This document shows positions 1 through 64,000 of a stretch of DNA of 64,000 nt, one piece after another. The notes under the pieces were generated by a model, which made no database searches, had not been told where the DNA came from, and saw nothing but the letters and a program-made list of their open reading frames with translations. The stretch comes from Schmidtea polychroa (lineage: Eukaryota). The stretch lies in contig CM097885.1 in the NCBI GenBank assembly GCA_044892525.1, positions 682,001 to 746,000 of the forward strand, given 5' to 3'. Position 1 is the first letter of the stretch, and each line of letters begins with the position of its first letter. Both the position numbers and the translations under genes were made by a program.

Positions 1-543
1 TCAATTGTCAAATTAATATCGTAGCCGGTGACACAGATTCCTTCTTTTTAGAGTGTAAAAATGTAGATTTACGCCTACAACTGTATCCAAAAATGATTGA
101 AGATGGGCTCTTAGATACTTCAAATTATCCAGTGACCGATCCGTTGTTCTCTGATGAAATTTGTTCTGTAATCGGGAAATTCAAGGATGAGAATAAAGGA
201 AATCAATATAAAGAATGGGTGTTTCTTCTATTCACTACAAGGCGATAAAAACACTCTAAAAGCCAAAGGAATAAGACTTACAAAGTCTAATCTTACACAT
301 AAAGCCTATAAAAAAGTGTATACTGATGGTGGAACAGTGAGCATCCCACAAAAAAGAATAGGAAGTGTCAATCATCAGTTGTATACTTTCATGACAGAAA
401 AACGAGCTCTCCAATGTTTGGACGATAAAAGGTATTGGTACAATTGTAATGAAAGCTATGTCTACGGTCACTATAAGATTCGTCAAATGCATATTGCAAC
501 TGCTATGTCTAGAAATGAATGCAAATCGAAACAAGGACTTTAA
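1..543 (+). pseudogene. 3-prime fragment of protein-primed DNA polymerase B (second Polinton-like family), copy 1
   Basis: Motif C INIVAGDTDSFF, IGKFKDE, KAKG and DDKRYW are present; frameshift after EWVFL where RPKxY is lost; runs off the window start. Confidence 0.85.
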
Positions 544-1180
544 CAATTAAATTTATGTGAATAATAAAATATATATTGTGAATTATTTGACTTCGTTAAT
601 TAAAATATGTTTTATCATTTAATAATTCATTTGTCCAATTAATTTAGATAATTAGTTTTAAGTAAGAATTATTATTTATCATGAAAAACTTTGCTTTGTT
701 TTGAAAAATTAATGCCCATTTTATTTTAAATTTACACAGCTTTATTTTATGATAATTACTAATTAAAATTTTATTCAAATTGAAATATTATTGTTACAAT
801 TTACACTCTTGTTAGAATATATTAAATGTAAATGTAAAATAATAACAATAAAAAAAAATAATAATAATAAATAAAAAAAATGAAATAAAAAAATTTAAAT
901 TAAAAAAAATAATAATAATTAGTTAAATAATTAATTAAAAATTAATTAAAAAAATCAGTTAAATAACGTAAGTAATTAAAATAAAATATTAATAATTAAT
1001 TAATTAATTAAATGTAATAAATTGAAAATTAACTAAAGTAATTAATTAAAACAAAAAACATAATAAAATAATTACTTAATAAATTTAAAAAAAAAATTAA
1101 ATAAAATGATTCGATTGACCTATATTTGATCTGGACATTGGGATGACTTGAAAGTGTCCTGGAGTCCTCACTATATACTA

Positions 1181-1992
1181 CAACAGTTTATACGGTAAAA
1201 CTGTGGAAAACTTGAAGAAACGTATAAATTTGAAATTATGCAACAAAAGCAAAAGATTGATAACTTATTGTAGTCATCCTATGTTTCGTCGTAGCATCAA
1301 GATTGCGGATGATCTCATTGCTGTTATACTCAATAAGGAAATTGTGTGTTTAGATAGACCAATGTATTTTGGACAAATCGTACTTGATTTATCCAAACTT
1401 CGCATGTACCAATTTCAATATAAAGAACTACAGAGTTATAGAGAAGAATTCAATTGTCAAATTAATATCGTAGCCGGTGACACAGATTCCTTTTTTTTAG
1501 AGTGTAAAAATGTAGATTTACGCTTACAACTGTATCCAAAAATGATTGAAGATGGGCTCTTAGATACTTCAAATTATCCAGTGACCGATCCGTTGTTCTC
1601 TGATGAAATTTGTTCTGTAATCGGGAAAGTTAAGGATGAGAATAAAGGAAATCAATATAAAGAATGGGTGTTTCTTCTATTCACTACAAGGCGATAAAAA
1701 CACTCTAAAAGCCAAAGGAATAAGACTTACAAAGTCTAATCTTACACATAAAGCCTATAAAAAAGTGTATACTGATGGTGGAACAGTGAGCATCCCACAA
1801 AAAAGAATAGGAAGTGTCAATCATCAGTTGTATACTTTCATGACAGAAAAACGAGCTCTCCAATGTTTGGACGATAAAAGGTATTGGTACAATTGTAATG
1901 AAAGCTATGCCTACGGTCACTATAAGATTCGTCAAATGCATATTGCAACTGCTATGTCTAGAAATGAATGCAAATCGAAACAAGGACTTTAA
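1181..1992 (+). pseudogene. 3-prime fragment of pPolB, tandem copy 2
   Basis: Begins abruptly at motif B (NSLYGKTVEN), then LDRPMYFGQIVLDLSKLRMY and GDTDS; same frameshift as copy 1; near-identical to copy 1 at offset 1449. Confidence 0.85.
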
Positions 1993-2789
1993 CAATTAAA
2001 TTTATGTGAATAATAAAATATATATTGTGAATTATTTGACTTCGTTAATTAAAATATGTTTTATCATTTAATAATTCATTTGTCCAATTAATTTAGATAA
2101 TTAGTTTTAAGTAAGAATTATTATTTATCATGAAAACTTTGCTTTGTTTTGAAAAATTAATGCCCATTTTATTTTAAATTAACACAGCTTTATTTTATGA
2201 TAATTACTAATTAAAATTTTATTCAAATTGAAATATTATTGTTACAATTTACACTCTTGTTAGAATATATTAAATGTAAATGTAAAATAATAACAATAAA
2301 AAAATAATAATAATAATAAATAAATAAAAATTAAATTAAAAAAAAAATTAATTAAATAACGTAAGTAATTAAAATAAAATATTAATAAATAATTAATTAA
2401 TTAAATGTAATAAATTGAAAATTAACTAAAGTAATTAATTAAAACAAAAAACATAATAAAATAATTAATTAATAAATTTAAAAAAAAAATTAAATAACAT
2501 TAAAAAAAAAATAAATAGAAATGATTCTATTGACCTATATTTGATCTGGACATTGGGATGACCTTGAAAGTGTCCTGGAGTCTATATATACTACTAATTA
2601 TAATCATAATTTTCTTTAATTTAACCCTTTATTTACTTAATTTAGCCCTTGTTAGTAGATGGATTGGGCACCGCTGGCACAGGGCACCGCTAGCACAGTA
2701 CCCCCCCTCCCCCCTCCTTCCGTCGAAAAGATTTTCAAAAATATTCTAAGTCTAAAAGTACATTTTTTTTCAAGGTCAAATTTAAACAA

Positions 2790-4180
2790 AGACATATGAC
2801 TCATCAAGGTCATTGAAACAAAGACCATGACTCACAGTATGACTCATCAAAATTTTCAAGGTCATTTAAACAAAGACCATGACTCATCCTATGACTCACC
2901 AAGGTCATTTTCAAGGTCATATGATTCATACTATGACTCATCAAGGCCAAAAAAATTTTCTCAGGGTCATTTAAACAAAGACCATGACTTATCAAGGTCA
3001 TTTTCAAGGACATATGACTCATACTATGACTCATCAAGGTCATTTCCAAGGGCATATGACTCATACTATGACTCATCAAGGTCAAAAAATTTTCTCAAGG
3101 TCATTTAACAAAGTCCATGCCTCATCAAGTTTGTTTTCAAGGTCATATGACTCATAATATGACTCATCAAGGTCGTTGAAACAAAGCCAATGACTATAAT
3201 ATGACTCATCAAGGTCATTCTCAAGGTCGTATGACTCATAATATGACTCATCAAGGTCATTCTCAAGGTTGGATGACTCATACTATGACACATCAAGGTC
3301 ATTTTCAAGGTCATATGACTCATCCGATGAGGCATAAAAATTTTCAAGATCATTTAAACAAAGACCATGACTCATTCAAGGTCATTTTCAAGGTCATATG
3401 ACTCATTCAAGGTCATTTTCAAGGTCATATGACTCATCAAGGTCATTTTCAAGGTCATATGATTCATACTATGACTCGTCAAGGCCAAAAAAATTTTCTC
3501 AAGGTCATTTAAACAAAGACCATGAATTATCAAGGTCATTTTCAAGGGCATATGACTCATACTTTGACTCATCAAGGTCATTTCCAAGGTCATATGACCC
3601 ATACTATGACTCATCGAGGTCAAAAAAATTTTCTCAAGGTCATTTAACAAAGACCATGACTCATCAAGTTTGTTTTCAAGGTCATATGACTCATAATATG
3701 ACTCATCAAGGTCATTGAAACAAAAACCGTGACTATAATATGACTCATCAAGGTCATTCTCAAGGTCGTATGACTCATAATATGACTCATAAAGGTCATT
3801 CTCAAGGTTGGATGACTCATACTATGACACATCAAGGACATTTTCAAGGTCATATGACTCATCCGATGAGTCATAAAAATTTTCAAGGTCATTTAAACAA
3901 AGTCCATGACTCATTCAAGGACATTTTCAAGGTCATATGACTCATTCAAGGTCATTTTCAAGGTCATATGACTCATTCAAGGTCATTCTCAAGGTCATAT
4001 GACTCATACTATGACTCATAAAAATTTTCAAGGTCGTATGACTCATACTGAGACTCATCAAAATTTTCCAAGGTCATCTGAGTCATCTTATGACTCATCA
4101 AGGTCATTTTCAAGGTCACATGACTCATCCAAGGTCATTCTCAAGGTCACATGAGTCATCGCTATGAGTCATCAAGGTCA
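2790..4180. repeat. Complex tandem array of TGACTCA / TCAAGGTCA words in the left TIR of element 1
   Basis: Dozens of ATGACTCAT and TCAAGGTCA units with higher-order periodicity; source of the repetitive ORFs at 2810-3940. Confidence 0.95.
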
Positions 4181-4359
4181 TATTATTATTTTTAAAAATA
4201 TTATTATTTTTATTATTATTTTTAAAAAATATTATTATTTTTAATTTTTTCAAAGTTCCCGTCAACGAAAATTAATAATCGATATCTCATTTTAAAGATC
4301 AATCCAAGGCCTTTCGAATGAGCCATATATCTTGTTATTCAGATTACTATTTCTAAAGA

Positions 4360-4471
<112 letters not shown>

Positions 4472-4566
4472 CTATATACACCGAGTCTATATACTCCGAG
4501 TCTTTCCGACAAAATATTTTGTCCCCCTATGGGTAATGCTCACAAGGGTACTGGTCACGCTCAACA
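4472..4566 (-). promoter_or_regulatory. Conserved ~90-bp cassette, copy 1 (putative promoter)
   Basis: Minus strand reads TACCCTTG..TACCCATAGGGGGACAAAATATTTTGTCGGA..CTCGGAGTATATA; contains the perfect palindrome GACAAAATATTTTGTC (4508-4523). Confidence 0.5.
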
Positions 4567-5428
4567 AATCAGCAAATCAACAAAACAAACATTTATTTAA
4601 ACAATAAAATAATGTAAAATTAACAAAGGTAAACTAAATATTGATGTACTACTATTCGCAGCAATATTGTTTGAAAACAAACGGCAATACAAAAGTACTC
4701 ATCGATGACTCATTTATTTTTTGAAGAAAGACAATGACGCACCCATGGGATATATTATTTATTACTATCAATAGTATTAATATTATTATTATTAATATTA
4801 TTATTATTATTATTATTATCATCAAGTTTTAATAACCAAGGTAATTTAAACAAAGACCATGACTCAGTCGCTGAATCATCAAGGTCGTTCTATTTTTAGT
4901 AACAAAGACATCTATTTTTAGTAACATTTTGAATATATTTTTAGTAACATTTTTGATCCGATCATTGATCCGATGACTCGCCAAGGTCATTCTATTTTTA
5001 GTAACAAAGACATCTATTTTTGTTCCAGCGGTTTATTTTTGTTTAAATTATCGAATACGTAATAATTTAATTTTGTTTAAATTGTTAATAATAATATTTT
5101 TATTTTTTGTTTTAATTATCGAATACGTAATAATTTAATTTTGTTTAAATCGTTGATTATATAATAATATTTTTATTTTTTGTTTTAATTATCGAATACG
5201 TAATAATTTAATTTTGTTTAAATCGTTGATTATGTAATAATAACATGTTTTGTTTTAATTATCGATTACTCAATAATTTAATTTTGTTTAAATCGTTGAT
5301 TATGAAATATTTTTGGATTTAATTGTCGATTACGTAATAATTTAATTTATCATTATAATTGGGAAAGATATTACCGCTCGCGCGGAAAATGTTATTTTCA
5401 AAATTATTATTTTCGAAATTTTAATCAA

Positions 5429-5483
<55 letters not shown>

Positions 5484-5508
5484 AATGTTATTATTATTAG
5501 TATTAATC

Positions 5509-5600
5509 TATATAGTCCGAGTTTATCCGACAAAATATTGTGTCCCCCTATGTGTATTTGTAGAAAGGGTACTGGTCACATTCAACATGTCGCAAGGGTA
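5509..5600 (-). promoter_or_regulatory. Conserved cassette, copy 2
   Basis: Same consensus as copy 1; mirrored by 31456-31547. Confidence 0.5.
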
Positions 5601-5785
5601 TTAATATTATTATTATTATTATAACATTAATATAACTTCATTATTTTCAAGGTCATATTATTATTTTTCAAAATATTATTATTTTCAAGGTCATATTATT
5701 ATTTTTCAAAATATTATTATTTTCAAGGTCATATTATTATTTTTCAAAATATTATTATTTTCAAGGTCATATTATTATTTTTCAA

Positions 5786-6297
5786 AATATTATTATATTT
5801 TTCAAGGTCATATTATTATTTTTCAAAATATTATTATATTTTTCAAGATCATATTATTATTTTTCAAAATATTATTATTTTCAAGGTCATATTATTATTT
5901 TTCAAAATATTATTATATTTTTCAAGGTCATATTATTATTTTTCAAAATATTATTATATTTTTCAAGGTCATATTATTATTTTTCAAAATATTATTATTT
6001 CAAAGTCATATTATTATTTTATTTTAGTTTTGTTTAAATCGTTGATTATATGATAATATTTTTATTTTGGTTTTAATTATCGATTACTTAATAATTTTTT
6101 ATTTTTTTTAATTATCGATTACTTAATAATTTAATATTGTTTAAATCGTTAATTATATAATAATATTTTTTTTGTTTTAATTATCAATTATGTAATAATT
6201 TAATTTTGTTTAAATCGTTGATTGTATGATAATATTTTTATTTTTGTTTTAATTATCGATTACTTAATACCTTAATTTTGTTTAAATCGTTGATTAT
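5786..6297 (+). repeat. 512-bp direct repeat, left of the Polinton
   Basis: Identical by eye to 20656-21167 at constant offset 14870. Confidence 0.9.
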
Positions 6298-7271
6298 ATA
6301 TATACTCAACCAAAACAGCCCCCCAACAAAAACATGCCTCCAAATCACTTAAGCTATTAGAAAAACAACCTAAAACTTATACTTTTATAGTATTTTAACC
6401 CTATATTTTGAAAACAACCACCTTTAATGACTCTAACTGTTTTAATCTTTAAAGCCTCAAACTCAAAAGCTTCAAACTAAAAAGAGAATAGAAAAGAAAA
6501 TGGCATTATGAAAAAGTTAGAGGGCTATTTGATCTTTATCAGATTATTGATTTTAAATTATATAAATTAAAAAATAAATGAAAAATAGTAAAACTGCTCT
6601 GAGGGGACAGTGGTATTTTTTTTTTTTTTTTTTTAACTGTCCCCTCAACAGTTTTTTTTGATCCGGATCATTTTTTTTATTTATCAACCTCTTTCGTTTA
6701 TCGAATCTCTTCCAATATACAAGCTGGCCAGACTCATACATCAGAATCAATCCGATAATAGCAGCACACCTTATTATTCGCTTCTCGCTCGAATACGATT
6801 TCATCGGCGTTTTAAGTGTGCTGCTCGAAAGTACAAATGAATTCGAAAGCGAATTCGAAAGAGGTCCGAAAACAACTGAGAAATAAATGTGCACATTACC
6901 GGGATCGATCCGGGGGTGTTCGAAAGACAGGTGGCGATAATTACCGGTTCGCCACCATCACCCGTTTCAATATTTTTTTTTTCATATTTATGTTTAAAAA
7001 ATAATTAAATAATAAAAAAATAAAATAAAATAAAATAAATAAAATAAAATATACAAGTACTTTATAAATATAAGATACCCACACTATTTTCAATATTATT
7101 TTCAAATTTTTAATATTATTTTATGTTGAAAAAAAACTAACCTCAGATGTGATTTGAACCGCTAGCATTTTGAACCACTGTGTCAGTCTAGCCCACTGCG
7201 CCATCTAGGATTGGATTTTTTGTCATTTTTTAAATTTTTATTATAAAAAATGAATAATATAAATCTTAAAA
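6298..7271 (+). repeat. Left terminal inverted repeat of the Polinton (terminal AGTAGT missing)
   Basis: Imperfect reverse complement of 19634-20645. Confidence 0.9.
7129..7210 (-). ncRNA. Putative Pol III type-2 small RNA in the left TIR
   Basis: Minus strand: A box TGGCGCAGTGG (7203-7193), B box GGTTCAAATC (7160-7151), T8 terminator (7136-7129). Confidence 0.5.
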
Positions 7272-7286
7272 AAATTTTTTCTAAAA

Positions 7287-10200
7287 ATGAATTGTAATAT
7301 TTGCAATAAAGTTTTTAAAAATAAAACTGGATTAATTTCTCACTTAAAATCGAAAGCTCATTTATTAAAAGAAAATAATCTTAATGATACAAATTCAAAA
7401 CTTTGTCTTAAATGTAAAGGAAGATTTCTACATTCTGGATATAATAAACATTTTGAAAATTGTATCGGGAAAATTAGAGAAATATTTACATGTCCTCATT
7501 GTAACTTTTCAACAAAACTAAATTTCTATTATTTAGAACATATAAAAGAATGTAAAAATAAAAAACAAAATTCTGACGATGAGGAATGTCATTCAGAAGG
7601 AGAACCTGATCATGTTGAAAGAGAAAAATATAACTGGGATAATTTTAATCATATAGATGAATTTCAATTAAAAATTAATGGGCCTGCAACTCCTGGAGAA
7701 TATATAAATAAAAATAAAAAATATATTAAAAATTCTTTCACTGAAGCTTTAAAAAATTATAAACCGACAAGGTATAATGTTATAAAATATAAAATTATAA
7801 TCAAAGCAAAATACTGGCGAGGAGCAGAAGAAAAGACAACACCCTTAGATGTTGAAATTGGAATACCCTTTAAATATTTATTTTCAATTAAAGGATTTGA
7901 TAAAACCATCAAAGAAATAATTAAAGCAGCAGAAGCAAAACAAGAGGAAGTAGAAAATGAATTAGGAGATTCAAACTTAGTATTCAACTCTTTCCAAACT
8001 TTAGTGATTGATTATTGGAGAGGATTACCACCCAATCCTAAATCTTATATTCCTACACCCTTTAAATCTAAAAATGTTATAAATGTACAGAATAATGATA
8101 ACAAATGTTTCATCTGGTCAATACTTGCACATTTACATCCTCAAGCAACAAATCCCCAAAGAGTTTCAAAATACAAACAATATGAAAATGAATTAATATT
8201 TCCCAAAGGATTCAAACACCCAATGAAACTAGAAGACATTCCAGAATTTGAAAAATTAAATAATCTTAAACTTAATATTTATGAACATGTTATAGGGAAA
8301 GAAATTATTCCAATTTATATTTCAGATAGTGGAACCAAGGATAATGGAGCACAGGACAATGAGATATATCTTTTAATCTTGGAACAAGAAAATAATCAAC
8401 ATTATGTTTTAATAAAAAACTTTCAAGCTTTTACATCTCCAGAGAATCCAACTAGTGGAGGAGGAACATGTAAAAGATGTCTTTATTATACAACAACTAA
8501 AAACTCTATGATTAAACATACAAGATTTTGTGAAAAAGATGATCCAGCTTTAATTAAAATGCCTAATAATCCCAAGATGTATTTTAAAAACTTTTCAAAT
8601 TTACTACAAACAGTTGGAGTTCTTTATGGTGACTTTGAATCTATAAACCATAAACAAGATTTGGTTTATCAATATTTAAAAATAATAGAAAAAAATAAAC
8701 TCATGGATTTATGGAACTCCTCAGTAGAGAAGATGAAACCAGAGAGGATGAAAGCCTTTCTAAGAAAAAGAAATAAACCTAATAGTGTTAAAAAAACTAA
8801 ACAATTACCATCTGCTTATAAATTATTATTTAAAAGTAATTATCCTGAACTCACAGAATCTAGAGAATATTCAATTCTAGGAGGTACCCCTGAAGAAGTC
8901 TTGAATCATTTTACTAAAAATATAAATGATCTAGAACATGAAATATTTAAAATATTAAAAACAAAGTATCCTCAAAATATTTCTAATCAACAACAACAAG
9001 AATATGAAAATACTTCCAACTGTTGGATGTGTAAACAGAATATTCTTCCTGATGAAAAAGTTATAGATCATGATCATTTAAAAAAGGAAAATAATTATCG
9101 AGGAGCAGCTCATAAAAATTGCAATCTTAATTGCCATACTCCTAAATTTATACCTGTTATATTTCATAATCTTTTTGGATATGACATACATCTATTTATT
9201 AAACATTTAGCAGCAAATGCTAAAAACTCTTTCAAAGTTATCGGCTTAACAAAAGAAAAATATAAATCAGTTGAATATGGGAAATTAAAATTTATAGACT
9301 CGTTAAACTTTCTTCAAATGTCTCTAGATGGAATAGCTAAAACAATGAAACCAGAAGATTTTAAAATCACTCGAGAATTCTTGGAAAAAAATAATATTCC
9401 TCTAGAAGAATATCCTACATGTTTAGCAAAAGGAATATATCCTTATGACTATGTTGACTCGTTTGAAAGATATAATGAAACAAGTCTTCCTAGCCAAGAA
9501 GATTTCTATTCACAACTTCAAAAAAATCATATTACAAATCAAGAATATTCTCGAGCAAATAAAATGTGGGAATTATTCAAGTGTAAAACTTTAGGAGAAT
9601 ATACAAGTATGTATTTATCCTTGGATGTTTATATTCTAGCAGATTGCTTTGAAGAATTTACAAAATCTTTTGTTCTTAAACCCTATAATTATATAACTGC
9701 ACCCTCTTTAGCTTGGGATACTATGTTATATACCATTTGGACTTCAAATATAGAAGATGCTGATAAAATTATAGATCTTTTAACTAACCTCGATATGTTT
9801 AACCAAATTAAAACAAACATTAGAGGAGGAGTCTCTTCAGTAATGGGGAATAGAGAAATAAAAGCTAGAAATGCAATAACTACTAGCCGAAGACTATCTA
9901 AACACCCTGATGATCCATATATGAAAATTAACAATGAGGAATTAAAAGAATTATTAGAAACAATGAAAAATCCTATATTTATACTTTATATAGATGCAAC
10001 AGCTTTATATTCAGGAATTATGACTCAATATTTACCAATGAGTGATTTCACTGAAATAGAGAACCCAACAGATGACCTTATGAAAGAAATACTTTCAACA
10101 TCGAAAGATTCTCCAATAGGTTACTTTATAGAATGTGACCTCGACTATCCAGATGATATAAAATCAGGAACAAGATATTTTCCTTTAGCTCCCATAAGAA

Positions 10201-11567
10201 GAAAGATTGATATCAACGAACTTTCTGAATGGCAAATCTCACAAGATAAACCTCCAACAATGAAACTTCTTTGTGATCAAACAGATCGAAGGTTTTATCT
10301 TTGTCACTATAGACTCCTCCAATTTTATCTCTCACGAGGAATGATATTAAAAAAAGTTCATAGTGTCATAAGATTTAAACAAGCTCCATTCATGAAAGCT
10401 TTTATCGAGGAGAACATTAGGTGTCGAAACATTGCAAAAAGAGAAGGTAACCTTTTTAAAGATAATAATTATAAACTTTTAAACAATTCAGTCTTTGGGA
10501 AAACAATGGAGAATGTTGATAAATATACTCATATTGAACTCCTAACAAATACTACCAAAGATATTAAGCGTTATAATCGCATGCTAGGAAAGCCTACATT
10601 TAAAAACGCACAAGTATTTTCTGAAAATCTTACTGCAGTAGAATTAAAAAATTATGAGAAAACATATAACAAACCAATATTTATAGGGTTTACAATTTTA
10701 GAACTTTCAAAATTACAAATGTATGAAACATATTATAACATCTTACAACCTATATACGGAGCAAATATATCAATGCATGCAATGGATACAGATTCAATGT
10801 TTTTAACAATAAGAACTCATGATTTACAAAAAGATATGAAAGAAAATCCTATACTTTCAAATTTAATAAATTCATCTGGAGAACTATTTTCGTTTAAAGA
10901 TGAAAAACCTTTTACTCCTATAGAAAATGGAATATTTATTCGTGCTAAACAATATTCATACGAAACATTTAGAAACCCTGAATTTATAACTAGATCATTT
11001 ATATTTAAAACTCCAGAAACAGAAGAAACCATTACACATAGATATCCTATATTTCCTAAAGAAGAAAAACCTGTAAAGGATAACAGATGTAAAGGAATAC
11101 AGAGAGTGGTGGCAAAGAATCTTTCTCATCAAGATTATATAGATACATTGAATCCAAATCATAAAGATAAAATTGATGAAATACATCAACTTAAAAGTGA
11201 AAACCATGATATTCACTTGATAGAATCTCAAAAAGTATCATTATCAAATTATGATGATAAAAGATTCATACTAAGTGATTTAAAGACAACTCTACCTATT
11301 GGAAATAATTTAATCCCTATAATAAAAAATCTAGAAAAGTTGAATAAGTTATATGATACAAAGATTACTGATCTTGATATTTATAATGTTGAAATTATTT
11401 ATCCCGAGAGAGAAATCGAGAAACCTTTATATTCTCAAGTTTTTAATCCTATATGTTTAGAACTTAAATATTTTAATACTGATCCTGAATATATAAAAGG
11501 TCTAAGTGATAAAGAATTTAAAGATCATAAATTAATGATTCATAGGTTGGCTTTCAACCATAACTGA
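7287..11567 (+). CDS. POLB: Protein-primed family B DNA polymerase with N-terminal C2H2 zinc fingers and endonuclease VII-like domain
   Basis: 1426-aa intact ORF; YGDFES exonuclease, DHDH..YRGAAH..CN, KGIYPY, YIDATALY, KLLNNSVFGK, MDTDS, YDDKRF. Confidence 0.97.
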   Translation: MNCNICNKVFKNKTGLISHLKSKAHLLKENNLNDTNSKLCLKCKGRFLHSGYNKHFENCIGKIREIFTCPHCNFSTKLNFYYLEHIKECKNKKQNSDDEECHSEGEPDHVEREKYNWDNFNHIDEFQLKINGPATPGEYINKNKKYIKNSFTEALKNYKPTRYNVIKYKIIIKAKYWRGAEEKTTPLDVEIGIPFKYLFSIKGFDKTIKEIIKAAEAKQEEVENELGDSNLVFNSFQTLVIDYWRGLPPNPKSYIPTPFKSKNVINVQNNDNKCFIWSILAHLHPQATNPQRVSKYKQYENELIFPKGFKHPMKLEDIPEFEKLNNLKLNIYEHVIGKEIIPIYISDSGTKDNGAQDNEIYLLILEQENNQHYVLIKNFQAFTSPENPTSGGGTCKRCLYYTTTKNSMIKHTRFCEKDDPALIKMPNNPKMYFKNFSNLLQTVGVLYGDFESINHKQDLVYQYLKIIEKNKLMDLWNSSVEKMKPERMKAFLRKRNKPNSVKKTKQLPSAYKLLFKSNYPELTESREYSILGGTPEEVLNHFTKNINDLEHEIFKILKTKYPQNISNQQQQEYENTSNCWMCKQNILPDEKVIDHDHLKKENNYRGAAHKNCNLNCHTPKFIPVIFHNLFGYDIHLFIKHLAANAKNSFKVIGLTKEKYKSVEYGKLKFIDSLNFLQMSLDGIAKTMKPEDFKITREFLEKNNIPLEEYPTCLAKGIYPYDYVDSFERYNETSLPSQEDFYSQLQKNHITNQEYSRANKMWELFKCKTLGEYTSMYLSLDVYILADCFEEFTKSFVLKPYNYITAPSLAWDTMLYTIWTSNIEDADKIIDLLTNLDMFNQIKTNIRGGVSSVMGNREIKARNAITTSRRLSKHPDDPYMKINNEELKELLETMKNPIFILYIDATALYSGIMTQYLPMSDFTEIENPTDDLMKEILSTSKDSPIGYFIECDLDYPDDIKSGTRYFPLAPIRRKIDINELSEWQISQDKPPTMKLLCDQTDRRFYLCHYRLLQFYLSRGMILKKVHSVIRFKQAPFMKAFIEENIRCRNIAKREGNLFKDNNYKLLNNSVFGKTMENVDKYTHIELLTNTTKDIKRYNRMLGKPTFKNAQVFSENLTAVELKNYEKTYNKPIFIGFTILELSKLQMYETYYNILQPIYGANISMHAMDTDSMFLTIRTHDLQKDMKENPILSNLINSSGELFSFKDEKPFTPIENGIFIRAKQYSYETFRNPEFITRSFIFKTPETEETITHRYPIFPKEEKPVKDNRCKGIQRVVAKNLSHQDYIDTLNPNHKDKIDEIHQLKSENHDIHLIESQKVSLSNYDDKRFILSDLKTTLPIGNNLIPIIKNLEKLNKLYDTKITDLDIYNVEIIYPEREIEKPLYSQVFNPICLELKYFNTDPEYIKGLSDKEFKDHKLMIHRLAFNHN

Positions 11568-11661
11568 AACCAACGATATTTAATTTTTTAATAATAAAAT
11601 GTCGACAATTAATTTAAGCAACTATAGCAACCTGATCTACTTTTTTAAAAATACACCCATT

Positions 11662-12273
11662 TTATAAGTAAGAATTCTTTAACCATTTTTCTCGAGATGT
11701 TTTTTTATTACTTATAACATTAGCCACCATGCCCTCCCTTTTTAATCTTATAACCTCATTCTTTATATCTTGTATTATTTGATTTGATTTCATTATTTCT
11801 TCGTCTGTCAGGATTCCATCTTCCAAAGCTTTTAATTGAAATAAAAATAATTTAGAGATTCCTAATTCTATTGATAAACAAACTTCTCTATATAAACTTT
11901 TCTTTTTAGAAGTATAAGATAATGAAACTATTTCAGTTAAGAAACCATCAGCCACAGAAATACTTCCAAGTATTACAGGTGCAAGAGTAACAACTGGTAA
12001 AGTTATGGGTAAAATAACTGTTAATATTGCAGATGCAAATCCTAAAGAATAACCTATAACTTTTAAAACTGTATTCCCTTTATTCCATCTATTTTTAATT
12101 TTTTTATAATGCTTTAATAAATCTTGTAAATGTAAGGTTTCTGATTTAAATTCTTTTACTCTCATAATTTCAAGTTCTGTGGGAGCCGAGGCCTTGGAAC
12201 CTTTGTGACCTTCGGAATAATATCCTGATGATCTCAATTCGGGGTAAATTTTTTCTTCTCTTACTTCTTCCAT
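11662..12273 (-). CDS. Polinton accessory membrane-active protein (PW/gasderminX-like)
   Basis: N-terminal IYPEL and ASAP motifs; hydrophobic hairpin VIGYSLGFASAILTVILPITLPVVTLAPVILGSISVA; located between pPolB and virion genes. Confidence 0.6.
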   Translation of the reverse strand: MEEVREEKIYPELRSSGYYSEGHKGSKASAPTELEIMRVKEFKSETLHLQDLLKHYKKIKNRWNKGNTVLKVIGYSLGFASAILTVILPITLPVVTLAPVILGSISVADGFLTEIVSLSYTSKKKSLYREVCLSIELGISKLFLFQLKALEDGILTDEEIMKSNQIIQDIKNEVIRLKREGMVANVISNKKTSREKWLKNSYL

Positions 12274-12281
12274 TTTAATAA

Positions 12282-13292
12282 TTAAAAAAATAAGACTTTA
12301 TTCTTCTGAGCACCATCTGGTACCAATACTCGGATATCAAAAGAAACTCTTGTTGAGAGGATATCTTTATACAATTCTCTCAATGCTTTACGAACTTCAT
12401 CAACATCAACCTTTTTTTCATAAAATATTAAATCTATATATTGTACAAGTGAACTAGAAAAATGAATATTCTTAGTTTTAACTTTATGTAGTCCATGTGA
12501 ATGAGTATTAACATACCAATCTCCGTGTGGTAAATCATAACTAGTCATTATAACATCACCCTTTTCAAGCTTACTATTATAATCACATTTCACAAACCAT
12601 TTCATTCTTTCATTATCATCATCAAACAAAAAGAAATAAGGATCAATAATTTTTACAACCATAAAAACACCCCATTCTTTACTGTTTGTTGTTATTAAAC
12701 TTGGTTCTATAAAATGTTTATATGTATGGGGTAATAATGTTTTATTCTGTTCTAATTCAGCAGCTCTTTTTCTAATACTATGTGTGGTGTTAATGTGTGT
12801 TCCATGAGACTCTAAATTTGAAATTCTTTTATTAAATGATGTAATCATCTCATTTATTATATTATATATTGCATTAAAAATAGTATTCATAATTTGTTTA
12901 TCTTTAGAATTTAATATAGCAGTATTTAACTTTACAACTTGTTCAGTTAACAGACTTTGTAACTTGTCAAATTTATCATTAAATCGTTGTTCGATATTAT
13001 TAAGCTTTGATTCCATTGAATCAAATTTTGTTGTTAATGAACTTTCAATTCTTGTTGTTGTTAAATCAGTATATTTTTTAACACCATCTACATATTTCTT
13101 ATTAACTGCATCAGCTTCATCAGTTGGAAAAGATAATTCTTTTATCTTGTGTCCATTTAAAATTAAATCACCCTTCATTGAATCACCTCTTTCATTAATA
13201 TATTTATTTTCTGTTAAAGTTAATATTTCTTCTGTATTAAACCCTGTTTTTATTGTTCCACCACCTCTATTACATGGAATATAAGAACTCAT
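12282..13292 (-). CDS. Putative fibre/spike-like virion protein
   Basis: GDSMKGDLILNGHKIKELSFPTDEADAVNKKYVD resembles the tail-fibre-type motif common in Polinton proteins; followed by a coiled coil and a beta-rich C-terminus; adjacent to the penton gene. Confidence 0.5.
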   Translation of the reverse strand: MSSYIPCNRGGGTIKTGFNTEEILTLTENKYINERGDSMKGDLILNGHKIKELSFPTDEADAVNKKYVDGVKKYTDLTTTRIESSLTTKFDSMESKLNNIEQRFNDKFDKLQSLLTEQVVKLNTAILNSKDKQIMNTIFNAIYNIINEMITSFNKRISNLESHGTHINTTHSIRKRAAELEQNKTLLPHTYKHFIEPSLITTNSKEWGVFMVVKIIDPYFFLFDDDNERMKWFVKCDYNSKLEKGDVIMTSYDLPHGDWYVNTHSHGLHKVKTKNIHFSSSLVQYIDLIFYEKKVDVDEVRKALRELYKDILSTRVSFDIRVLVPDGAQKNKVLFF

Positions 13293-13332
13293 TTATTAAT
13301 AATTTAAAATGGACGGAGTCCCCTGAGAGGAA

Positions 13333-14097
13333 CTAAACCTGTTTCAAATGTAAATACATTGAAATCTCTTCTCCATTAAAATCAATCAATTCTCCTTCTT
13401 GATTAAGAATTTTAAAATTAATATCCATTATATATTTTCTACATAAAGGTAAATAATTTGGAGGATTCATTCTTTCAACTATTTTATATCCCATAGGAAC
13501 TGTGTTTGAGGGAAAGGAATATAAAACATTTGTTTGTTTACCATTATTATAAGAACCTGTTATACAATCGCAATGAATATTTATTGTGTTTGTATTTATT
13601 ATTTTTATAATATGTTCTGATGTTATTATTTTATCTTCTTTTATTGTTATATCCATAGGTTTAAATCCTAAAACTGTGTGAAAGAAACAATTATCTAAAA
13701 AACTAATTTTTATATTCTTCAAAGTCATTACACATTTTGAAGTTGGTATATCCATTTTAATTTTAATACCTTCATTTGTTTTTTTAGAAAGTATATCATT
13801 TAAATCTTTTATCTCATATGCCCCAGGTTCTATTGTTATAATTTCTGGTTTATGCCCATCACGAGTTTGAATAGTAAATTTATTATTATCTTTAGTTATA
13901 TTAAAAATAGTATTATAAGCACAAAACCATAATAGCCCCAATTCATAATTTAAATTTTGATCTAATTTAATTGAATCTTGAAAGTTTATAGTAAACTCTG
14001 ATTCTTTTGAATTTATAGATAAAGTTCTTGAATATTTATCTTACATTATGTTTACCATTTTTTTTAAATTATCTTCCGGAGGGTTGTGAAGCTCCAT
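13333..14097 (-). pseudogene. Minor capsid protein (penton) with one in-frame nonsense codon
   Basis: NTIFNI..NNKF, IEPGAYEI, INIHCDCITGSY, LIDFNGEEIS motifs; the frame extends up to ATG 14097 with a single TAA at 14043-14041. Confidence 0.8.
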
Positions 14098-14130
14098 TTC
14101 TTTAGTAGTAAATTCATATAGTAAAAATCC

Positions 14131-14595
14131 TTATAGTAGAGATTCTAGATCATTATAAATTTCTTGAATTATAGATTCAAAATCCTGCGTATGCCCCTTT
14201 CCCTCTCCCTTATTCAATCTATACAAAACATATAAACTTAAAATACCACATATTTTAGTATTCAAAGGTTGAACTTGTAAAGAGTTAAAAGTATAACCAT
14301 TTGGGGAATCAATCGGAGAACCCCTCAAGAGATAATCTTCAACTTCTTTAGTAGGTTTAATCCCAAAAGAATCAAAGTAGATAGACTTCTTATATATACA
14401 AACCCAATGAGATCCTTTTTCATTTGAATTTTGATAATTGATTATTATATTCAGGGGACTCTCCAGACTTGATAATTCATCATTCATTAATATTTTAATT
14501 TTTAAATTTAAATAATTTGCATAATCTTTTAAATCAAAATTTGTTTTTGCATTTATTCCAAATGTTTTTAAAAAATCTAATATTGAAGGAGTCAT
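14131..14595 (-). CDS. PRO: Adenain-like cysteine (maturation) protease
   Basis: GSHWVC..YFDSFG..QVQ......CG catalytic H/D/Q/C pattern. Confidence 0.93.
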   Translation of the reverse strand: MTPSILDFLKTFGINAKTNFDLKDYANYLNLKIKILMNDELSSLESPLNIIINYQNSNEKGSHWVCIYKKSIYFDSFGIKPTKEVEDYLLRGSPIDSPNGYTFNSLQVQPLNTKICGILSLYVLYRLNKGEGKGHTQDFESIIQEIYNDLESLL

Positions 14596-14617
14596 TTTGT
14601 ATTTTAAAACTTCGTAT

Positions 14618-15499
14618 TTATAACTTCGTATACTTATTAAATTTATCTTTGGAAATTATTCCTTGTTTTAACAAATCATTAGAAATCTTTAAAATATCAG
14701 AATCTAAATTATTATGTCCTGCTTTCCTTGCAGCTAATAGTTTTCTTAATTCAATAAAAATATTGATGGGATTTGGTTTACCACCTTCACTAATTAATCC
14801 CTCTCCCTCTGTAACAACATAACCCTTTTCATTTTTATTTAAATAATTCTTTAAATCTTGAATATATTTTGCTTTAGAACTAGCTTTTATTAATCTTATT
14901 AAATTTAAATATTTTTTAATTTCTTCAACATCATCTGAAGAATATCCACAAAGTAATCTATAAAAATCATCTGTAAATTCAAAGTCTAAATATTCATTAT
15001 TATAAACATTTTGTGAATGAATACGTGATTTATTTTCTGAATTTGAATATAAATTAAAGTTTTGTTTATTAATTGTTATTATTTGATATCCTTCAGTATT
15101 AGTATTAAATGTGGGTCTAATTGAAGGAGGTAAATCATCTCTAATTTTAGGATCAACTTTAAGAGGTTTTGTTTTTAAAAACATTTCTTCTTCTTCCACA
15201 TTAGAAATTCTTCTGCGTTTTCTTTGATTTCTTTCAGGATGGTTTTCACTGGATTCTTTTTCTTTATCCTGCCACTCTAGTTCTTTTATTTTTTGTTTTT
15301 TATCTTCTAACTCTTTAAATTTTGCTTGCTCATTGAAATCTTCCAACTCTTTTATAGCTTTAATTGTTGGCCCCTGTTGTTGTGTTATTACCTCATTTAA
15401 TATTATAGATTCAGCATGTTGAGTTGTATCTTTTTTATTATATTTATCTTGTTCTGATTGTAATTTTTTTAAAAGTGCTAATCTTTCTTCATATACCAT
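14618..15499 (-). CDS. Polinton accessory/core protein of unknown function
   Basis: 293-aa intact ORF; RKRRR basic patch; C-terminal LLAARKAGHNN..LLKQGII segment typical of Polinton proteins. Confidence 0.65.
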   Translation of the reverse strand: MVYEERLALLKKLQSEQDKYNKKDTTQHAESIILNEVITQQQGPTIKAIKELEDFNEQAKFKELEDKKQKIKELEWQDKEKESSENHPERNQRKRRRISNVEEEEMFLKTKPLKVDPKIRDDLPPSIRPTFNTNTEGYQIITINKQNFNLYSNSENKSRIHSQNVYNNEYLDFEFTDDFYRLLCGYSSDDVEEIKKYLNLIRLIKASSKAKYIQDLKNYLNKNEKGYVVTEGEGLISEGGKPNPINIFIELRKLLAARKAGHNNLDSDILKISNDLLKQGIISKDKFNKYTKL

Positions 15500-15521
15500 T
15501 TTAATGGTATCAAAAATGGTA

Positions 15522-16100
15522 TCATAGTTCGAAGGGCTTCAAGTATAATCGTTTACCATTTTTAGTTTTACAAAGGCATCCATTCTTTAAAGATTTACAT
15601 ATTTTTTTTAAATCTTCTTTATCTTTTGAAGATAGAGATTCAGATGTAGAAATTTGATTTTTTAAAAAATCATTTAAACCTCTACCTTTATAAGGATCAA
15701 GATAGAGACCTTTGCCCTGAGACTTTTGCCGACTCCCCTCATATGGATTAAGATAGAGACCCTTTCCAACGGACACTCCCCCTTTAGCTTGCCCTACCTT
15801 CTTCATTGAATCGATTTCAGTTTGTAGTTTTTCTTTTTCTAGGTCTGTCTTTTGAGATTCTTTAGCTTTTTGAACTGTAGTTGCAATTCCTCCAGCTATT
15901 CCAGCAGCACCTGATAAACCAGCAATGATTGCAGGTATTAAAGCAGCTAATGGAAGAATGCCACCTTCTTTAGCTTCGTGGAGCTTCGCTCTAACTTGTT
16001 CTTTTACATGTTTTCCAATAAAATATTTTTTACCATCAATTACTACTGATTTATTTTTATTTGAATTTATTAATTCTTGCAAAGATTCTTCAGTTGTCAT
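15522..16100 (-). CDS. Putative virion core precursor with membrane-active peptide and protease-site repeats
   Basis: True ATG likely 16100 (MTTEES); EGG-ILPLAALIPAIIAGLSGAAGIAGGIAT hydrophobic stretch; repeated GKG-LYLxPY. Confidence 0.65.
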   Translation of the reverse strand: MTTEESLQELINSNKNKSVVIDGKKYFIGKHVKEQVRAKLHEAKEGGILPLAALIPAIIAGLSGAAGIAGGIATTVQKAKESQKTDLEKEKLQTEIDSMKKVGQAKGGVSVGKGLYLNPYEGSRQKSQGKGLYLDPYKGRGLNDFLKNQISTSESLSSKDKEDLKKICKSLKNGCLCKTKNGKRLYLKPFEL

Positions 16101-16116
16101 TTTATAATAAATAAAA

Positions 16117-16908
16117 ATGGATACTTGGAAACCAATTTTAAATAGACATAAGAGTAAATTCAATAATAAAGTATTTCCTGATAATTTTAGATTATTAATT
16201 GTTGGTTCTTCTGGATGTGGAAAGAATGTACTTGTTTTGAGAATGTTACTTGAAGATGATTTTTTAGATTATAATAATTTAATCTTTTATTCTACAACCA
16301 TAAATCAACCAGAATTACAACTTTTGAAATGTGGATTTGAAAATAAATTAACTAAAAAAGCAATAATTGATATTTTTAAAAATCAACATAGGTGTCCTGA
16401 AGAAGTTTTTCAACCTTGTGATATGGTTGATTGGTATAAGGAAAAGATTTTAGAATCAGATATTAGTAATAAAAATGATTATATTTGTGAAGAAGGGCAG
16501 GAGGCAATTCAAGTTTTATTCTCTAATAAACCTGAAGATGTTTTACATTGTGATTTACTTCCTAAAGATAAAAAGAATCTAGTTATATTTGATGATGTTG
16601 TTAATATGAAAAATCAAGAGATTCAAAAGAGTTACTTTACACGAGGTCGACATAATAATTGTAATGTTATTTATATATCTCAAACATATTATGCTTTAGA
16701 TAAAAATTCAATAAGAAATAATTCCAATTGTTTTATATTTTTTAAATTAGATCGCCGTGATAAGAATATGATTTATAATGATTTATTTTCAAATGTTGAA
16801 CCTGATAAGAATATGTTTGATATGTTTGTTGATAATCATTGGAAAGAAAAATATAATTATATTTATTTGGATAGAGAAGAAGCTGAAATATGGAAAAGTT
16901 TGTTTTAA
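16117..16908 (+). CDS. A32/FtsK-like genome packaging ATPase
   Basis: Walker A GSSGCGK, Walker B LVIFDD, RGRH arginine finger, YISQ, IRNNS. Confidence 0.95.
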   Translation: MDTWKPILNRHKSKFNNKVFPDNFRLLIVGSSGCGKNVLVLRMLLEDDFLDYNNLIFYSTTINQPELQLLKCGFENKLTKKAIIDIFKNQHRCPEEVFQPCDMVDWYKEKILESDISNKNDYICEEGQEAIQVLFSNKPEDVLHCDLLPKDKKNLVIFDDVVNMKNQEIQKSYFTRGRHNNCNVIYISQTYYALDKNSIRNNSNCFIFFKLDRRDKNMIYNDLFSNVEPDKNMFDMFVDNHWKEKYNYIYLDREEAEIWKSLF

Positions 16909-16923
16909 CTTGTTTTCTATAGT

Positions 16924-18333
16924 TCAGAAATCTGTTTTCTGTAGTTCATTATTATAAAATCTACCTAATATTTTTTCATTATTTAAATCAAAGATGCTAT
17001 ATGTTATTGGAGTTGTATAATTTATTTTATTTATAATAAAAATTTCATTTGTCCATTTTGCTGTGAATCCTTTTTCAAATTTATTTTTATATTTAAATAT
17101 TCTTACTCGGTCACCAATTTTAAACTTTGGTTTTTCAATAACATCATTTTCAATATTTACCACTTTAATGGTTTCAGGCTTCATGGAAGCATTTAAAGGT
17201 GTTAATTTTATAGAACTATGTACATCATTATTATATTCATTTACAATCTTTTGTAACAATTCATTGTTCCATTTTTGTTTTCCAATAGCAGTAAAATATT
17301 TCCACATTTTATTTTTTAATGTTCTATTTAATCTTTCAACTACGACTGCTTTTCCTTCGTTTTCTGTTGAATATAATTTAATATCATTTTCATTTAAAAA
17401 CTTTGTAAAAGCTTTGTTATAAAATTCTGTTCCTTTATCACACCATAAATATTTTGGGATTCTTTGATTTTCTTCAAATATATTTTCAAATGCTTCTGTA
17501 ATAGAATATCCTGTTTTATTTTCTAAACATCTTGCAAAAGCAAATCTTGTATATAAATCTATTACAGTTAAAATTATTTTATATTTTTCAGGGTCTGATG
17601 ATTTGGGCATAAAGACTAAATCTGCAGACCATGTTTGATCTTTTTCATGTACTTGAACTTTTAAATATTTTTTATTTTTTCTAAATTCATGGTGTAATTC
17701 CTTTGCATATTTTATTTCTGATTCTGTTGGGGTTTGTAAACTAGTCTTGGCTGTACTCTCGAGGGATCTTTCAATGTCTGCTTGTTCGATAATCTTTTTA
17801 TAAGCAACATCTTTTGCTTTCCTAGGAAGTCTTGCACCCATGGTGATCGGACTGTGTCCTAAGCCTATGAAAATCTTACCTTTCATTGCTAATTTAACTA
17901 GAGCTCTTTGAATCTTTTCTTGGGTTGATGGATTTTGGATACTATTTAAATCATGTATTAAATTCACATCTGCAACATGTCTATCTCTAAGATTTGTTGA
18001 ATTGTATGCAATGTCATGTTTTAAAGCTGCTTGATCAATTCTATTTATTGGTTCTTCTCCTTGTTTGGGATTATTATTTTCATCTAATCTAATATCTAAT
18101 CTTGTTCCTGGTCCGGTGTAGTTGTGTTTAAATAAATGTCTTTCACCTGGATATTTTTCTGTAGTAAAAGGTTTTAATATTGAAGATGTTGTTTTTGAAG
18201 ATTGCAAATCGCCTCCAGCTCGTGGAATTAGGTCACCTACTGTATGTTTTTTAGTTTTAAGATGGCTTGCTTTATGATGTCTTGTAACTTGACAATTACA
18301 AGTTTCACATCTCCAATATTTATTTAAAGACAT
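16924..18333 (-). CDS. INT: Retroviral-type (rve) integrase with N-terminal zinc finger and parvovirus-type PLA2 domain
   Basis: WSADL, LTVID, CDKGTEF, ERLNRTLK DDE core; GDRVRI..FEKG..W C-terminus; HNYTGPGT..IDQAALKHDIAY. Confidence 0.95.
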   Translation of the reverse strand: MSLNKYWRCETCNCQVTRHHKASHLKTKKHTVGDLIPRAGGDLQSSKTTSSILKPFTTEKYPGERHLFKHNYTGPGTRLDIRLDENNNPKQGEEPINRIDQAALKHDIAYNSTNLRDRHVADVNLIHDLNSIQNPSTQEKIQRALVKLAMKGKIFIGLGHSPITMGARLPRKAKDVAYKKIIEQADIERSLESTAKTSLQTPTESEIKYAKELHHEFRKNKKYLKVQVHEKDQTWSADLVFMPKSSDPEKYKIILTVIDLYTRFAFARCLENKTGYSITEAFENIFEENQRIPKYLWCDKGTEFYNKAFTKFLNENDIKLYSTENEGKAVVVERLNRTLKNKMWKYFTAIGKQKWNNELLQKIVNEYNNDVHSSIKLTPLNASMKPETIKVVNIENDVIEKPKFKIGDRVRIFKYKNKFEKGFTAKWTNEIFIINKINYTTPITYSIFDLNNEKILGRFYNNELQKTDF

Positions 18334-18371
18334 TTTAAAATGTTAAAATATCAGGGATTATATCAAGAATC

Positions 18372-19655
18372 TCACCTAACATTTTCAATAATTGAAATCT
18401 TTCCACCATATAATTTCATTTCTATTTTCTTTTCTTCTAATATTAATGTATATACTTTAGCTTTAAAATTAGAATCCTTTGTTACATGAAGTGTAACATC
18501 AACATTATTTATGGCTAGGCGATCATCTTGATCTGAAACATTTATACAAAATATAGAATATAAATTTTTGAAATCTTCTAAACTTAATTGCGGTTCAACT
18601 TTGAAATCATAACATGTTTCAATATAATTTAGATATGGGAATATGTTTTCATTATTTTCAATATTAAATTCCATTCTATTTATTGGATAATAAGAACTAT
18701 TTAATTGAATTTGGATTGTTTTTAAATTATCATCCCCAATCTTTTGAATAAATAGATTGTTATTTTTTTGGAAAGATGAATCTGTTTCTTTGAATCCAAT
18801 CAAGATATATCTTGGTCGGTATGCTAAATTTGCTACCTTTATAGAATATGTTGAACCCTCTGTCATACTAAATTCACTACAGATTATATTTAAATAATTT
18901 ACATTTATAGACTTGTTGGAATTTAATCTTTCAAGGAGTTTAATCTCAGAATGTGGGTTTAATGTCCATTCAGGTATATGTAATTCAAGTGTTGATAATT
19001 TTAATTTAGCTTTTGTATCTACAGCTCCATAGAACAATCTTTTATCACCTTCTACTCTATTACAGATGAATTCTATAAAAACATTATGAAGTCTACGATT
19101 ATAGTTTTGAAGGAATCCAAACAAGTGTTTTAATTCAAAATAACCTTCAAATTTTTTAGATTTATAAAGTTCAGCTCTTTTATAGTAACCATAATTTATA
19201 TCTAAACCATCTTTATCTAAATCTCCTTTATTAACATCAGGAATCCAGCCTGTTAATTCACCATATTCATTTTTATAATCACAACCAGTCAAAATAAAAT
19301 TTAACATTGTAGAATATACTCCCGGATGTAAAACAGTTTCAATTTCTGATGATCCTAGTTTTAATCTCATATTGGATAATAAATTTGGAAAGAAATTATT
19401 TTCTAGGGTTATATCTTTGTTTGCTTCAATTTCTAATTCGATTTTATAATATAATTTGGCATTACAAATATCTATAGGGTTTGATGTTTGAAGAGATTGA
19501 AAAACTATATCACCCCTACGATTTAAGTTTGCAATAGATCCTGAAGTTGGGGAGATTTTAAGTACATCGTTTTTCTTGATTTCATGAGTAAATTCTTTAT
19601 TATAATCAAGATTTAATTTATTTTTTTCTTGAATTTTAAGATTTATATTATTCAT
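18372..19655 (-). CDS. Major capsid protein (double jelly-roll, hexon-like)
   Basis: 427-aa beta-rich ORF with FELKHLFGF, LELHIP, RPRYILIGF, QLNSSYYP, YSIFCINVS motifs; Polinton context. Confidence 0.85.
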   Translation of the reverse strand: MNNINLKIQEKNKLNLDYNKEFTHEIKKNDVLKISPTSGSIANLNRRGDIVFQSLQTSNPIDICNAKLYYKIELEIEANKDITLENNFFPNLLSNMRLKLGSSEIETVLHPGVYSTMLNFILTGCDYKNEYGELTGWIPDVNKGDLDKDGLDINYGYYKRAELYKSKKFEGYFELKHLFGFLQNYNRRLHNVFIEFICNRVEGDKRLFYGAVDTKAKLKLSTLELHIPEWTLNPHSEIKLLERLNSNKSINVNYLNIICSEFSMTEGSTYSIKVANLAYRPRYILIGFKETDSSFQKNNNLFIQKIGDDNLKTIQIQLNSSYYPINRMEFNIENNENIFPYLNYIETCYDFKVEPQLSLEDFKNLYSIFCINVSDQDDRLAINNVDVTLHVTKDSNFKAKVYTLILEEKKIEMKLYGGKISIIENVR

Positions 19656-20655
19656 TTTTATAATAAAAAATTAAAAAATGACAAAAATCCAATCCTAGAT
19701 AGCGCAGTGAGAATAGACTGGCACAGTGGTTCAAATAGATAGCGGTTCAAATCCTAACTACGGTTAGTTTTTTTTCAACATAAAATAATATTAAAAATTT
19801 GAAAATAATAGTGTGGGTATCTTAGATTTATAAAGCAGTTGTATATTTTATTTATTTTATTTTTTTATTAATTAATTAATTTTTAAACATAAATATGAAA
19901 AAAAAAATATTGAAACGGGTGTGGTGGCGAACCGGTAATTATCACCACCAGTCTTTCGAACACCCCTGGATCGATTCTATAATGTGCACATTTATTTCTC
20001 AGTTGTTTTCGGACCTCTTTCGGATTCACTTTCGAATTCATTTGTACTTTCGAGCAGCACGCTTAAAACGCCGATGAAATCGTATTCGAGCGAGAAGCGA
20101 ATAATAAGGTGTGCTGCTATTATCGAATTGATTCTGATGTATGAGTCTGGCCAGCTTGTATATTGGAAGAGATTTGATAAACGAAAGAGGTTGAATAAAA
20201 AAATGATCCGGATCAAAAAAACTGTTGAGAGGACAGTGAAAAAAAAAAAAAATACCACTGTCCTCTCAGAGCAGTTTTACTATTTCATAAAATTTTTTAT
20301 TCTTTTTCAATTTTTTAAGTTTTATATAATTTAAAATCAATAATCTGATAAAGACCAACTCTAGAGTTTGATTACGATCAAAACAGTGCCTCAAGTAGTG
20401 CGTTTATATCCCTAACCAAAATAGCCCTCTAACTTTTTCTTTTCTATTCTCTTTATGTTTTTAGTTTGAAGCTTTTGAGTTTGAGGCTTTAAAGATTAAA
20501 ACAGTTAGGGGTATTAAGGGTGGTTGTTTTCAAAAAATATAGGGTTAAAATACTATAAAAGTATAAGTTTTAGGTTGTTTTTCTAATGGTTTAGGCGTAA
20601 TGGAGGTATGTTTTGTTGGGAGGGCTGTTTTGGTTAGGGATATAAACGCACTACT
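19634..20655 (-). repeat. Right terminal inverted repeat of the Polinton
   Basis: Reverse complement of the left TIR; ends TATAAACGCACTACT. Confidence 0.92.
19693..19775 (+). ncRNA. Putative Pol III type-2 small RNA in the right TIR
   Basis: A box TAGCGCAGTGA (19700-19710), B box GGTTCAAATCC (19744-19754), T8 run (19768-19775). Confidence 0.5.
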
Positions 20656-21167
20656 AATATTATTATATTTTTCAAGGTCATATTATTATTTTTCAAAATA
20701 TTATTATATTTTTCAAGATCATATTATTATTTTTCAAAATATTATTATTTTCAAGGTCATATTATTATTTTTCAAAATATTATTATATTTTTCAAGGTCA
20801 TATTATTATTTTTCAAAATATTATTATATTTTTCAAGGTCATATTATTATTTTTCAAAATATTATTATTTCAAAGTCATATTATTATTTTATTTTAGTTT
20901 TGTTTAAATCGTTGATTATATGATAATATTTTTATTTTGGTTTTAATTATCGATTACTTAATAATTTTTTATTTTTTTTAATTATCGATTACTTAATAAT
21001 TTAATATTGTTTAAATCGTTAATTATATAATAATATTTTTTTTGTTTTAATTATCAATTATGTAATAATTTAATTTTGTTTAAATCGTTGATTGTATGAT
21101 AATATTTTTATTTTTGTTTTAATTATCGATTACTTAATACCTTAATTTTGTTTAAATCGTTGATTAT
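20656..21167 (+). repeat. 512-bp direct repeat, right of the Polinton
   Basis: Begins immediately after ACTACT; matches 5786-6297. Confidence 0.9.
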
Positions 21168-21373
21168 GCAATAATAATTTTTGTTTAAATTATCAATTAT
21201 GTAATAATTTAATTTTGTTTAAATCTTTGATTATATTATTTTTTTTGGTTTAATTATCGATTACCCAATAATTTAATTTATCATTATTATTGGGAAAGAT
21301 ATTAATGCCCGCGCGGAAGATGTTATTTTCAAAATTATTATTTTCAAAGTTTTAATCAATATTATTATTATTA

Positions 21374-21444
<71 letters not shown>

Positions 21445-21935
21445 TCCAAAGTTATTTTGAAAGTTATTATGAAAATTCTTCTTCTTATTATTATTATTAT
21501 AATTTGCAAATATTCATAAAACCTAATTTCTACGTCCATTTCATGCTTTTCAGCATTTTCATGATTATTTCAGGAACATTTTCATCAAATATTTTTCAAA
21601 GTATTATTTTCAAAGAATTATTTTCAAAGAATTATTATTATTATTTTTTATTATTATTATTTTTATTATTATTTGCAAAGTTCTAATTATTATTTTAATT
21701 TAGAAGTTTCATTATTATTATTTACTTAAATATTTATAAAACTTAATTTCTACGTCAATTACATGATTTTCAACATTTTCATCATTTGCATGATTATTTT
21801 AATAATTTTCTACATTTTCAATATTTTCACGATTTTCAACATTTTCATGATTATTTCAGGAACTTTTCATCGAATATTTTTCAAAGTATTATTTTCAAAG
21901 ATTTATTTTCAAATTATTTTCAAAGTTTTTATCAA

Positions 21936-21996
<61 letters not shown>

Positions 21997-22263
21997 GGTA
22001 AAGAAAAATCTAAAATATGGTTTACACACACAACCCATCAACCATTATTATTATTATTATCAATATTAAAAACATAAAATATTTTTACACACACACATGC
22101 ACAATCCATTAAACATTATTATTATTAACGCAAATATTAGTCAAAAACATAAAATATTTTTACACACACACACAACCCATTAACAATTATTATCAATATT
22201 AGTGAAAACCTAAAATATTTTCTACACACATATACAACCCTTTGAACTTTATTATTATTATTA

Positions 22264-22313
<50 letters not shown>

Positions 22314-22473
22314 ATTAGTCAAAAACTTAAAATAATTTTTACACACTAAGTTATGGGGTAGAGAATTATTATATGTTTGCAGTATTCTGTGTTTGCCTTT
22401 ACAGGAAATTGTCAATAAGGAGTGATAATTTTATACATACATTCTATATACACATACCTTTTTAAAATGGATG

Positions 22474-22564
22474 TATATACTCCTAGTCTATCCGACAAGA
22501 TATTCTGTCCCCTATGGGTATTACCAGCAAGGGTACTGGTCACATTCAACATGTCGCAAGGGTA
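22474..22564 (-). promoter_or_regulatory. Conserved cassette, copy 3
   Basis: TATATACTCCTAGTCTATCCGACAAGATATTCTGTCCCCTATGGGTA..CAAGGGTA on the plus strand. Confidence 0.5.
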
Positions 22565-24421
22565 AATTAATTAAGGTTAGTAAATAAAACTTATCACACA
22601 TACTATTTTTAATAATTATTTAAACTATAAAAATCAAGACAAGAGAGGACAAGGCAAAGTTTATGCATTTAGTATTGCCAGGTCTAATGAGCAGTGACCA
22701 AATATCTGTGCCTGAAAGACACGGTGGATATTTGTTCGCGTCCACAAGGGTCGTCTGTGCATCCCCCAAGTGGGGTCAAAAGAACCTGGGCATTATAGCT
22801 TTCCGTACGGAACATTACGCCTAGCATGGGTAGTCAACTACCAGCACATTCGAAACGTATAAAAATACATTACAAAATGCATGCGTCATTGGCACTATAA
22901 CCAAATTAATTAATGTTTTCACTAACAACAATATATATTTACAGAGGCCTCCCACTAGTTGGATTACAACCGCCTACCACGACGATCAGCTTGTAAATAT
23001 ATATTAATTAAGGGATAAAGAGGACCCACCCAACCCTTTTATATTTAATTTACAAATTTTTCTCGCTCTTCTGCTGGTAATCTATCTCAAAATTATCATC
23101 TCCATCGGGCCATTTGGAATACATCTTGCAAATTGGACGTATTTCTTAGTTTCTGATGCGGCGTCAACTATCATTGCTAAAATTTATATTGATTTAAAAG
23201 CAATTAACTTACATTATCTAACATTTTATCGTCACAGGCTTGATAAATTAGTCAACTGTTATTTGTGGTATACTTTTTCCATGTCATTTCCCACCATAAA
23301 ACACAGATACCTAAATATAATATATATATTTTAAAGAATTAATTCATGTCTTACATTAATAATAATATTCTTCAGGTATGACGAGTACTTTACTTAATTG
23401 CTAAAACATCGATTTTTCCCATTTTTTTTGACATTCGTTGAAAGTTTACATAATTTAAGTCTGATAAGTAAACATTCATGTTGAAGGACACCCACAATCA
23501 GCTAATTCATTTAAGAAATCCGGAACTATAACTCCTTTAGTGTTTCACCATTTTGTCTGGTCATCTTCCCCATAATCCAATAATTCATGTTTTAATAAGA
23601 AATCTCTAAATCCAGAACATAAGTCTTTTAGTGTTTCACTATTTTTTCTGGTTTATCTTCTTCATAATTATATAATTCATTTTCTTCATTACTAAGTAAA
23701 ATAATTAAAATATTGTAGTAAATTCTTTATATACTTACTTTATGGATACTAAAACGAAAGAAATAAAGTTATGTGAAAAGTTTATTTAAATAATTTAAAT
23801 TTAGTTATTTAAAAATATTTAAACAATTTAGTTATTTAAGCATATTTAAACATTAATATTATTATATAGTATAATTTTATATAATATTATAATATTATAA
23901 TTTTATGTATTCTAAATTTATTAATAAATACAGTATAATTTTATATAATATTATAATTTTATGTACACTTATATATCCTTCATTTAATGTTTTAAATTCA
24001 AAAATTTATAATGAAGATTCTTTGAATTAAAAAATATTCTGTTAGTATTTCCAGGCAGAAAACAACGAATTCAATAATTAAATCTTAATTTTCATGTTGT
24101 TAGGGTTGTGGCCAGAAGTTAATCGCCATCTAATCGTTTGTTCTCAATTTCGATCATTTTTGTTCAAAACATTCAGGTGAGTTGTTATCTGGAAAGTTTC
24201 TTTTAGCTCAGTTTTGTTAAAACACTCACGGTATTTTTGAGGGACGTGACACTGGAAATAAATTAACAATGGGTGGTCATCCATACATGTTGTTGGTCTG
24301 AGCTGTCGATTTACTTTAGAAATAGGTATATTAAAAACATTTAAGTTATCATTCAGTAAAATAATATAGTATTTTTTAGTTAATTTATAAATAACAGTAT
24401 TTTGATATATCAATAAAGACC

Positions 24422-24512
24422 ATATACTTCGAGTTCATCCGACAAAATATTCTGTCCCCCTATGGGTATTACCAGCAAGGGTACTGGTCACATTCAACAT
24501 GTCGCAAGGGTA
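24422..24512 (-). promoter_or_regulatory. Conserved cassette, copy 4
   Basis: Same consensus. Confidence 0.5.
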
Positions 24513-26110
24513 TAATAATCATTTAGAAATTCTTAGGTAATTTAGTGAGATGATCAGAAATTCGTGAATATTTTAAATGTAACTTTACACTTATGTCGAG
24601 CGACTAATTTATTGGTTAACCTTTTAGACATTTAAAGCAAAAGGTAATTTATTCATCTAATGTTCGTTACAATAGTTATTAATATGAGAAAAACATGGTC
24701 ATTATTCATTGATAATTTTAAATTCTTTATCATTTGGAGTAAATTTGTTCGAGGCAAAAATATTTAAAGGAGTCATAATAGAAATATGGTTATCATTTAT
24801 CCAATTAAGGTGCTTATTAGTTAAAAATACATGTTCATATAGGGTTATATTTCTTTTCTAATTTAATTAGATGATCATTAGACGTAATATATCTTTGCGA
24901 GAAATTTCAGATGTTTGAGTAACCAAAACATGGATATTTTGTGGGAAAAATTTATGAATATTGGTTAATTTTGTTATTTTTAGTCATTTAAAATAATATT
25001 TAGCAAAGGTAATTTAGCAAAATATCATTTATCCATCCGATAACAATATTCCTTCAATAGATTAACTGATATTTAACCGATTTAATTTCTAGAAATCTAA
25101 TTAAAATCATAAATTTCCTTCATTGATATCCTCACAATGAATAAAATAACTTCTTAAATAAACTAATTTAAAGAAATAACCTTTGATATCATTTATCTCT
25201 AAAGATTTCAAATATTTCATTGTCAAAACCAAGTAAATAGATTATTAACCCTAAACGACTTAATAAAACAGTGGATAATTAATAAAAACTTGTTCTAAAA
25301 CATAAATCTAAATTACTGTGCAATAACATTCATCACGACCTAATAAACCTCTAAAACGATATAAGTTCACTGGAATTATTATTAATTCATAGCTAAATAC
25401 TGACTATTTCCTTTGAAAATTTGATATTTTACCAATAAGAACATTGTCGATTTAAATAGAGATTTAATTGTTAAAAACATTCTTCCATTGAAATAATTTC
25501 GTATCTAAGAGCCCACTAAAAGATCAAAATTCATTAAAATAAATATTTAATCACATGCATCATCAAATACCTAACTAGAGATGATAATATTTCATTGATT
25601 GATCATAATTCTTCATCAATTCAACTAATTATAACCATTATAACATGAGATATCTTTCAAACTAAATTTCGGTATATTTTACAATAATTTTCAAGTAAAT
25701 TTCAAATATATCATCATCGTGAAAACATTATCTGGTTTCAACTTTAGATTTTCAATATTTAAAAATTCATCAATATTCTTAGAAAAATATATGAAAAAAT
25801 TATATAGTCAAATTCAATATCATTACAAAGTCATCATCATCAAATTTATCCTATCACTTGATTATTAACATTAAAAATTAATTTTTATTTAAAATTTAAA
25901 AACAAGTCAATAAAATATAGCAAATTATCAAGAAATTAATTAAATTTATCTTAGAATTAACACTAAACCTTAAATTTTTAAATATTCTTTCAATTAACAT
26001 GAAATTCACAAAAAATGTTAGTAAAATCCCGCTAACTCTAAAAAATTACCAATGAATTTAATGCCAAATAATAACCAAAAATTTGCCTAAATAAAATCAT
26101 TAAAACACAA

Positions 26111-26208
26111 CAGTACCTTTACGACCAGTACCCTTACGACCAATACCCTTACAAGCAGTACCCATAGAGGGAGAAAATATGTTGTCGGATAAACTCAGAG
26201 TATATATA
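26111..26208 (+). promoter_or_regulatory. Conserved cassette, copy 5
   Basis: 15-bp CAGTACCCTTACGAC repeats, core, TATATA; TGAATCAGTCAAATTATCA downstream. Confidence 0.5.
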
Positions 26209-27360
26209 ATAAAACGAATTAACAATAACTCTATCAAATTGAATCAGTCAAATTATCACAAATTTTAATAAAAAATCTTATTCTAAAATGGTTTTGAAAT
26301 CTCTATTTAAATCGACAATGTTCTTATTGGTAAAATATCAAATTTTCAAAGGAAATAGTCAGTATTTAGCTATGAATTAATAATAATTCCAGTGAACTTA
26401 TATCGTTTTAGAGGTTTATTAGGTCGTGATGAATGTTATTGCACAGTAATTTAGATTTATGTTTTAGAACAAGTTTTTATTAATTATCCACTGTTTTATT
26501 AAGTCGTTTAGGGTTAATAATCTATTTACTTGGTTTTGACAATGAAATATTTGAAATCTTTAGAGATAAATGATATCAAAGGTTATTTCTTTAAATTAGT
26601 TTATTTAAGAAGTTATTTTATTCATTGTGAGGATATCAGTGAAGGAAATTTATGATTTTAATTAGATTTCTAGAAATTAAATCGGTTAAATATCAGTTAA
26701 TCTATTGAAGGAATATTGTTATCGGATGGATAAATGATATTTTGCTAAATTACCTTTGCTAAATATTATTTTAAATGACTAAAAATAACAAAATTAACCA
26801 ATATTCATAAATTTTTCCCACAAAATATCCATGTTTTGGTTACTCAAACATCTGAAATTTCTCGCAAAGATATATTACGTCTAATGATCATCTAATTAAA
26901 TTAGAAAAGAAATATAACCCTATATGAACATGTATTTTTAACTAATAAGCACCTTAATTGGTAAATTGATAACAAATGATCATGTTTCTATTATGACTCC
27001 TTTTGCCTCAAACAAAGATAGAAATTTATTCCAAATGATAAAGATTTTCTACCAAAATTATCAATGAATATATTAATAACCATGCATTTCTCACAAAGTT
27101 ATATTAACTATTGTAATGAACATTAGATGAATAAATTACCTATGAAATACTAAATATTCATATCTTACCTTTTGCTAAATATTATTTTAAATGACTAAAC
27201 ATGACAACGTTAACCAATAAATTAGACGCTCGAAATGAGAATTCGGTAAGTTACATTCAAAATATTCAAATTATTCACGAATTTCTGATATCTATGATCA
27301 TCCATTTCTCACTAAATTACCTAAGAATTTTTAACTAATATACAGGTGCTTTAATTAATA

Positions 27361-27456
27361 TACCCTTGCGACATGTTGAATGTAAGCAGTACCCTTACGA
27401 CAAATACACATAGGGGGACAAAATATATTGTCGGATAAATTCAGACTTTATATAAA
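27361..27456 (+). promoter_or_regulatory. Conserved cassette, copy 6
   Basis: Same consensus; mirror of copy 4. Confidence 0.5.
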
Positions 27457-28511
27457 AACTTACAGTATGCTATGGTTTTATTGAGTAATTTGTTGTATAT
27501 TGCATTGATACATCAAAATGTCAGATAATATTTATAAATTAACTAAAAAATACTATATTAACTAAGAATTCAGTTATGTTTCTAGTTAAATAATTGATAT
27601 TACTATCAACTATATAAAAGAAATGTTATGAATCCAAGAATATTTTAATTAAATGGTACAGCCAAAAACCATGGATTTCTAACTAAATTTTTAAATTTAT
27701 CTGGAAATATTTTACTTAAGAAATTGCTATATATTTAAAATAACCATGTATTATTTATCAAATTGCCTAAAAATTTGCTATATGGTATTGTTAAACAAAA
27801 TAATAAAATTAAAAATAATAATATTATGTCAGGGCATGAAAAAATAATATAATTGTATGACTAATAAATTTGCAATACAAATGCATAATTAACAAAGACT
27901 TTGCAATAAATGGGCATGATTAACAAAGACACTAGAAATATTATCTTTACATTTTGTCAAGATGATTATGGCAGTAATATCAGAGGAAAATCAATGGACA
28001 GAAGAAAAGCATCATTTAGTCATTATGATTTATAATAATTGTAAATATAATTGTATATATAATTGTAAATTTCCATATATATAATAACCACTATATAAAA
28101 AAATTAATACAAATATTAAAACAAAATGAATATATTTTAATCAAAAAGTATTACAATAAAACAATAAATTTATAAAAACAAATTAAAACATTTATTTCCG
28201 AAAAAATAATAACCAATACATCCAGCATCTTCATGGTTCTTGCGAAGATCTTTTTCCATTTTGATGAACTCATGGTTATATTTCATTTTGAATAATCTTA
28301 AAATAATATTATAAATACCATTCCCTTCATCATATCATCAACATTTGGTAGTTGCGCCTAATATAATTAATTACCAAGCTGATTTCATATTATTCAATGT
28401 TTGAAAATTTCCTACATTATAGTACCGTCATTATGTCTGTTAATAATTCATTTGACTTTGATATTGTATTTATTTGTATTGAGAACTTACATGTATATAG
28501 TATGATATTCA

Positions 28512-29124
28512 TTAATCAGTTAAACAATTGCGAACATTCTTCTCGTGACACTTAGAACAAACAATTAAGTGACCACACGGTAAATACAAAACCGAAACTT
28601 GATTTTCTTTACAAATTGAACAAGTTAAATACCTTTTCTTAACATCGTTTAGTTTTTCCGTTAGCTTATTTTCAATCAAATCGGCTTTTGCTATCCATTC
28701 ATAAATCAATCTACTATATCCCTGTTTCAACATTAAATACATACAACTCCAAAAGTATTCATTCAGTGAATCGTTGTTTACCACTATTTTTTTTCTAAAT
28801 ACATTAAATAACTAGATAACTTCAAAACGCATTTATCATAATTAAATAAATAAAATCAAATATTCAATAGAGGAATGTTTGAAAATCTTTAAAATATTTA
28901 TGATTTGCTTATCACTGTAAGTATCATGATTATTTATAAAATCTTCAACTGTGTTGTTAAAAATTTTCAATGAAATTTCGGAATAGGTTGGACCTAATTT
29001 TTCCTTATTTCTAGTAGGACTTCCTTGCTATAAATGACATATATAAAAAATATTGACAAAATAATAAAGTTACCAAATGTGTTTTGTGATTTACATATTC
29101 AACAGTTTTATTTGTAGAAATCAT
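28512..29124 (-). pseudogene. Spliced gene remnant with IAP-type C3HC4 RING finger
   Basis: CSICKENQVSVLYLPCGHLIVCSKC RING pattern; ATG 29124, phase-0 46-nt GT-AG intron 29073-29028 joins open frames; a stop/frameshift near 28800-28850 and a missing last RING cysteine indicate decay. Confidence 0.7.
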
Positions 29125-29289
29125 CAGTAATAAATTTCTTAATAACTAAATTACTTTTGTTTTTACATTTATAAAAATTGAGATAGCCAATCAAATTAGA
29201 GTTTTCAAAATGTAGAAATTGTAACCATGGTTGAACCTTCAAATGTCTAAATAACATCATATTGTATAACAATAATAATAAGCATGACT

Positions 29290-29370
29290 AGTACCCTTGC
29301 AACCTGTTGAGTGTGAGCAGTACCCATAGGGGGACAAAATATTTTGTCGGATAGACTAGGAGTATATATA
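29290..29370 (+). promoter_or_regulatory. Conserved cassette, copy 7
   Basis: Same consensus with the perfect GACAAAATATTTTGTC palindrome; back-to-back with the RING gene promoter. Confidence 0.5.
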
Positions 29371-30208
29371 ATAATAATAATAAAAAAAATAATATACTTT
29401 GAAATAAATAATAAGAAAATAATTTTGAAAATGATAATAATAATATTTTATAAATAAACTAAGAATTTTGAAGAAAATAATGATGAAAATATTGAAAATC
29501 GTGAAAATTATGAAAATGTTGAAAATTATTAAAATATTCAAGGAAATGATGAAAATGTTGAAAATCATGAAAACGTTGAAAATTATGAAAATGTTCCTGA
29601 AAATATTAAAAATGTTGAAAATGATGAAAATATTGAAAAGGATGAAAACGTTAAACATTATGAAAATGTTCCCTAAAATAATCATCAAATATTGAAAATC
29701 GTAAATTGATGCAGAAAATAAGTTTTATGAATATTTAAGTAAATAATAATAAAACATCGAAAATAAAATAATAAGAACTTTGCAAATAATAATAATAATA
29801 ATAATAATATTGATAAAAACTTTGAAAATAATTTGTTCGATAGAATATTCGATGAATAGTTCCTGAAATAATCATGAAAATGTTGAAAATCGTGAAAATA
29901 TTGAAAATGTAGAAAATTGTTAAAATTCATGCAAATGATGAAAATGTTGAAAATCATGTAATTGACGTAGAAATTAAGTTTTATGAATATTTAAGTAAAT
30001 AATAATAATGAAACTTCTAAATTAATATAATAATTAGAACTTTGCAAATAATAATAAAAATAATAATAATAATAAAAAATAATAATAATAATTCTTTGAA
30101 AATAATAATGAAAAAATAATAATCATAAAAATGTTGAAAATCGTGAAAATTATGAAATTGACGTAGAAATTAAGTTTCATGAATATTTGCAATAATAATC
30201 ATAATAAC

Positions 30209-30270
<62 letters not shown>

Positions 30271-30271
30271 T

Positions 30272-30360
<89 letters not shown>

Positions 30361-30578
30361 GAACTTTGAAAAACTGAACGGAAATATTACTTTGAAAAAT
30401 ATTTGATGAAAATGTTCATGTAACTAATTAAAATGTTCCTGAAATAATAATGAAAATACTGAAAATGGAAAAAATTATGAAAATATTAAAAATTATTAAA
30501 ATATGCAAATGATGAAAATGTTGAAAATCATGAAATTGACGTAGAAATTAAGTTTTATGAAGATTTGCAATAATAATC

Positions 30579-30748
<170 letters not shown>

Positions 30749-31455
30749 TGTAATCTTCCGCGCGGGCGTTCTTTCCCAATAATAATGATAAATTAAATTA
30801 TTACGTAATCGATAATTAAACCAAAAAAAAAATAATATAATCAACGATTTAAATAAAATTAAATTATTACATAATTGATAATTTAAACAAAAATTATTAT
30901 TGCATAATCAACGATTTAAACAAAATTAAGGTATTAAGTAATCGATAATTAAAACAAAAATAAAAATATTATCATACAATCAACGATTTAAACAAAATTA
31001 AATTATTACATAATTGATAATTAAAACAAAAAAAATATTATTATATAATTAACGATTTAAACAATATTAAATTATTAAGTAATCGATAATTAAAAAAAAA
31101 TAAAAAATTATTAAGTAATCGATAATTAAAACCAAAATAAAAATATTATCATATCAACGATTTAAACAAAACTAAAATAAAATAATAATATGACCTTGAA
31201 ATAATAATATTTTGAAAAATAATAATATGACCTTGAAAAATATAATAATATTTTGAAAAATAATAATATGACCTTGAAAAATATAATAATATTTTGAAAA
31301 ATAATAATATGACCTTGAAAATAATAATATTTTGAAAAATAATAATATGACCTTGAAAATAATAATATTTTGAAAAATAATATTTTGAAAAATAATAATA
31401 TGACCTTGAAAATAATGAAGTTTTATTAATGTTATAATAATAATAATAATATTAA

Positions 31456-31547
31456 TACCCTTGCGACATGTTGAATGTGACCAGTACCCTTTCTACAAAT
31501 ACACATAGGGGGACACAATATTTTGTCTGATAAACTCGGACTATATA
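31456..31547 (+). promoter_or_regulatory. Conserved cassette, copy 8 (TIR mirror of copy 2)
   Basis: Reverse complement of 5509-5600. Confidence 0.5.
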
Positions 31548-31569
31548 GATTAATACTAATAATAATAAT

Positions 31570-31630
<61 letters not shown>

Positions 31631-32407
31631 TTGATTAAAACTTCGAAAATAATAATTTTGAAAATAACATTTTCCGCGCGAGCGGTAATATCTTTCTCAA
31701 TAATAATGATAAATTAAATTATTACGTAATCGACAATTAAATCCAAAAATATTTCATAATTAACGATTTAAACAAAATTAAATTATTGAGTAATCGATAA
31801 TTAAAACAAAACATGTTATTATTACATAATCAACGATTTAAACAAAATTAAATTATTACGTATTCGATAATTAAAACAAAAAATAAAAATATTATTATTA
31901 ACAATTTAAACAAAATTAAATTATTACGTATTCGATAATTAAAACAAAAATAAACCGCTGGAACAAAAATAGATGTCTTTGTTACTAAAAATAGAATGAC
32001 CTTGGCGAGTCATCGGATCAAAAATGTTACTAAAAATATATTCAAAATGTTACTAAAAATAGATGTCTTTGTTACTAAAAATAGAACGACCTTGATGATT
32101 GAGCGACTGAGTCATGGTCTTTGTTTAAATTATCTTGGTAATTAAAACTTGATGAAAATAATAATAATAATAATATTAATAATAATAATATTAATACTAT
32201 TGATAGTAATAAATAATATATCCCATGGGTGCGTCATTGTCTTTCTTCAAAAAATAAATGAGTCATCGATGAGTACTTTTGTATTGCCGTTTGTTTTCAA
32301 ACAATATTGCTGCGAATAGTAGTACATCAATATTTAGTTTACCTTTGTTAATTTTACATTATTTTATTGTTTAAATAAATGTATGTTTTGTTGATTTGCT
32401 GATTTAT

Positions 32408-32498
32408 TGAGCGTGACCAATACCCTTGTGAGCATTACCCATAGGGGGACAAAATATTTTGTCGGAAAGACTCGGAGTATATAGACTCGGTGTATATA
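32408..32498 (+). promoter_or_regulatory. Conserved cassette, copy 9 (TIR mirror of copy 1)
   Basis: Reverse complement of 4472-4566. Confidence 0.5.
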
Positions 32499-32499
32499 G

Positions 32500-32681
<182 letters not shown>

Positions 32682-32703
32682 TAGTAATAAAAATAATAAT
32701 AAT

Positions 32704-32740
<37 letters not shown>

Positions 32741-32917
32741 TCTTTAGAAATAATAATCTGAATAACAAGATATATGGCTCATTCGAAAGGCTTGGATTGA
32801 GCTTTAAAATGAGATATCGATTATTAATTTTCGTTGACGGGAACTTTGAAAAAATTAAAAATAATAATATTTTTTAAAAATAATAATAAAAATAATAATA
32901 TTTTTAAAAATAATAAT

Positions 32918-33705
32918 ATGACCTTGATGACTCATCGCGATGACTTATGTGACCTTGAGAATGACCTTGGATGAGTCATGCGACCTTGAAAATGACCTTG
33001 ATGAGTCATAGGATGACTCAGATGGCCTTGAAAAATTTTGATGAGTCACAGTATGAGCCATACGACCTGGAAAATTTTTTGATGAGTCATAGTATGAGGC
33101 ATATGACCTTGAGAATGACCTTGAATGAGTCATATGACCTTGAGAATGTCCTTGAATGAGTCATATGACCTTGAGAATGACCTTGAATGAGTCATATGAC
33201 CTTGAAAATGACCTTGAATGAGTCATATGACCTTGAAAATGACCTTGAATGAGTCATTGTCTTTGTTTAAATGACCTTGAAAATTTTTATGACTCATCGG
33301 ATGAGTCATATGACCTTGAAAATGACCTTGATGTGTCATAGTATGAGTCATCCAATCTTGAGAATGACCTTGATGAGTTATATTATGAGTCATACGACCT
33401 TGAGAATGTCCCTGATTAGTCATATTATAGTCATGGTCTTTGTTTCAATGACCTTGATGAGTCATATGACCTTGAAAACAACCTTGATGAGTCATGGTCT
33501 TTGTTAAATGACCTTGAGAAAATTTTTTGACCTTGATGAGTCATAGTATGTGTCATATGACCTTGAAACTGACCTTGATGAGTCATAGGATGAGTCATGG
33601 TCTTTGTTTAAATGACCTTGAAAATTTGATGAGTCATGCTATGAGTCATGGTCTTTGTTTCAATGACCTTGATGAGTCATATGTCTTTGTTTAAATTTGA
33701 CCTTG
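32918..33705. repeat. TGACCTTGA / TGAGTCA array in the right TIR of element 1
   Basis: Shorter reverse-complement counterpart of 2790-4180. Confidence 0.95.
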
Positions 33706-34384
33706 AAAAAAAATGTACTTTTAGACTTAGAATATTTTTGAAAATCTTTTCGACGGGGAAAGGGGGAGGGGGGGGGTACTGTGCTAGCGGTGCCCTGTGC
33801 CAGCGGTGCCCTGTGCCAGCGGTGCCCAATCCATCTACTCTTGTTTACCGAATATAGAAGTTTAAAATATAGAGCATTGATTACTTTAATTTAAAAATGT
33901 ATCCCTTAATTTACATAATTTCCATCTAAAATTATTTCAAAAAAATTTTTTTTCTAAAATTGTCATTGAAAAAAATTTCATAAAAGTTTTCATTTAAAAT
34001 TTTCATTGAAAAATATTTCATAAAAATTTTTTTTAAAAATTATCTTAAAAATTATTCCATAAAAATTTCCATCTAAAATTACTTAAAAAATTATTTCATA
34101 AAAATTTTCATTAAAAAATTTCAATTCTCAAACACCTTCTATTATTTTGTTAATAAATTTAAAATCTTACTTTAATTTGCTTATTACATTACTTATTTAA
34201 AAATTATTACTTTAATTTACTTATTTAAAATATTTGACCATTGATTACTTAATTTAAAAATTTGGACCTTAATTAACTTTAATTTAATTTTTTAGAACCT
34301 TAATTTACTTTAATTGAAAATTTTAGACCTTAATTTTCATGTAAAATTGTCATTGAAAAAATTTTCATTTCTCAGGCGCCGTTT

Positions 34385-35420
34385 AGTAGGTGGTTAGGAG
34401 CCCGCTTCAAATGCAAGCCTTTTTTTTGCTGCAACATTTGATTGCGCAATTGTTGCAACTTGTTTTTTTTTCTATTGAAAATTCTAGAAAAAAAAATAAT
34501 CGTAGCTTATTGTACAACAAAAAAAATGAGTTGCAACAATTGCGTAATCAAAATTTGCAGCAAAAAAAAAGTTGCCGCAGACCCCCTCCCCCCCCTAAAA
34601 TTTTCAATTAAGGTCTAAAATTTTCAATTAAGGTCCAAAATTTTCAATTAAGTAATTAAGGTCCAAATTTTTCAATTACAGTAAATTATGGTTCTAAAAA
34701 ATTAAATTACAGTAAATTATGGTACATATTTTTAAACTTAAGTAAATTAAGGTCTAAAATTTAAAAGTAAAGTAAATTATGGTATATATTTTTAAACTTA
34801 AGTAAATTAAAGTCTAAAATTTCAATTAAGTAAAGTAAGGTCTAAAATTTTCAATTAAGGTCTAAAATTTTCAATTAAAGTTAATTAGGGTCCAAATTTT
34901 GAATTAAAGTTAATTAAGGGTCAAAATTTAAAATTAAAGTAAATTAAGGTTCTAAAAAATTAAATTAAAGTTAATTAAGGTCCAAATTTTTAAATTAAGT
35001 AATCAATGGTCAAATATTTTAAATAAGTAAATTAAAGTAATAATTTTTAAATAAGTAATGTAATAAGCAAATTAAAGTAAGATTTTAAATTTATTAACAA
35101 AATAATAGAAGGTGTTTAAGAATTGAAATTTTTTAATGAAATTTTTTATGAAATAATTTTTTAAGTAATTTTAGATGGAAATTTTTATGGAATAATTTTT
35201 AAGATAATATTTATGAAAATTTTTATGAAATATTTTTCAATGACAATTTTAGAAAAAAAATTTTTTTGAAATAATTTTAGATGGAAATTATTTAAATTAA
35301 GGGATACATTTTTAAATTAAAGTAATCAATGATCTATATTTTAAACTTCTATATTCGGTAAACAAAGACTAAATTAAGTAAATAAAGGGTTAAATTAAAG
35401 AAAATTATGATTATAATTAT
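34385..35420 (+). mobile_element. Probable left terminus/TIR of a pPolB-bearing Maverick-like element (element 3)
   Basis: AGTAGGTGGTTAGGAGCCC resembles the element 2 end AGTAGGTAGATAGTAGCCC; shared GCTGCAAC..TTGATT.CGCAATT motif and TTAAGGTCTAAAATTTTCAA repeats; inverted partial matches at 33840-34375 and 56183-56548; partner end not found. Confidence 0.55.
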
Positions 35421-37595
35421 GATAAGATTTAAAGAATAATTTTTCATTTAACCTTTTTTTTTTAACCTTTTCATTTAACACCATTTTAGAATAATATTTT
35501 CTATCAAAGTTCTTATCTTGATTTATTTAATTTTTAACTTTTTAAAAAAATCATAAGCTAAGAAACCAGTTAACCTTATCAAGAACTTTAAATTTACTTG
35601 ATAATTTACAGAAATAATATACAAAATTTAATTTACAGAAATAATTTACAAAATAATAATACAGAAATTTATGATTAAGTTTGCTTTTATGAACAATCAA
35701 TATATATCATCTCGAGTTAGGTATTTGATAGGTGATATATTTGTAGTAAATAATAAGTTTATTATGTCTTTGTTACATAACTCGACTTTAGCGTCAAAAT
35801 GTGTTTTTAAAATAAATTTTAATTTTAAAATACCGCAATGTAATATATTAATTTTTTCCTACCCTTCCTTGATTTTGATTGGTTAGAATTTGTTCCTATA
35901 AACAATAATAATCTAAAAACAATAATAATCTATAAACAATAATCAATCATTAGTCACATTTAACAAATAATTAACCTTTAAAAATGAATTCTTTAATAGA
36001 AAACGTTATGAATGTTCGAGAAAAAATTCAGGAATTTGGTAAATTTTAATTTATTTATTAATTAATTTATTAATTAATTTAGATAATATTAATGAAGACA
36101 ATTTAAAATCGATTAAAGATTAAAGGAAATTTGAAAAGAAAAAGTAAACATAATTTTTAATTTATTAATTTAATTAATTAATAATTTAGGTAATACGAAT
36201 AAAGAGAAAAAATATGTCAATGTGTCAATAAATCGAAATGAAATTTTACAATGTAAGTATTGATTACTTTTTATAATTTAAAGGAAATTTAATATAATTT
36301 TTTATTTAAGTAAATGTTAATATTTTTAATTTAGTAAATTTTTATTTTTTAGTAAATAAAATTTGTAAAATAATAATAATTTGCAAATTTTTGCGTAAAC
36401 ATTTATTAAAATCTTTCATTTAAATTATATATTTTTATTAAATTTTTATTTTATAGGTATACTTTATCCAAATTATTGTTCATCGAAAAAACATGATAAT
36501 AATTGCCATTCTATAATGGAGAATTATTACACGAAAAAATATTATAATAAAACTTATTTTACGTATGTAAGACTAGTGACCCTGTAACATATAGCGTTTT
36601 TTATAATAAACATAAAAATCATTTAGATAGGTTTAATTTTAAAAAAGATAGTGTTTTTTAAAAGACCCTCAACTATAGAAAAAAATAATACAAATAAAAA
36701 AATTAAATTAGATACTTCTTCTTTTGAATCCTAGGTCGGATTAGATTTTGAATCCCAGGCTGGATTGTCTTTTGTTGAATTCCAGGTCGGATTGTCTTTT
36801 GTTGAATCCAATGATGGATTGGTTGTTGAATCCCAGGTCGGATTGCCTTTTGTTGAATCCCAGGTCGGATTGGTTGTTGAATCCAATGATGGATTATTCA
36901 CTTCCTTTGATTCTTGGGATGGATTAAATATAATACAAATAGGTGGAAATGTATCGACAGTACAAAGAGATTTAAGAGGTACTCATCAGATATTAAGTTT
37001 AAATACTAGCGACTTAAATATAAAAGAAATAATATTTCCTGAACAACCAATAATAAAATTACGAGATATTATTAACGAATTAGGATCCGTCAAAATTCAA
37101 TTCGGAATAACAATCGAATTTTAAAAAGACGGGTAAATAAAGGTTAATAATATCTCCAATTACGCAAAACCTTTAACTGCATCATTTTTTGATCAAGGCA
37201 TTAAGGAACTAAATGAGAAAATAACTAATATTACAGAGCTAGGAAGCAATTGGATTATAAAAAATATAACAGAAATCCACTTCACTATAACAAAAATAAG
37301 TAGGTTAAGTAGATTAAGTGTTATGAGTTTCATTGAAACACCTACTTATCTAAAAAATAAATATTGTTTAATTAATATAAGAAACACTGATGATTCATGT
37401 TTTTTATATAGCATTTTAGCTATTTTAAAATATGATGAAGTTAGTAATTATGCTAGAAATAGGTCATCGAGTTATAATTTATCTGACTTAGTATATAACC
37501 CGTTAGAATTACCTATGAAATTAAAAGACATTAGGAAATTTGAATCTAAAAATTCGGGTTTAAAAGTAGGTAGATAGTAGCCCACCGCAGCAATG

Positions 37596-37940
37596 GTCTA
37601 CACTAGAAAAACGTGGTAATTTAAGGTCTCAGGATATTTTCAATACAAATAGGTGGTCTACACTAAAAAAGCCAAGGATTTTTCAGACAATAGTGAGGTG
37701 AGTCTCCTTGGTCCTGAGAAATAGGTGGTCTACACTAAAAAACGTGGTAATTTAAGGTCTCGGGATATTTTCAATACAAAAAGCTGGTCTACACTAGAAA
37801 AGCATGGTAATTTAAGGTCTCAGGATATTTTCAATACAAAAAGCTGGTCTACACTAAAAAAGCCAAGGATTTTTCAGACTATAGTGAGGTGAGTCTCTTT
37901 GGTCCTGAGAAATAGGTGGTCTACACTAAAAAACGTGGTA
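37596..37940. repeat. Subterminal minisatellite (~50-70 bp units) of element 2, left
   Basis: Repeated GGTCTACACTAAAAAACGTGGTAATTTAAGGTCTCAGGATATTTTCAATACAAA; mirrored and extended at 51424-52275. Confidence 0.9.
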
Positions 37941-38479
37941 AATTTTTCAATTACAGTAAATTATGGTTCTAAAAATTAAAATTAAAGTAAATTATGGTCC
38001 TAAATTTTTCAAATTAAAGTAAATAATGGTTCTAAAAAATTAAATTACAGTAAATAATGGTCCAAAATTTTCCAATACAGTATATTATGGGTCTAAAAAT
38101 TAAATTACAGTAAATAATGGTTCTAAAAATAAAATTGAAGTAAATTTAGGTTCTAAAAATTAAATTACAGTAAATTAAGGTCCAAATTTTAAAATTAAGT
38201 AATCAATGGTAAAAAAAAAATTTTAAATAAGTAAATTAAAGTAATAATTTTTAAATAAGTAAATTAAAGTAATGTAATAAGTAAATTAAAGTAAGATTTT
38301 TAAATTTATTAACAAAAAGTTGAAATAATAGAAGGTGTTTGAGAATTGAAATTTTTTAATGAAAATTTTTATGAAATAATTTTTTAAGTTAATTTTATAA
38401 GTTAATTTTTAATGGAAATTTTTAAGATAATTTTTAATGGAAATTTTTATGAAATATTTTTCAAAGACAAATTTTAATA

Positions 38480-40150
38480 ATAATTCAACAACAAACCACC
38501 TACTAAGTACCAACAACCAGTAACTTACGAACATGTATTACCAACCAGATACCTACAACCAGATACCTACAACTAGTTACTAACAACTAGTTACATGATA
38601 CTAAGTAAATACAACCACTTTATAAGTACTAACAACCAAAAACAAGCAACCAACCAGGTACTAGATACCAAGTACTCACAACCGACAACAACCAAGTACT
38701 AAGCATTATTAACCAACATCAACCAGGTACTAAGCATTAATTACCAACTACTAAGTACCTACAACCAACTAGGTACCAGATACCAAGTACTAACAACCAG
38801 TTACCAACTACTAAGCATTAATTAACTACAACCAGCTAACAGCAACCGACAACAACCAAGTACTAACAACCAAAAACAAGCAACCAACTAGCTACCACCT
38901 ACCAAGTACCTACAACTAGATACTAACAACCAGTTACCAAGTACCTACAACCACCTACCCATTAACTAGCTACCAACTACTAAGTACCAACAACCAACTA
39001 GCTACCAGATACCTACAACTAGATACTAACAACTAGATACCAAGTACCTACAACCACCTATCCATTAACTAGCTACCAAGTACTAACAACTAGGTCTCAA
39101 ACAACTAAATACTAACAACCAGTTACCAACTACTAAGCATTAATTACCTACAACTAGTTACTAACAACTAGATACCAAGTACTTACAACCAACATCAACC
39201 AGGTACTAAGCATCATCAACTAACTACTAAGTACCTACAACCTACAACTAGATACTAACAACCAGTTATCTGATACCAAATACTTACAACTAGATACCAA
39301 GTACTATCAACCAAAAACAACCAACCAACTAGGTACTAGATACCAAGTACTAACAACCAACAACAACCAGGTACTAAGCATTATCAACCAACTAGAGTAC
39401 CTACTAAGTACCTACAACCAACTAACAACCACCTACCAAGTACTAACAACCAGTTACCAACTACTAAGCATTAATTACTAACAACCAGTTACCTGCTATC
39501 AAGTACTTACAACAAGATACCAAGTACTAAGCACTGTCAACTAGATACCAAACACTTAAAACTAGATACCACGTACTAACTAACTCTCAAACAACTAGTT
39601 ACTAACAATCAGTTACCTGCTACCAAGCACTCAACCGTCAACAACCAGTTACTAAGCATTATTAACCAACTACTAAGTACCTACAACCACCTACCCATTA
39701 ACTAGCTACAACCACCTAACAACCAATTACCTTCAACTAGTTACTAACAACTAGTTACCTGATAGCAACCAACTAGGTACCAGATACCAAGTACTAACAA
39801 CCGCCAACAACCAGATACCTACAATTAGTTACTAACAACCAAAAACAACCAACCAACCAGTTACCTGATACCAAGTACTTACAACCAGTTACCTTATACC
39901 AGATACCTACAACTAGTTACTAACAACTAGTTACCTGATAGCAACCAACTAGGTACCAGATACCAAGTACTAACAACCAGTTACCAACTACTAAGCATTA
40001 ATTACCTACAACTAGTTACTAACAACTAGATACCAAGTACATACAACCAACATCAACCAGATACTAAGCATTATCAACCAAGTACTAACAACCAAGTAAC
40101 TTACCAAGTACTAAGCACTGTCAACTAGATACCAAACACTTACAACCAGA
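38480..40150. repeat. A/C-rich mosaic satellite, left arm of element 2
   Basis: Shuffled words CAACTAG, TACCAAGTACTAACAACC, TACTAAGCATTA; mirrored at ~49400-51212. Confidence 0.92.
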
Positions 40151-40568
40151 TGACCACATGAAATTAATGGTTAAATATGAAAATAAGGATTATATTTAGT
40201 TGTTAAGTAAATAATGGTGTAAAATTAAGAAATAAAGAATAATTAGGTAAATTAAAGTAATAATTTTTAAAAAAGTAAATTAAGGTTCAAAATTTAAAAT
40301 TAAGTAATAAATGGTTCAAATTTTAAATTAAAGCTAAAGAAGTAAATTAAAGTAGTAATTTTTAAATAAGTAATGTAATAAGTAAATTAAACTAAGATTT
40401 TTAAATTTATTATCAAAAGATTGAATAACCACCAACTTTTTTGAGAAATGTAATTTTTAATGAAAATTTAAATGGAAATTTTTTTAAAGTTAATTTTAAA
40501 TGTAAAATTTTTTAAGTAAATTTTAATGAAATAATTTTTTAAGGTAATTTTGAATGAAAATTTTAATG

Positions 40569-40626
<58 letters not shown>

Positions 40627-41048
40627 AATAATTCAACAATCAGTTACCAACAATCGGTTACTGATTATTTTTTAACTAGGTGCTAACAAATACTTACAAC
40701 ATGATACCACGTACTAACTAACTCTCAAACAACCAGATACTTACAACTAACTACTAAATATTCTTCACTGTATTTTATGAAATGCTTTTTAAATTAATTT
40801 TTTATCTATCTTCAAAAATATATTTAATTACAATCATTAGAAAAACCTTTTCAAATTTAACAAAAAATGTTGATTTTCATCAATAAACCACAACTCATCA
40901 CCACGTGAAATTCAAAATAATTTAAATTACAATGAAAGACTAATGAATTCTAATTTACAAAACATTCTTCTTTTAAATGATAACTACTGACTTATTATTG
41001 CAAAGTAAAAATCGCATTCAATAAATACTTATTGTTGATCAGTTTTAT

Positions 41049-41153
41049 TATATATACTCTGAGTTTATCCGACAGGATGTTTTGACCCCCTAAGGGTACA
41101 GGTCGTAAGGGTACTGGTCGCAAGGGTACTGGTCGTAAAGGTACTAGTCGTAG
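41049..41153 (-). promoter_or_regulatory. Conserved cassette, copy 10
   Basis: Variant core with four 15-bp GGTCGTAAGGGTACT-type repeats; mirrored at 48621-48728. Confidence 0.5.
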
Positions 41154-44140
41154 GACCATTGGTAACACTTAACCACAACCTACCCATTAACTAGCTACTA
41201 AGTACTAACAACCAGTTACCTGATACCAACTACTAACAACCACCATCAAAACCCATCGAGAAATTAACAAATATCAACCTACAACTTTATAACAACAATC
41301 AATAAACAACACTGTACCAACTACCAAATACAAGATACCAACAACTTAGTACCAACAATCAACTAACAACACATAAAAATAATAGCAATTAAATACAAAA
41401 TACTCTTCATCACATACACTATCTTCTTATCAAAATCTAAAAAGTCAACCAACTACTTACAACCAACAACTATGTACTGACAAATTGATCTTTAAAAGAA
41501 AATACTCTTCACTTGAAAAATTAGATGGAAAATTAATTGAACTCAAGGCATCAATAACTTGATAAAAATTGATTAAATTATTGTAAAAAATTTAAATTAT
41601 TCGAAATAAATATCATAAAAATTTAATTAATGGACAAGAAAAAATTCTAATCATCCAATAAATAAAAAAAAATGCTGATCATTCAAGTTGAATCAACTAA
41701 GATAATAAATTAATAAGATAAGATATAGTAGATAATTGATTTAGATTGAATAAATTAATTGAAATAAAATTAATTTTAAGTATTATTTTTTTTAAGTATT
41801 ATTTTTTAAAAGTAATACATGTACTCAAATCTATTTACTAATTCCTCAATATATTCAAAAAATCAGTATGAATTCATTACAATCATCAATGTCATCAATC
41901 TACAATAAAAATAATTATCATTAAATTCCAAGAGAGACTAGATAACTAATGATAACATCTAATAAACCAGTAAATTCATTTAAATAATTGGTATATTCAA
42001 GCGAATTCTCTAATAAAATCATCTAAAAAGAATCATTTTCCCTGAAATATATCAATATTTAAAGATTGGTATCTTATCGATAAGTACTTGTTAAAGATCA
42101 TATATTCACCTCGAACTAACAAGATTCCTTAAAATCCCTCAAATGACTATATTTCTACCCTTAATTCGTATTATTACAAATATTTCACTAAAATCATCTA
42201 AAAAGCATCAAATTTCCCTGAAATAACTATATCTTTAAAGATTAGTATTTTATCGATAAATATCCTTAAAAGGTTATATATTTACCTCTGACTAATAAGA
42301 TTGCTTAAAATCCCTTTAAATGACTATAATTCTAACTTTAATTCCTATTATCACGAATATTTCCTTATAAAACATGTAAAATCATTAACCCTAAAGAATT
42401 TATAAAATCTAATGACAAAACCGGTTATAATAAAATTTTTGTTAATCACTGTAAATTTTTGTAAATCACTGTACTCGAAATTTAAAATAAATATAACTGA
42501 CTAGGTCCCATTGAAAGATTAAATTTATCCATTCAATAAAATATATTTCTTCAAATGATCATTTTACCGATATTCAACCGATTTAATTACTAATTAAAAT
42601 CAAGATTTCTTCCAATAAAGATCAATTTTATTTAGTTGTCGATGTTTTAAATCAATATTTCTCAACTTTTGTCGTTGTCCGTCTAAATAAAGATAAAAAT
42701 AATTTAAAGTTGATATCAATCCCATTTATCTGTAAAGTTTTCATCGTCAAAACCAAGTAAATCGATCATTATCCTTACGTAATAGAACATTGTTCTAAAA
42801 CATAAATCTAAATTAATATACAATGAATTAATCACAACCTAATAAAACGATATAATTATTATTGATACATAACTGACTAATTGACATTTCCCTTAAAACA
42901 ATGATATTTTACCAACATCACCATTAAAAAAATCATATAATCCCATCTTAACCCATGTCTCATTAAATTTAACCGACTATATTCCCATCTTAACCCATCC
43001 TTCATTAAATTCAATCGACCATATCTTCCTTACAATGATATATTCCCACCTTATCTGATCTCTCATTAAATCTAACCGACTATATCCCCTCAAAAGATCA
43101 TATATTCCCATCTTAAATTTAACCAACAATATCCCATCTTAACCGATCTCTCACCAAATATTTCTACCCCTTTAAACATCTAACCGAATATATCCTTCAA
43201 TTCTACCCACTTGAATCCTCCTTTAATTCAATTCAGTCTTAAAATCTTTAAAGAACTTCAAAAATATGACTTAATTGTTATAAACACCAAATATTCTTCC
43301 ATTGAAATAATTTAGTAGCTATGTAGTAAGAGTTCACTAAAAGATCAAAAATCAATATTTTCTACAAATATTTACCATCAAATACTGGAGATGATATATA
43401 TTGATTGATCATAATTCTTCATCGATTCAGCCAATCATTTTCAAGCAATAACAGCAAACTAAATTTCTTTATATCCTACAATAATTATCACGTAAATTTA
43501 AAGTCCCTGATAAAGTTAACTGGTTTCTTAGCTTATGTTTTTAAAGATCATCAATGTGTAAATATTCTTAGAAAATTATTGAAAAATTATTTATTAAAAT
43601 ATATTACAAAGTTATCATCAGAAATTTATTCTATCACTTAATTATTAACCTAATTGTCAATGAAATTAATTTTTATTTAAAAACTATTCAATAAAATACA
43701 ACTAATTATCAAGAAATTAATTAAATTTATCAATTAAATTTATCACCATTAAAACTTTTAATCAGTCAACATGAAATTCTTAGAAAATTATTCAATATCC
43801 TCATCAAAATTTATCCTACCACTTGATTATTGTACAAACTTTAATTATTAACCTCATTAAAAATAAATTTTTATTTAAAATTAAAAAACAAGTCAATAAA
43901 AATACATTCAATTATCAAGAAATTAATTAAATTTACTTTAGAATTAGCATTAAATTACAGATATTCACAAAAATTACGGAAATTCATGAAAATAATGGAA
44001 ATCCACAAAAATGATAGAAATTCATAAAAACGATAAAAATTCATAAAAATTATAGAAATTTACTTGAATAAAACCATCAACTCTAAAAATTATCAATGCC
44101 TTAAACATCAAATTTGCCTAAATTCAAATAAAAACATTAA

Positions 44141-44280
44141 ATACCTTTACGACTAATACCCTTGCGACATGTTGAATGTGAGTAGTACCCTTGTGAGCAA
44201 TACCCATAGGGGGACAGAATATTTTGTCGGATAAACTCAGAGTATATATTAATTAACTAATTTTTCATTGAATCAGTCAA
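44141..44280 (+). promoter_or_regulatory. Conserved cassette, copy 11, with TATA and TCAGT 30 nt downstream
   Basis: TATATA at 44243, TCAGT at 44273; partial mirror at 45590-45636. Confidence 0.55.
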
Positions 44281-44750
44281 ATTATCATTAATTTTGATAA
44301 AAATTCTAAAGTGGTAAGCAATGAAAGGAGAAATATTCTTTAAACTTTGATAAAATTAACAATGAAGGTGGTAAGAATCTTCATTAAAGTGAGGAAATTA
44401 CTCGATGATAAATTTAAATGGGTGAAAATAATTGGTAGAATAATTCATTAATGGATCATTGAATGGGCATAGATAAGATGAAGGTTGATAAGAATGGATG
44501 TATTGCAACTATTTTCTAAAAATTAACACTTTAATAAAAAAAACTTTTAAAACAAATATTTGTGGGGATGTTTTAAGTGAATAATTAATCAAAATCGGCG
44601 GAATATAAGTAGAAAATCGGGGTGGGGGTTATAGGCGAATAATTAATGGAAATTCGAGGGGATATAAGTGAATAATTAATGGAGAATCGGGGGGAATATA
44701 GGGATTAAATAGTAGAGAATAATAGTGAATATAAGTGAGGAGGATATATA

Positions 44751-45590
44751 ATTTAAGCTAGTTTATAACATAACAAGCCGTGACTAGTTTATTACATAAC
44801 AACCCGCGACTATTTTATTACATAACAAGCTGTGAATGGTATTTTATTGAGAATTATTGATTAGGTCTTTTTTTTTTTAATTTTTGAATAGGTACTTTAA
44901 TACCTTAATAATTTAAATGTTTTGATTTACACTAAATAATTTCTAAATCAATTACCCTTTTTAATCAAAATAAGATAACTATTCAAATAAATGACTTATA
45001 AAATACAATTAAAATTAAATTCTTTACACTAAATTTAAAAATATAAGTTTTATGAGTAAATGTTAATAAGAAATTAGTGTATTATCAGTTATAGACTTTT
45101 AAAACTTATTGATTAGATATTAAAAGTTACTCTTTTTTTTTCATAAGGTATTTTAATATTGTATTCTATTTATTATTAAATTTACTATTTTACACTAAAA
45201 TATTTAGAAAACAATCATCATAATATTAAATATGAAACTTCAATCAAAATAAGCTAATACTCGAATACTTACTTTGATCTTATAAAATACAATCAAAATT
45301 AAATACTTCACAAATTTTAAGTAAAGTTTTTTAAATTCTCAAATAAATGTTAACAAGATATTAATTTAATAATCATTATATACTTTTTAAACTTATTATT
45401 GGAATAAAACAATAGAATGATATTGAAAATATATACAATTTTAAAATATAATTAAAATTAAATTACATACTTTAAAAATTTAGTAAAATGTTGGTAAAAT
45501 ACCATTCACAGCTTGTTATGCAATAAAATAGTCGCGGGTTGTTATGTAATAAACTAGTCACGGCTTGTTATGTAATAAACTAGCTTAAAT
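44751..45590. mobile_element. MITE-like element with ~95-bp TIRs built from three ~26-bp repeats
   Basis: ATTTAAGCTAGTTTATAACATAACAAGCCGTGACTAG... versus ...CTAGTCACGGCTTGTTATGTAATAAACTAGCTTAAAT; AT-rich non-coding interior. Confidence 0.8.
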
Positions 45591-48500
45591 ACTACTCACA
45601 TTCAACATGTCGCAAGGGTATTAGTCGTAAAGGTATTTAATGTTTTTATTTGAATTTAGGCAAATTTGATGTTTAAGGCATTGATAATTTTTAGAGTTGA
45701 TGGTTTTATTCAAGTAAATTTCTATAATTTTTATGAATTTTTATCGTTTTTATGAATTTCTATCATTTTTGTGGATTTCCATTATTTTCATGAATTTCCG
45801 TAATTTTTGTGAATATCTGTAATTTAATGCTAATTCTAAGGTAAATTTAATTAATTTCTTGATAATTGAATGTATTTTTATTGACTTGTTTTTTAATTTT
45901 AAATAAAAATTTATTTTTAATGAGGTTAATAATTAAAGTTTGTACAATAATCAAGTGGTAGGATAAATTTTGATGAGGATATTGAATAATTTTCTAAGAA
46001 TTTCATGTTGACTGATTAAAGGTTTTAATGGTGATAAATTTAATTGATAAATTTAATTAATTTCTTGATAATTAGTTGTATTTTATTGAATAGTTTTTAA
46101 ATAAAAATTAATTTCATTGACAATTAGGTTAATAATTAAGTGATAGAATAAATTTCTGATGATAACTTTGTAATATATTTGAATAAATAATTTTTCAATA
46201 ATTTTCTAAGAATATTTACACATTGATGATCTTTAAAAACATAAGCTAAGAAACCAGTTAACTTTATCAGGGACTTTAAATTTACGTGATAATTATTGTA
46301 GGATATAAAGAAATTTAGTTTGCTGTTATTGCTTGAAAATGATTGGCTGAATCGATGAAGAATTATGATCAATCAATATATATCATCTCCAGTATTTGAT
46401 GGTAAATATTTGTAGAAAATATTGATTTTTGATCTTTTAGTGAACTCTTACTACATAGCTACTAAATTATTTCAATGGAAGAATATTTGGTGTTTATAAC
46501 AATTAAGTCATATTTTTGAAGTTCTTTAAAGATTTTAAGACTGAATTGAATTAAAGGAGGATTCAAGTGGGTAGAATTGAAGGATATATTCGGTTAGATG
46601 TTTAAAGGGGTAGAAATATTTGGTGAGAGATCGGTTAAGATGGGATATTGTTGGTTAAATTTAAGATGGGAATATATGATCTTTTGAGGGGATATAGTCG
46701 GTTAGATTTAATGAGAGATCAGATAAGGTGGGAATATCTCATTGTAAGGAAGATATGGTCGATTGAATTTAATGAAGGATGGGTTAAGATGGGAATATAG
46801 TCGGTTAAATTTAATGAGACATGGGTTAAGATGGGATTATATGATTTTTTTAATGGTGATGTTGGTAAAATATCATTGTTTTAAGGGAAATGTCAATTAG
46901 TCAGTTATGTATCAATAATAATTATATCGTTTTATTAGGTTGTGATTAATTCATTGTATATTAATTTAGATTTATGTTTTAGAACAATGTTCTATTACGT
47001 AAGGATAATGATCGATTTACTTGGTTTTGACGATGAAAACTTTACAGATAAATGGGATTGATATCAACTTTAAATTATTTTTATCTTTATTTAGACGGAC
47101 AACGACAAAAGTTGAGAAATATTGATTTAAAACATCGACAACTAAATAAAATTGATCTTTATTGGAAGAAATCTTGATTTTAATTAGTAATTAAATCGGT
47201 TGAATATCGGTAAAATGATCATTTGAAGAAATATATTTTATTGAATGGATAAATTTAATCTTTCAATGGGACCTAGTCAGTTATATTTATTTTAAATTTC
47301 GAGTACAGTGATTTACAAAAATTTACAGTGATTAACAAAAATTTTATTATAACCGGTTTTGTCATTAGATTTTATAAATTCTTTAGGGTTAATGATTTTA
47401 CATGTTTTATAAGGAAATATTCGTGATAATAGGAATTAAAGTTAGAATTATAGTCATTTAAAGGGATTTTAAGCAATCTTATTAGTCAGAGGTAAATATA
47501 TAACCTTTTAAGGATATTTATCGATAAAATACTAATCTTTAAAGATATAGTTATTTCAGGGAAATTTGATGCTTTTTAGATGATTTTAGTGAAATATTTG
47601 TAATAATACGAATTAAGGGTAGAAATATAGTCATTTGAGGGATTTTAAGGAATCTTGTTAGTTCGAGGTGAATATATGATCTTTAACAAGTACTTATCGA
47701 TAAGATACCAATCTTTAAATATTGATATATTTCAGGGAAAATGATTCTTTTTAGATGATTTTATTAGAGAATTCGCTTGAATATACCAATTATTTAAATG
47801 AATTTACTGGTTTATTAGATGTTATCATTAGTTATCTAGTCTCTCTTGGAATTTAATGATAATTATTTTTATTGTAGATTGATGACATTGATGATTGTAA
47901 TGAATTCATACTGATTTTTTGAATATATTGAGGAATTAGTAAATAGATTTGAGTACATGTATTACTTTTAAAAAATAATACTTAAAAAAAATAATACTTA
48001 AAATTAATTTTATTTCAATTAATTTATTCAATCTAAATCAATTATCTACTATATCTTATCTTATTAATTTATTATCTTAGTTGATTCAACTTGAATGATC
48101 AGCATTTTTTTTTATTTATTGGATGATTAGAATTTTTTCTTGTCCATTAATTAAATTTTTATGATATTTATTTCGAATAATTTAAATTTTTTACAATAAT
48201 TTAATCAATTTTTATCAAGTTATTGATGCCTTGAGTTCAATTAATTTTCCATCTAATTTTTCAAGTGAAGAGTATTTTCTTTTAAAGATCAATTTGTCAG
48301 TACATAGTTGTTGGTTGTAAGTAGTTGGTTGACTTTTTAGATTTTGATAAGAAGATAGTGTATGTGATGAAGACTATTTTGTATTTAATTGCTATTATTT
48401 TTATATGTTGTTAGTTGATTGTTGGTACTAAGTTGTTGGTATCTTGTATATGGTAGTTGGTACAGTGTTGTTTATTGATTGTTGTTATATAGTTGTAGGT

Positions 48501-48620
48501 TGATATTTGTTAATTTCTCGATGGGTTTTGATGGTGGTTGTTAGTAGTTGGTATCAGGTAACTGGTTGTTAGTACTTAGTAGCTAGTTAATGGGTAGGTT
48601 GTGGTTAAGTGTTACCAATG

Positions 48621-48728
48621 GTCCTACGACTAGTACCTTTACGACCAGTACCCTTGCGACCAGTACCCTTACGACCTGTACCCTTAGGGGGTCAAAACAT
48701 CCTGTCGGATAAACTCAGAGTATATATA
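48621..48728 (+). promoter_or_regulatory. Conserved cassette, mirror of copy 10
   Basis: Reverse complement of 41049-41153. Confidence 0.5.
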
Positions 48729-49150
48729 ATAAAACTGATCAACAATAAGTATTTATTGAATGCGATTTTTACTTTGCAATAATAAGTCAGTAGTTATCAT
48801 TTAAAAGAAGAATGTTTTGTAAATTAGAATTCATTAGTCTTTCATTGTAATTTAAATTATTTTGAATTTCACGTGGTGATGAGTTGTGGTTTATTGATGA
48901 AAATCAACATTTTTTGTTAAATTTGAAAAGGTTTTTCTAATGATTGTAATTAAATATATTTTTGAAGATAGATAAAAAATTAATTTAAAAAGCATTTCAT
49001 AAAATACAGTGAAGAATATTTAGTAGTTAGTTGTAAGTATCTGGTTGTTTGAGAGTTAGTTAGTACGTGGTATCATGTTGTAAGTATTTGTTAGCACCTA
49101 GTTAAAAAATAATCAGTAACCGATTGTTGGTAACTGATTGTTGAATTATT

Positions 49151-49184
<34 letters not shown>

Positions 49185-49399
49185 CATTAAAATTTTCATT
49201 CAAAATTACCTTAAAAAATTATTTCATTAAAATTTACTTAAAAAATTTTACATTTAAAATTAACTTAAAAAAAATTTCCATTTAAATTTTCATTAAAAAT
49301 TACATTTCTCAAAAAAGTTGGTGGTTATTCAATCTTTTGATAATAAATTTAAAAATCTTAGTTTAATTTACTTATTACATTACTTATTTAAAAATTATG

Positions 49400-51212
49400 T
49401 TGGTTGTATGTACTTGGTATCTAGTTGTTAGTAACTAGTTGTAGGTAATTAATGCTTAGTAGTTGGTAACTGGTTGTTAGTACTTGGTATCTGGTACCTA
49501 GTTGGTTGCTATCAGGTAACTAGTTGTTAGTAACTAGTTGTAGGTATCTGGTATAAGGTAACTGGTTGTAAGTACTTGGTATCAGGTAACTGGTTGGTTG
49601 GTTGTTTTTGGTTGTTAGTAACTAATTGTAGGTATCTGGTTGTTGGCGGTTGTTAGTACTTGGTATCTGGTACCTAGTTGGTTGCTATCAGGTAACTAGT
49701 TGTTAGTAACTAGTTGTAGGTATCTGGTATAAGGTAACTGGTTGTTAGTACTTGGTATCAGGTAACTGGTTGGTTGGTTGTTTTTGGTTGTTAGTAACTA
49801 ATTGTAGGTATCTGGTTGTTGGCGGTTGTTAGTACTTGGTATCTGGTACCTAGTTGGTTGCTATCAGGTAACTAGTTGTTAGTAACTAGTTGAAGGTAAT
49901 TGGTTGTTAGGTGGTTGTAGCTAGTTAATGGGTAGGTGGTTGTAGGTACTTAGTAGTTGGTTAATAATGCTTAGTAACTGGTTGTTGACGGTTGAGTGCT
50001 TGGTAGCAGGTAACTGATTGTTAGTAACTAGTTGTTTGAGAGTTAGTTAGTACGTGGTATCTAGTTGTAAGTGTTTGGTATCTAGTTGACAGTGCTTAGT
50101 ACTTGGTATCTTGTTGTAAGTACTTGATAGCAGGTAACTGGTTGTTAGTAATTAATGCTTAGTAGTTGGTAACTGGTTGTTAGTACTTGGTAGGTGGTTG
50201 TTAGTTGGTTGTAGGTACTTAGTAGGTACTCTAGTTGGTTGATAATGCTTAGTACCTGGTTGTTGTTGGTTGTTAGTACTTGGTATCTAGTACCTAGTTG
50301 GTTGGTTGTTTTTGGTTGATAGTACTTGGTATCTAGTTGTAAGTATTTGGTATCAGATAACTGGTTGTTAGTATCTAGTTGTAGGTTGTAGGTACTTAGT
50401 AGTTAGTTGATGATGCTTAGTACCTGGTTGATGTTGGTTGTAAGTACTTGGTATCTAGTACCTAGTTGGTTGGTTGTTAGTAACTAGTTGTAGGTTGTAG
50501 GTACTTAGTAGTTAGTTGATGATGCTTAGTACCTGGTTGATGTTGGTTGTAAGTACTTGGTATCTAGTTGTTAGTAACTAGTTGTAGGTAATTAATGCTT
50601 AGTAGTTGGTAACTGGTTGTGAGTATTTAGTTGTTTGAGACCTAGTTGTTAGTACTTGGTAGCTAGTTAATGGATAGGTGGTTGTAGGTACTTGGTATCT
50701 AGTTGTTAGTATCTAGTTGTAGGTATCTGGTAGCTAGTTGGTTGTTGGTACTTAGTAGTTGGTAGCTAGTTAATGGGTAGGTGGTTGTAGGTACTTGGTA
50801 ACTGGTTGTTAGTATCTAGTTGTAGGTACTTGGTAGGTGGTAGCTAGTTGGTTGCTTGTTTTTGGTTGTTAGTACTTGGTTGTTGTCGGTTGCTGTTAGC
50901 TGGTTGTAGTTAATTAATGCTTAGTAGTTGGTAACTGGTTGTTAGTACTTGGTATCTGGTACCTAGTTGGTTGTAGGTACTTAGTAGTTGGTAATTAATG
51001 CTTAGTACCTGGTTGATGTTGGTTAATAATGCTTAGTACTTGGTTGTTGTCGGTTGTGAGTACTTGGTATCTAGTACCTGGTTGGTTGCTTGTTTTTGGT
51101 TGTTAGTACTTGTTAAGTGGTTGTATTTACTTAGTATCATGTAACTAGTTGTTAGTAACTAGTTGTAGGTATCTGGTTGTAGGTATCTGGTTGGTAATAC
51201 ATGTTCGTAAGA
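49400..51212. repeat. G/T-rich mosaic satellite, right arm of element 2
   Basis: Reverse complement of 38480-40150 with internal duplications. Confidence 0.92.
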
Positions 51213-51423
51213 ACCTAAATTTACTTTAATTTAATTTTTAGAACCATTATTTACTGTAATTTAATTTTTAGACCCATAATTTACTGTATTGGAAAAATTT
51301 GGACCATTATTTACTGTAAATTAATTTTTTAGAACCATTATTTACTTTAATTTGAAAAATTTAGGACCATAATTTACTTTAATTTTAATTTTTAGAACCA
51401 TAATTTACTGTAATTGAAAAATT

Positions 51424-52275
51424 TACCACGTTTTTTAGTGTAGACCACCTATTTCTCAGGACCAAAGAGACTCACCTCACTATAGTCTGAAAAATCCTTG
51501 GCTTTTTTAGTGTAGACCAGCTTTTTGTATTGAAAATATCCTGAGACCTTAAATTACCATGCTTTTCTAGTGTAGACCAGCTTTTTGTATTGAAAATATC
51601 CCGAGACCTTAAATTACCACGTTTTTTAGTGTAGACCACCTATTTCTCAGGACCAAGGAGACTCACCTCACTATAGTCTGAAAAATCCTTGGCTTTTTTA
51701 GTGTAGACCACCTATTTGTATTGAAAATATCCTGAGACCTTAAATTACCATGCTTTTTTAGTGGTAGTCGGATTTTTGTATTGAAAATATCCTGAGACCT
51801 TAAATTACCACGTTTTTCTAGTGTAGACCACCTATTTCTCAGGACCAAGGAGACTCACCTCACTATAGTCTGAAAAATCCTTGGCTTTTTTATTGATAGT
51901 AGGATTTTTGTATAGAAAAAAATTTTTTGTATTGAAAATCCCAGGACCATCGAGACCCCTTCACTATAGCGTGAATAATCCATGCATTTTTATTGGTAGT
52001 CGGATTTTTGTATAGAAAATTTTTTTTGTATTGAAAATCCCAGGACCATCGTTTTTGTATAGAAAAATTTTTTTTGTATTGAAAATCCCAGGACCATCGA
52101 GACCTCCTCACTATAGTCTGAAAATTCCATGCTTTTTTAGTGAGACCGCCTTTTTGTATTGAAAAAATTTTATTTGTATTGAAAATCCCAGGACCATCGT
52201 TTTTGTATTGAAAAAATTTTTTTGTATTGAAAATCCCAGGACCATCGAGACCCCCTCACTATAGTCTGAAAAATT
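51424..52275. repeat. Subterminal minisatellite of element 2, right
   Basis: Repeated TTTTTGTATTGAAAATATCCTGAGACC / CCCAGGACCATCG units. Confidence 0.9.
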
Positions 52276-52454
52276 GCGTAATCAAAAGTTGCAGCAAAAA
52301 AATTACGGCACCAGAACCCCCCCCCCCGGGGGGGTCATTGCTGCGGTGGGCTACTATCTACCTACTTTTAATAATTAATGTTTTTTCATATGATAATAGC
52401 AAACAATTAACTGATAATTATGTATTAAAACATCCACATTTAGATATTATACAT

Positions 52455-54737
52455 CAGGGGTGCCCACTAATTTTTCTAGGAGTGCTACATTCACATCCAA
52501 AATGTGTATGCGATCTACTTTTTTAATACTTACATAATATTTACCTACAATGCAATAAATTCATCACAATAGAACAAATATATGTCAAAATATGGAAAAT
52601 TAAACTATGTAACTATTTATTATAAAAAAATGTAACTTAGGAAATCAAATTTAATGAAAATTATTGTTATATAGAACTTTTCGATGTTGATGCTCTACAT
52701 TGGGTTGAATCCACTAGATTTTTGTAGTTTTTGATATAAGTGCTAAGACAACTTCTTAGGCTGGATTCCAAATGGTCATCTGTTAATGTTAATAATGAGT
52801 TAATAATTTTCATATGTGAAAATGCAGACTCACATAAATAAGTTGATCCAAAAAATGATACTAAATTTTCGAAGCATTTTTTCAAGTTTGAATATTTATC
52901 CTCTGATAGATATTTCCATACATTTGGTTCGGAAGATCTTGATTTAATGAAGATATCATTTTGAAGTGTGATTATTTCCATTTCAAGTATAGGGATATCC
53001 ATTTTAAACAAAGTTGAGATTGAATCTGCAACAATTTCTGGCTTTATTATTGGATTAAACGGAAAGGACATAAATGCAGCCACAATTTCAAGTTTCTTGA
53101 AGTCTTGAAAACGTCTCTCGAACTCTAAAACCAAAATTTTGATCTGTTCCGCATATCTCGTAATATTAAAGTTGACATTTTCAGATTCTTTTAATTGTGA
53201 CAACATATTTGGAAAATAACTTAAATTTTTGTCTTTTATTTTGATAATATGTAAATGAAGCTTTTGTATAAATGCAATGATTGAACTTATCATATCGAAT
53301 ATCAATTTATCCTTACGATGTAAGTCGAGATTTAATTCATTCAGAATTGCAGTAATATCTACTAAAAATGCCAAATCCAAGAGCGAAACATCATCTTCCA
53401 ATTGCTTGAACTCATCACCTCTTGCGGCAAGGAACAACTTAATCTCAGAAAGAAAATCTCTAAATCTTTGTAAGAATTTTCCTCTACTTAGCCACCTTAC
53501 ATCTGAATGCATCAGTAATTCAGCAGGATCTTCGCTATTACTTTCTTCAATTTGTAATTTGAAAAGTCGTCTCTGAAGACTTCTTGCACGAATCGAGTTA
53601 GCAATTTTGAATGTTATTTCCATAATATCTCTCATATTCAGAATTTTAGCACACAAGGCTTGTTGATGAATAATACAGTGGTAGGAAAGAAAATCTGGGA
53701 ATTCACAATCATTCCTACAATATGCTATAAATCCGTTGTGACGCCCTGTCATAGCTGGTGCGCCATCTGTTGTTATTGATAAAAGCTTACAAATTTGGAG
53801 CTGAATGCTGTTGGCATAAGCTTTAAAATTCTGAAATATATCCTCACCACGAGTTTTACTTTTGAGTGGTATAATTGTTAATAATTCTTCCTTCGTAGAA
53901 AAATCTTTAAAGACCATTCGAATAAAAATTATAAGCTGCGAAATATCAGCCGCATTAGTTGATTCGTCTGCTTGCAATGAAAATGCAGTACAATTTCCTA
54001 TGTCTAACATTAACTGATATTTTAAATTGGTACTTATTTCTTGGACTCTCCGTGTAACTGTATTACGGGACAATTGCATATCAGTAATAGCAGAAATTAT
54101 ATCTGATTTATTTTTAAAATCACAAAATAATGATTATGCCGCTTCTAAAAATGCTTCTTTTACAATTACTCCATCACTAAAAGATTTCTTATTTTTTGCC
54201 AGAATGTAGCTTACTCGGAAAGATGCAGCTGTAGCTGACTTTGATTTGGATGCTAGCTTCGTAAAAAATGACTGTTGAAAAAAAATGCATGTTTTCAGTT
54301 CCATGATTTTAGACTTGCGTAGTTCACTGTCAAGTGGATAATCATCTGCAAAATTCTTATGAATTGTCTTGAAATGCCTTTCCAAATTCCCTCTTTTTGG
54401 TAATGAAATAGTAGCTTTACAAATTAAGCAACAACATTTACCTTTAATCATTACAAAAAAGTACTCCTTCTCCATTTCTTCGCTATAATGATAAGTCTTG
54501 GCTTTTCTATTTAGCATTTTTTATTTAGCATTTTTTTATTTAGCATTTTTAAACAAAATTAATTTAACAAAAAAGCTTAAGAAAATTTTTCACTTTGTTA
54601 ACCAAAAATTTAAGCATAAAACAGAAATTTTATATAAAATCTAAATTTATATAAAAAAAATTTTTTTTATGAAGATCTACTAAAAAATCCTTCGCGATCT
54701 ACCGGATAGATAGCGATCGAACTTATGGGCACACCTG
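52455..54737 (-). mobile_element. hAT DNA transposon, Buster/Charlie/SPIN group, 2283 bp
   Basis: TIRs CAGGGGTGCCCA / TGGGCACACCTG; 8-bp TSD TTATACAT at 52447-52454 and 54738-54745. Confidence 0.95.
52667..54517 (-). pseudogene. GTF2IRD2/Buster-like hAT transposase with one in-frame stop
   Basis: CLIC..NLERHF zinc finger, FSLQADES, TTDGAPAM, HCIIH, VRWLSRG, STYLCESAFS; the two ORFs are in the same frame separated by TAA at 54136-54134. Confidence 0.92.
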
Positions 54738-57472
54738 TTATACATCGTTCCTAAGTTTTAAATGGAACTGTAATTAATTTACTACTATTAAATAAAGGAA
54801 ACAATTTCCATTACGTTGCTATAAGTAATTTAAATAGGTTTCTGAATTGTGGTATCAACACTAGTTGTCCTACACGCATACGTTCATTATGGTGCCATCG
54901 GTGTTTGAATGGGTTTAGGTATAAACACGCACTGGAAAAACATGAAATATTATGTAAACGTAATCAATTAGGAACAACTCTTTACACTTTCCCTCAAAAT
55001 AAATTATTGCAGTTTACTGACTGGTCGAAAACAGTAACTCCTCCTTTTGTAGTTGATGCCGATTTTGAGGCTATTTTACCTTCCAATAATGTTCATTTCC
55101 AACGACACATGACAATATCTGCTGGTCTTTTACTTGTAAATAACTTTGACGGATCTAAATCTTATCAACAGTTCATAGGTTTAGATTGCGTCGAGAGTTT
55201 TTTAAGTGCTATAGAGGATATAGCATTAAATAAGGTTCTTCCTTTTTATTATAAAATGGGTAGCAAACCTATGATGAAATTAACAAAAATTGAACAACGT
55301 CAATTTGTTAGTGCATCTGTTTTTTATCTTTGTATGAAATCTATCGTTGATCCTGTTAGAGATCACGATCATTTTACGGGGAAATACTTGGGTGCAGCTT
55401 GTAGCACATGTAACAAAAATAAGAAAATAAATAAAATTTTGCCTATCGTATTTCATAACTTGAAGGGATACGATATGCATCATATACTTAAATACGGATT
55501 AAATAAATTTAAAAATTGGACTTTAGGTTGCATCCCAATAACGACTGAAAAATTTATTTCTTTGATTGCGCATTTAGGCAAAAGAATTGATTCTTATCAA
55601 TTCATTGATTCTTTTCAATTTGTTAATGATTCTTTAGCAAAAGCAGTCAAAACTTTGAATTCTTTGCCTTTTACTCATTCTGTTTTTTCTGGCACTATAG
55701 TTTCTGAAAAAGGAATCTTCCCTTATAATTTCGCTACATCTTTAGATATTCTCCAAACTACTTATGAATTACCACCAATCTGGGAGGGTGTTACTGAGCT
55801 TTAGTATGAAAAAGCTCAGGAGATTTGGGTAGAAACTATTTGCCTAATTTTATTAGATTATATGATGATCTACTTAAAACTTGATTGTTTTCTTTTGGCT
55901 GATTTCTTTTATCAGTTTCGGTTGAAATCTATTGCTCACAATAGATTGGAACCATGGAATTATTTTGGAATTCCAGGTATGTCTTGGTCTTCTTCATTAA
56001 TGTCTTTAAATGAACCAATTGAGCTCATAACTGAAAACGAAATGTTTAGCTTTTATGAGGGTGGAATATGAGGCGGTATTACTTTTGTGAATTAGCATTA
56101 CGTAAAAACCGATGAGAACACCGAGTTACTTTATATAGATATTAATAATCTTTATGGTTGGGCTTTAAGTCAATCATTACCTTGGACCTTAATTTGGACC
56201 TTAATTTACTTTAATTGAAAATTTTAGACCTTAATTTACTTAATTGAAATTTTAGACCTTAATTTACTTAAGTTTAAAAATATATACCATAATTTACTTT
56301 ACTTTTAAATTTTAGACCATAATTTACTTAATTGAAAATTTTAGACCTAATTTAATTTAATTGAAAATTTTAGACCTTAATTTACTTAATTGAAAGTTTT
56401 AGACCTTAATTTACTTAATTGAAATTTTAGACCTTAATTTACTTAAGTTTAAAAATATATACCATAATTTACTGTAATTGAAAAATTTGGACCATAATTT
56501 ACTGTAATTTAATTTTTTAGAACCATAATTTACTGTAATTGAAAAATTCGAGCGACTAATTTATTGGTTAACTTTGCAGTCATTTAAAGCAAAAATTAAT
56601 TTATTCATCTAATGTTCGTTACAATAGTTAATAATATGAGAAAAATATGGTCATTATTCATTGATAATTTTAAATTCTTTATCATTTGGAGTAAATTTGT
56701 TTGAGGCAAAAATAATTAAAGGAGTCATAATAGAAATATGGTTATCATTTAACCAATTAAGGGGCTTATTAGTTAGAAATATATTTATTATAAAGTAACA
56801 ATTATTTTCTAATTTAATTAGATGATCATTAGACGTAATATATCTTTGCGAGAAATTTAAAATGTTTGAGTAACCAAAACATGGATATTTTGTGCGATAA
56901 ATTTATGAATATTGGTTAATTTTGTTATTTTTAGTCATTTAAAATAATATTTAGCAAAGGTAATTTAGCAAAATATCGTTGTAAGATTTATCCACCCGAT
57001 AACAATATTCCTTCAATAGATTAACTGATATTCAACCTATTTAATTTCTGGAAATCATAAATTTCCTTCAATAAAGTTAAATCAAAAACGCAAGAGACGC
57101 TCAAGCAAATCAAGAATTAAAAAATAAACACATTGCAGAAACAGAATTTATATAAAGTCAAACCCTGACTCCTCAAACAGATTCAAGTCTAAATAAAATT
57201 CAATCAAAAGCAATAACACTGGTAAGTAGGACTCCAACCCACTTTCAAGGTCATGAAATATGTCCAGATCAAATATAGGTCAATTGAATCATTTATTTTT
57301 AAATTAACATTTTTTTTATTTACTTCTTTTTAATTTTTTCTTTTTAATTATATTAATTAATTATTTTATTTTGTTTTATTTTAATTACATACTTTAGTTA
57401 ATTTTTAATTTATTACATTAATTAATTTCTTAGTTTATTAATATTTTATTTTAATTACTTACGCTATTTAAA

Positions 57473-57530
<58 letters not shown>

Positions 57531-58487
57531 TATTTTATTTATTTCTTTATTTTTTCTTAAATTTTACATTTACATTATATTCTAAAAAGAGAGTTAATTA
57601 TAACAATAATATTTCAATTTGTATAAAATTTTAATTAGTAATTATTCAATTTGAATAAAATATTTATTAGAAATTATTTAATTTATTATAAAATAAAACG
57701 CTGTGTTAATTTTAAATAAACTGGATATTAATTTTTTGGAAAAAATAAATAAATAAAATAGTCTAAAAGGTTAAATCATGGTCTAAAATTTAAAATTTAA
57801 AAATTGAAAATTAAAAACTAAACTAATCAAACTAAATCAAACGCTATAACCTTAATTCAAGAATTCACTAAAGTAGATCAGAAGATATTAATTATCAAAA
57901 TGTAACAAAGACTCTGAAATTCATCAATTTCATCTAATGACCTGGTGATACTCAATACCATTCTCAAGAATGCTAAAGTCGGGAATTCTTTGAATTTAAC
58001 AAATAAATAAAAAATTAAATAAAAAATTATTGTTGATTATAGTTTATCATTAATTATTTTTTTGTTAGGGGTTGTAAAGAAAATACTTTGACAACACAAG
58101 ATTTTTAAATTTATTAACAAAAAGTTGGAATAATAGTCAGTAATTGAGAACTGAAATTTTTTAATGAAAATCTTTAATAGAAATGTTTTAAGATAATTTT
58201 TAATGAAAATTTTAATGGAATAATTTTCAAAGATAATTTTCAACGAAAATTTTAATTGATTAATTTTTTAAGTAAATGTTTTTAATGAAATTTTTTTTAT
58301 AGATTAATAATAATAATATTATTATTTCAACCAAATACTATACAACACATAAAAATAACTAGACACATAACAAAACATATATATATTAACTAAACACATA
58401 AAAATTAACTAGACACATAAAAAACATAAAAATTACCAAACAAATAAAAAGAACAAATGTAAAGATATAAACTTTTATTTAATAAAA

Positions 58488-61400
58488 TCAGTCTTCATCA
58501 ATATCAATATCATCTTTTCCAACATCTTCTCCAAAATTTAATTGACTTAATATTACATACCCATATGATAAACTAGTATTTTTCCCCACCCAAACCCTTT
58601 TGTCATCTTTGTTAGTTAGATATTTAATAAAATTAGTCCTCATCAGACAAAATAACGTCATCGATATCGATATCATATTCTCCAAAATCTTCTCCAACAT
58701 CTTCAATAAATTATTCCTCATCTTCTCCAACATTTTCATCAAATTCATCTCCAACAATTTCTCCAACATTTTCTCCAACAATTTCTCCAACATTTTCTCC
58801 AATATTTAATTCACTTAATCTTACATGCCTATATGCAAGACTAGTATTTTTCCCCACCCAAACCCTTTTGTCATCTTTGTTAGTTAGTGCTATTTTATTA
58901 TTTTTAATTGTAAAAATTTGATGATTTTTGTTTGTTAATTTTGTTTGAGGAATCGAAAAAATTTGATTAGTTTTATAACAATCCAGGTATGACTGATGTT
59001 TTATGTCACTACCTTTCAATGTTACACCTTTAGCCTTTTTTGTTTCCTCATCACCCAACAAGCTATAACACTTGGGTCTAAGAAAAACCCATTCCTTATA
59101 TTTAAGACCTTTATTCTCGTCTTTGAACTTTCCAATGACAGAATCAAGGTTCTTACTATATAAGGAATGACAACTATTGTAATCTAAGTATGTAATAAAT
59201 TATCTCGAATCATTGCAGGTAAAAGAACCTCAAGTTTACAGTTAATAACTTCGAGGAAAAAAGAGTCTGTATCACCTGCAACGATATTAATTTTATTAAC
59301 AAATTGATAAAAATCAATGAATCTTAAGCTTATTTTGCCTAAATGCGCAATCAAAGAAATAAATTTTTCAGTCGTGATTGGGATGCAACCTAAAGTCCAA
59401 TTTTTAAATTTGTTTAAACCATATTTAAGAATATGGTGCATATCGTATCTCTTCAAGTTGTGAAATACGATAGGCAAAATTTTATTTATTTTCCTATTTA
59501 TGTTGCATGTGCTACAAGCTGCACCCAAGTATTTCCCTGTAAAATGATCGTGATCTCTAACAGGATCGACGATACATTTCAAACAAAGGTAACAAACAGA
59601 TGCACTAACAAATTGACGTTGTTCAATTTTTGTTAATTTCATCACAGGTTTTATAATAAAAAGGAAGAACCTTATATAATGCTATATCCTCTATAGCACT
59701 TAAAAAACTCTCGACGCAATCTAAACCTATGAACTGTTGATAAGATTTAGATCCATCAAAGTTATTTACAAGTAAAAGACCAGAAGATATTGGCATGTGT
59801 CGTTTGAAATGAACATTATTGGAAGGTAAAATAGCCTCAAAATCGGCATAAACTACAAAAGGAGGAGTTACCAGTCAGTAAACTGCAATAATTTATTTTG
59901 AGGGAAAGTGTAAAGAGTTGTTCCTAATTGATTACGTTTACATAATATTTCATGTTTTTCCAGTGCGTGTTTATACCTAAACCCATTCAAACACCGATGG
60001 CACCATAATGATTGTATGCGTGTAGGACAACTAGTGGTGATACCACAATTCAGAAACCTATTTAAATTACTTATAGCAACGGAATGGAAATTGTTTCCTT
60101 TATTTAATAGTAGTAAATTAATTACAGTTCCATTTAAAACTTTGGAACGATGTATAATATCTAAATGTGGATGTTTTAATACATAATTATCAGTTAATTG
60201 TTTGCTATTATCATATGAAAAAACATTAATTATTAAACCCGAATTTTTAGATTCAAATTTCCTAATGTCTTTTAATTTCATAGGTAATTCTAACGGGTCG
60301 TATACTAAGTCAGATAAATTATAACTCGATGTCCTATTTCTAGCATAACTACTAACTTCATCATATTTTAAAATAGCTAAAATGCTATATAAAAAACATG
60401 AATCATCAGTGTTTTTTATATTAATTAAACGATATTTATTTTTTAGATAAGTAGGTGTTTCAATGAAACTCCTACCACTTAATCTACTTAACATACTTAT
60501 TTTTGTTATGGTGAAATGTATTTCAGTAATATTTTTTATATTCCAACTGCTTCCTAACTCAGTAATATTAGTAATTTTCTCATTTAATTCTTTAATGCCT
60601 TCATCAAAAATTGATGCAGTTAAAGGCTTTGCATAATTTGAGATATTTCTAACCTTTATTTACCCGTCTTTTTCAAATTCGATTGTTATTCCGAATTGAA
60701 TTTTGACGGAGCCTAATTCGTTAATAATATCTCGTAATTTTATTATTAGTTGTTCAGGAAATATTATTTCTTTTATATTTAAGTCGCTTGTATTTAAGCC
60801 TAATATTTGATGGGTACCTCTTAAATTTCTTTGTACTGTCGGTACATTTCCACCTATTTGTATTATATTTAATCCATCCCAAGAATCAAAGGAAGTGAAT
60901 AATCCATCATTGGATTCAACAACCAATCCGACCTGGGATTCAACAAAAGGCAATCCGACCTGGGATTCAACAAAAGACAATCCGTCCTGGGATTCAACAA
61001 CCAATCCATCATTGGATTCAACAAAAGACAATCCGACCTGGAATTCAACAAAAGACAATCCAGCCTGGGATTCAAAATCTAATCCGACCTGGGATTCAAA
61101 AGAAGAAGTATCTAATTTAATTTTTTAATTGTATTATTTTTTTCTATAGTTGAGGGTCTTTTAAAAACACTATCTTTTTTAAAATTAAACCTATCTAAAT
61201 GATTTTTATGTTTATTATAAAAAACGCTATATGTTACAGGGTCACTAGTCTTACATACGGGACATATAAAATAAGTTTTATTATAATATTTTTTCGTGTA
61301 ATAATTCTCCATTATAGAATGGCAATTATTATCATGTTCTTTCGATGAACAATAATTTGGATAAAGTATACCTATAAAATAAAAATTTAATAAAAATATA

Positions 61401-61844
61401 TAATTTAAATGAAAGATTTTATTAAATGTTTACGCAAAAATTTGCAAATTATTATTATTTTACAAATTTTATTTACTAAAAAATAAAAGTTTACTAAATT
61501 AAAAATATTAACATTTACTTAAATAAAAAATTATATTAAATTTCCTTTAAATTATAAAAAGTAATCAATACTTACATTGTAAATTTTCATTTCGATTTAT
61601 TGACACATTGACATATTTTTTCTCTTTATTCGTATTACCTAAATTATTAATTAATTAAATAAATAAATTAAAAATTATGTTTACTTTTTCTTTTCAAATT
61701 TCCTTTAATCTTTAATCGATTTTAAATTGTCTTCATTAATATTATCTAAATTAATTAATAAAATAATTAATAAATAAATTAAATTTTACCAAATTCCTGA
61801 ATTTTTTCTCGAACATTCATAACGTTTTCTATTAAAGAATTCAT
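58488..61844 (-). pseudogene. Intron-containing pPolB gene (family 2, copy B), internally deleted
   Basis: Inverted near-copy of copy A without the two insertions; exonuclease region joined directly to GDTDS near 59295; C-terminal DDKRVW segment duplicated with acidic repeats. Confidence 0.9.
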
Positions 61845-62575
61845 TTTTAAAGGTTAATTATTTGTTAAATGTGACTAATGATTGATTATTGTTTATAGGA
61901 ACAAATTCTAACCAATCAAAATCAAGGAAGGGTAGGAAAAAATTAATATATTACATTGCGGTATTTTAAAATTAAAATTTATTTTAAAAACACATTTTGA
62001 CGCTTAAATCGAGTTATATAACAAAGACATAATAAAATTATTATTTACTACAAATATTTCACCTATCAAATACTTAACTAGAGATGATATATATTGATTG
62101 TTCATAAAAGCAAACTTAATCATAAATTTCTGTATATTATTTTGTAAATTATTTCTGTAAATTAAATTTTGTATATTATTTCTGTAAATTATCAAGTAAA
62201 TTTAAAGTTCTTGATAAGGTTAACTGGTTTCTTAGCTTATGTTTTTTTAAAAAAGTTCATCAATGTGTAAATATTCTTAGAAATATATTGAAAAAAATTA
62301 TTTAGTCAAATGCATTACAAAGTCATCTAAAATTAAACCAATTACTTAATTATTAACCTAGCAGTCATTAAAAAATTAATTTTTATTTAAAATTTAACAA
62401 ATTATCAAGAAATTCAATTAAAATCGTCATTAAAACTTTAAATTTTTAAATAAATCTACATGAAATTCTTAGAAAATATATGAAAAAAAATATTATTACA
62501 AAGTCATATCCAATCACGTGATTATTAACCTAACTGTCATTAAAAATAATTTTTATTTAAAATTAAAAAACCAAT

Positions 62576-63384
62576 CAGTGGCGTATCTAGGGTTCACGGC
62601 GCCCGGGGCAAAACTTAAAATTGCGCCCCTCTCCACGTGAATTTTTTCTTTTCCTTATTATTGGTATATTATTTTTGCACTAAAGTGATATTTCTTTTTT
62701 AAGAAAAAAAAATTATTATTTAAAAAAATCAAAAATTTTCACTCTTTAAAATTGATTTGCAGCAGTTTTAAAAAAAAATTAATTTAATTTTGCAACAAGT
62801 TAGTTTTAAACTTTATTTATTGTAATAATTTACAAACAAATTTTTCGTGCTTTAACACTTGCGAACTTGTCAATGACATCATCAAAGTTAATTTTGTTCA
62901 CAGTGTTTTTCTCAATACTTAATAATGCCAAATTATTTAAACGTTCTTCACTCATTGTTGTTTGAAGATATGACAAAATTAATTTTAATTTGCTAAAGGA
63001 ACGCTCGCATGTTGAAACAGAAATACCAATTGTCAAAAGAATTTGCAATGAAATTCTTAAATTTTGGAAAACATCTTCACCATAAGATATTAAAAATTTT
63101 AAAAGATCTATAGGTGATTTTGGAATTTCATCTTTTCGAGCATTAAGAAGCATTTTACAGTCAGTAACTTCATTGCATAGTTCGTTTTCATCAATATCTG
63201 AATTGTAAAATTTTCCCAAATTTGAACATTTTTCTTTTAATTTAGCAGGATCATGGCAATTTAGAAAATTTTCAGTGTCAATGAAATATCCAAAATTTTC
63301 GCTCAATGAATTAAGGCGAGTAAATCGAGTTTTTAATTCTTGAATTAATCTATCAACTGAGCATTTCAACACACGATCTAACTC
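62576..63384 (-). mobile_element. 3-prime end of a hAT transposon (ZMYM1/Tip100-like), truncated
   Basis: Terminus CAGTGGCGTATCTAGGG..GGCGCCCGGGGCAAA; ORF 62830-63372 with hAT dimerisation motif VSTCERSFSKLKLI..MSEERLNNLALLSIE. Confidence 0.88.
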
Positions 63385-64000
63385 TTGTTCAACTCTTGTT
63401 CTTGTTTTGGGATTTCGTTTGTGTCCATGGATATTTTTATTCCAACAAGGGATTTAGGTTTATTACAACTACAACATTTAGAGTTGGTAGCATTATTTTT
63501 ATTTTTAGCGTTATCTGCTCCATTATCAGTTGCATTAATTATGGGTAAGTTGTCTATCAGAGCGATGGCGTTTTTGGGATCATTAGAGAATAAGGATGAG
63601 TTGGATGAAGGTTTTCGTTAAGGATAGATTTTTCGTTTAAAGGGGAGAGTTTATAAGAAATAGGGTTTTATGAAAGAATACTCAACGTCATCGGTTACAG
63701 AGTTTCTTTGTATAGAAGCCTCTATGATATCATGAGAGTCGTTATGGTTTACTGAGTCTATGGAGATGTGAGAGTTAGTTGTTTCGACGATACAAGTATC
63801 GTTTAATGGAGAAGGTTTGAAGGATATGGGATTTTTTTCCATTCATTCTGTTAATCTGGTCGTATAGATGCATCTGGCATTCATTCATTCAGGTTAGTTT
63901 ATTAGGAGAGGTAGAGCAAGTCCAACCTCTGTCTGGTGAGTATATGTTTCTGCCGGATCTCATTGAATTCTGAGGAGCCATTCCAAACAGATCGGGACAG
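63385..64000 (-). other. Unidentified GC-richer insertion, possibly the 5-prime part of a non-LTR retrotransposon ORF
   Basis: Composition shift interrupting the hAT ORF; broken minus-strand frame containing KCCSCNKPKSLVGIKI (zinc-finger-like). Confidence 0.25.

Follow-up and report, generated by a model that had tools for sequence, protein, structure and literature searches.

Host factors have a role in replication at viral origins and ITRs, through NFI and Oct-1 in the adenoviruses and through the AP-1 sites of the polyomavirus enhancer. Landais 2006 is cited for the baculovirus hrs with their CRE/TRE clusters. These clusters are described as enhancers and putative origins, the activity of which correlates with the CRE/TRE count (PMC13513840, PMC3230853). 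The same two papers ascribe to the hrs a core of a 30-bp imperfect palindrome, binding by IE-1, a predominance of CRE sites and a dispersed location. In polyomavirus, enhancer duplications raise both transcription and replication (PMC7601649). Another baculovirus repeat, which has a 29-bp unit and is not an hr, is found in the alphabaculoviruses DapuNPV and OpMNPV; its consensus has been published, and section 7 of the paper gives it neither a transcription factor reading nor a function (PMC4599791). Among mobile elements, Polintons (Mavericks) and their non-autonomous derivatives are described as having a 6-bp target-site duplication (TSD), ends that start with AG and long inverted arms (PMC8097293, PMC6431247, PMC8502044). 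The Galileo/Foldback elements, which belong to the P superfamily, have internally repetitive TIRs in which the repeat number differs between the arms, and the repeats are proposed transposase sites (PMC3573991).

The array described here is located in a 64,000-nucleotide stretch of Schmidtea polychroa DNA (the window). In our reading it may work like a viral repeat that is an enhancer or origin, yet it is neither an hr nor part of an autonomous Polinton. With the hrs it shares a richness in host bZIP sites and the clustering of TREs (43 in the left array), but it has short stems only and no 30-bp palindromic unit, it combines the TRE with a nuclear-receptor word, and it is terminal in a gene-less element. 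The 29-bp alphabaculovirus repeat is similar in being a tandem array, in an animal DNA virus, with one TGACTCA and one CAAGGTCA per unit. It differs in its fixed monomer and constant linkers, in the use of GCAAGGTCA rather than TCAAGGTCA, in the lack of a Sox-like word, and in its internal position at a single locus of a circular genome. The element that carries the array has the TSD, the AG-initiated ends and the long inverted arms of the Polintons, but no pPolB, integrase, ATPase or capsid gene; it ends in AGTAGA instead of (AGT)2 and is largely palindromic. It resembles Galileo in its repetitive TIRs with unequal repeat numbers, whereas its words match host transcription factor consensus sequences. 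Viral origins and ITRs are comparable in having host factor sites beside the start of replication and in their tandem amplification; they contain few sites, with a demonstrated function, whereas the array contains dozens, of putative function.

Structure of the outer element

The array is carried by a gene-less foldback element at 2654..33839 (the outer element), the ends of which read AGTAGATGG...CCATCTACT. The 6-bp TSD typical of Polintons/Mavericks, here CTTGTT, is present on both sides (2648..2653 and 33840..33845, + strand). A paralogous site at 35286-35419, which is empty, bears out these borders. The end AGTAGA agrees with (AGT)2 in five of six bases, by a list of motifs, (AGT)2 and (AG)3, drawn from vertebrate elements (PMC8097293). 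When an inserted Polinton and one copy of the 512-bp repeat that flanks it are discounted, the net length is 16,316 bp, and for 71% of this sequence there is an inverted counterpart. The centre of the fold is formed by an inner inverted repeat at 24642..27141 (24642-25465 / 26297-27141). The longest ATG-initiated ORF of the outer element has 109 aa and is of low complexity, and a tblastn search of the outer element's own sequence with the proteins of the inserted Polinton gave no match. The outer element lacks genes for pPolB, integrase, ATPase and capsid and is not an autonomous Polinton/Maverick.

The left array occupies 2770..4180 (+ strand), slightly more than the 2790-4180 for which the words were counted, and starts 117 bp from the left end. 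It is composed of ATGASTCAT, TCAAGGTCA and AACAAAG words separated by variable linkers. The right, mirror array is at 32919..33706 (- strand) and starts 134 bp from the right end. A tandem duplication of about 538 bp (2887..3963, + strand; copies 2887-3424 and 3425-3963) is confined to the left arm. Two isolated, degenerate array-like units are found in the interior of the left arm (4836..4995, + strand), with mirror copies near 32000-32140. The earlier note had described the array as a TIR at both ends of an element. The mirror arrays bear this out, but the TIR is not that of a gene-bearing Polinton. Because the TIR belongs to the gene-less outer element, there are no genes within that element on which the array could act as an enhancer. 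No coding Polinton with AGTAGATGG ends is present in the window as a helper for these ends, and the two Polinton families of the window end differently.

A dispersed box of about 90 bp with a 16-bp palindrome is placed symmetrically on both arms of the outer element and is also present in the neighbouring foldback (+ strand at 4488, 5506, 22466-22474 and 24422; - strand at 27437, 29368, 31550, 32483 and 44248).

The inserted Polinton

The outer element is interrupted by a Polinton of another family (6298..20655). This inner element has the complete Polinton/Maverick gene set according to Pfam: a protein-primed DNA polymerase B with an N-terminal C2H2 finger (7263..11564, + strand; PF03175, E 2.8e-12), a packaging ATPase (16111..16905, + strand; PF04665, E 9.9e-09), an rve integrase (PF00665), and a double-jelly-roll major capsid protein (18375..19670, - strand; PF21738, E 1.1e-24; 17 homologues). 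The integrase shares a single stop-to-stop frame with a PLA2-like domain (16927..18342, - strand; PF08398), whereas adintovirus PLA2X is described as a separate gene (PMC8502044). The right end of the inner element is intact and reads AGTAGTGCG; the left end lacks its first ~15 bases. A 512-bp direct repeat, 100% identical (5786-6297 / 20656-21167), flanks the inner element in place of a 6-bp TSD, so that it has neither two intact AGTAGT ends nor the duplication expected with them. We read the 512-bp flanks and the clipped end as a recent insertion of the repair or recombination type, or as an assembly join. A second, inverted copy of the terminal 36 bases of the inner Polinton is located 260 bp inside its right end (20394-20429).

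The TIRs of the inner Polinton (~6298-7271 / 19634-20655) contain no AP-1, CRE, NR5A, ERR, NR4A, ROR or Sox site of the motif panel described below. Since the inner Polinton is intact without these sites, they are not needed by every Polinton of this locus. The possibility that the array is the TIR of the gene-bearing Polinton was rejected, as the latter has its own TIRs and ends, which are free of the sites.

Word content of the array and of the minisatellite

According to exact word counts, 2790-4180 contains 43 TGA[CG]TCA, 36 of them as ATGACTCAT and 3 as ATGAGTCAT, as well as 36 TCAAGGTCA (40 when counted as CAAGGTCA), 5 TTTAAACAAAG and 9 AACAAAG. Exact words make up 715 of the 1391 bases (51%), and the proposal that the array is built largely of two words, TGASTCA and TCAAGGTCA, is thus confirmed. 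The mirror array (32919-33706, - strand) has 23 AP-1 words, 25 TCAAGGTCA and 3 TTTAAACAAAG. One outer element thereby carries about 140 exact sites: 66 AP-1 and 61 TCAAGGTCA in the two arrays and 14 in one minisatellite pair. The two words also agree with the named consensus sites, as the earlier note had it: the TRE is TGACTCA (PMC13513840) and the Ftz-f1 consensus is PyCAAGGPyCPu (PMC3630131), of which 2790-4180 contains 46 matches. An SF-1 element is reported to be bound by a flatworm FTZ-F1 (PMC8673669), and Nr5a2 to bind a motif within a SINE subtype (10.1101/2022.05.17.492379).

The predicted enrichment over shuffled arrays is large. In 1000 dinucleotide shuffles of 2790-4180 the AP-1 count had a mean of 0.53 and a maximum of 4, and TCAAGGTCA a mean of 0.13 and a maximum of 2. 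This excess demonstrates repetition and not selection, because shuffling removes the repeat structure. A fairer control is a panel of 44 animal transcription factor motifs. These cover 58% of the array, and the coverage is 0-20% in the 15 other repeat tracts of the window, which include the derived minisatellite. The chance that both of two random words contain a panel site is about 0.0005-0.001, although the finding was chosen out of a very large scan, in which a one-in-a-thousand coincidence is expected somewhere.

The words are recombined with many different linkers, and there is no fixed monomer. When the words are anchored on a part of their sequence, the edges of the conserved blocks coincide with the edges of the motifs. 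With TGAC as the anchor (n=70), conservation is 93-96% at those positions of ATGACTCAT that are not part of the anchor; it drops to 73% immediately upstream of the word and to 54% immediately downstream. With AAGG as the anchor (n=84), conservation is 85-99% at the remaining positions of TCAAGGTCAT and falls to 50-51% on both sides.

An AT-rich minisatellite with a 38-41-bp unit (5640..6020, + strand) contains 8 TCAAGGTCA; it has a direct copy with 4 words (20656-20890) and a mirror copy with 6 (31179-31420). The claim that TCAAGGTCA is its only GC-containing word holds for G and not entirely for C: in 5645-6000 all 17 G are inside TCAAGGTCA or its single-change variants, and 18 of the 27 C are in the word as well, but the other 9 C correspond to TTTTCAAAATATT, a sister half-unit that occurs 9 times. 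The last word of the array is followed by an AT-rich tail (4172-4245) which is similar to the unit, and for this reason the minisatellite is probably not an independent origin of TCAAGGTCA.

Two further interpretations of the array were discarded. As a coding sequence it would give a peptide rich in Tyr, Asp, Ser and Arg, but the phase of the words shifts 14 times out of 42 in the left array and 11 out of 22 in the right one, and the longest ORF has 106 aa. A structured RNA finds no Rfam match in 2500-34000. The folding of the array DNA is weak to modest (z -2.84), with short stems only in the 501 nt folded and a nearly unstructured centroid. A scan for bacterial promoters and terminators was empty and is irrelevant here.

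Substitutions in the words

The earlier note had asked whether substitutions avoid the two cores, and took an even spread over motif and spacer, with neither accessibility nor binding, to speak against its inference. The spread of recent changes is even, as they strike words and linkers alike (p 0.26-0.83). The two left duplicates differ from each other at 14 of 308 positions in words and at 9 of 228 in linkers (p 0.83); the figures are 17 of 505 and 14 of 278 between the arms (p 0.26), and 25 of 836 and 12 of 288 in a three-way comparison (p 0.34). Between the arms the array has diverged by 31/783 (4.0%), as against 13/949 (1.4%) in the non-array stretches tested (p 0.001). The same breaking change recurs between the arms at several units of the array. 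The present copy, interrupted by another Polinton, appears to be decaying neutrally. An even spread of changes is what is expected of a dead inserted copy, and older variation is therefore the better test.

The table of variants comprises 64 word sites, with 8 dropped for want of an ortholog in the other arm. A variant was counted as keeping the consensus when TGASTCA or PyCAAGGPyCPu (PMC3630131) is retained. This is so for 9 of the 14 variants common to both arms and for 5 of the 25 private ones (Fisher p 0.013), in a comparison for which the permitted set was taken from the literature consensus after the variant spectrum had been seen. A hand count by word from the same table gives 8 of 11 shared and 7 of 25 private (p 0.025), where the neutral expectation is 16% for the nuclear-receptor word and 25% for the AP-1 word. 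Four of the shared changes are C>G at the centre of the AP-1 word, the sole core change that retains TGASTCA, and C/G exchanges are absent from the 37 private variants. The shared variants are not independent, as unit duplication may have multiplied as few as one or two events into the four changes of C>G, and likewise into the four of A>G, and three shared variant words are broken. The interpretation given in the earlier note is supported in part.

The same words elsewhere

The window also contains the decayed remains of a second Polinton-like family, which has both TCAAGGTCA and ATATAGGTCA no more than about 60 bp from its AGTAG end (2530-2595, - strand; 1112-1181, - strand; 57225-57290, + strand). 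At one of these three ends TCAAGGTCA lacks one base. Some 20 bp beyond TCAAGGTCA stands AAATATAGGTCA, which we take to be ROR/Rev-erb-like, and both boxes are retained in a copy of 77% identity.

Scans of viral contigs returned 5 stretches with the three-word pattern and 17 with a second arrangement. In each scan, the only array with multiple matches is one locus of a 132-kb baculovirus (L004), the contig of which has Pfam matches to Baculo_F, PP31, FGF, SOD and dUTPase. Its repeat has a 29-bp unit, contains 15 TGASTCA and 15 CAAGGTCA, and is located between fgf and a DUF1247 gene, upstream of fgf (4940-5640 of L004, - strand). It matches in consensus and position the non-hr repeat given for DapuNPV and OpMNPV in section 7 and Table 1 of PMC4599791. 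Two control patterns, run on the viral contigs, had one single match each, a weak null. When 596 Gb of prokaryote genomes were scanned with the word pattern itself, there were 14 matches, all single, and a small cluster (4 + 3 words) was present at one of them.

From the metagenomes, 119 of about 170 stretches with the pattern were taken in. Compact dispersed clusters of the form CAAGGTCA-TGAGTCA-CAAGGTCA, on eukaryote-like contigs, account for 59 of the 119 matches (L006-L124). At least three of both words are present in 8 of the 119, and these include true minisatellites of both words on eukaryote-like contigs (L065:1-350, L112:300-760, L084:535-875 and L099:300-423). Polinton proteins had no match at the 119 metagenome loci, including those near the two-word minisatellites. 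This evidence can be read in two directions, since eukaryote-like DNA contains the pair repeatedly, yet the nuclear-receptor word is common in repeats. A scan for three CAAGGTCA, from which 122 of about 720 stretches were taken, found the word too common to be informative.

Searches for relatives of the element itself were largely empty. An exact 19-mer had 0 matches in the viral contigs, and a capsid alignment pattern had 80 there, none of which was confirmed. The terminal 18-mer had 6 matches, all ending at 18 bases, as expected by chance, and comparison of the TIR with 124 loci gave nothing beyond one repeat-like match of 88 bp. No report of an AP-1/nuclear-receptor array in Polinton TIRs was found in the literature within the scope of the search, which covered few subscription journals and not Repbase Reports. 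No relevant planarian report was among the matches listed.

Possible function of the array

The explanation that we tentatively favour, at somewhat less than an even chance, is that the array is a subterminal cluster of AP-1 (bZIP) and NR5A/ERR consensus matches which was selected in an active family for the opening of the ends and for copying driven by a helper. Host bZIP proteins and monomeric nuclear receptors would bind the terminal array and, in responsive cells, hold the termini open; the open termini would let the integrase and protein-primed polymerase of a helper Polinton act, by excision or by copying. The observed basis comprises the words and their place at 117-134 bp from either end, a lack of genes, the TSD, the consensus-keeping shared variants and the word pair of the baculovirus. 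Since the element has no genes on which the array could act, it would most parsimoniously benefit at its ends. We infer that the host, an animal and probably a flatworm, possesses such factors and that these bind the array; the explanation also presupposes that the ends are opened by the binding and that there is a helper whose ends match. Little is known about what activates Polintons in animal cells, and an array at the ends that matches two well-studied families of host factors dozens of times would be a testable handle on their activation. If the explanation is correct, cis-regulation has been selected in an element without genes. A wider version, which we regard as speculative and unlikely, is that unrelated DNA parasites of animals, a gene-less Polinton satellite and an alphabaculovirus, converged on a tandem module of AP-1 and NR5A/FTZ-F1 sites. 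The satellite would then use the module as a replication licence gated by host signals, so that copying is timed to wounding or developmental state, with an edge over a helper without such ends. The array also offers a transcription factor reading of the published and unexplained baculovirus repeat.

The array could also be an inherited enhancer. It would then drive the early genes of an autonomous Polinton that has these ends and is the parent of the gene-less derivative, by which it is carried along. The motif edges, shared variants and panel coverage suit this as well as they suit the opening of ends, the baculovirus repeat stands between two genes and upstream of fgf, and tandem enhancer duplications in polyomavirus raise early transcription and replicative activity (PMC7601649). 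We nevertheless hold it to be improbable, given that the window contains no coding parent with these ends and does contain an intact Polinton free of the sites, and that the word was re-amplified 3 kb inside a gene-less arm. About the neutral alternative we are also doubtful. By this account the array is a neutral or self-propagating satellite of words that resemble motifs by chance. Slippage and unequal exchange would have multiplied them, possibly with the aid of short ATGAC/GTCAT hairpins or of a repeat-destabilising host protein, and the element would gain nothing from it. It accommodates the even spread of recent substitutions, the faster divergence of the array than of other arm sequence, the arm-specific duplications, the abundance of other satellites in the outer element, the modest folding (z -2.84) and the similar two-word minisatellites on non-viral, eukaryote-like contigs (L065, L112, L084, L099). 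It does not account for the retention of the consensus by shared variants, for conserved edges that are motif edges, for a panel coverage of 58% where other tracts have at most 20%, or for the recurrence of the words near the ends of a second Polinton-like family. Were the array neutral, it would still be a good case of satellites that mimic enhancers.

The subterminal position on both arms would also suit secondary sites for a protein encoded by an element, either the integrase of a helper or the zinc finger of a terminal protein or polymerase, which would read the TGAC/GTCA core shared by both words. In Galileo/Foldback a role as secondary transposase sites has been suggested for the tandem repeats of the TIRs (PMC3573991), and the pPolB of the inner Polinton has an N-terminal C2H2 finger. 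Such a protein would not explain why three different words match a host consensus in full, why the AP-1 centre has C>G variants or why the same pair is present in a baculovirus, and we find it quite unlikely. The reading given the least weight, as highly improbable, is one in which many copies titrate AP-1 and NR5A or regulate neighbouring host genes. The earlier note had named a sponge and an enhancer cluster among the possible roles. The approximately 140 exact sites per element agree with titration in number, but nothing specifically supports a sponge, this copy is disrupted by an insertion and decays without constraint, and no host gene was found among the ORFs of the window that were examined.

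Neighbouring sequences

Twenty of the 24 sequencing runs listed contain the stretch or a part of it, and no RNA run is among those listed. The named hAT homologues listed are all from animals, and animal phyla dominate most of the nearest Atlas clusters, which identifies the host as an animal; base composition suggests a planarian. The outer element is nested within one arm of another small foldback (2596-35419). The adjoining region, 35536-62257, is a large nested palindromic element with relics of hAT and Polinton elements, the arms of which (40356-44187 / 45590-49397) are 99% identical.

Follow-up and report, generated by a model that had tools for sequence, protein, structure and literature searches.

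A Polinton in Schmidtea polychroa lies between two identical 512 bp copies of its target, with one end of the element joined precisely to its flank and the other end clipped. The extra copy originated in the arm of the palindromic host element that carries the Polinton, and the terminal inverted repeats (TIRs) of the Polinton are a mosaic. The best reading of this structure, and in our view probably the correct one, is one-ended integration completed by repair, in which the right end would have been joined to the target and the left end attached by DNA repair. It ranks first because the clipped end and the long duplication both follow from one event. However, the duplication may be later than the insertion, and two rival histories yield an identical sequence.

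A 512 bp duplication with one flush and one clipped end

The window (the whole stretch analysed, 64,000 bp of contig CM097885.1) contains no N, and its longest exact direct repeat is the 512 bp pair that flanks the Polinton (Table 1); the second longest is 278 bp. As the earlier note had claimed, the two copies are identical at 512/512 bases in the assembly sequence. They are in direct orientation, and the match extends by 0 bases on either side. The duplication is thus confirmed as a real feature of the assembly. The 512 bp unit is made up of part of a 38/41 bp minisatellite, a spacer and a ~69 bp minisatellite, and belongs to the host palindrome arm. Chance and simple repeat slippage were rejected as explanations, as the exact match covers two different minisatellites and begins at the terminus of the element.

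The right end of the Polinton is the ACTACT motif, the last base of which (20655) is flush against the first base of the right copy (20656), and the clean right junction described previously therefore stands. At the left end the AGTAGT motif is missing. The first base of the element there, 6298, is best aligned to position 11 of the right terminus (16/20 identical; the next best register gives 9/20). Terminal bases are absent from the left end, as noted before, though in this register the loss is ~10 bases rather than 11. A contig from a second organism that includes this Polinton family has a left-type end that is ~10 bases longer (one contig; 30/35 letters shown), consistent with the size of the loss estimated here. 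No filler bases are present at the left junction, where one base can be assigned to either side; the homology amounts to this 1 shared base, or up to 3 if an AT run slipped. The hexamers flanking the Polinton differ, and the duplication is 512 bp, not 5–8 bp.

The Polinton is situated in the left arm of the host element, which is ~31 kb long and is itself bordered by a normal 6 bp target duplication (2648–2653 and 33840–33845), making it a useful internal control for ordinary duplication. Minisatellite copy number differs between its two arms. The opposite arm contains an empty site: 31416–30904 (minus strand) is 96.0% identical to 5774–6297, and from this single copy the opposite arm passes straight into the sequence seen from 21168 onward. 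An internal single-copy site at ~30900–31400 had been reported in the earlier note and is present, with the qualification that it is paralogous, not allelic. Over 5860–6297, the duplicate differs from the opposite arm by one substitution and two indels, which are the same in both duplicate copies, and a variant 41 bp unit is common to both copies and absent from the opposite arm. As the copies share their differences from the opposite arm, the template of the extra copy was this arm or an identical allele. The opposite arm was rejected as the template for the duplication on the basis of the three shared differences and the repeat-unit structure.

Table 1. Features of the Polinton, its flanks and its host element (positions in the window)
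Feature	Position	Strand	Basis
Host element, palindromic, Polinton-type ends	2654–33839		No ORF of at least 120 aa outside the insertion; 6 bp duplication
Left copy of target duplication	5786–6297	+	512/512 identity to 20656–21167
Polinton/Maverick element, 14,358 bp	6298–20655		Pfam matches and TIRs
Left TIR, ~10 terminal bases absent, deletion near 6528	6298–7264	+	Alignment to right TIR
Protein-primed DNA polymerase B, 1426 aa, N-terminal zinc finger	7287–11567	+	PF03175, E 2.8e-12
ORF, 203 aa, no family	11662–12273	-	ORF and profile searches
ORF, 336 aa, no family above cut-off	12282–13292	-	ORF and profile searches
Gene with one in-frame stop at 14043–14041	13333–14100	-	Relatives of 246–268 aa align across the stop
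ORF, 154 aa	14131–14595	-	Peptidase_C39, E 0.057, below cut-off
ORF, 293 aa, no family	14618–15499	-	ORF and profile searches
ORF, 192 aa, no family	15522–16100	-	ORF and profile searches
A32-like packaging ATPase	16117–16908	+	PF04665, E 9.7e-09
Retroviral-type integrase fused to PLA2-like domain	16924–18333	-	PF00665, E 2.1e-12; PF08398, E 4.1e-09
Double-jelly-roll major capsid protein	18372–19655	-	PF21738, E 1.1e-24
Right TIR, terminal motif intact	19639–20655	-	Alignment and motif
Inner inverted copy of terminal 36 bp	20394–20429	+	35/36 identical
Right copy of target duplication	20656–21167	+	Starts at canonical right junction; runs on into empty-site sequence
Paralogous empty site, opposite palindrome arm, one copy only	30904–31416	-	Alignment to duplicated segment

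Part of the segment 6040–16000 is contained in 17 public runs, as short contigs only, with a best share of 0.92. The contigs of four of the 17 runs were compared with 6110–7700, a segment that covers the left junction only. No piece bridging the left junction (6297/6298) is among the 32 contig pieces listed, beyond which there are 39,769 further pieces, 844 loose ends and 38 joints, and this result says nothing either way. Contigs that pass 6297 into empty-site sequence were seen (runs X15 and X1), and their source may be the opposite arm or other copies of the palindrome. In run X14, 31,490 contig pieces match 1.6 kb of the element; the Polinton family is very abundant, and its diversity is evident in the contigs of the four runs. 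No second copy of the Polinton was found in the window by blastn. A scan for the TIR DNA pattern returned 0 loci from either metagenome or viral contigs, and a search of viral contigs with the major capsid protein returned no confirmed locus.

A fairly young Polinton with unlike ends

The genes by which Polintons are recognized, namely pPolB, an rve integrase, a packaging ATPase and a double-jelly-roll major capsid, are all present. Within the polymerase we located what we take to be its exonuclease and polymerase motifs, and no Pfam match to an OTU domain was found on it at E 0.01. The integrase includes the DDE motifs (aa 235, 297 and 331) and is full length when compared with an 88% identical relative. 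The gene with the in-frame stop, whose product is 89% identical to its best relative, presumably encodes the minor capsid (penton) protein, to judge from a motif and its position, as no significant library match was obtained. Similarly, a motif leads us to assume that the 154 aa ORF encodes an adenain-like protease, again with no significant database match. Searches of PDB, NCBIfam and Pfam gave no name to the small ORFs.

With its length of 14,358 bp and TIRs of ~1 kb, the element is inside the size range published for Mavericks, which is 13–25 kb with TIRs of 100–1500 bp (10.1101/2023.08.22.554363). The terminal motif (AG)3/(AGT)2 is found at the right end only, and this copy falls outside the definition of an 'intact Maverick' given in PMC8097293. 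The absent left motif is damage to this copy, and the assignment to the Polinton family is unchanged. Alpha adintovirus is described as having a pfam03175-type PolB and a PLA2-like gene, and the pPolB and PLA2 matches obtained here appear to fit that description (PMC8502044).

An alignment of the left and right TIRs shows differences at 50 of 914 sites (5.5%) and 21 gap runs, a divergence that had been missed in the earlier note. The substitutions are four to five times denser in the outer 57 bp (12/57, versus 38/857 elsewhere; Fisher P 2e-5), and the outer TIR bases are the part that an integrase of the retroviral type would presumably recognize. At the TIR rate, the two copies of the target would be expected to show 28 differences over their 512 bp, and 0 were seen (P of none 7e-13); the TIR differences hence predate the duplication. 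Among the variant sites of the left TIR, the family's alternative is the right-TIR letter at 14 of the 21 listed, in 11–99 contigs of run X14 (40 of 86 rows listed); contig depths were summed here and do not equal allele frequencies.

An inner segment of 62 bp near 6528, which includes the inner inverted copy of the terminus, has been deleted from the left TIR. One contig in run X16 contains ~50 extra bases at the place of this deletion, indicating that the inner segment exists in the family. In the right TIR, the inner inverted copy can pair with the right terminus as a 36 bp stem (z -8.2). The idea that the 262 bp hairpin segment is a separate mini-element was rejected, given the homology of its interior to the left TIR and the lack of any duplication belonging to the segment itself.

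The ~12.1 kb of coding DNA contains one disabling change, the in-frame stop. By a rough estimate, drift at the TIR rate would give ~16 stops and more than 100 indels there. Old age was rejected as the cause of the TIR divergence, given the family variants and the near-intact genes, and we conclude that the element is fairly young, a mosaic that joins two haplotypes of the family and has unlike ends. The unlike TIRs are a possible cause of the bad left end, yet they also feed an explanation by recombination.

Competing histories of the duplication

One-ended integration would have begun with strand transfer of the right end at 5785/5786, the other end being left free. A polymerase would then have copied 512 bases of the target, either starting at the nick or with the trimmed free end as primer, the latter as in the model for ASLV and HIV, and the left end would have been sealed 512 bp downstream with an overlap of at most 1–3 bases. 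A weaker suggestion is that, owing to the mismatch between the TIRs, the left end was used poorly by the integrase, the gene for which is on the side of the right TIR. The exact duplication begins at the first base after the intact end, and a single copy is found at the paralogous site, both of which favour this reading. Also in its favour, had a normal insertion been repaired in cis with the right flank as template, only 6 bp of homology would have been available at the observed register. The normal Polinton-type ends of the host element and those of published Mavericks (PMC8097293) give 6 bp duplications, which counts for this reading too. Against it are the dependence on one locus, where none of the listed contigs crosses the left junction, the ~1 base of homology at the junction and the loss of the inner 62 bp from the left TIR, which is outside the model. 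Further, the premature stop means that this copy is not pristine, and mosaic TIRs are what a crossover between two insertions predicts.

For such a crossover, two alleles would each have carried a Polinton of a different subfamily, the insertion points lying 512 bp from one another and both elements pointing the same way; the product would be a hybrid with a flanking duplication. This gives a direct account of the 5.5% divergence of the mosaic TIRs, and the abundance and diversity of the family, in a window that is a nest of such insertions, are consistent with it. We consider it unlikely, since two Polintons must have inserted independently within 512 bp of each other, the left tip must have been lost separately, and the alleles must match throughout unstable minisatellites and T-runs in which the two arms differ. 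In another history, a normal insertion with a 6 bp duplication was followed later by a break at the left end, with 512 bp copied from an empty homolog and rejoined to the trimmed end: the homolog must be identical over 512 bp, and two events are needed. The opposite arm is unfit as a template, and invasion in cis would not begin at base 1 of the right flank. Aborted synthesis-dependent annealing and an event resembling the hybrid insertion of P and Ac are possible routes, and the final sequence would be identical; the duplication may then be younger than the stop at 14043–14041. Alternative transposition of P and Ac keeps transposase-made ends, whereas the left end here is clipped. Although flanking duplications produced by alternative transposition have been documented (PMC3744419), this later repair appears distinctly improbable.

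It is very unlikely that the structure was created by assembly, through the joining of two alleles' or two loci's paths across the element or duplication of the flank in silico. Each copy is in its correct upstream or downstream context, there is no N, both junctions are precise to the base, and a chimera made in silico would still require two real insertions 512 bp apart. These points have to be set against a high-copy family in minisatellite-rich palindromes, the absence of the left junction among the contigs listed, and the report that similar contexts troubled assembly at virophage insertions (PMC8547959). A pseudo-duplication, as proposed for some long HERV-K duplications (PMC5488345), would involve an arm that was already duplicated, a normal insertion into the second copy, and deletion of the intervening DNA together with the left tip. 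The arm is indeed full of tandem repeats, with copy numbers that are unequal between the arms. However, three events would be needed, the opposite arm is single-copy and the two copies, showing zero divergence, allow little time for such a series; we regard this history as highly improbable.

The earlier note had proposed one-ended integration by a Polinton integrase. The anatomy does match the retroviral cases, and to this extent the proposal holds; the same sequence would be given by later repair or by crossover. If one-ended integration did occur, the left end of this copy is predicted to be unusable again, and the 512 bp repeats could let the host loop the element out cleanly.

Related systems and significance for Polinton integration

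That retroviral DNA can integrate by one end, with large duplications made by repair, was stated in the earlier note and is described in PMC5041404 (Varadarajan et al. 2016). In the aberrant proviruses reported there, one end is made by integrase, the second is often truncated, and a duplication of hundreds to thousands of bp is most often present. The settings are ASLV end mutants and HIV-1 with integrase inhibitors or a weakened integrase, and in the model host enzymes attach the free end, usually at a short homologous segment (PMC5041404). The Polinton shares with these ASLV and HIV-1 cases an rve-family integrase, one normal junction, truncation of the other end and a host duplication of hundreds of bp (PMC5041404). 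Unlike them, it occurs naturally as an endogenous DNA element that has TIRs and encodes a protein-primed polymerase, its intermediate is deduced and its junction homology is minimal; its two ends are different haplotypes, where theirs were engineered or drug-blocked. For HERV-K (HML-2), Kahyo et al. (2017, PMC5488345, Table 2) reported long duplications of 61–450 bp; of an estimated 451 sites, 6 had duplications of more than 50 bp. These too are endogenous integrase-made insertions with long duplications, a pseudo-duplication caveat and a predicted pop-out (PMC5488345). However, HERV-K is an LTR retrovirus and end clipping is not the rule reported for it (PMC5488345). The 512 bp found here exceeds the longest HERV-K duplication, though the HERV-K scan ended at 500 bp (PMC5488345).

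The size, ~1 kb TIRs, (AGT)2-type terminus, pPolB, integrase, ATPase, DJR capsid and PLA2-like domain are all as in Polinton/Maverick and adintovirus-like elements (PMC8097293, PMC8502044). Published target duplications are 5–8 bp for Polintons (10.1101/2023.08.22.554363), 6 bp for intact vertebrate Mavericks (PMC8097293) and 1–9 bp for mavirus-like elements (PMC8547959). This copy differs from other Polintons in its 512 bp rather than 5–8 bp duplication, one clipped end, 5.5% divergent TIRs and inner inverted copy of the terminus. An element between duplicated flanks is also the outcome of P hybrid element insertion and Ac/Ds alternative transposition, but in those systems cut-and-paste transposases act on resident ends of two elements or chromatids (PMC3744419). 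Here, no second element is found at the border of the duplication, and one end is not enzyme-precise. A literature search, covering titles and the beginnings of abstracts and excluding supplements and subscription papers, found no long target duplication at any Polinton.

To our knowledge, the integration mode of Polintons has been deduced almost wholly from homology. A flush end, a clipped end and a long duplication together are the signature of independent strand transfer of the two ends of a linear DNA, followed by host repair. As this one-ended signature is the one seen in retroviruses, it supports an intasome-like mechanism for Polintons, and it is plausible that this locus is the first instance among Polintons of what is already known in retroviruses. 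Published surveys choose or check copies by the 6 bp duplication (PMC8097293, 10.1101/2023.08.22.554363) and would tend to miss such events.

A broader possibility, which we put forward tentatively and with considerable doubt, is that Polinton integrases read subfamily-specific ends. Recombinants with two unlike ends would then integrate one end and be rescued by repair synthesis, possibly by their own strand-displacing polymerase, leaving a whole class of clipped-end copies with long duplications, which surveys that filter on 6 bp duplications would have thrown out. If that is true, such copies would record in nature the integration reaction of Polintons, which has yet to be reconstituted. 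In an element-crowded genome, the rate of these events and their link to mismatched TIRs are directly measurable. As a single unverified locus the present case is a curiosity; as a class, these insertions would be a mutational source of local duplications.

Coding capacity of the Polinton

The integrase ORF of the 14,358 bp Polinton is fused to two further parts (see the table), and the resulting zinc-finger-like/PLA2/integrase arrangement is common to most homologs among the 120 listed. A single in-frame stop (14043-14041, minus strand) lies close to the start of a gene that, from a motif and its position, we take to be probably that of the minor capsid protein, the relatives of which are 246-268 aa long.

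Features of the Polinton and its surroundings
Feature	Window position	Details
Right end of another Polinton	1-2595	1449-bp direct repeat present
Palindromic element	2654-33839	Polinton-type ends; 6-bp duplication
Integrase ORF	16924-18333	Fused to N-terminal zinc-finger-like stretch and parvovirus-type PLA2 domain
Second large palindrome	about 35536-62257	
Inserted hAT-like ORFs	52667-54517	In second palindrome; DUF4371 and Spin-doc zinc finger, both matches below cut-off
pPolB fragments	55109-55804 and 59184-60494	Inverted orientation; in second palindrome

Neighbouring elements

The palindromic element that hosts the Polinton is itself inserted into an arm of another palindrome (about 2596-35420), and TGAGTCA and TCAAGGTCA words, which resemble AP-1 and NR5A sites, respectively, are abundant in the repeats of its arms. 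The second large palindrome has 3.8 kb arms (40356-44187 and 45590-49397) that are 99% identical.

The opposite end of the Polinton at the left edge lies upstream of the window start. Near 1181, an end-like motif that is one base short is joined into DNA encoding pPolB, the protein-primed polymerase. Two readings fit this structure: nesting of an insertion from the same family, or a second event that was one-ended (only one end joined by integrase) or a duplication.

A predicted hairpin in the right TIR

The last 262 bases of the right TIR (20394-20655) have the terminus as one border and, as the other, an inner copy of the terminus in inverted orientation. The two are identical at 35/36 positions and, when folded computationally, are predicted to form a 36-bp stem (z -8.2). 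The inner copy has been deleted from the left TIR. The 262-base segment could have arisen by copy-back or could belong to the replication origin.

Follow-up and report, generated by a model that had tools for sequence, protein, structure and literature searches.

A putative Pol III-type module of tRNA origin in the terminal repeats of a Polinton lineage

Introduction

Polintons (Mavericks) are thought to be ancestral relatives of the adenoviruses that switch between viral and transposon life styles. Adenoviruses, which belong to the same broad realm, produce VA RNA I and II from genes with an internal A/B-box Pol III design; these RNAs are highly structured and about twice as long as the cassettes described here. 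tRNA-derived heads with A and B boxes are also typical of SINEs. To our knowledge, very little is known about the non-coding parts of Polintons or about how their integrated copies stay expressible.

In yeasts, tRNA genes keep neighbouring chromatin at bay (PMC2040200, PMC3395662, in the portions of these papers available to us), and they act as Pol III-dependent heterochromatin barriers (PMC2040200, same portion). Relatives of Polintons can carry tRNA genes as well: the accessible part of a study of polinton-like viruses and virophages gives 558 tRNAs in 8300 genomes, ordinary in kind and thought to serve codon supply (PMC12220804), and tRNA genes are drawn in the maps of related viruses in the accessible part of another paper (PMC8502044).

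The DNA analysed here (the window) is a stretch of 64,000 nucleotides from Schmidtea polychroa. An initial interpretation of its letters, which we call the sequence-only reading, had proposed that both terminal inverted repeats of a Polinton carry a VA-RNA-like Pol III cassette, and had known of no description of such a module for Polintons. The latter statement agrees with our search: in the open full-text literature, that is, outside subscription-only papers and supplements, we found no description of Pol III-type cassettes in Polinton/Maverick terminal repeats. We conclude that the cassettes are a real, lineage-specific and probably functional, selected Pol III-type module of tRNA origin.

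Results

The element that carries the cassettes spans positions 6299-20657 of the window and contains the family B polymerase, integrase, ATPase, capsid and inverted repeats that characterize Polintons/Mavericks (Table 1). Its ends, about 1 kb each, form the inverted-repeat pairs I1-I11 and are 75-98% alike in segments. The right terminus has an inverted copy about 240 nt inside (20395-20420), which makes a terminal foldback; the left end has neither this inner copy nor the outermost ~20 nt of the right terminus. The AGTAGTG terminus with an inverted copy 240-300 nt inside also occurs at L061, L062, L074, L081, L085 and L086. In the integrase ORF, a phospholipase-A2-like domain (PF08398, residues 66-147) is joined to the rve core; parvovirus capsids use such a domain for endosome exit.

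Several other features of the repeats were observed. A hairpin conserved between the two repeats (6595-6650, mirrored at about 20239-20285) has a perfect 12-bp stem, a loop of some 19 T residues, or A residues on the opposite strand, and a T8 behind it; its z-scores against shuffles are -6.1 and -7.0 on the two strands, and it is the only strongly folding stretch near the cassette in the window. Further out lies a degenerate A/B-type unit (6954-6901, minus strand) made of TGGCGAACCGG, a 32-nt spacer and GGATCGATCCC, which sits within an 8-bp hairpin, has only a T4 about 37 nt downstream and gives a fold z-score of -0.5. Upstream of most polymerase genes, 20-45 nt from the ATG, lies the motif ATTGG-N6-GTTTT, which reads as a CCAAT box in the direction of the gene (examples are L121, L124-L126 and L132); the window copy and relatives nearly identical to it lack this piece of about 29 nt. 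Contigs from runs only presumed to be RNA show an uneven summed depth over 6300-7690, and one of them runs from beyond the T-run into the capsid coding sequence; as such contigs cannot show starts, ends, strand or level, neither observation was taken as evidence. A sequencing run of a second organism (X5) contains parts of the Polinton repeat.

Table 1. Genes, terminal repeats and cassette parts of the Polinton, in window coordinates.
Feature	Position	Strand	Remarks
Protein-primed family B DNA polymerase, N-terminal C2H2 zinc finger	7287..11567	+	Pfam PF03175, E 2.8e-12; zf-met, E 1.4e-5
A32-type packaging ATPase	16117-16908	+	
rve integrase with phospholipase-A2-like domain	16924-18333	-	
Major capsid protein, double jelly roll	18372..19655	-	Pfam PF21738, E 1.1e-24
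Left long terminal inverted repeat	6299..7273		Cassette at inner end
Right long terminal inverted repeat	19634..20657		Terminus starts AGTAGTG (read inward)
Capsid-start copy (ATG + 6 codons) inside left repeat	7250..7297	+	15-codon upstream ORF overlapping the polymerase ATG
Left cassette, type c1	7129..7210	-	Read directly from the sequence
Left cassette, 5' flank	7210-7204	-	
Left A box, TGGCGCAGTGG	7203-7193	-	Perfect against the consensus TRGCNNAGTGG
Left second A-like box, TGACACAGTGG	7185-7175	-	Runs into the first GGTTCAAA
Left first GGTTCAAA	7176-7169	-	
Left B box, GGTTCAAATCA	7160-7150	-	
Left trailer	7149-7137	-	
Left T8	7136-7129	-	
Right cassette, type c1	19693..19775	+	Variant different from the left copy
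Right A box, TAGCGCAGTGA	19700-19710	+	Last box position A, not G
Right second A-like box, TGGCACAGTGG	19719-19729	+	Perfect
Right B box, GGTTCAAATCC	19744-19754	+	
Right T8	19768-19775	+	

At the inner edge of both terminal repeats lies a cassette of about 80 nt that faces outward. Read in that direction, both copies present an A box, a second A-like box, the first GGTTCAAA, a B box, a 13-nt trailer and T8. A and B box are separated by 32 nt at the left end and by 33 nt at the right end, which we take to be the spacing of tRNA positions 8-19 (A box) and 52-62 (B box), and the window cassettes accordingly have the A/B spacing of about 32 nt found in tRNA genes. With an A box, a B box and, behind them, at least 4-5 consecutive T they have the sequence make-up of type-2 Pol III genes; of a tDNA barrier or extra-TFIIIC site they have the sequence prerequisites only (A box and B box). 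The window contains the full pattern of A box, spacer, B box and T-run a single time, at the left copy, and 0/200 dinucleotide shuffles contain it; GCGGTTCAAATC occurs twice vs 0.04 times expected by chance. The left cassette is found in identical form in at least 15 other genome copies, and the variant of the right cassette is also present elsewhere in the genome (L046/L095). The neighbouring genes are divergent from the cassettes, with 84 nt between the pPolB ATG and the left A box and 45 nt between the capsid ATG and the right one.

Much of what the sequence-only reading had described is borne out here: an A box, a B box and a T8 within about 80 nt at both ends, a direction away from the neighbouring starts (the pPolB ATG at 7287 and the capsid ATG at 19655) and, from the layout of boxes, spacer and T-run, a type-2 Pol III architecture in both ends of a Polinton. 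Its statement that both copies keep the boxes stands for the left copy, with its perfect A box, and fails for the first A box of the right copy, which is mismatched at the last position.

Cassettes of the window type, c1, are abundant, with about 3048 genome matches to a core pattern vs 0 for the reversed control. They are one of three paralogous types, the others being c2 (TAGCGGAGTGG, a spacer of 33-34 nt, or 37 nt in one copy, GGTTCAATTTT and T7) and c3 (TAGCTTAGTGG, a spacer of 33-34 nt, GGTTCAAATCC with an intact T stem, and T8), the latter with about 3778 genome matches. Against the Rfam tRNA model, c3 scores 32.4 bits in L084 (cut-off 29) and 26.7 bits in L072, with mismatched acceptor and anticodon stems. 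Its anticodon loop is GCA, and its 5' half matches the host tRNA-Cys(GCA) at 28/32 positions. This host gene gives about 987 pattern matches and forms long tandem arrays with a 281-bp period; in one such array (L103-L112, G000:C1:269.25-269.29 Mb) ARAGORN confirms tRNA-Cys in two neighbouring units.

All three cassette types align to the host tRNA-Cys with their boxes in register. The GGGAATAG that follows the A box is common to c1 and c2 and absent from the host tRNA-Cys gene, and a trailer and a T-run followed by CAA are found in c1, c2 and c3 and not in the host gene. Because the cassettes share features that the host gene does not have, we read c1, c2 and c3 as a single family that would have arisen from a tRNA-Cys-like gene and then duplicated and diverged within the repeat. 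Wholesale capture of units of the host tRNA-Cys array was considered and rejected, as only the tRNA part is alike and the spacer of the 281-bp unit is not. The cassette is evidently a decayed tRNA-derived unit. The four-stem cloverleaf of a tRNA gene is absent from c1: ARAGORN returned 0 tRNAs in the window and 0 in 26 related loci and rejected every c1, c2 and c3, and Rfam gave no match to the c1 cassette except AT-rich noise (E up to 10), in keeping with the earlier remark that there is no convincing cloverleaf. ARAGORN also found no host tRNA gene near the element in the window.

The place of the cassettes is fixed. The first 30 genome matches to c1 share one position within the Polinton repeat, and in 26 a polymerase or capsid gene lies inside the 1.5-kb flank. 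In ten of 11 distinct c3-pattern places the capsid gene is followed by c2, c3, a small outward ORF and c1, and then by the remainder of the repeat; the eleventh is a tandem run of c2 and three c3 with a 243-nt period (L091, G000:C1:11481-14529, a 3-kb locus without a capsid or repeat match), which implies that the cassette unit can expand as a short tandem array. Each cassette-bearing end has 1-3 tandem cassettes, and a frequent layout on the polymerase side has two c1 units about 232 nt apart. On the capsid side, 38/38 cassettes (18 ends, 1 kb upstream of the capsid genes) face outward, and in L072/L125 and L065/L126 one and the same element pairs c2 next to its capsid gene with c1 next to its polymerase gene. 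The cassette belongs to the repeat, is not a separate insertion, and faces outward in every copy seen.

Some ends are more elaborate than those of the window element. In fuller ends (L072:3255-3490, plus strand; also L068, L077 and L088) c3 and c1 are separated by an outward ORF of some 80 codons, coiled-coil-like and rich in lysine and glutamate, which ends in a TGA that overlaps the beginning of the c1 A box; the window element has no such ORF. At L079/L080 (G000:C1:165.719-165.734 Mb) two facing capsid genes at a distance of 14.8 kb have identical cassettes upstream of them; this could be an element with a capsid gene at both ends or two elements head to head.

The genome (781 Mb) holds 2527 first-look capsid candidates, and 126/126 scored above the Pfam cut-off. 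For the capsid side, loci were chosen independently of the cassette sequence: 30 capsids were fetched, with 86-97% protein identity to the window capsid, and 29 had a readable 1-kb upstream region. Of these ends, 18/29 carry 1-3 cassettes (38 in total) and 11/29 have none within 1 kb; in 9 of the 11 the capsid gene lies about 60-150 nt from a terminal foldback of ~300 bp, the arms of which begin AGTAGT. The polymerase side was sampled at the presumed other end of 20 elements, 14 of which had a polymerase start. Here c1 is present in 5/14 ends, all with a polymerase 93-99% identical to that of the window, and missing in 9/14, where polymerase identity is 55-91%. The idea that the unit sits in both repeats of Polintons in general is thus unsupported on either side.

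The sister lineages without cassettes, which have short ends, are multi-copy, so the module is dispensable for the Polinton family as a whole. A search for distant Polinton families with the capsid Pfam model returned, among the 30 fetched, only capsids 86-97% identical, and deeper divergence was seen on the polymerase side only. Between L061-L090 and L113-L132, capsids are 86-97% identical and polymerase N-termini only 55-99%. Comparison of the two ends indicates putative modular recombination between deep Polinton lineages, and the cassette module is part of one end and polymerase lineage that shares its capsid genes with others by recombination.

Within the module, variation is unevenly spread. 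In an alignment of the host tRNA-Cys, c3, c2 and three c1 sequences, the invariant parts are the constrained A-box positions, GGTTCAA.T and the T-run, and A-box differences between the paralogs are confined to the N and R positions of the consensus. The 48 distinct c1 variants depart from one another in the A box at its R position, plus the final G in 3 sequences, and in the B box at its last position alone; both GGTTCAAA motifs are invariant, and variation is greatest in the 5' flank, linker and 3' trailer. Since 31/48 of these rows stem from searches in which part of the boxes was fixed or near-identity to the window was required, we repeated the comparison on the 16 variants whose loci had been picked independently of c1, with three rows that carry large indels left out of the alignment. 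In these, 1/17 constrained box columns vary in at least 2 sequences vs 21/55 other columns (Fisher p = 0.014, with rows that are related by descent and not independent). The copies are young and mostly 90-100% alike, which makes this conservation test low in power.

Spacing is similarly stable: the spacer measures 32-34 nt in 37/38 cassettes and 37 nt in the remaining one, and in the 37 cassettes with their downstream part inside 1 kb the T-run starts 12-15 nt past a point 9 nt into the B box. A 16-nt internal unit is missing or triplicated in the variants L008, L012 and L102. Broken boxes are found in single copies (L020, L021, L126, L132 and the second unit of L121), which is unsurprising in dead copies. 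The sequence-only reading had allowed that the boxes might prove unconserved; instead, constrained positions, spacing and T-run are kept across the paralogs and the 48 variants.

The same cannot be said of the RNA fold. The sequence-only reading had described a closing stem between the 5' and 3' parts, kept in both copies, yet over the 48 distinct variants 77.5% of its cells are paired vs 76.5% in shuffles, with 11/500 shuffles as high. One pair only switches from G-C to A-U (12 sequences), and the same pair is unpaired in 15. The folds of the two window copies (z-scores of +0.88 and -0.67) are no better than those of shuffles. Neither VA RNA nor any other known RNA family was retained as a candidate, as Rfam gave no match; the family-model match and long stable stems of an adenovirus VA RNA are both missing, and with no stable fold and no maintained closing stem the label VA-RNA-like falls away. 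The tRNA-like fold and the pre-miRNA hairpin before the terminator of murine TMER-type (MHV68) RNAs are likewise missing, there being no fold and only 13 nt from B box to T8. Because boxes, spacing and T-run are kept and the stems, linker and closing stem are not, the pattern points to selection on a Pol III promoter skeleton in spreading lineages and, as far as the alignments indicate, to none on an RNA fold.

Discussion

The cassettes likely still recruit Pol III machinery beside the outermost genes of the element. We favour, with a probability of roughly 0.4, the reading that the cassette would work at the DNA level, such that occupancy by TFIIIC and Pol III matters rather than the RNA. An insulator bound by TFIIIC had been one of the two inferences of the sequence-only reading, and the conservation pattern fits selection on the A and B boxes. 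Two sets of observations make this the best supported reading: boxes, spacing and terminator have been retained, whereas the transcript body has drifted, varies in length and has lost all its stems; and at each end a cassette adjoins the outermost start codon, including in elements whose two ends bear different paralogs. The symmetry of the two ends in itself follows from the inverted repeat and is not evidence for a boundary role. Weighing against this reading are the mismatch in the first A box of the window's right copy, the single copies with broken boxes, the multi-copy lineages that do without cassettes, and the youth of the copies, which limits the conservation test.

A rough mechanism can be proposed. 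TFIIIC would bind the A and B boxes and position TFIIIB and Pol III beside the promoter of the outermost gene at each end (the polymerase gene on the left, the capsid gene on the right). TFIIIB sits about 30 nt upstream of a Pol III start, and its predicted footprint therefore covers the ~45 nt between cassette and capsid ATG; TFIIIB and Pol III would be placed on this AT-rich stretch. In integrated copies the cassette could then serve as a chromatin boundary or keep chromatin open, with a short, unstructured transcript of ~80 nt as a by-product.

The T-run complicates this proposal. It is kept in all three paralogs and is needless for TFIIIC binding alone, which speaks for real transcription and a possible RNA function. 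The cassette might accordingly be a small-RNA gene, its effector being a 5'-triphosphate, U-tailed Pol III RNA of ~80 nt that could engage a defence protein or RNA-binding protein of the host as a decoy or a saturating ligand, like gammaherpesvirus tRNA-like RNAs, EBERs and VA RNAs. We consider this possible and, on balance, unlikely. The full gene skeleton, including a T7-T9 terminator in all three paralogs, would suit it, as would the high dosage implied by 1-3 units per end and thousands per genome and the fairly constant 5' half of c1 across variants. The duplicated A boxes recall the triplicated A box of MHV68 TMER promoters, and the tRNA-like part of a TMER alone rescues pathogenesis (both from the available portion of PMC8223928). 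However, the fold is neither stable nor conserved, the RNA body is almost completely different between paralogs and varies by +/-16 nt in length among variants, no hairpin for a miRNA lies between B box and terminator, and c1 matches no Rfam family.

Other explanations were considered as well. A piece of a host tRNA-Cys gene could have been captured, duplicated and left to decay in the repeat as a neutral passenger, in a family young enough to keep initially perfect boxes. The huge host tRNA-Cys array (~987 copies) offers a source of DNA, tandem slippage is evident, and sister lineages without cassettes have multiplied too; this is nevertheless rather improbable, as the paralogs are near-random in similarity outside the boxes and yet the spacing, the T-run, 8 B-box positions and every constrained A-box position persist, with A-box substitutions only where the consensus allows any base. 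That cassette and host unit have just the tRNA part in common, and not the spacers, also argues against a recent wholesale capture of array units. We think it quite unlikely that the cassette is a Pol II-related cis element, whether a promoter or antisense 5' leader of the capsid and polymerase mRNAs or the 3' end of an outward ORF. The gap of only ~45 nt between cassette and capsid ATG fits such a role, and so do L072-type ends, in which the TGA of the outward ORF overlaps the start of the c1 A box, but most polymerase genes have their own CCAAT-like motif nearer the ATG, and the exact tRNA spacing and the pattern of allowed substitutions would be left without a reason. Chance landing of a host SINE or MITE head in the repeat, which the sequence-only reading had named as its own possible undoing, is very improbable indeed. 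tRNA-derived heads with A/B boxes fit SINEs in general, yet the 30/30 sampled c1 matches and 10/11 distinct c3 places inside the Polinton repeat contradict it, no independent dispersed copies outside the carrier were seen, there is no body or tail, and a terminator directly behind the head is not tolerable for a SINE; the candidate was rejected.

Under occupancy by TFIIIC and Pol III, as under a small-RNA role, a broader scenario may be drawn, which we offer as a tentative one: a Polinton lineage may have domesticated a host tRNA gene as a multi-copy Pol III end module, used for TFIIIC insulation or for an abundant small RNA, and this may have aided its dominance in the genome. If true, it would be a convergent counterpart of the adenovirus and herpesvirus Pol III RNAs inside a virus-like transposon. 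A Pol III-type module that is kept, multiplied and diversified in the ends of a genome's most successful Polinton lineage would have no described precedent among the cis or RNA elements of Polintons, and the cassettes offer a clean natural case of a tRNA gene stripped to its promoter.

Comparison with known systems

Among described systems, adenovirus VA RNA I and II share the internal A/B-box design, whereas the cassette has no stable fold or Rfam match, is derived from a tRNA-Cys and sits in a terminal repeat; nothing supports homology between the two. tRNA-derived SINE heads resemble it as decayed tRNAs with intact A and B boxes in a mobile element, but the cassette is not independently mobile and has its terminator right after the head. 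The tRNA genes of polinton-like viruses and virophages are likewise tRNA-type genes carried by Polinton relatives; those are ordinary tRNAs, whereas the cassettes are undecodable by ARAGORN (0 in the window and the 26 loci). tDNA barriers and extra-TFIIIC sites are closer to our preferred reading: they too are A/B-box DNA whose role comes through TFIIIC/Pol III assembly, placed between a gene and neighbouring chromatin and often multiple (PMC2040200, PMC3395662, as far as the available portions of these papers go). They are host loci with proven factor binding, unlike the Polinton units, which are mobile and for which binding is predicted only.

The TMERs of MHV68 have no sequence relationship to the Polinton units, whose expression is putative; TMERs also retain a tRNA-like fold, with miRNA hairpins ahead of the terminator, whereas c1 is foldless and runs directly into T8. 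In organization the two are alike, both being clusters of tRNA-derived, non-canonical Pol III type-2 units at the end of a DNA virus or virus-like genome, with multiplied A-box motifs (PMC8223928, in the portion of the paper available).

Follow-up and report, generated by a model that had tools for sequence, protein, structure and literature searches.

A 14.8-kb gene-less palindromic element with Polinton-like ends in a broken pPolB gene of Schmidtea polychroa

What kind of mobile element leaves a palindrome of almost 15 kb inside a pPolB gene, and whose enzymes moved it there? The element was found in a 64-kb window of Schmidtea polychroa DNA (the whole stretch that was analysed), together with a gene-complete Polinton and two further related elements. 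The answer we consider likely is that it is a gene-less, non-autonomous foldback derivative of Polinton/Maverick, which was inserted as one unit and moved by the enzymes of a helper.

Insertion and structure of the element

The palindromic element spanned positions 37565-52366 (14,802 bp), and its inverted ends AGTAGGTAGATAGTAGCCCACCGCAGCAATG were located at 37565(+) and 52366(-). The features of the locus were as follows.

36735-37558 (+): the portion of the broken host gene pPolB-2 that precedes the insertion; the gene resumes at 52367-52454 and then, beyond a hAT insertion, at 54738-56190
37559-37564 (+): left target-site copy TTTAAA, last base unlike the empty site; TTAA at 37560-37563 under the Kolobok reading
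37565-37595 (+): left terminus, 31 bp, AGTAG-N11-CCC, perfect inverse of 52336-52366; it directly abuts the subterminal repeats, and 507 bp found on the right side are missing
37596-38523 (+): subterminal tandem arrays (60/191-bp, 30-bp and 13-bp units); the right arm lacks a counterpart of 38153-38523 (371 bp)
38524-40593 (+): strand-skewed, C/A-rich degenerate minisatellite with 13/28-bp units and (AAT)n; 40054-40355 is unmirrored, and the right arm carries extra units of 109 and 176 bp
40594-44187 (+): inner arm, 3,594 bp, non-coding, with 8 mismatches against its mirror 49183-45590
44156-44243 (-): ~90-bp "GCAAGGGTA" motif, also at 41055-41126(+), 45590-45621(+, cut) and 48651-48722(-)
44188-44751 (+): left-arm segment of 564 bp whose mirror is missing on the right, earlier counted as spacer
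44752-44846 (+): innermost arm segment with three 26-bp units, mirrored at 45495-45589 with 2 mismatches in 95
44847-45494 (no strand): actual loop, 648 bp without pairing, strongly A+T-rich and without ORF
45495-52366 (-): right arm, 6,872 bp, retaining the fuller subterminal region 51829-52335
52367-52372 (+): right target-site copy TTTAAT, same as the empty site
60149-62257 (-): inverted paralogue of the host region, 94% identical, showing the empty site

The empty site in the inverted pPolB paralogue was a single TTTAAT at 60237-60232, and the reading frame of this paralogue mapped to both flanks of the element. This indicated that the insertion was precise, and it bore out the sequence-only reading, in which the palindrome was a real element inserted as a unit in pPolB-2. 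The empty site permits a target duplication of 6 bp at most. The junction alone is compatible with two readings, both proposed before and both verified at the flanks: a 6-bp duplication (TTTAAA on the left, TTTAAT on the right) in which five of six bases agree, or a perfect TTAA at 37560-63 and 52368-71, with ends that then read AAGTAG. At the divergence of the arms, one mismatch in a 6-bp duplication of this copy has a chance of ~2%, which would be higher had the arms been homogenised. In the left target copy, a change from T to A lengthens the perfect inverted repeat by 5 bp into the flanks, and the junction would thereby have gained its TTAA look.

The arms had been described as ~6.6 kb long around a 1.4-kb spacer. 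This description was revised because an extra inverted pair (44752-44846 and 45495-45589) abutted the apparent right-arm start exactly, giving a left arm of 7,282 bp, a right arm of 6,872 bp and an unpaired loop of only 648 bp. The proposed snap-back shape was thus present and more complete than first described. The arms were 99.63% identical across 6,021 collinear bp (22 mismatches), a count made in collinear blocks only, and the earlier term "near-perfect" holds for those blocks alone; over the whole element 81% of the bases were paired, and the arms differed by eight arm-specific indels of 24-564 bp each. The stretch 44752-45589 was also considered as a separate TTAA-flanked MITE, with a single copy only; the innermost arm plus loop was preferred because the junction shows 1-2-nt microhomology, as at the other arm-specific deletions. 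The "GCAAGGGTA" motif had 13 copies within the window, each inside the palindromic element or element 1. The right subterminal region comprised a G/C tract and a T-tract-GCTGCAA-TTTGATTACGCAATT box, common to element 3. The right terminal 127 nt folded no better than shuffles (z -1.5), and the only Rfam match in 33800-53000 (E 0.49) was regarded as chance.

The longest stop-free frame in the element, 121 aa, lay within tandem repeats and inside the range of 30 block shuffles (median 109, maximum 181), in agreement with the earlier statement that no ORF is intact. There were no tblastn matches between the element and 21 window proteins or the best 120 of 581 Polinton-integrase homologues, and Pfam found no families in the six frames of 40650-45592. 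Thus ORFs, tblastn and Pfam gave no coding remnant; pPolB and RVE integrase were not encoded by the element in any of these searches, nor did tblastn and Pfam detect genes for a capsid, packaging ATPase or protease. Since pPolB and RVE integrase were missing, the element is not an autonomous Polinton member.

Sequence shared with the neighbouring Polinton-type elements

The gene-complete Polinton at 6.3-20.7 kb of the window (~14.36 kb) encoded pPolB, rve integrase, A32 ATPase and DJR capsid. AGTAG occurred at 83 sites on both window strands, and five of them had CCC at positions 17-19. Two of the five were the palindrome ends and one was that of element 3; the gene-complete Polinton supplied the other two, at its right end and at an internal end-copy. 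About 0.2 sites of the AGTAG-N11-CCC motif, which was picked after inspection of the ends, were expected by base composition. Sister element 1 (16,316 bp net) had the same mirrored layout, AGTAG ends without a preceding A, and its own target duplication, a perfect 6-bp CTTGTT. In elements 1 and 3, the base before AGTAG at the homologous ends was T, not A.

Sequence was also shared inside the arms. The subterminal arrays were 81% identical to the pPolB-bearing element 3 over 554 bp (37942-38474 in the left arm); one inner-arm module (43348-43888) matched the sequence upstream of pPolB-2 at 73% identity over 577 bp, and another (42523-44307) was ~70% alike to element 1. The similarity of element 3 to the palindrome arms was patchy (72-81%), and its second end was not found in the window. 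The earlier proposal of two copies of one end gained no support: BLAST of the arms against the TIR of the gene-complete Polinton gave no similarity past the short end motif. Because this TIR similarity and any coding remnant were lacking, we favour an established family built from modules over a helper genome that has only recently folded back. The family that supplies its helper is probably the pPolB-2/element-3 lineage, not the gene-complete Polinton.

An intact helper with an AGTAGG end was found neither in the window nor in the viral and metagenome contigs searched. Exact searches of these contigs with the terminus and with the subterminal unit each returned 0 loci. In the viral contigs, 0 of 4 candidate stretches for pPolB-2 and 0 of 19 for the Polinton integrase were confirmed as relatives.

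Reads from four public runs were used to look at other copies of the family. In two of the four, the depth of the family ended at the AGTAG end and not past TTAA, which suggests variable flanks across family copies; the other two did not discriminate. In runs X13 and X14, which come from one study, depth past 52366 was at host level, with an excess of -13k and -3k against ~+189k and +22k expected with a shared TTTAA, where summed contig depth is a crude measure. In X1 and X2, an excess of ~4.3k stood against 6.0k and 3.9k expected for TTAA, assuming a linear host edge. Read placement was dominated by the tandem unit 52196-52275. Among 32 contig pieces listed of >47,000, both of the two that reached the end stopped at 52367 with a T, one of them extending by 59 unlike letters, and neither went on into TTAA. 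No piece among those listed bridged the right junction, which neither supports nor refutes it.

Alternative explanations

The alternative nearest to the junction itself is a non-autonomous Kolobok-type foldback with AAGTAG..CTACTT ends, a TTAA target and a Kolobok transposase, which we regard as improbable. It fits the junction with zero mismatch; TTAA duplications and RR..YY ends are known for Kolobok (PMC9587614); the depth in X1 and X2 is compatible with a shared TTAA; and both listed end-reaching pieces have the T at 52367. The RR..YY test (AA..TT) is uninformative because AG..CT satisfies the same rule. Against this origin, elements 1 and 3 have homologous ends that lie off TTAA and the duplication of element 1 is a 6-bp, non-TTAA sequence, the depth in X13 and X14 stops at 52366, and the two end-reaching pieces lack TTAA. 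Moreover, Pfam found no Kolobok transposase in the palindromic element (six frames of 40650-45592) or the 26 window ORFs scanned; DDE enzymes in these ORFs were limited to the Polinton integrase and hAT-type pieces. The nonautonomous KolobokP families measure only 1.7-3.3 kb (PMC9587614). The preference for Polinton over Kolobok in the sequence-only reading was supported by the end motif, the duplication of element 1 and the depth in two of four runs. A classical foldback transposon of FB/Tetris type, moved by another cut-and-paste transposase, with a borrowed or coincidental Polinton-like end and arms lengthened by ectopic conversion, has a similarly small probability. The foldback build consists of long modular TIRs with tandem repeats inside them and a middle without coding sequence; it reportedly evolves independently in different lineages (PMC4079207). 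However, Tetris has 8-10-bp duplications and TIRs of at most 1.7 kb (PMC4079207), whereas the palindromic element has arms of ~7 kb and a duplication of 6 (or 4) bp, with no more than 6 bp allowed by the empty site; the end motif, in addition, is common to the gene-complete Polinton.

Two other explanations concern the palindrome rather than the enzyme. A Polinton integrase could have inserted a non-palindromic mobile form, with the palindrome made in place afterwards by inverted duplication or arm conversion. The arms are indeed 99.6% alike against 94-95% for the host copies, and there is a local rearrangement at the left end; however, the outer ends and flanks are intact and collinear with the empty site, and element 1 repeats the mirrored layout with its own duplication in the same window, so that we hold this course to be very unlikely. 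Long palindromes are also a known long-read artefact, and no listed contig piece crosses the right junction. An assembly or read fold-back artefact is nevertheless hardly credible given the eight arm-specific indels (several of whole repeat units), the loop, the target duplication, and the host sequence that differs on each side and stands in the correct order; sampled words of 40650-45700 were present in reads at 85% in one run and 45-48% in two runs of a second study.

Proposed mechanism and comparison with known systems

For the helper-moved Polinton derivative that we prefer, the following course is proposed. The retroviral-type integrase of a helper Polinton would recognise the AGTAG ends and insert the element with a 6-bp duplication, and the protein-primed polymerase of the helper would copy it from either end. 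The displaced strand could then fold back on itself, pairing over ~7 kb around a 0.65-kb loop; its end would be double-stranded again, and this restoration may favour progressively longer arms. The arm-specific deletions with 1-2-nt microhomology, and likewise the substitution in the left target copy, might arise in repair or template switching at the hairpin. Packaging and a size constraint would belong to the same scheme of snap-back replication. The neighbour lengths given earlier were right, and the three lengths in one window (14.4, 14.8 and 16.3 kb) give at most a weak hint of such a constraint. More tentatively, such elements could be polintovirus satellites, that is, stable gene-less snap-back genomes copied by the helper's protein-primed polymerase, kept near the helper length by packaging in its capsid, and integrated by its integrase; as a heritable defective-interfering form they might curb Polintons in animal germ lines, via competition or hairpin RNA.

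Polinton particles are unobserved so far according to PMC8097293, and extrachromosomal replication and particle formation in animals are still deduced from gene content. A gene-less, high-copy parasite retains only the cis needs of its helper, so its conserved parts are informative on them: the AGTAG-N11-CCC end, the subterminal box and the total length point to the origin, the integrase site and any packaging limit. The 15-kb palindrome also points indirectly to replication by strand displacement, because a transposase-only system would have no reason to keep it. Gene-based Polinton surveys miss such elements.

In names of the type Polinton-1N1_DR and Polinton-N1A_NV, "N" stands for non-autonomous. 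The name Polinton-1N1_DR appears in PMC9341505, Polinton-N1A_NV retains a capsid gene (PMC11296320) and Tlr1 keeps genes (PMC5499653), and the notion of a helper-dependent Polinton derivative is not new; in the portions of these sources drawn on here, no description of a whole-element palindrome was found for the three. Our literature search likewise found no description of a giant, gene-less palindromic Polinton derivative. Mavericks are recognised by AG/AGT end motifs and 6-bp duplications (PMC8097293), and a vertebrate Polinton/Maverick set had lengths of 12.7-24.6 kb and TIRs of 46-1,447 bp (Barreat and Katzourakis 2021, PMC8097293). The palindromic element resembles them in its AG-starting end, its TIRs, its probable 6-bp duplication and its length within this range. 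It differs in being gene-less, in its ~7-kb arms, in its AGTAGG end in place of (AGT)2 and in the one mismatch of its duplication.

Foldback transposons (FB, Galileo and Tetris) share with it the long modular inverted arms, tandem arrays, non-coding middle and frequent arm asymmetry (PMC4079207), and by this build the element belongs to the foldback structural class. Its arms are, however, ~4 times those of Tetris, and its ends resemble those of Polintons, not those of Mutator or P elements (PMC4079207). The snapback genomes of AAV are transient, newly made from and collinear with the helper, and packaged as ssDNA (PMC8235507), whereas the palindrome sits in the chromosome as one of a diverged high-copy family and lacks any coding remnant. 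Like them, it is self-complementary, carries one terminus twice and leaves a loop unpaired, as in their asymmetric type, and it would share their dependence on a helper (PMC8235507).

Structure of the palindrome and its neighbours

The window (G+C ~25%) was a nest of mobile elements, one inside or beside another, among them two hAT-type insertions.

Mobile elements of the window
2654–33839: element 1, mirrored and gene-less
~6299–20655: gene-complete Polinton, encoding pPolB, A32 ATPase, rve integrase and DJR capsid
from 34385: element 3, carrying a broken second pPolB (pPolB-2)
37565–52366: palindrome, 14,802 bp, within pPolB-2
52455–54737: hAT-type element (8-bp duplication, TTATACAT), 88 bp from the right end of the palindrome
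from near 62566: second hAT piece

The palindrome had identical 31-bp inverted ends, and its arms aligned in nine collinear blocks (6,021 bp) with 22 mismatches (6 transitions and 16 transversions), an identity of 99.63%. The blocks were separated by eight indels: segments of 507, 60, 109, and 176 bp existed only in the right arm, and segments of 371, ~302, 24, and 564 bp only in the left. The large unique deletions showed 1–2-nt microhomologies at their junctions. A 95-bp inverted pair (44752–44846 and 45495–45589) lay directly against what had looked like the inner limit of the right arm; since this pair continued the arms inward, the loop was 648 bp. The palindromic shape given in the sequence-only reading held, but its 1.4-kb spacer had included the 564 bp that lost their counterpart in the right arm.

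Tandem arrays made up the outermost 3 kb on either side, and the inner 3.6 kb of the arms carried modules also present in element 1 (~70%) and upstream of pPolB-2 (73% over 577 bp). The pPolB-2 upstream module pointed outward in the palindrome arms and inward relative to the end of element 3 (43348–43888 versus 62034–62570). A ~90-bp motif ending in GCAAGGGTA, a candidate cis-element, occurred at 13 sites in the window, from 4492 to 48722. It was confined to element 1 (four forward in the left half, five reverse in the right half) and the palindrome (four), and none was found in the gene-complete Polinton. Element 1, with a net length of 16,316 bp, comprised nested inverted shells with modules related to those of the palindrome. 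Its outer arms were ~85% alike, it was flanked by a perfect CTTGTT duplication, and it is older than the palindrome.

In place of a 6-bp target duplication, the gene-complete Polinton was flanked by a 512-bp duplication with 100% identity (5786–6297 and 20656–21167), and its left end had no AGTAG terminus. Such flanks suggested that this Polinton inserted by one end, with repair, or that the assembly was joined here. Its terminal sequence was repeated in the opposite direction at 20394–20423, ~260 bp inside the right end; together with the true right end, this copy made up a short inverted unit. The integrase (16924–18333) had a phospholipase A2-like domain at the N-terminus, as did most of the listed homologues. 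The 3′ end and downstream region of a third pPolB lineage were duplicated in tandem (1–1181 and 1450–2594, 92% alike).

Insertion into pPolB-2

The pPolB-2 region (35536–37559 plus 52367–52455) matched an inverted paralogue (62257–60149) with 94% identity. The reading frame of the paralogue aligned on either side of the palindrome, and the paralogue had a single TTTAAT, against TTTAAA to the left and TTTAAT to the right of the palindrome at the filled site. This empty site indicated that the palindrome was inserted precisely and as one unit, as had been claimed. In public sequencing run X1, a contig with a depth of 4550 read from host-like sequence into 52368, showing that related copies of the host carry no interruption at that site.

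The palindrome is real. A fold-back artefact of reads or assembly is unlikely, because it would account neither for repeat-unit indels between the arms nor for a target duplication and host flanks in their proper order; the earlier argument from arm-specific indels and matching flanks was upheld. The run with the highest share, possibly the source of the assembly, contained 85% of the sampled words of 40650–45700, and two runs of a different study contained 45–48%. The loop region makes up ~28% of this interval, and therefore part of it must be present in the best run. None of the contig pieces listed bridged the right junction.

pPolB-2 was present as two convergent broken copies within 35536–62570, 94% alike, each without a different part. 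Possibly, element 3 is an older foldback retaining polymerase pieces; its second end was not found within the 64-kb window. By eye, the 5′ part of pPolB-2 (35984–36260) appears to contain tiny exons and ~45-nt GT..AG introns.

Polinton-type or Kolobok-type junction

The junction can be read as AGTAG ends with a 6-bp duplication containing one mismatch, as in Polintons, or as AAGTAG ends with a TTAA target, as in Kolobok elements. No mismatch arises in the TTAA reading. A mismatched 6-bp duplication, by contrast, is expected in only ~2% of cases at the divergence of the arms. Both contig pieces reaching the end (2 of 32 listed, 87–88% alike) also had T at 52367. However, they stopped at that base, so TTAA followed in neither. 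The homologous AGTAG ends of element 1 were bordered by an exact 6-bp duplication, and no A lay outside AGTAG in element 1 or element 3, which bore out the claim that the ends of these elements favour the Polinton reading. The window contained 83 AGTAG sites. Five of them matched AGTAG-N11-CCC, a motif picked after seeing the ends, and each of the five was an end or an end-copy of the palindrome, element 3 or the gene-complete Polinton; element 1 read ACC in place of CCC. Subterminal arrays and a G-tract/T-tract box were common to the palindrome and the pPolB-bearing element 3.

Contigs of four runs (X1, X2, X13, and X14) were aligned to 52196–52455, and their depths were summed, which does not give copy number. 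Family depth ended at 52366 in X13 and X14, two runs of one study. The bins up to this position were 147k, 124k, and 82k in X14 and 1716k, 1417k, and 879k in X13; those beyond were 24.9k, 28.7k, and 29.5k, and 314k, 486k, and 645k, respectively. The excess over the host edge was −3k in X14 and −13k in X13, against +22k and +189k expected under a shared TTTAA. X1 and X2 gave an excess of ~4.3k against 6.0k and 3.9k expected, which did not separate the two readings. On the ends and duplication of element 1, the end motif, the subterminal sharing and the depth, the Polinton type was favoured over Kolobok.

The lone T-to-A change lengthened the perfect inverted repeat outward to 37560/52371; a rearrangement of the left end lay 31 bp further inward. 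Template switching at the base of a hairpin produces changes of this kind, and it may have altered the left target copy.

Content, probable mobilization and comparable elements

No coding remnant was detected, in agreement with the earlier statement that the palindrome has no intact ORF: tblastn gave no match with 21 proteins of the window or with 120 integrase homologues, Pfam found no family in six frames of 40650–45592, and the longest stop-free frame was not longer than in shuffled sequence. Rfam returned nothing credible on the palindrome. Summed depth at the terminus was in the tens of thousands, against 11–60 for typical single listed contigs in X1 and X2; this points to many family copies, the number of which is not given by depth. 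For the subterminal repeat unit (52196–52275), each of the four runs gave a sum in the millions, exceeding the terminus ~16- to 120-fold; a satellite form of this unit may occur as well. In vertebrates, Mavericks have a mean length of 16.9 ± 1.7 kb, and their size has been proposed to be constrained (PMC8097293); the lengths of the palindrome, the gene-complete Polinton and element 1, three from one window, would be compatible with such a constraint.

Most likely, the integrase of a helper Polinton would insert the palindrome and its protein-primed polymerase would copy it, starting at the AGTAG ends; repeats of AG/AGT at the ends have been tied to jumping-back priming (PMC8097293). The displaced strand could fold on itself, pairing over almost its whole length around a short loop, and would then resemble the asymmetric snapback genomes of AAV as described in PMC8235507. 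The snap-back shape given in the sequence-only reading was confirmed; the palindrome differs from the AAV genomes in not being collinear with any identified helper. BLAST found no similarity between the palindrome and the TIR of the gene-complete Polinton, which indicated that the family is old and assembled from modules.

In the literature searched, no account was found of Polinton derivatives that lack genes and are palindromic over their whole length, although subscription journals and Repbase entries outside the search may file them. Of Polinton derivatives that depend on a helper, at least the names are on record (PMC5499653, PMC11296320, PMC9341505), and foldback transposons have long been recognized as a class by their structure (PMC4079207).

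Follow-up and report, generated by a model that had tools for sequence, protein, structure and literature searches.

Can the replication gene of a Polinton carry spliceosomal introns? This question is raised by the 64,000-nt stretch of Schmidtea polychroa DNA analysed here (the window), in which a sequence-only reading had described a gene for a protein-primed polymerase (pPolB) with three such introns. From the comparisons below, we consider it quite probable that the window holds dead Polinton-type copies whose pPolB gene likely had its own CCAAT/TATAAAC promoter and was spliced by the host, with three mini-exons supplying the start and a leader before exon 4.

The window is AT-rich eukaryotic DNA, with ~25% G+C (A+T ~75%). 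It contains one intact Polinton, hAT-type transposons and fragments of further pPolB genes. A second pPolB family is represented by two copies, A and B, in opposite orientation. The features discussed are the following.

7263-19670: intact Polinton, with genes for pPolB, integrase, A32 ATPase and double jelly-roll capsid.
35536-37563, then 52367-52454, then 54738-56185, plus strand: copy A, split by a 14.8-kb insertion and then by a hAT insertion.
35877-35937, plus strand: predicted promoter of copy A, of putative function, with a reverse CCAAT (35877) and two CTATAAAC boxes (35896, 35930).
35984-36038, plus strand: exon 1 with the predicted start codon (first ATG after the box), 55 nt, ending in phase 1.
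36039-36082, plus strand: intron 1, 44 nt, GTAAAT..TTTAG.
36083-36143, plus strand: exon 2, 61 nt, with a frame break near 36112-36125 in A and B alike.
36144-36189, plus strand: intron 2, 46 nt, GTAAAC..TTTAG.
36190-36252, plus strand: exon 3, 63 nt, symmetric with phase 1 at either end and without a stop in the pPolB frame; its last base opens the junction Cys codon.
36253-36456, plus strand: intron 3, 204 nt, GTAAGT..TATAG.
36311-36394, plus strand: candidate cassette exon in intron 3, 84 nt, or 60 or 42 nt if a later acceptor is used; symmetric and free of stops in A and B (in B within 61575-61372).
36457-37563, plus strand: exon 4, first part, with a Cys/His-rich N-terminal domain, a VESQVG repeat linker, QIGG (36936) and a terminal-protein-like domain; several breaks.
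37565-52366, no strand assigned: 14.8-kb insertion bounded by inverted ends, interrupting copy A; the corresponding site in copy B is empty.
52367-52454, plus strand: continuation of pPolB in copy A, 100% identical to copy B 60237-60149.
52455-54737, minus strand: hAT-type transposon inside copy A, with an 8-bp target duplication and a Spin-doc zinc finger match below the Pfam cut-off.
54738-56185, plus strand: continuation of pPolB in copy A, with exonuclease, endonuclease VII-like insert and start of the palm; broken end; PF03175 E 5.5e-6.
62257 down to ~58700, minus strand: copy B.
61372-61917, minus strand: promoter, exons 1-3 and introns 1-3 of copy B (ATG 61844; introns 61789-61746, 61684-61639 and 61575-61372).
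58711-61371, minus strand: exon 4 of copy B (pPolB body), which carries frameshifts, a single stop and, at 59295, an internal deletion.

The likeness between the copies starts at 35536 in A and 62257 in B, and the element ends of A and B were not found. Over 35930-36561 the copies are 99% identical (7 mismatches in 632 nt, five of these seven within introns). Their likeness is 99% in the 5' part (35930-36822) and 95% further on (36823-37563). The step at 36822/36823 suggests recombination or gene conversion between subfamilies. Both copies are dead. One further frameshift had been claimed, which understates the damage: copy A has breaks near 36561 and 36654, stops at 36732, 37122 and 37134, and two insertions, and copy B has a break near 61130, a shared stop at 60662, further frameshifts and a deletion of ~415 codons at 59295. 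In the window, neither integrase and A32 ATPase nor capsid and protease genes were found beside copies A and B.

Assignment to pPolB comes from a Pfam match of copy A to PF03175 (26.0 bits versus a cut-off of 25.8), from 57% identity of its 54738-56185 part, which has 3 stops, to residues 433-891 of P0059, and from 48% and 45% identity of the copy B pPolB body to P0001 and P0002, respectively. A third pPolB of the same clade is present as two tandem C-terminal pieces (3-483 and 1182-1932), ~70% identical to P0059. Our data point to an A/B element family that is very abundant and diverse. The integrase of the intact Polinton (16924-18342) has a phospholipase A2-like domain at its N-terminus (PF08398). 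The insertion at 37565-52366 is perhaps a non-autonomous Polinton or a foldback element. It forms a nested palindrome with ends starting AGTAGG and long tandem-repeat arms (3594-nt arms, 100% complementary), has no ORF of 100 codons before 51890, and its target duplication is ambiguous.

The coordinates, lengths and GT-AG ends given for the introns in the sequence-only reading proved right in copy A, and three matching introns were found in copy B from 61844 downwards, where the same structure had been predicted. Introns 1-3 have the GT...AG ends, donor consensus and T-rich 3' tract of U2-type introns. Their composition (90-96% A+T, 50-57% T) can be set against that of the exons (75-84% A+T, 26-34% T). 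A frame-blind intron caller returned exactly these three introns in each copy, and no introns in the control stretches, namely the reverse strand, 1800 nt of the copy B gene body and 4270 nt of the intact pPolB. Because the composition weights of the caller were derived from introns 1-3 themselves, this recall is partly circular, and it speaks for the boundaries and for specificity more than for independent discovery. Searched on both strands, the window matches a strict short-intron pattern, set post hoc, at six places, each of them within the 5' end of A or B; the third match in each copy is a 62-nt sub-segment of intron 3. A relaxed pattern gave 54 matches in the window. Single matches are thus common, and the signal lies in the cluster of three.

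All three introns had been described as phase 1. This holds for intron 1 when counted from the ATG at 35984, and for introns 2 and 3 when counted back from pPolB, but no single frame spans them since exon 2 is 61 nt long. Removal restores a homologous frame for intron 3, through the junction Cys, and for six introns of relatives in conserved sequence. For introns 1 and 2, removal leaves exon 2 out of frame in both copies. Based on these sequence features, the three GT-AG segments are likely real spliceosomal-type introns of a Polinton-type pPolB gene, in its 5' coding part. The spliceosomal type and position claimed earlier hold up, but the count of three may be off, as intron 3 may consist of two introns around a cassette exon.

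Further evidence comes from relatives. Viral contigs and a first metagenome scan yielded no relative. From 65 loci of a metagenome scan, the 10 closest that cover the 5' part were examined. Introns are present in five of these (four in L003, three in L005, four in L009, two in L010 and three in L011; 16 in total). Four loci (L001, L002, L008 and L012) have none, and L004 starts within the main exon. All 16 introns are short (40-53 nt), AT-rich, GT-AG and phase 1, and intron 3 of the window is ~4 times as long as the other 18 introns of the window and relatives. Intron 1 of the window resembles the first intron of L003 (z 4.1, rank 2 of 153 intron pairs). Removing the introns gives open frames of 1053 (L003), 1222 (L005), 1232 (L009), 892 (L010) and 1044 (L011) codons. 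The frame-blind caller found nine of the 16 in the 5' regions, eight of them in phase 1 at once; the others needed manual steps. The 16/16 result includes an AAG acceptor allowed in L005, an intron taken from a tblastn break in L003, a choice of donor in L011 where both were phase 1, and a one-base shift of an end in L010. The 16 introns are moreover not independent events, and 16/16 does not express a probability.

L003, L010 and L011 share two intron sites within conserved sequence; six of the 16 introns are found there, and the frame breaks unless they are excised. At the first shared site, spliced L003 and L011 read IIHRSGSSY, letter for letter as in the intron-free L008. In L009, positions 130-423 contain three 66-nt phase-1 exons, two of which are tandem duplicates, each with an IQTGG motif and similar introns. 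L005 and L008 are long contigs with an integrase, an A32 ATPase and a short TBP-like gene. In L005, pPolB is split by introns; the integrase, A32 ATPase, TBP-like and putative capsid ORFs are unbroken. The TBP-like genes (PF00352) lie at 10318-10779 in L005 and 11330-11806 in L008, and TATAAAC boxes occur on the minus strand near several gene starts. Candidate ORFs for a double jelly-roll capsid protein and an adenain-like protease (422-426 and 114-126 aa) in L005 and L008 had no Pfam match, and the contig of L008 also carries an ORF for a ubiquitin-conjugating (E2) enzyme (13477-13977; PF00179). An origin of the 19 introns as introners was considered and rejected. None of the 19 has exact terminal inverted repeats, the median pair z was 0.8, likeness was low except for tandem and same-site pairs, and they do not form a single repeat family.

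Splicing at junction 3 yields TGT (Cys), whereas the unspliced DNA reads Gly. Cys stands in that column in all five aligned relatives (P0059, P0064, L001, L002 and L008), and in four of them the spacing from this Cys to the next equals that of the spliced window form. All five keep a Cys-x5/6-Cys...His...Cys motif 5' of the exon-4 Met. In P0059 and P0064, which are known from protein alone, a T-rich read-through (LIFFFS and FFFL) stands directly ahead of the Cys motif, as an intron acceptor would give. Together, the junction Cys and the in-frame removal of the relatives' introns support splicing by the host.

Fusion of exon 4 to pPolB, another element of the sequence-only reading, was borne out. 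Translated exon 4 is 45-46% identical to the N-termini of the full-length single-ORF proteins P0001 and P0002 (E 1e-12 and 2e-12). Where the frame of copy B breaks, that of copy A stays open, and most of the X1 contig depth there differs in length from B. By homology, exon 4 is the N-terminus of pPolB. Its Cys/His-rich domain is predicted to bind zinc. Pfam gave no match in the exon-4 N-terminal domain, and the ESM Atlas returned unnamed clusters with weak C2H2 leads for the matching part of P0064. The QIGG motif that closes the linker may resemble the adenain cleavage consensus.

Upstream of the introns, a TATAAAC box lies 34-48 nt 5' of the first ATG in L001, L002, L003, L008 and L011. The promoter stretch of copy A aligns with those of L003 and L011 better than all 500 shuffles, and it also aligns with the upstream DNA of the intact element. 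The idea that the CCAAT-like motif is special to intron-bearing members was rejected, because the upstream DNA of the intact element aligns as well. Splicing brings the ATG that follows the TATAAAC box into frame in L003 and L011. Exon 1 is weakly like the first exons of these two loci (shuffle p 0.04 each); beyond this value of p ~0.04 for exon 1, no significant protein homolog of exons 1-3 was found. As the DNA stands, exon 2 is 61 nt long in both A and B, which puts pPolB in another frame than the ATG at 35984. A 7-bp duplication (ATTAAAG twice, 36112-36125) had been proposed as the cause. The repeat is indeed there, but among the best 12 of 39 rows the other copies differ in length at this site by amounts other than 7 nt. 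Exons 1-2 would be coding in unbroken members of the family.

Alternatively, the introns might be real while exons 1-2 (or 1-3) remain untranslated, as a spliced leader that carries a short upstream ORF, and pPolB would start at the exon-4 Met (36516 in A, 61312 in B). This Met is invariant in all six aligned rows, P0001, P0002, P0005, P0014 and P0019 are called from it, as from a conserved alternative start, and the frame of exon 2 is broken in both copies. However, the longer-called relatives keep three Cys and one His 5' of the Met, the intron-free L001, L002 and L008 starting just before them, and this lowers the case for an untranslated leader. Moreover, the first of these Cys is made by junction 3, L003 and L011 use their first ATG in frame, and among the best 12 of 39 rows other copies vary in length at the exon-2 break. 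Hence, we consider a start at the exon-4 Met unlikely and retain translation from the first ATG in unbroken members.

In a quick maximum-likelihood tree of 52 rows, the element of the window falls in a 25-row clade (SH-aLRT 99) that mixes intron-bearing and intron-free members, and the intact element lies far outside, at 26% identity. The state of the introns requires two changes on this tree, and a single origin of the introns within the clade may fit it. The sequence-only reading had set the gene against the intact, intronless element of the window. That pPolB is indeed free of introns, but it belongs to a distant lineage (26% identity), and close relatives exist in both forms.

AlphaFold modelled the first 480 residues of L008, from a 24-row alignment, with a confident N-terminal domain (11-80), a disordered linker (86-202) and two folded domains. 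The domains named above for exon 4 follow this model of an intact relative. The window introns thus come before the Cys/His-rich domain, in the part of the protein that varies most. Foldseek gave no match for the L008 model at E <=0.001, and an OTU fold was not among the matches listed. The best fold matches for the L008 domain were Y-family polymerases (E 0.006-0.01), which is not significant at 0.001.

Contigs of four runs, none of them on record as RNA, gave no joints at introns 1-3 among the best 15 of 83. In contigs of X3 and X5, intron depth was about equal to exon depth, as DNA would give. The summed depth of these two runs over 58450-62250 was 10^5 to 10^6, which is not a copy number. 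In X1, which is guessed to be RNA, depth drops from 43 to values of 3-14 across exons 1-3 and introns 1-3; as it is high again 5' of the promoter, this drop was rejected as evidence of splicing. One X2 contig covers 14 nt at the 3' end of intron 3, and a loose poly(T) end coincides with a run of A near 61137; we take neither for the end of a transcript.

Could splicing act as a switch? A nested donor in intron 3 gives a 62-nt intron, and three in-frame acceptors then leave open cassettes of 84, 60 and 42 nt. In 3000 shuffles, at least 84 nt was reached in 0.07% of trials, a frequency (0.0007) that is post hoc. The candidate is 40-50% T, and its inclusion would change the junction Cys to Arg. 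From the sequence, the chance that this cassette exon was ever used is about one in three. On another reading, alternative use of a cassette in intron 3, or intron retention, would set whether a working polymerase is made, e.g., in germ line versus soma, which is compatible with real introns. The three nested acceptors are all in frame, the cassette is open in A and B and rarely matched by shuffles, and in L005 introns split pPolB but leave whole the ORFs for integrase, ATPase, TBP-like protein and putative capsid. Against such regulation, the cassette test was made post hoc, the T content is intron-like, and the number and position of introns vary among relatives, four of which have none. We therefore regard a regulated switch as doubtful, slightly more so than the untranslated leader. 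Least of all can the segments be chance GT/AG ends in AT-rich low-complexity DNA 5' of an intron-free gene, a highly improbable reading that fits the ~75% A+T of the window, the 54 relaxed matches and the lack of joints at these introns among the best 15 of 83, but not the clustering of three segments behind a promoter and ATG, the junction Cys, or six inserts of the same type that break conserved sequence of relatives unless removed.

We thus return to a host-spliced pPolB gene. Host polymerase II would transcribe it from the promoter of the element, and the host spliceosome would remove the short AT-rich introns. In unbroken members, the mRNA would encode a leader (~57 codons), the predicted zinc domain, the disordered repeat linker, the terminal protein, an OTU-like protease and the polymerase. 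The introns would be an inherited gene structure, gained within the clade and accepted chiefly in the variable N-terminal part. With phase 1 throughout, the small exons are symmetric, and the frame survives their duplication, as seen in L009, or their skipping. Such symmetry can account for the introns of the leader, though not for those at the two conserved sites. A special regulatory role is not needed to explain the introns. More tentatively, and with only a modest chance of being right, the clade may have gained introns in pPolB by a process restricted to phase 1, its other genes being intron-free, and may use them, symmetric mini-exons and the cassette letting host splicing time the production of a working polymerase. 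If so, these elements would be a natural system in which to follow how a virus-like genome gains introns, and Polinton mobilisation would have a splicing switch.

These results have several implications. The absence of introns from core genes is one of the marks by which intact Polintons are recognised, and protein prediction in them takes single ORFs. In the present gene, single-ORF prediction cuts off the true N-terminus of pPolB, and database relatives open either with read-through of an intron or at an internal Met. Should the introns prove real, pPolB could not be expressed without the host spliceosome; replication would then be tied to the nucleus, and transfer across hosts with differing intron rules might be limited. 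Sister elements with many introns and with none, and phase 1 in all 16 introns of relatives, also provide a testable case of recent intron gain, a long-standing question.

How does this gene compare with known systems? In adenoviruses, a distant short exon gives the polymerase its first residues. The pTP and AdPol of the E2B region are expressed by host splicing (PMC9499273). Both cases thus involve a protein-primed polymerase of the same virus phylum made via host splicing. In E2B, however, a long shared transcript is alternatively spliced, whereas the introns described here are 44-204 nt long, host-like, gene-specific and patchy within one clade.

Polinton/Maverick elements (eupolintoviruses, Alpha-type adintoviruses) have a pPolB with terminal-protein and vOTU domains (PMC11161782; PMC8502044), and a PAD-like terminal protein with likeness to the Y-family polymerase fold has been reported (PMC11161782). 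The PF03175 match of copy A, the Y-family-like domain of L008 (not significant) and the integrase and A32 ATPase of the relatives agree with this type. Unlike it, the pPolB described here is interrupted by introns in phase 1 and bears an additional Cys/His-rich domain at its N-terminus, and A and B have no capsid or integrase beside them.

Intact vertebrate Mavericks have no introns in core genes (PMC8097293), a nematode Maverick has intronless core genes and captured host cargo genes with introns (bioRxiv 2022.07.12.499685), eupolintoviral elements of dinoflagellates contain introner insertions (PMC12166617), and group I introns are the subject of PMC12220804. In the full-text literature covered, which also takes in PMC10748475 and PMC11244446, we found no report of spliceosomal introns in a Polinton's own pPolB, although supplementary or Repbase annotations could mention them. 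The nematode element likewise has introns inside a Maverick, but in captured host genes, whereas here they interrupt the element's own replication gene. The dinoflagellate elements share spliceosomal introns in a Polinton-like context, but those are repeated, transposon-derived introns. Intronless core genes, intron-bearing cargo and introners are known, and spliceosomal introns in a Polinton's own replication gene are likely new.
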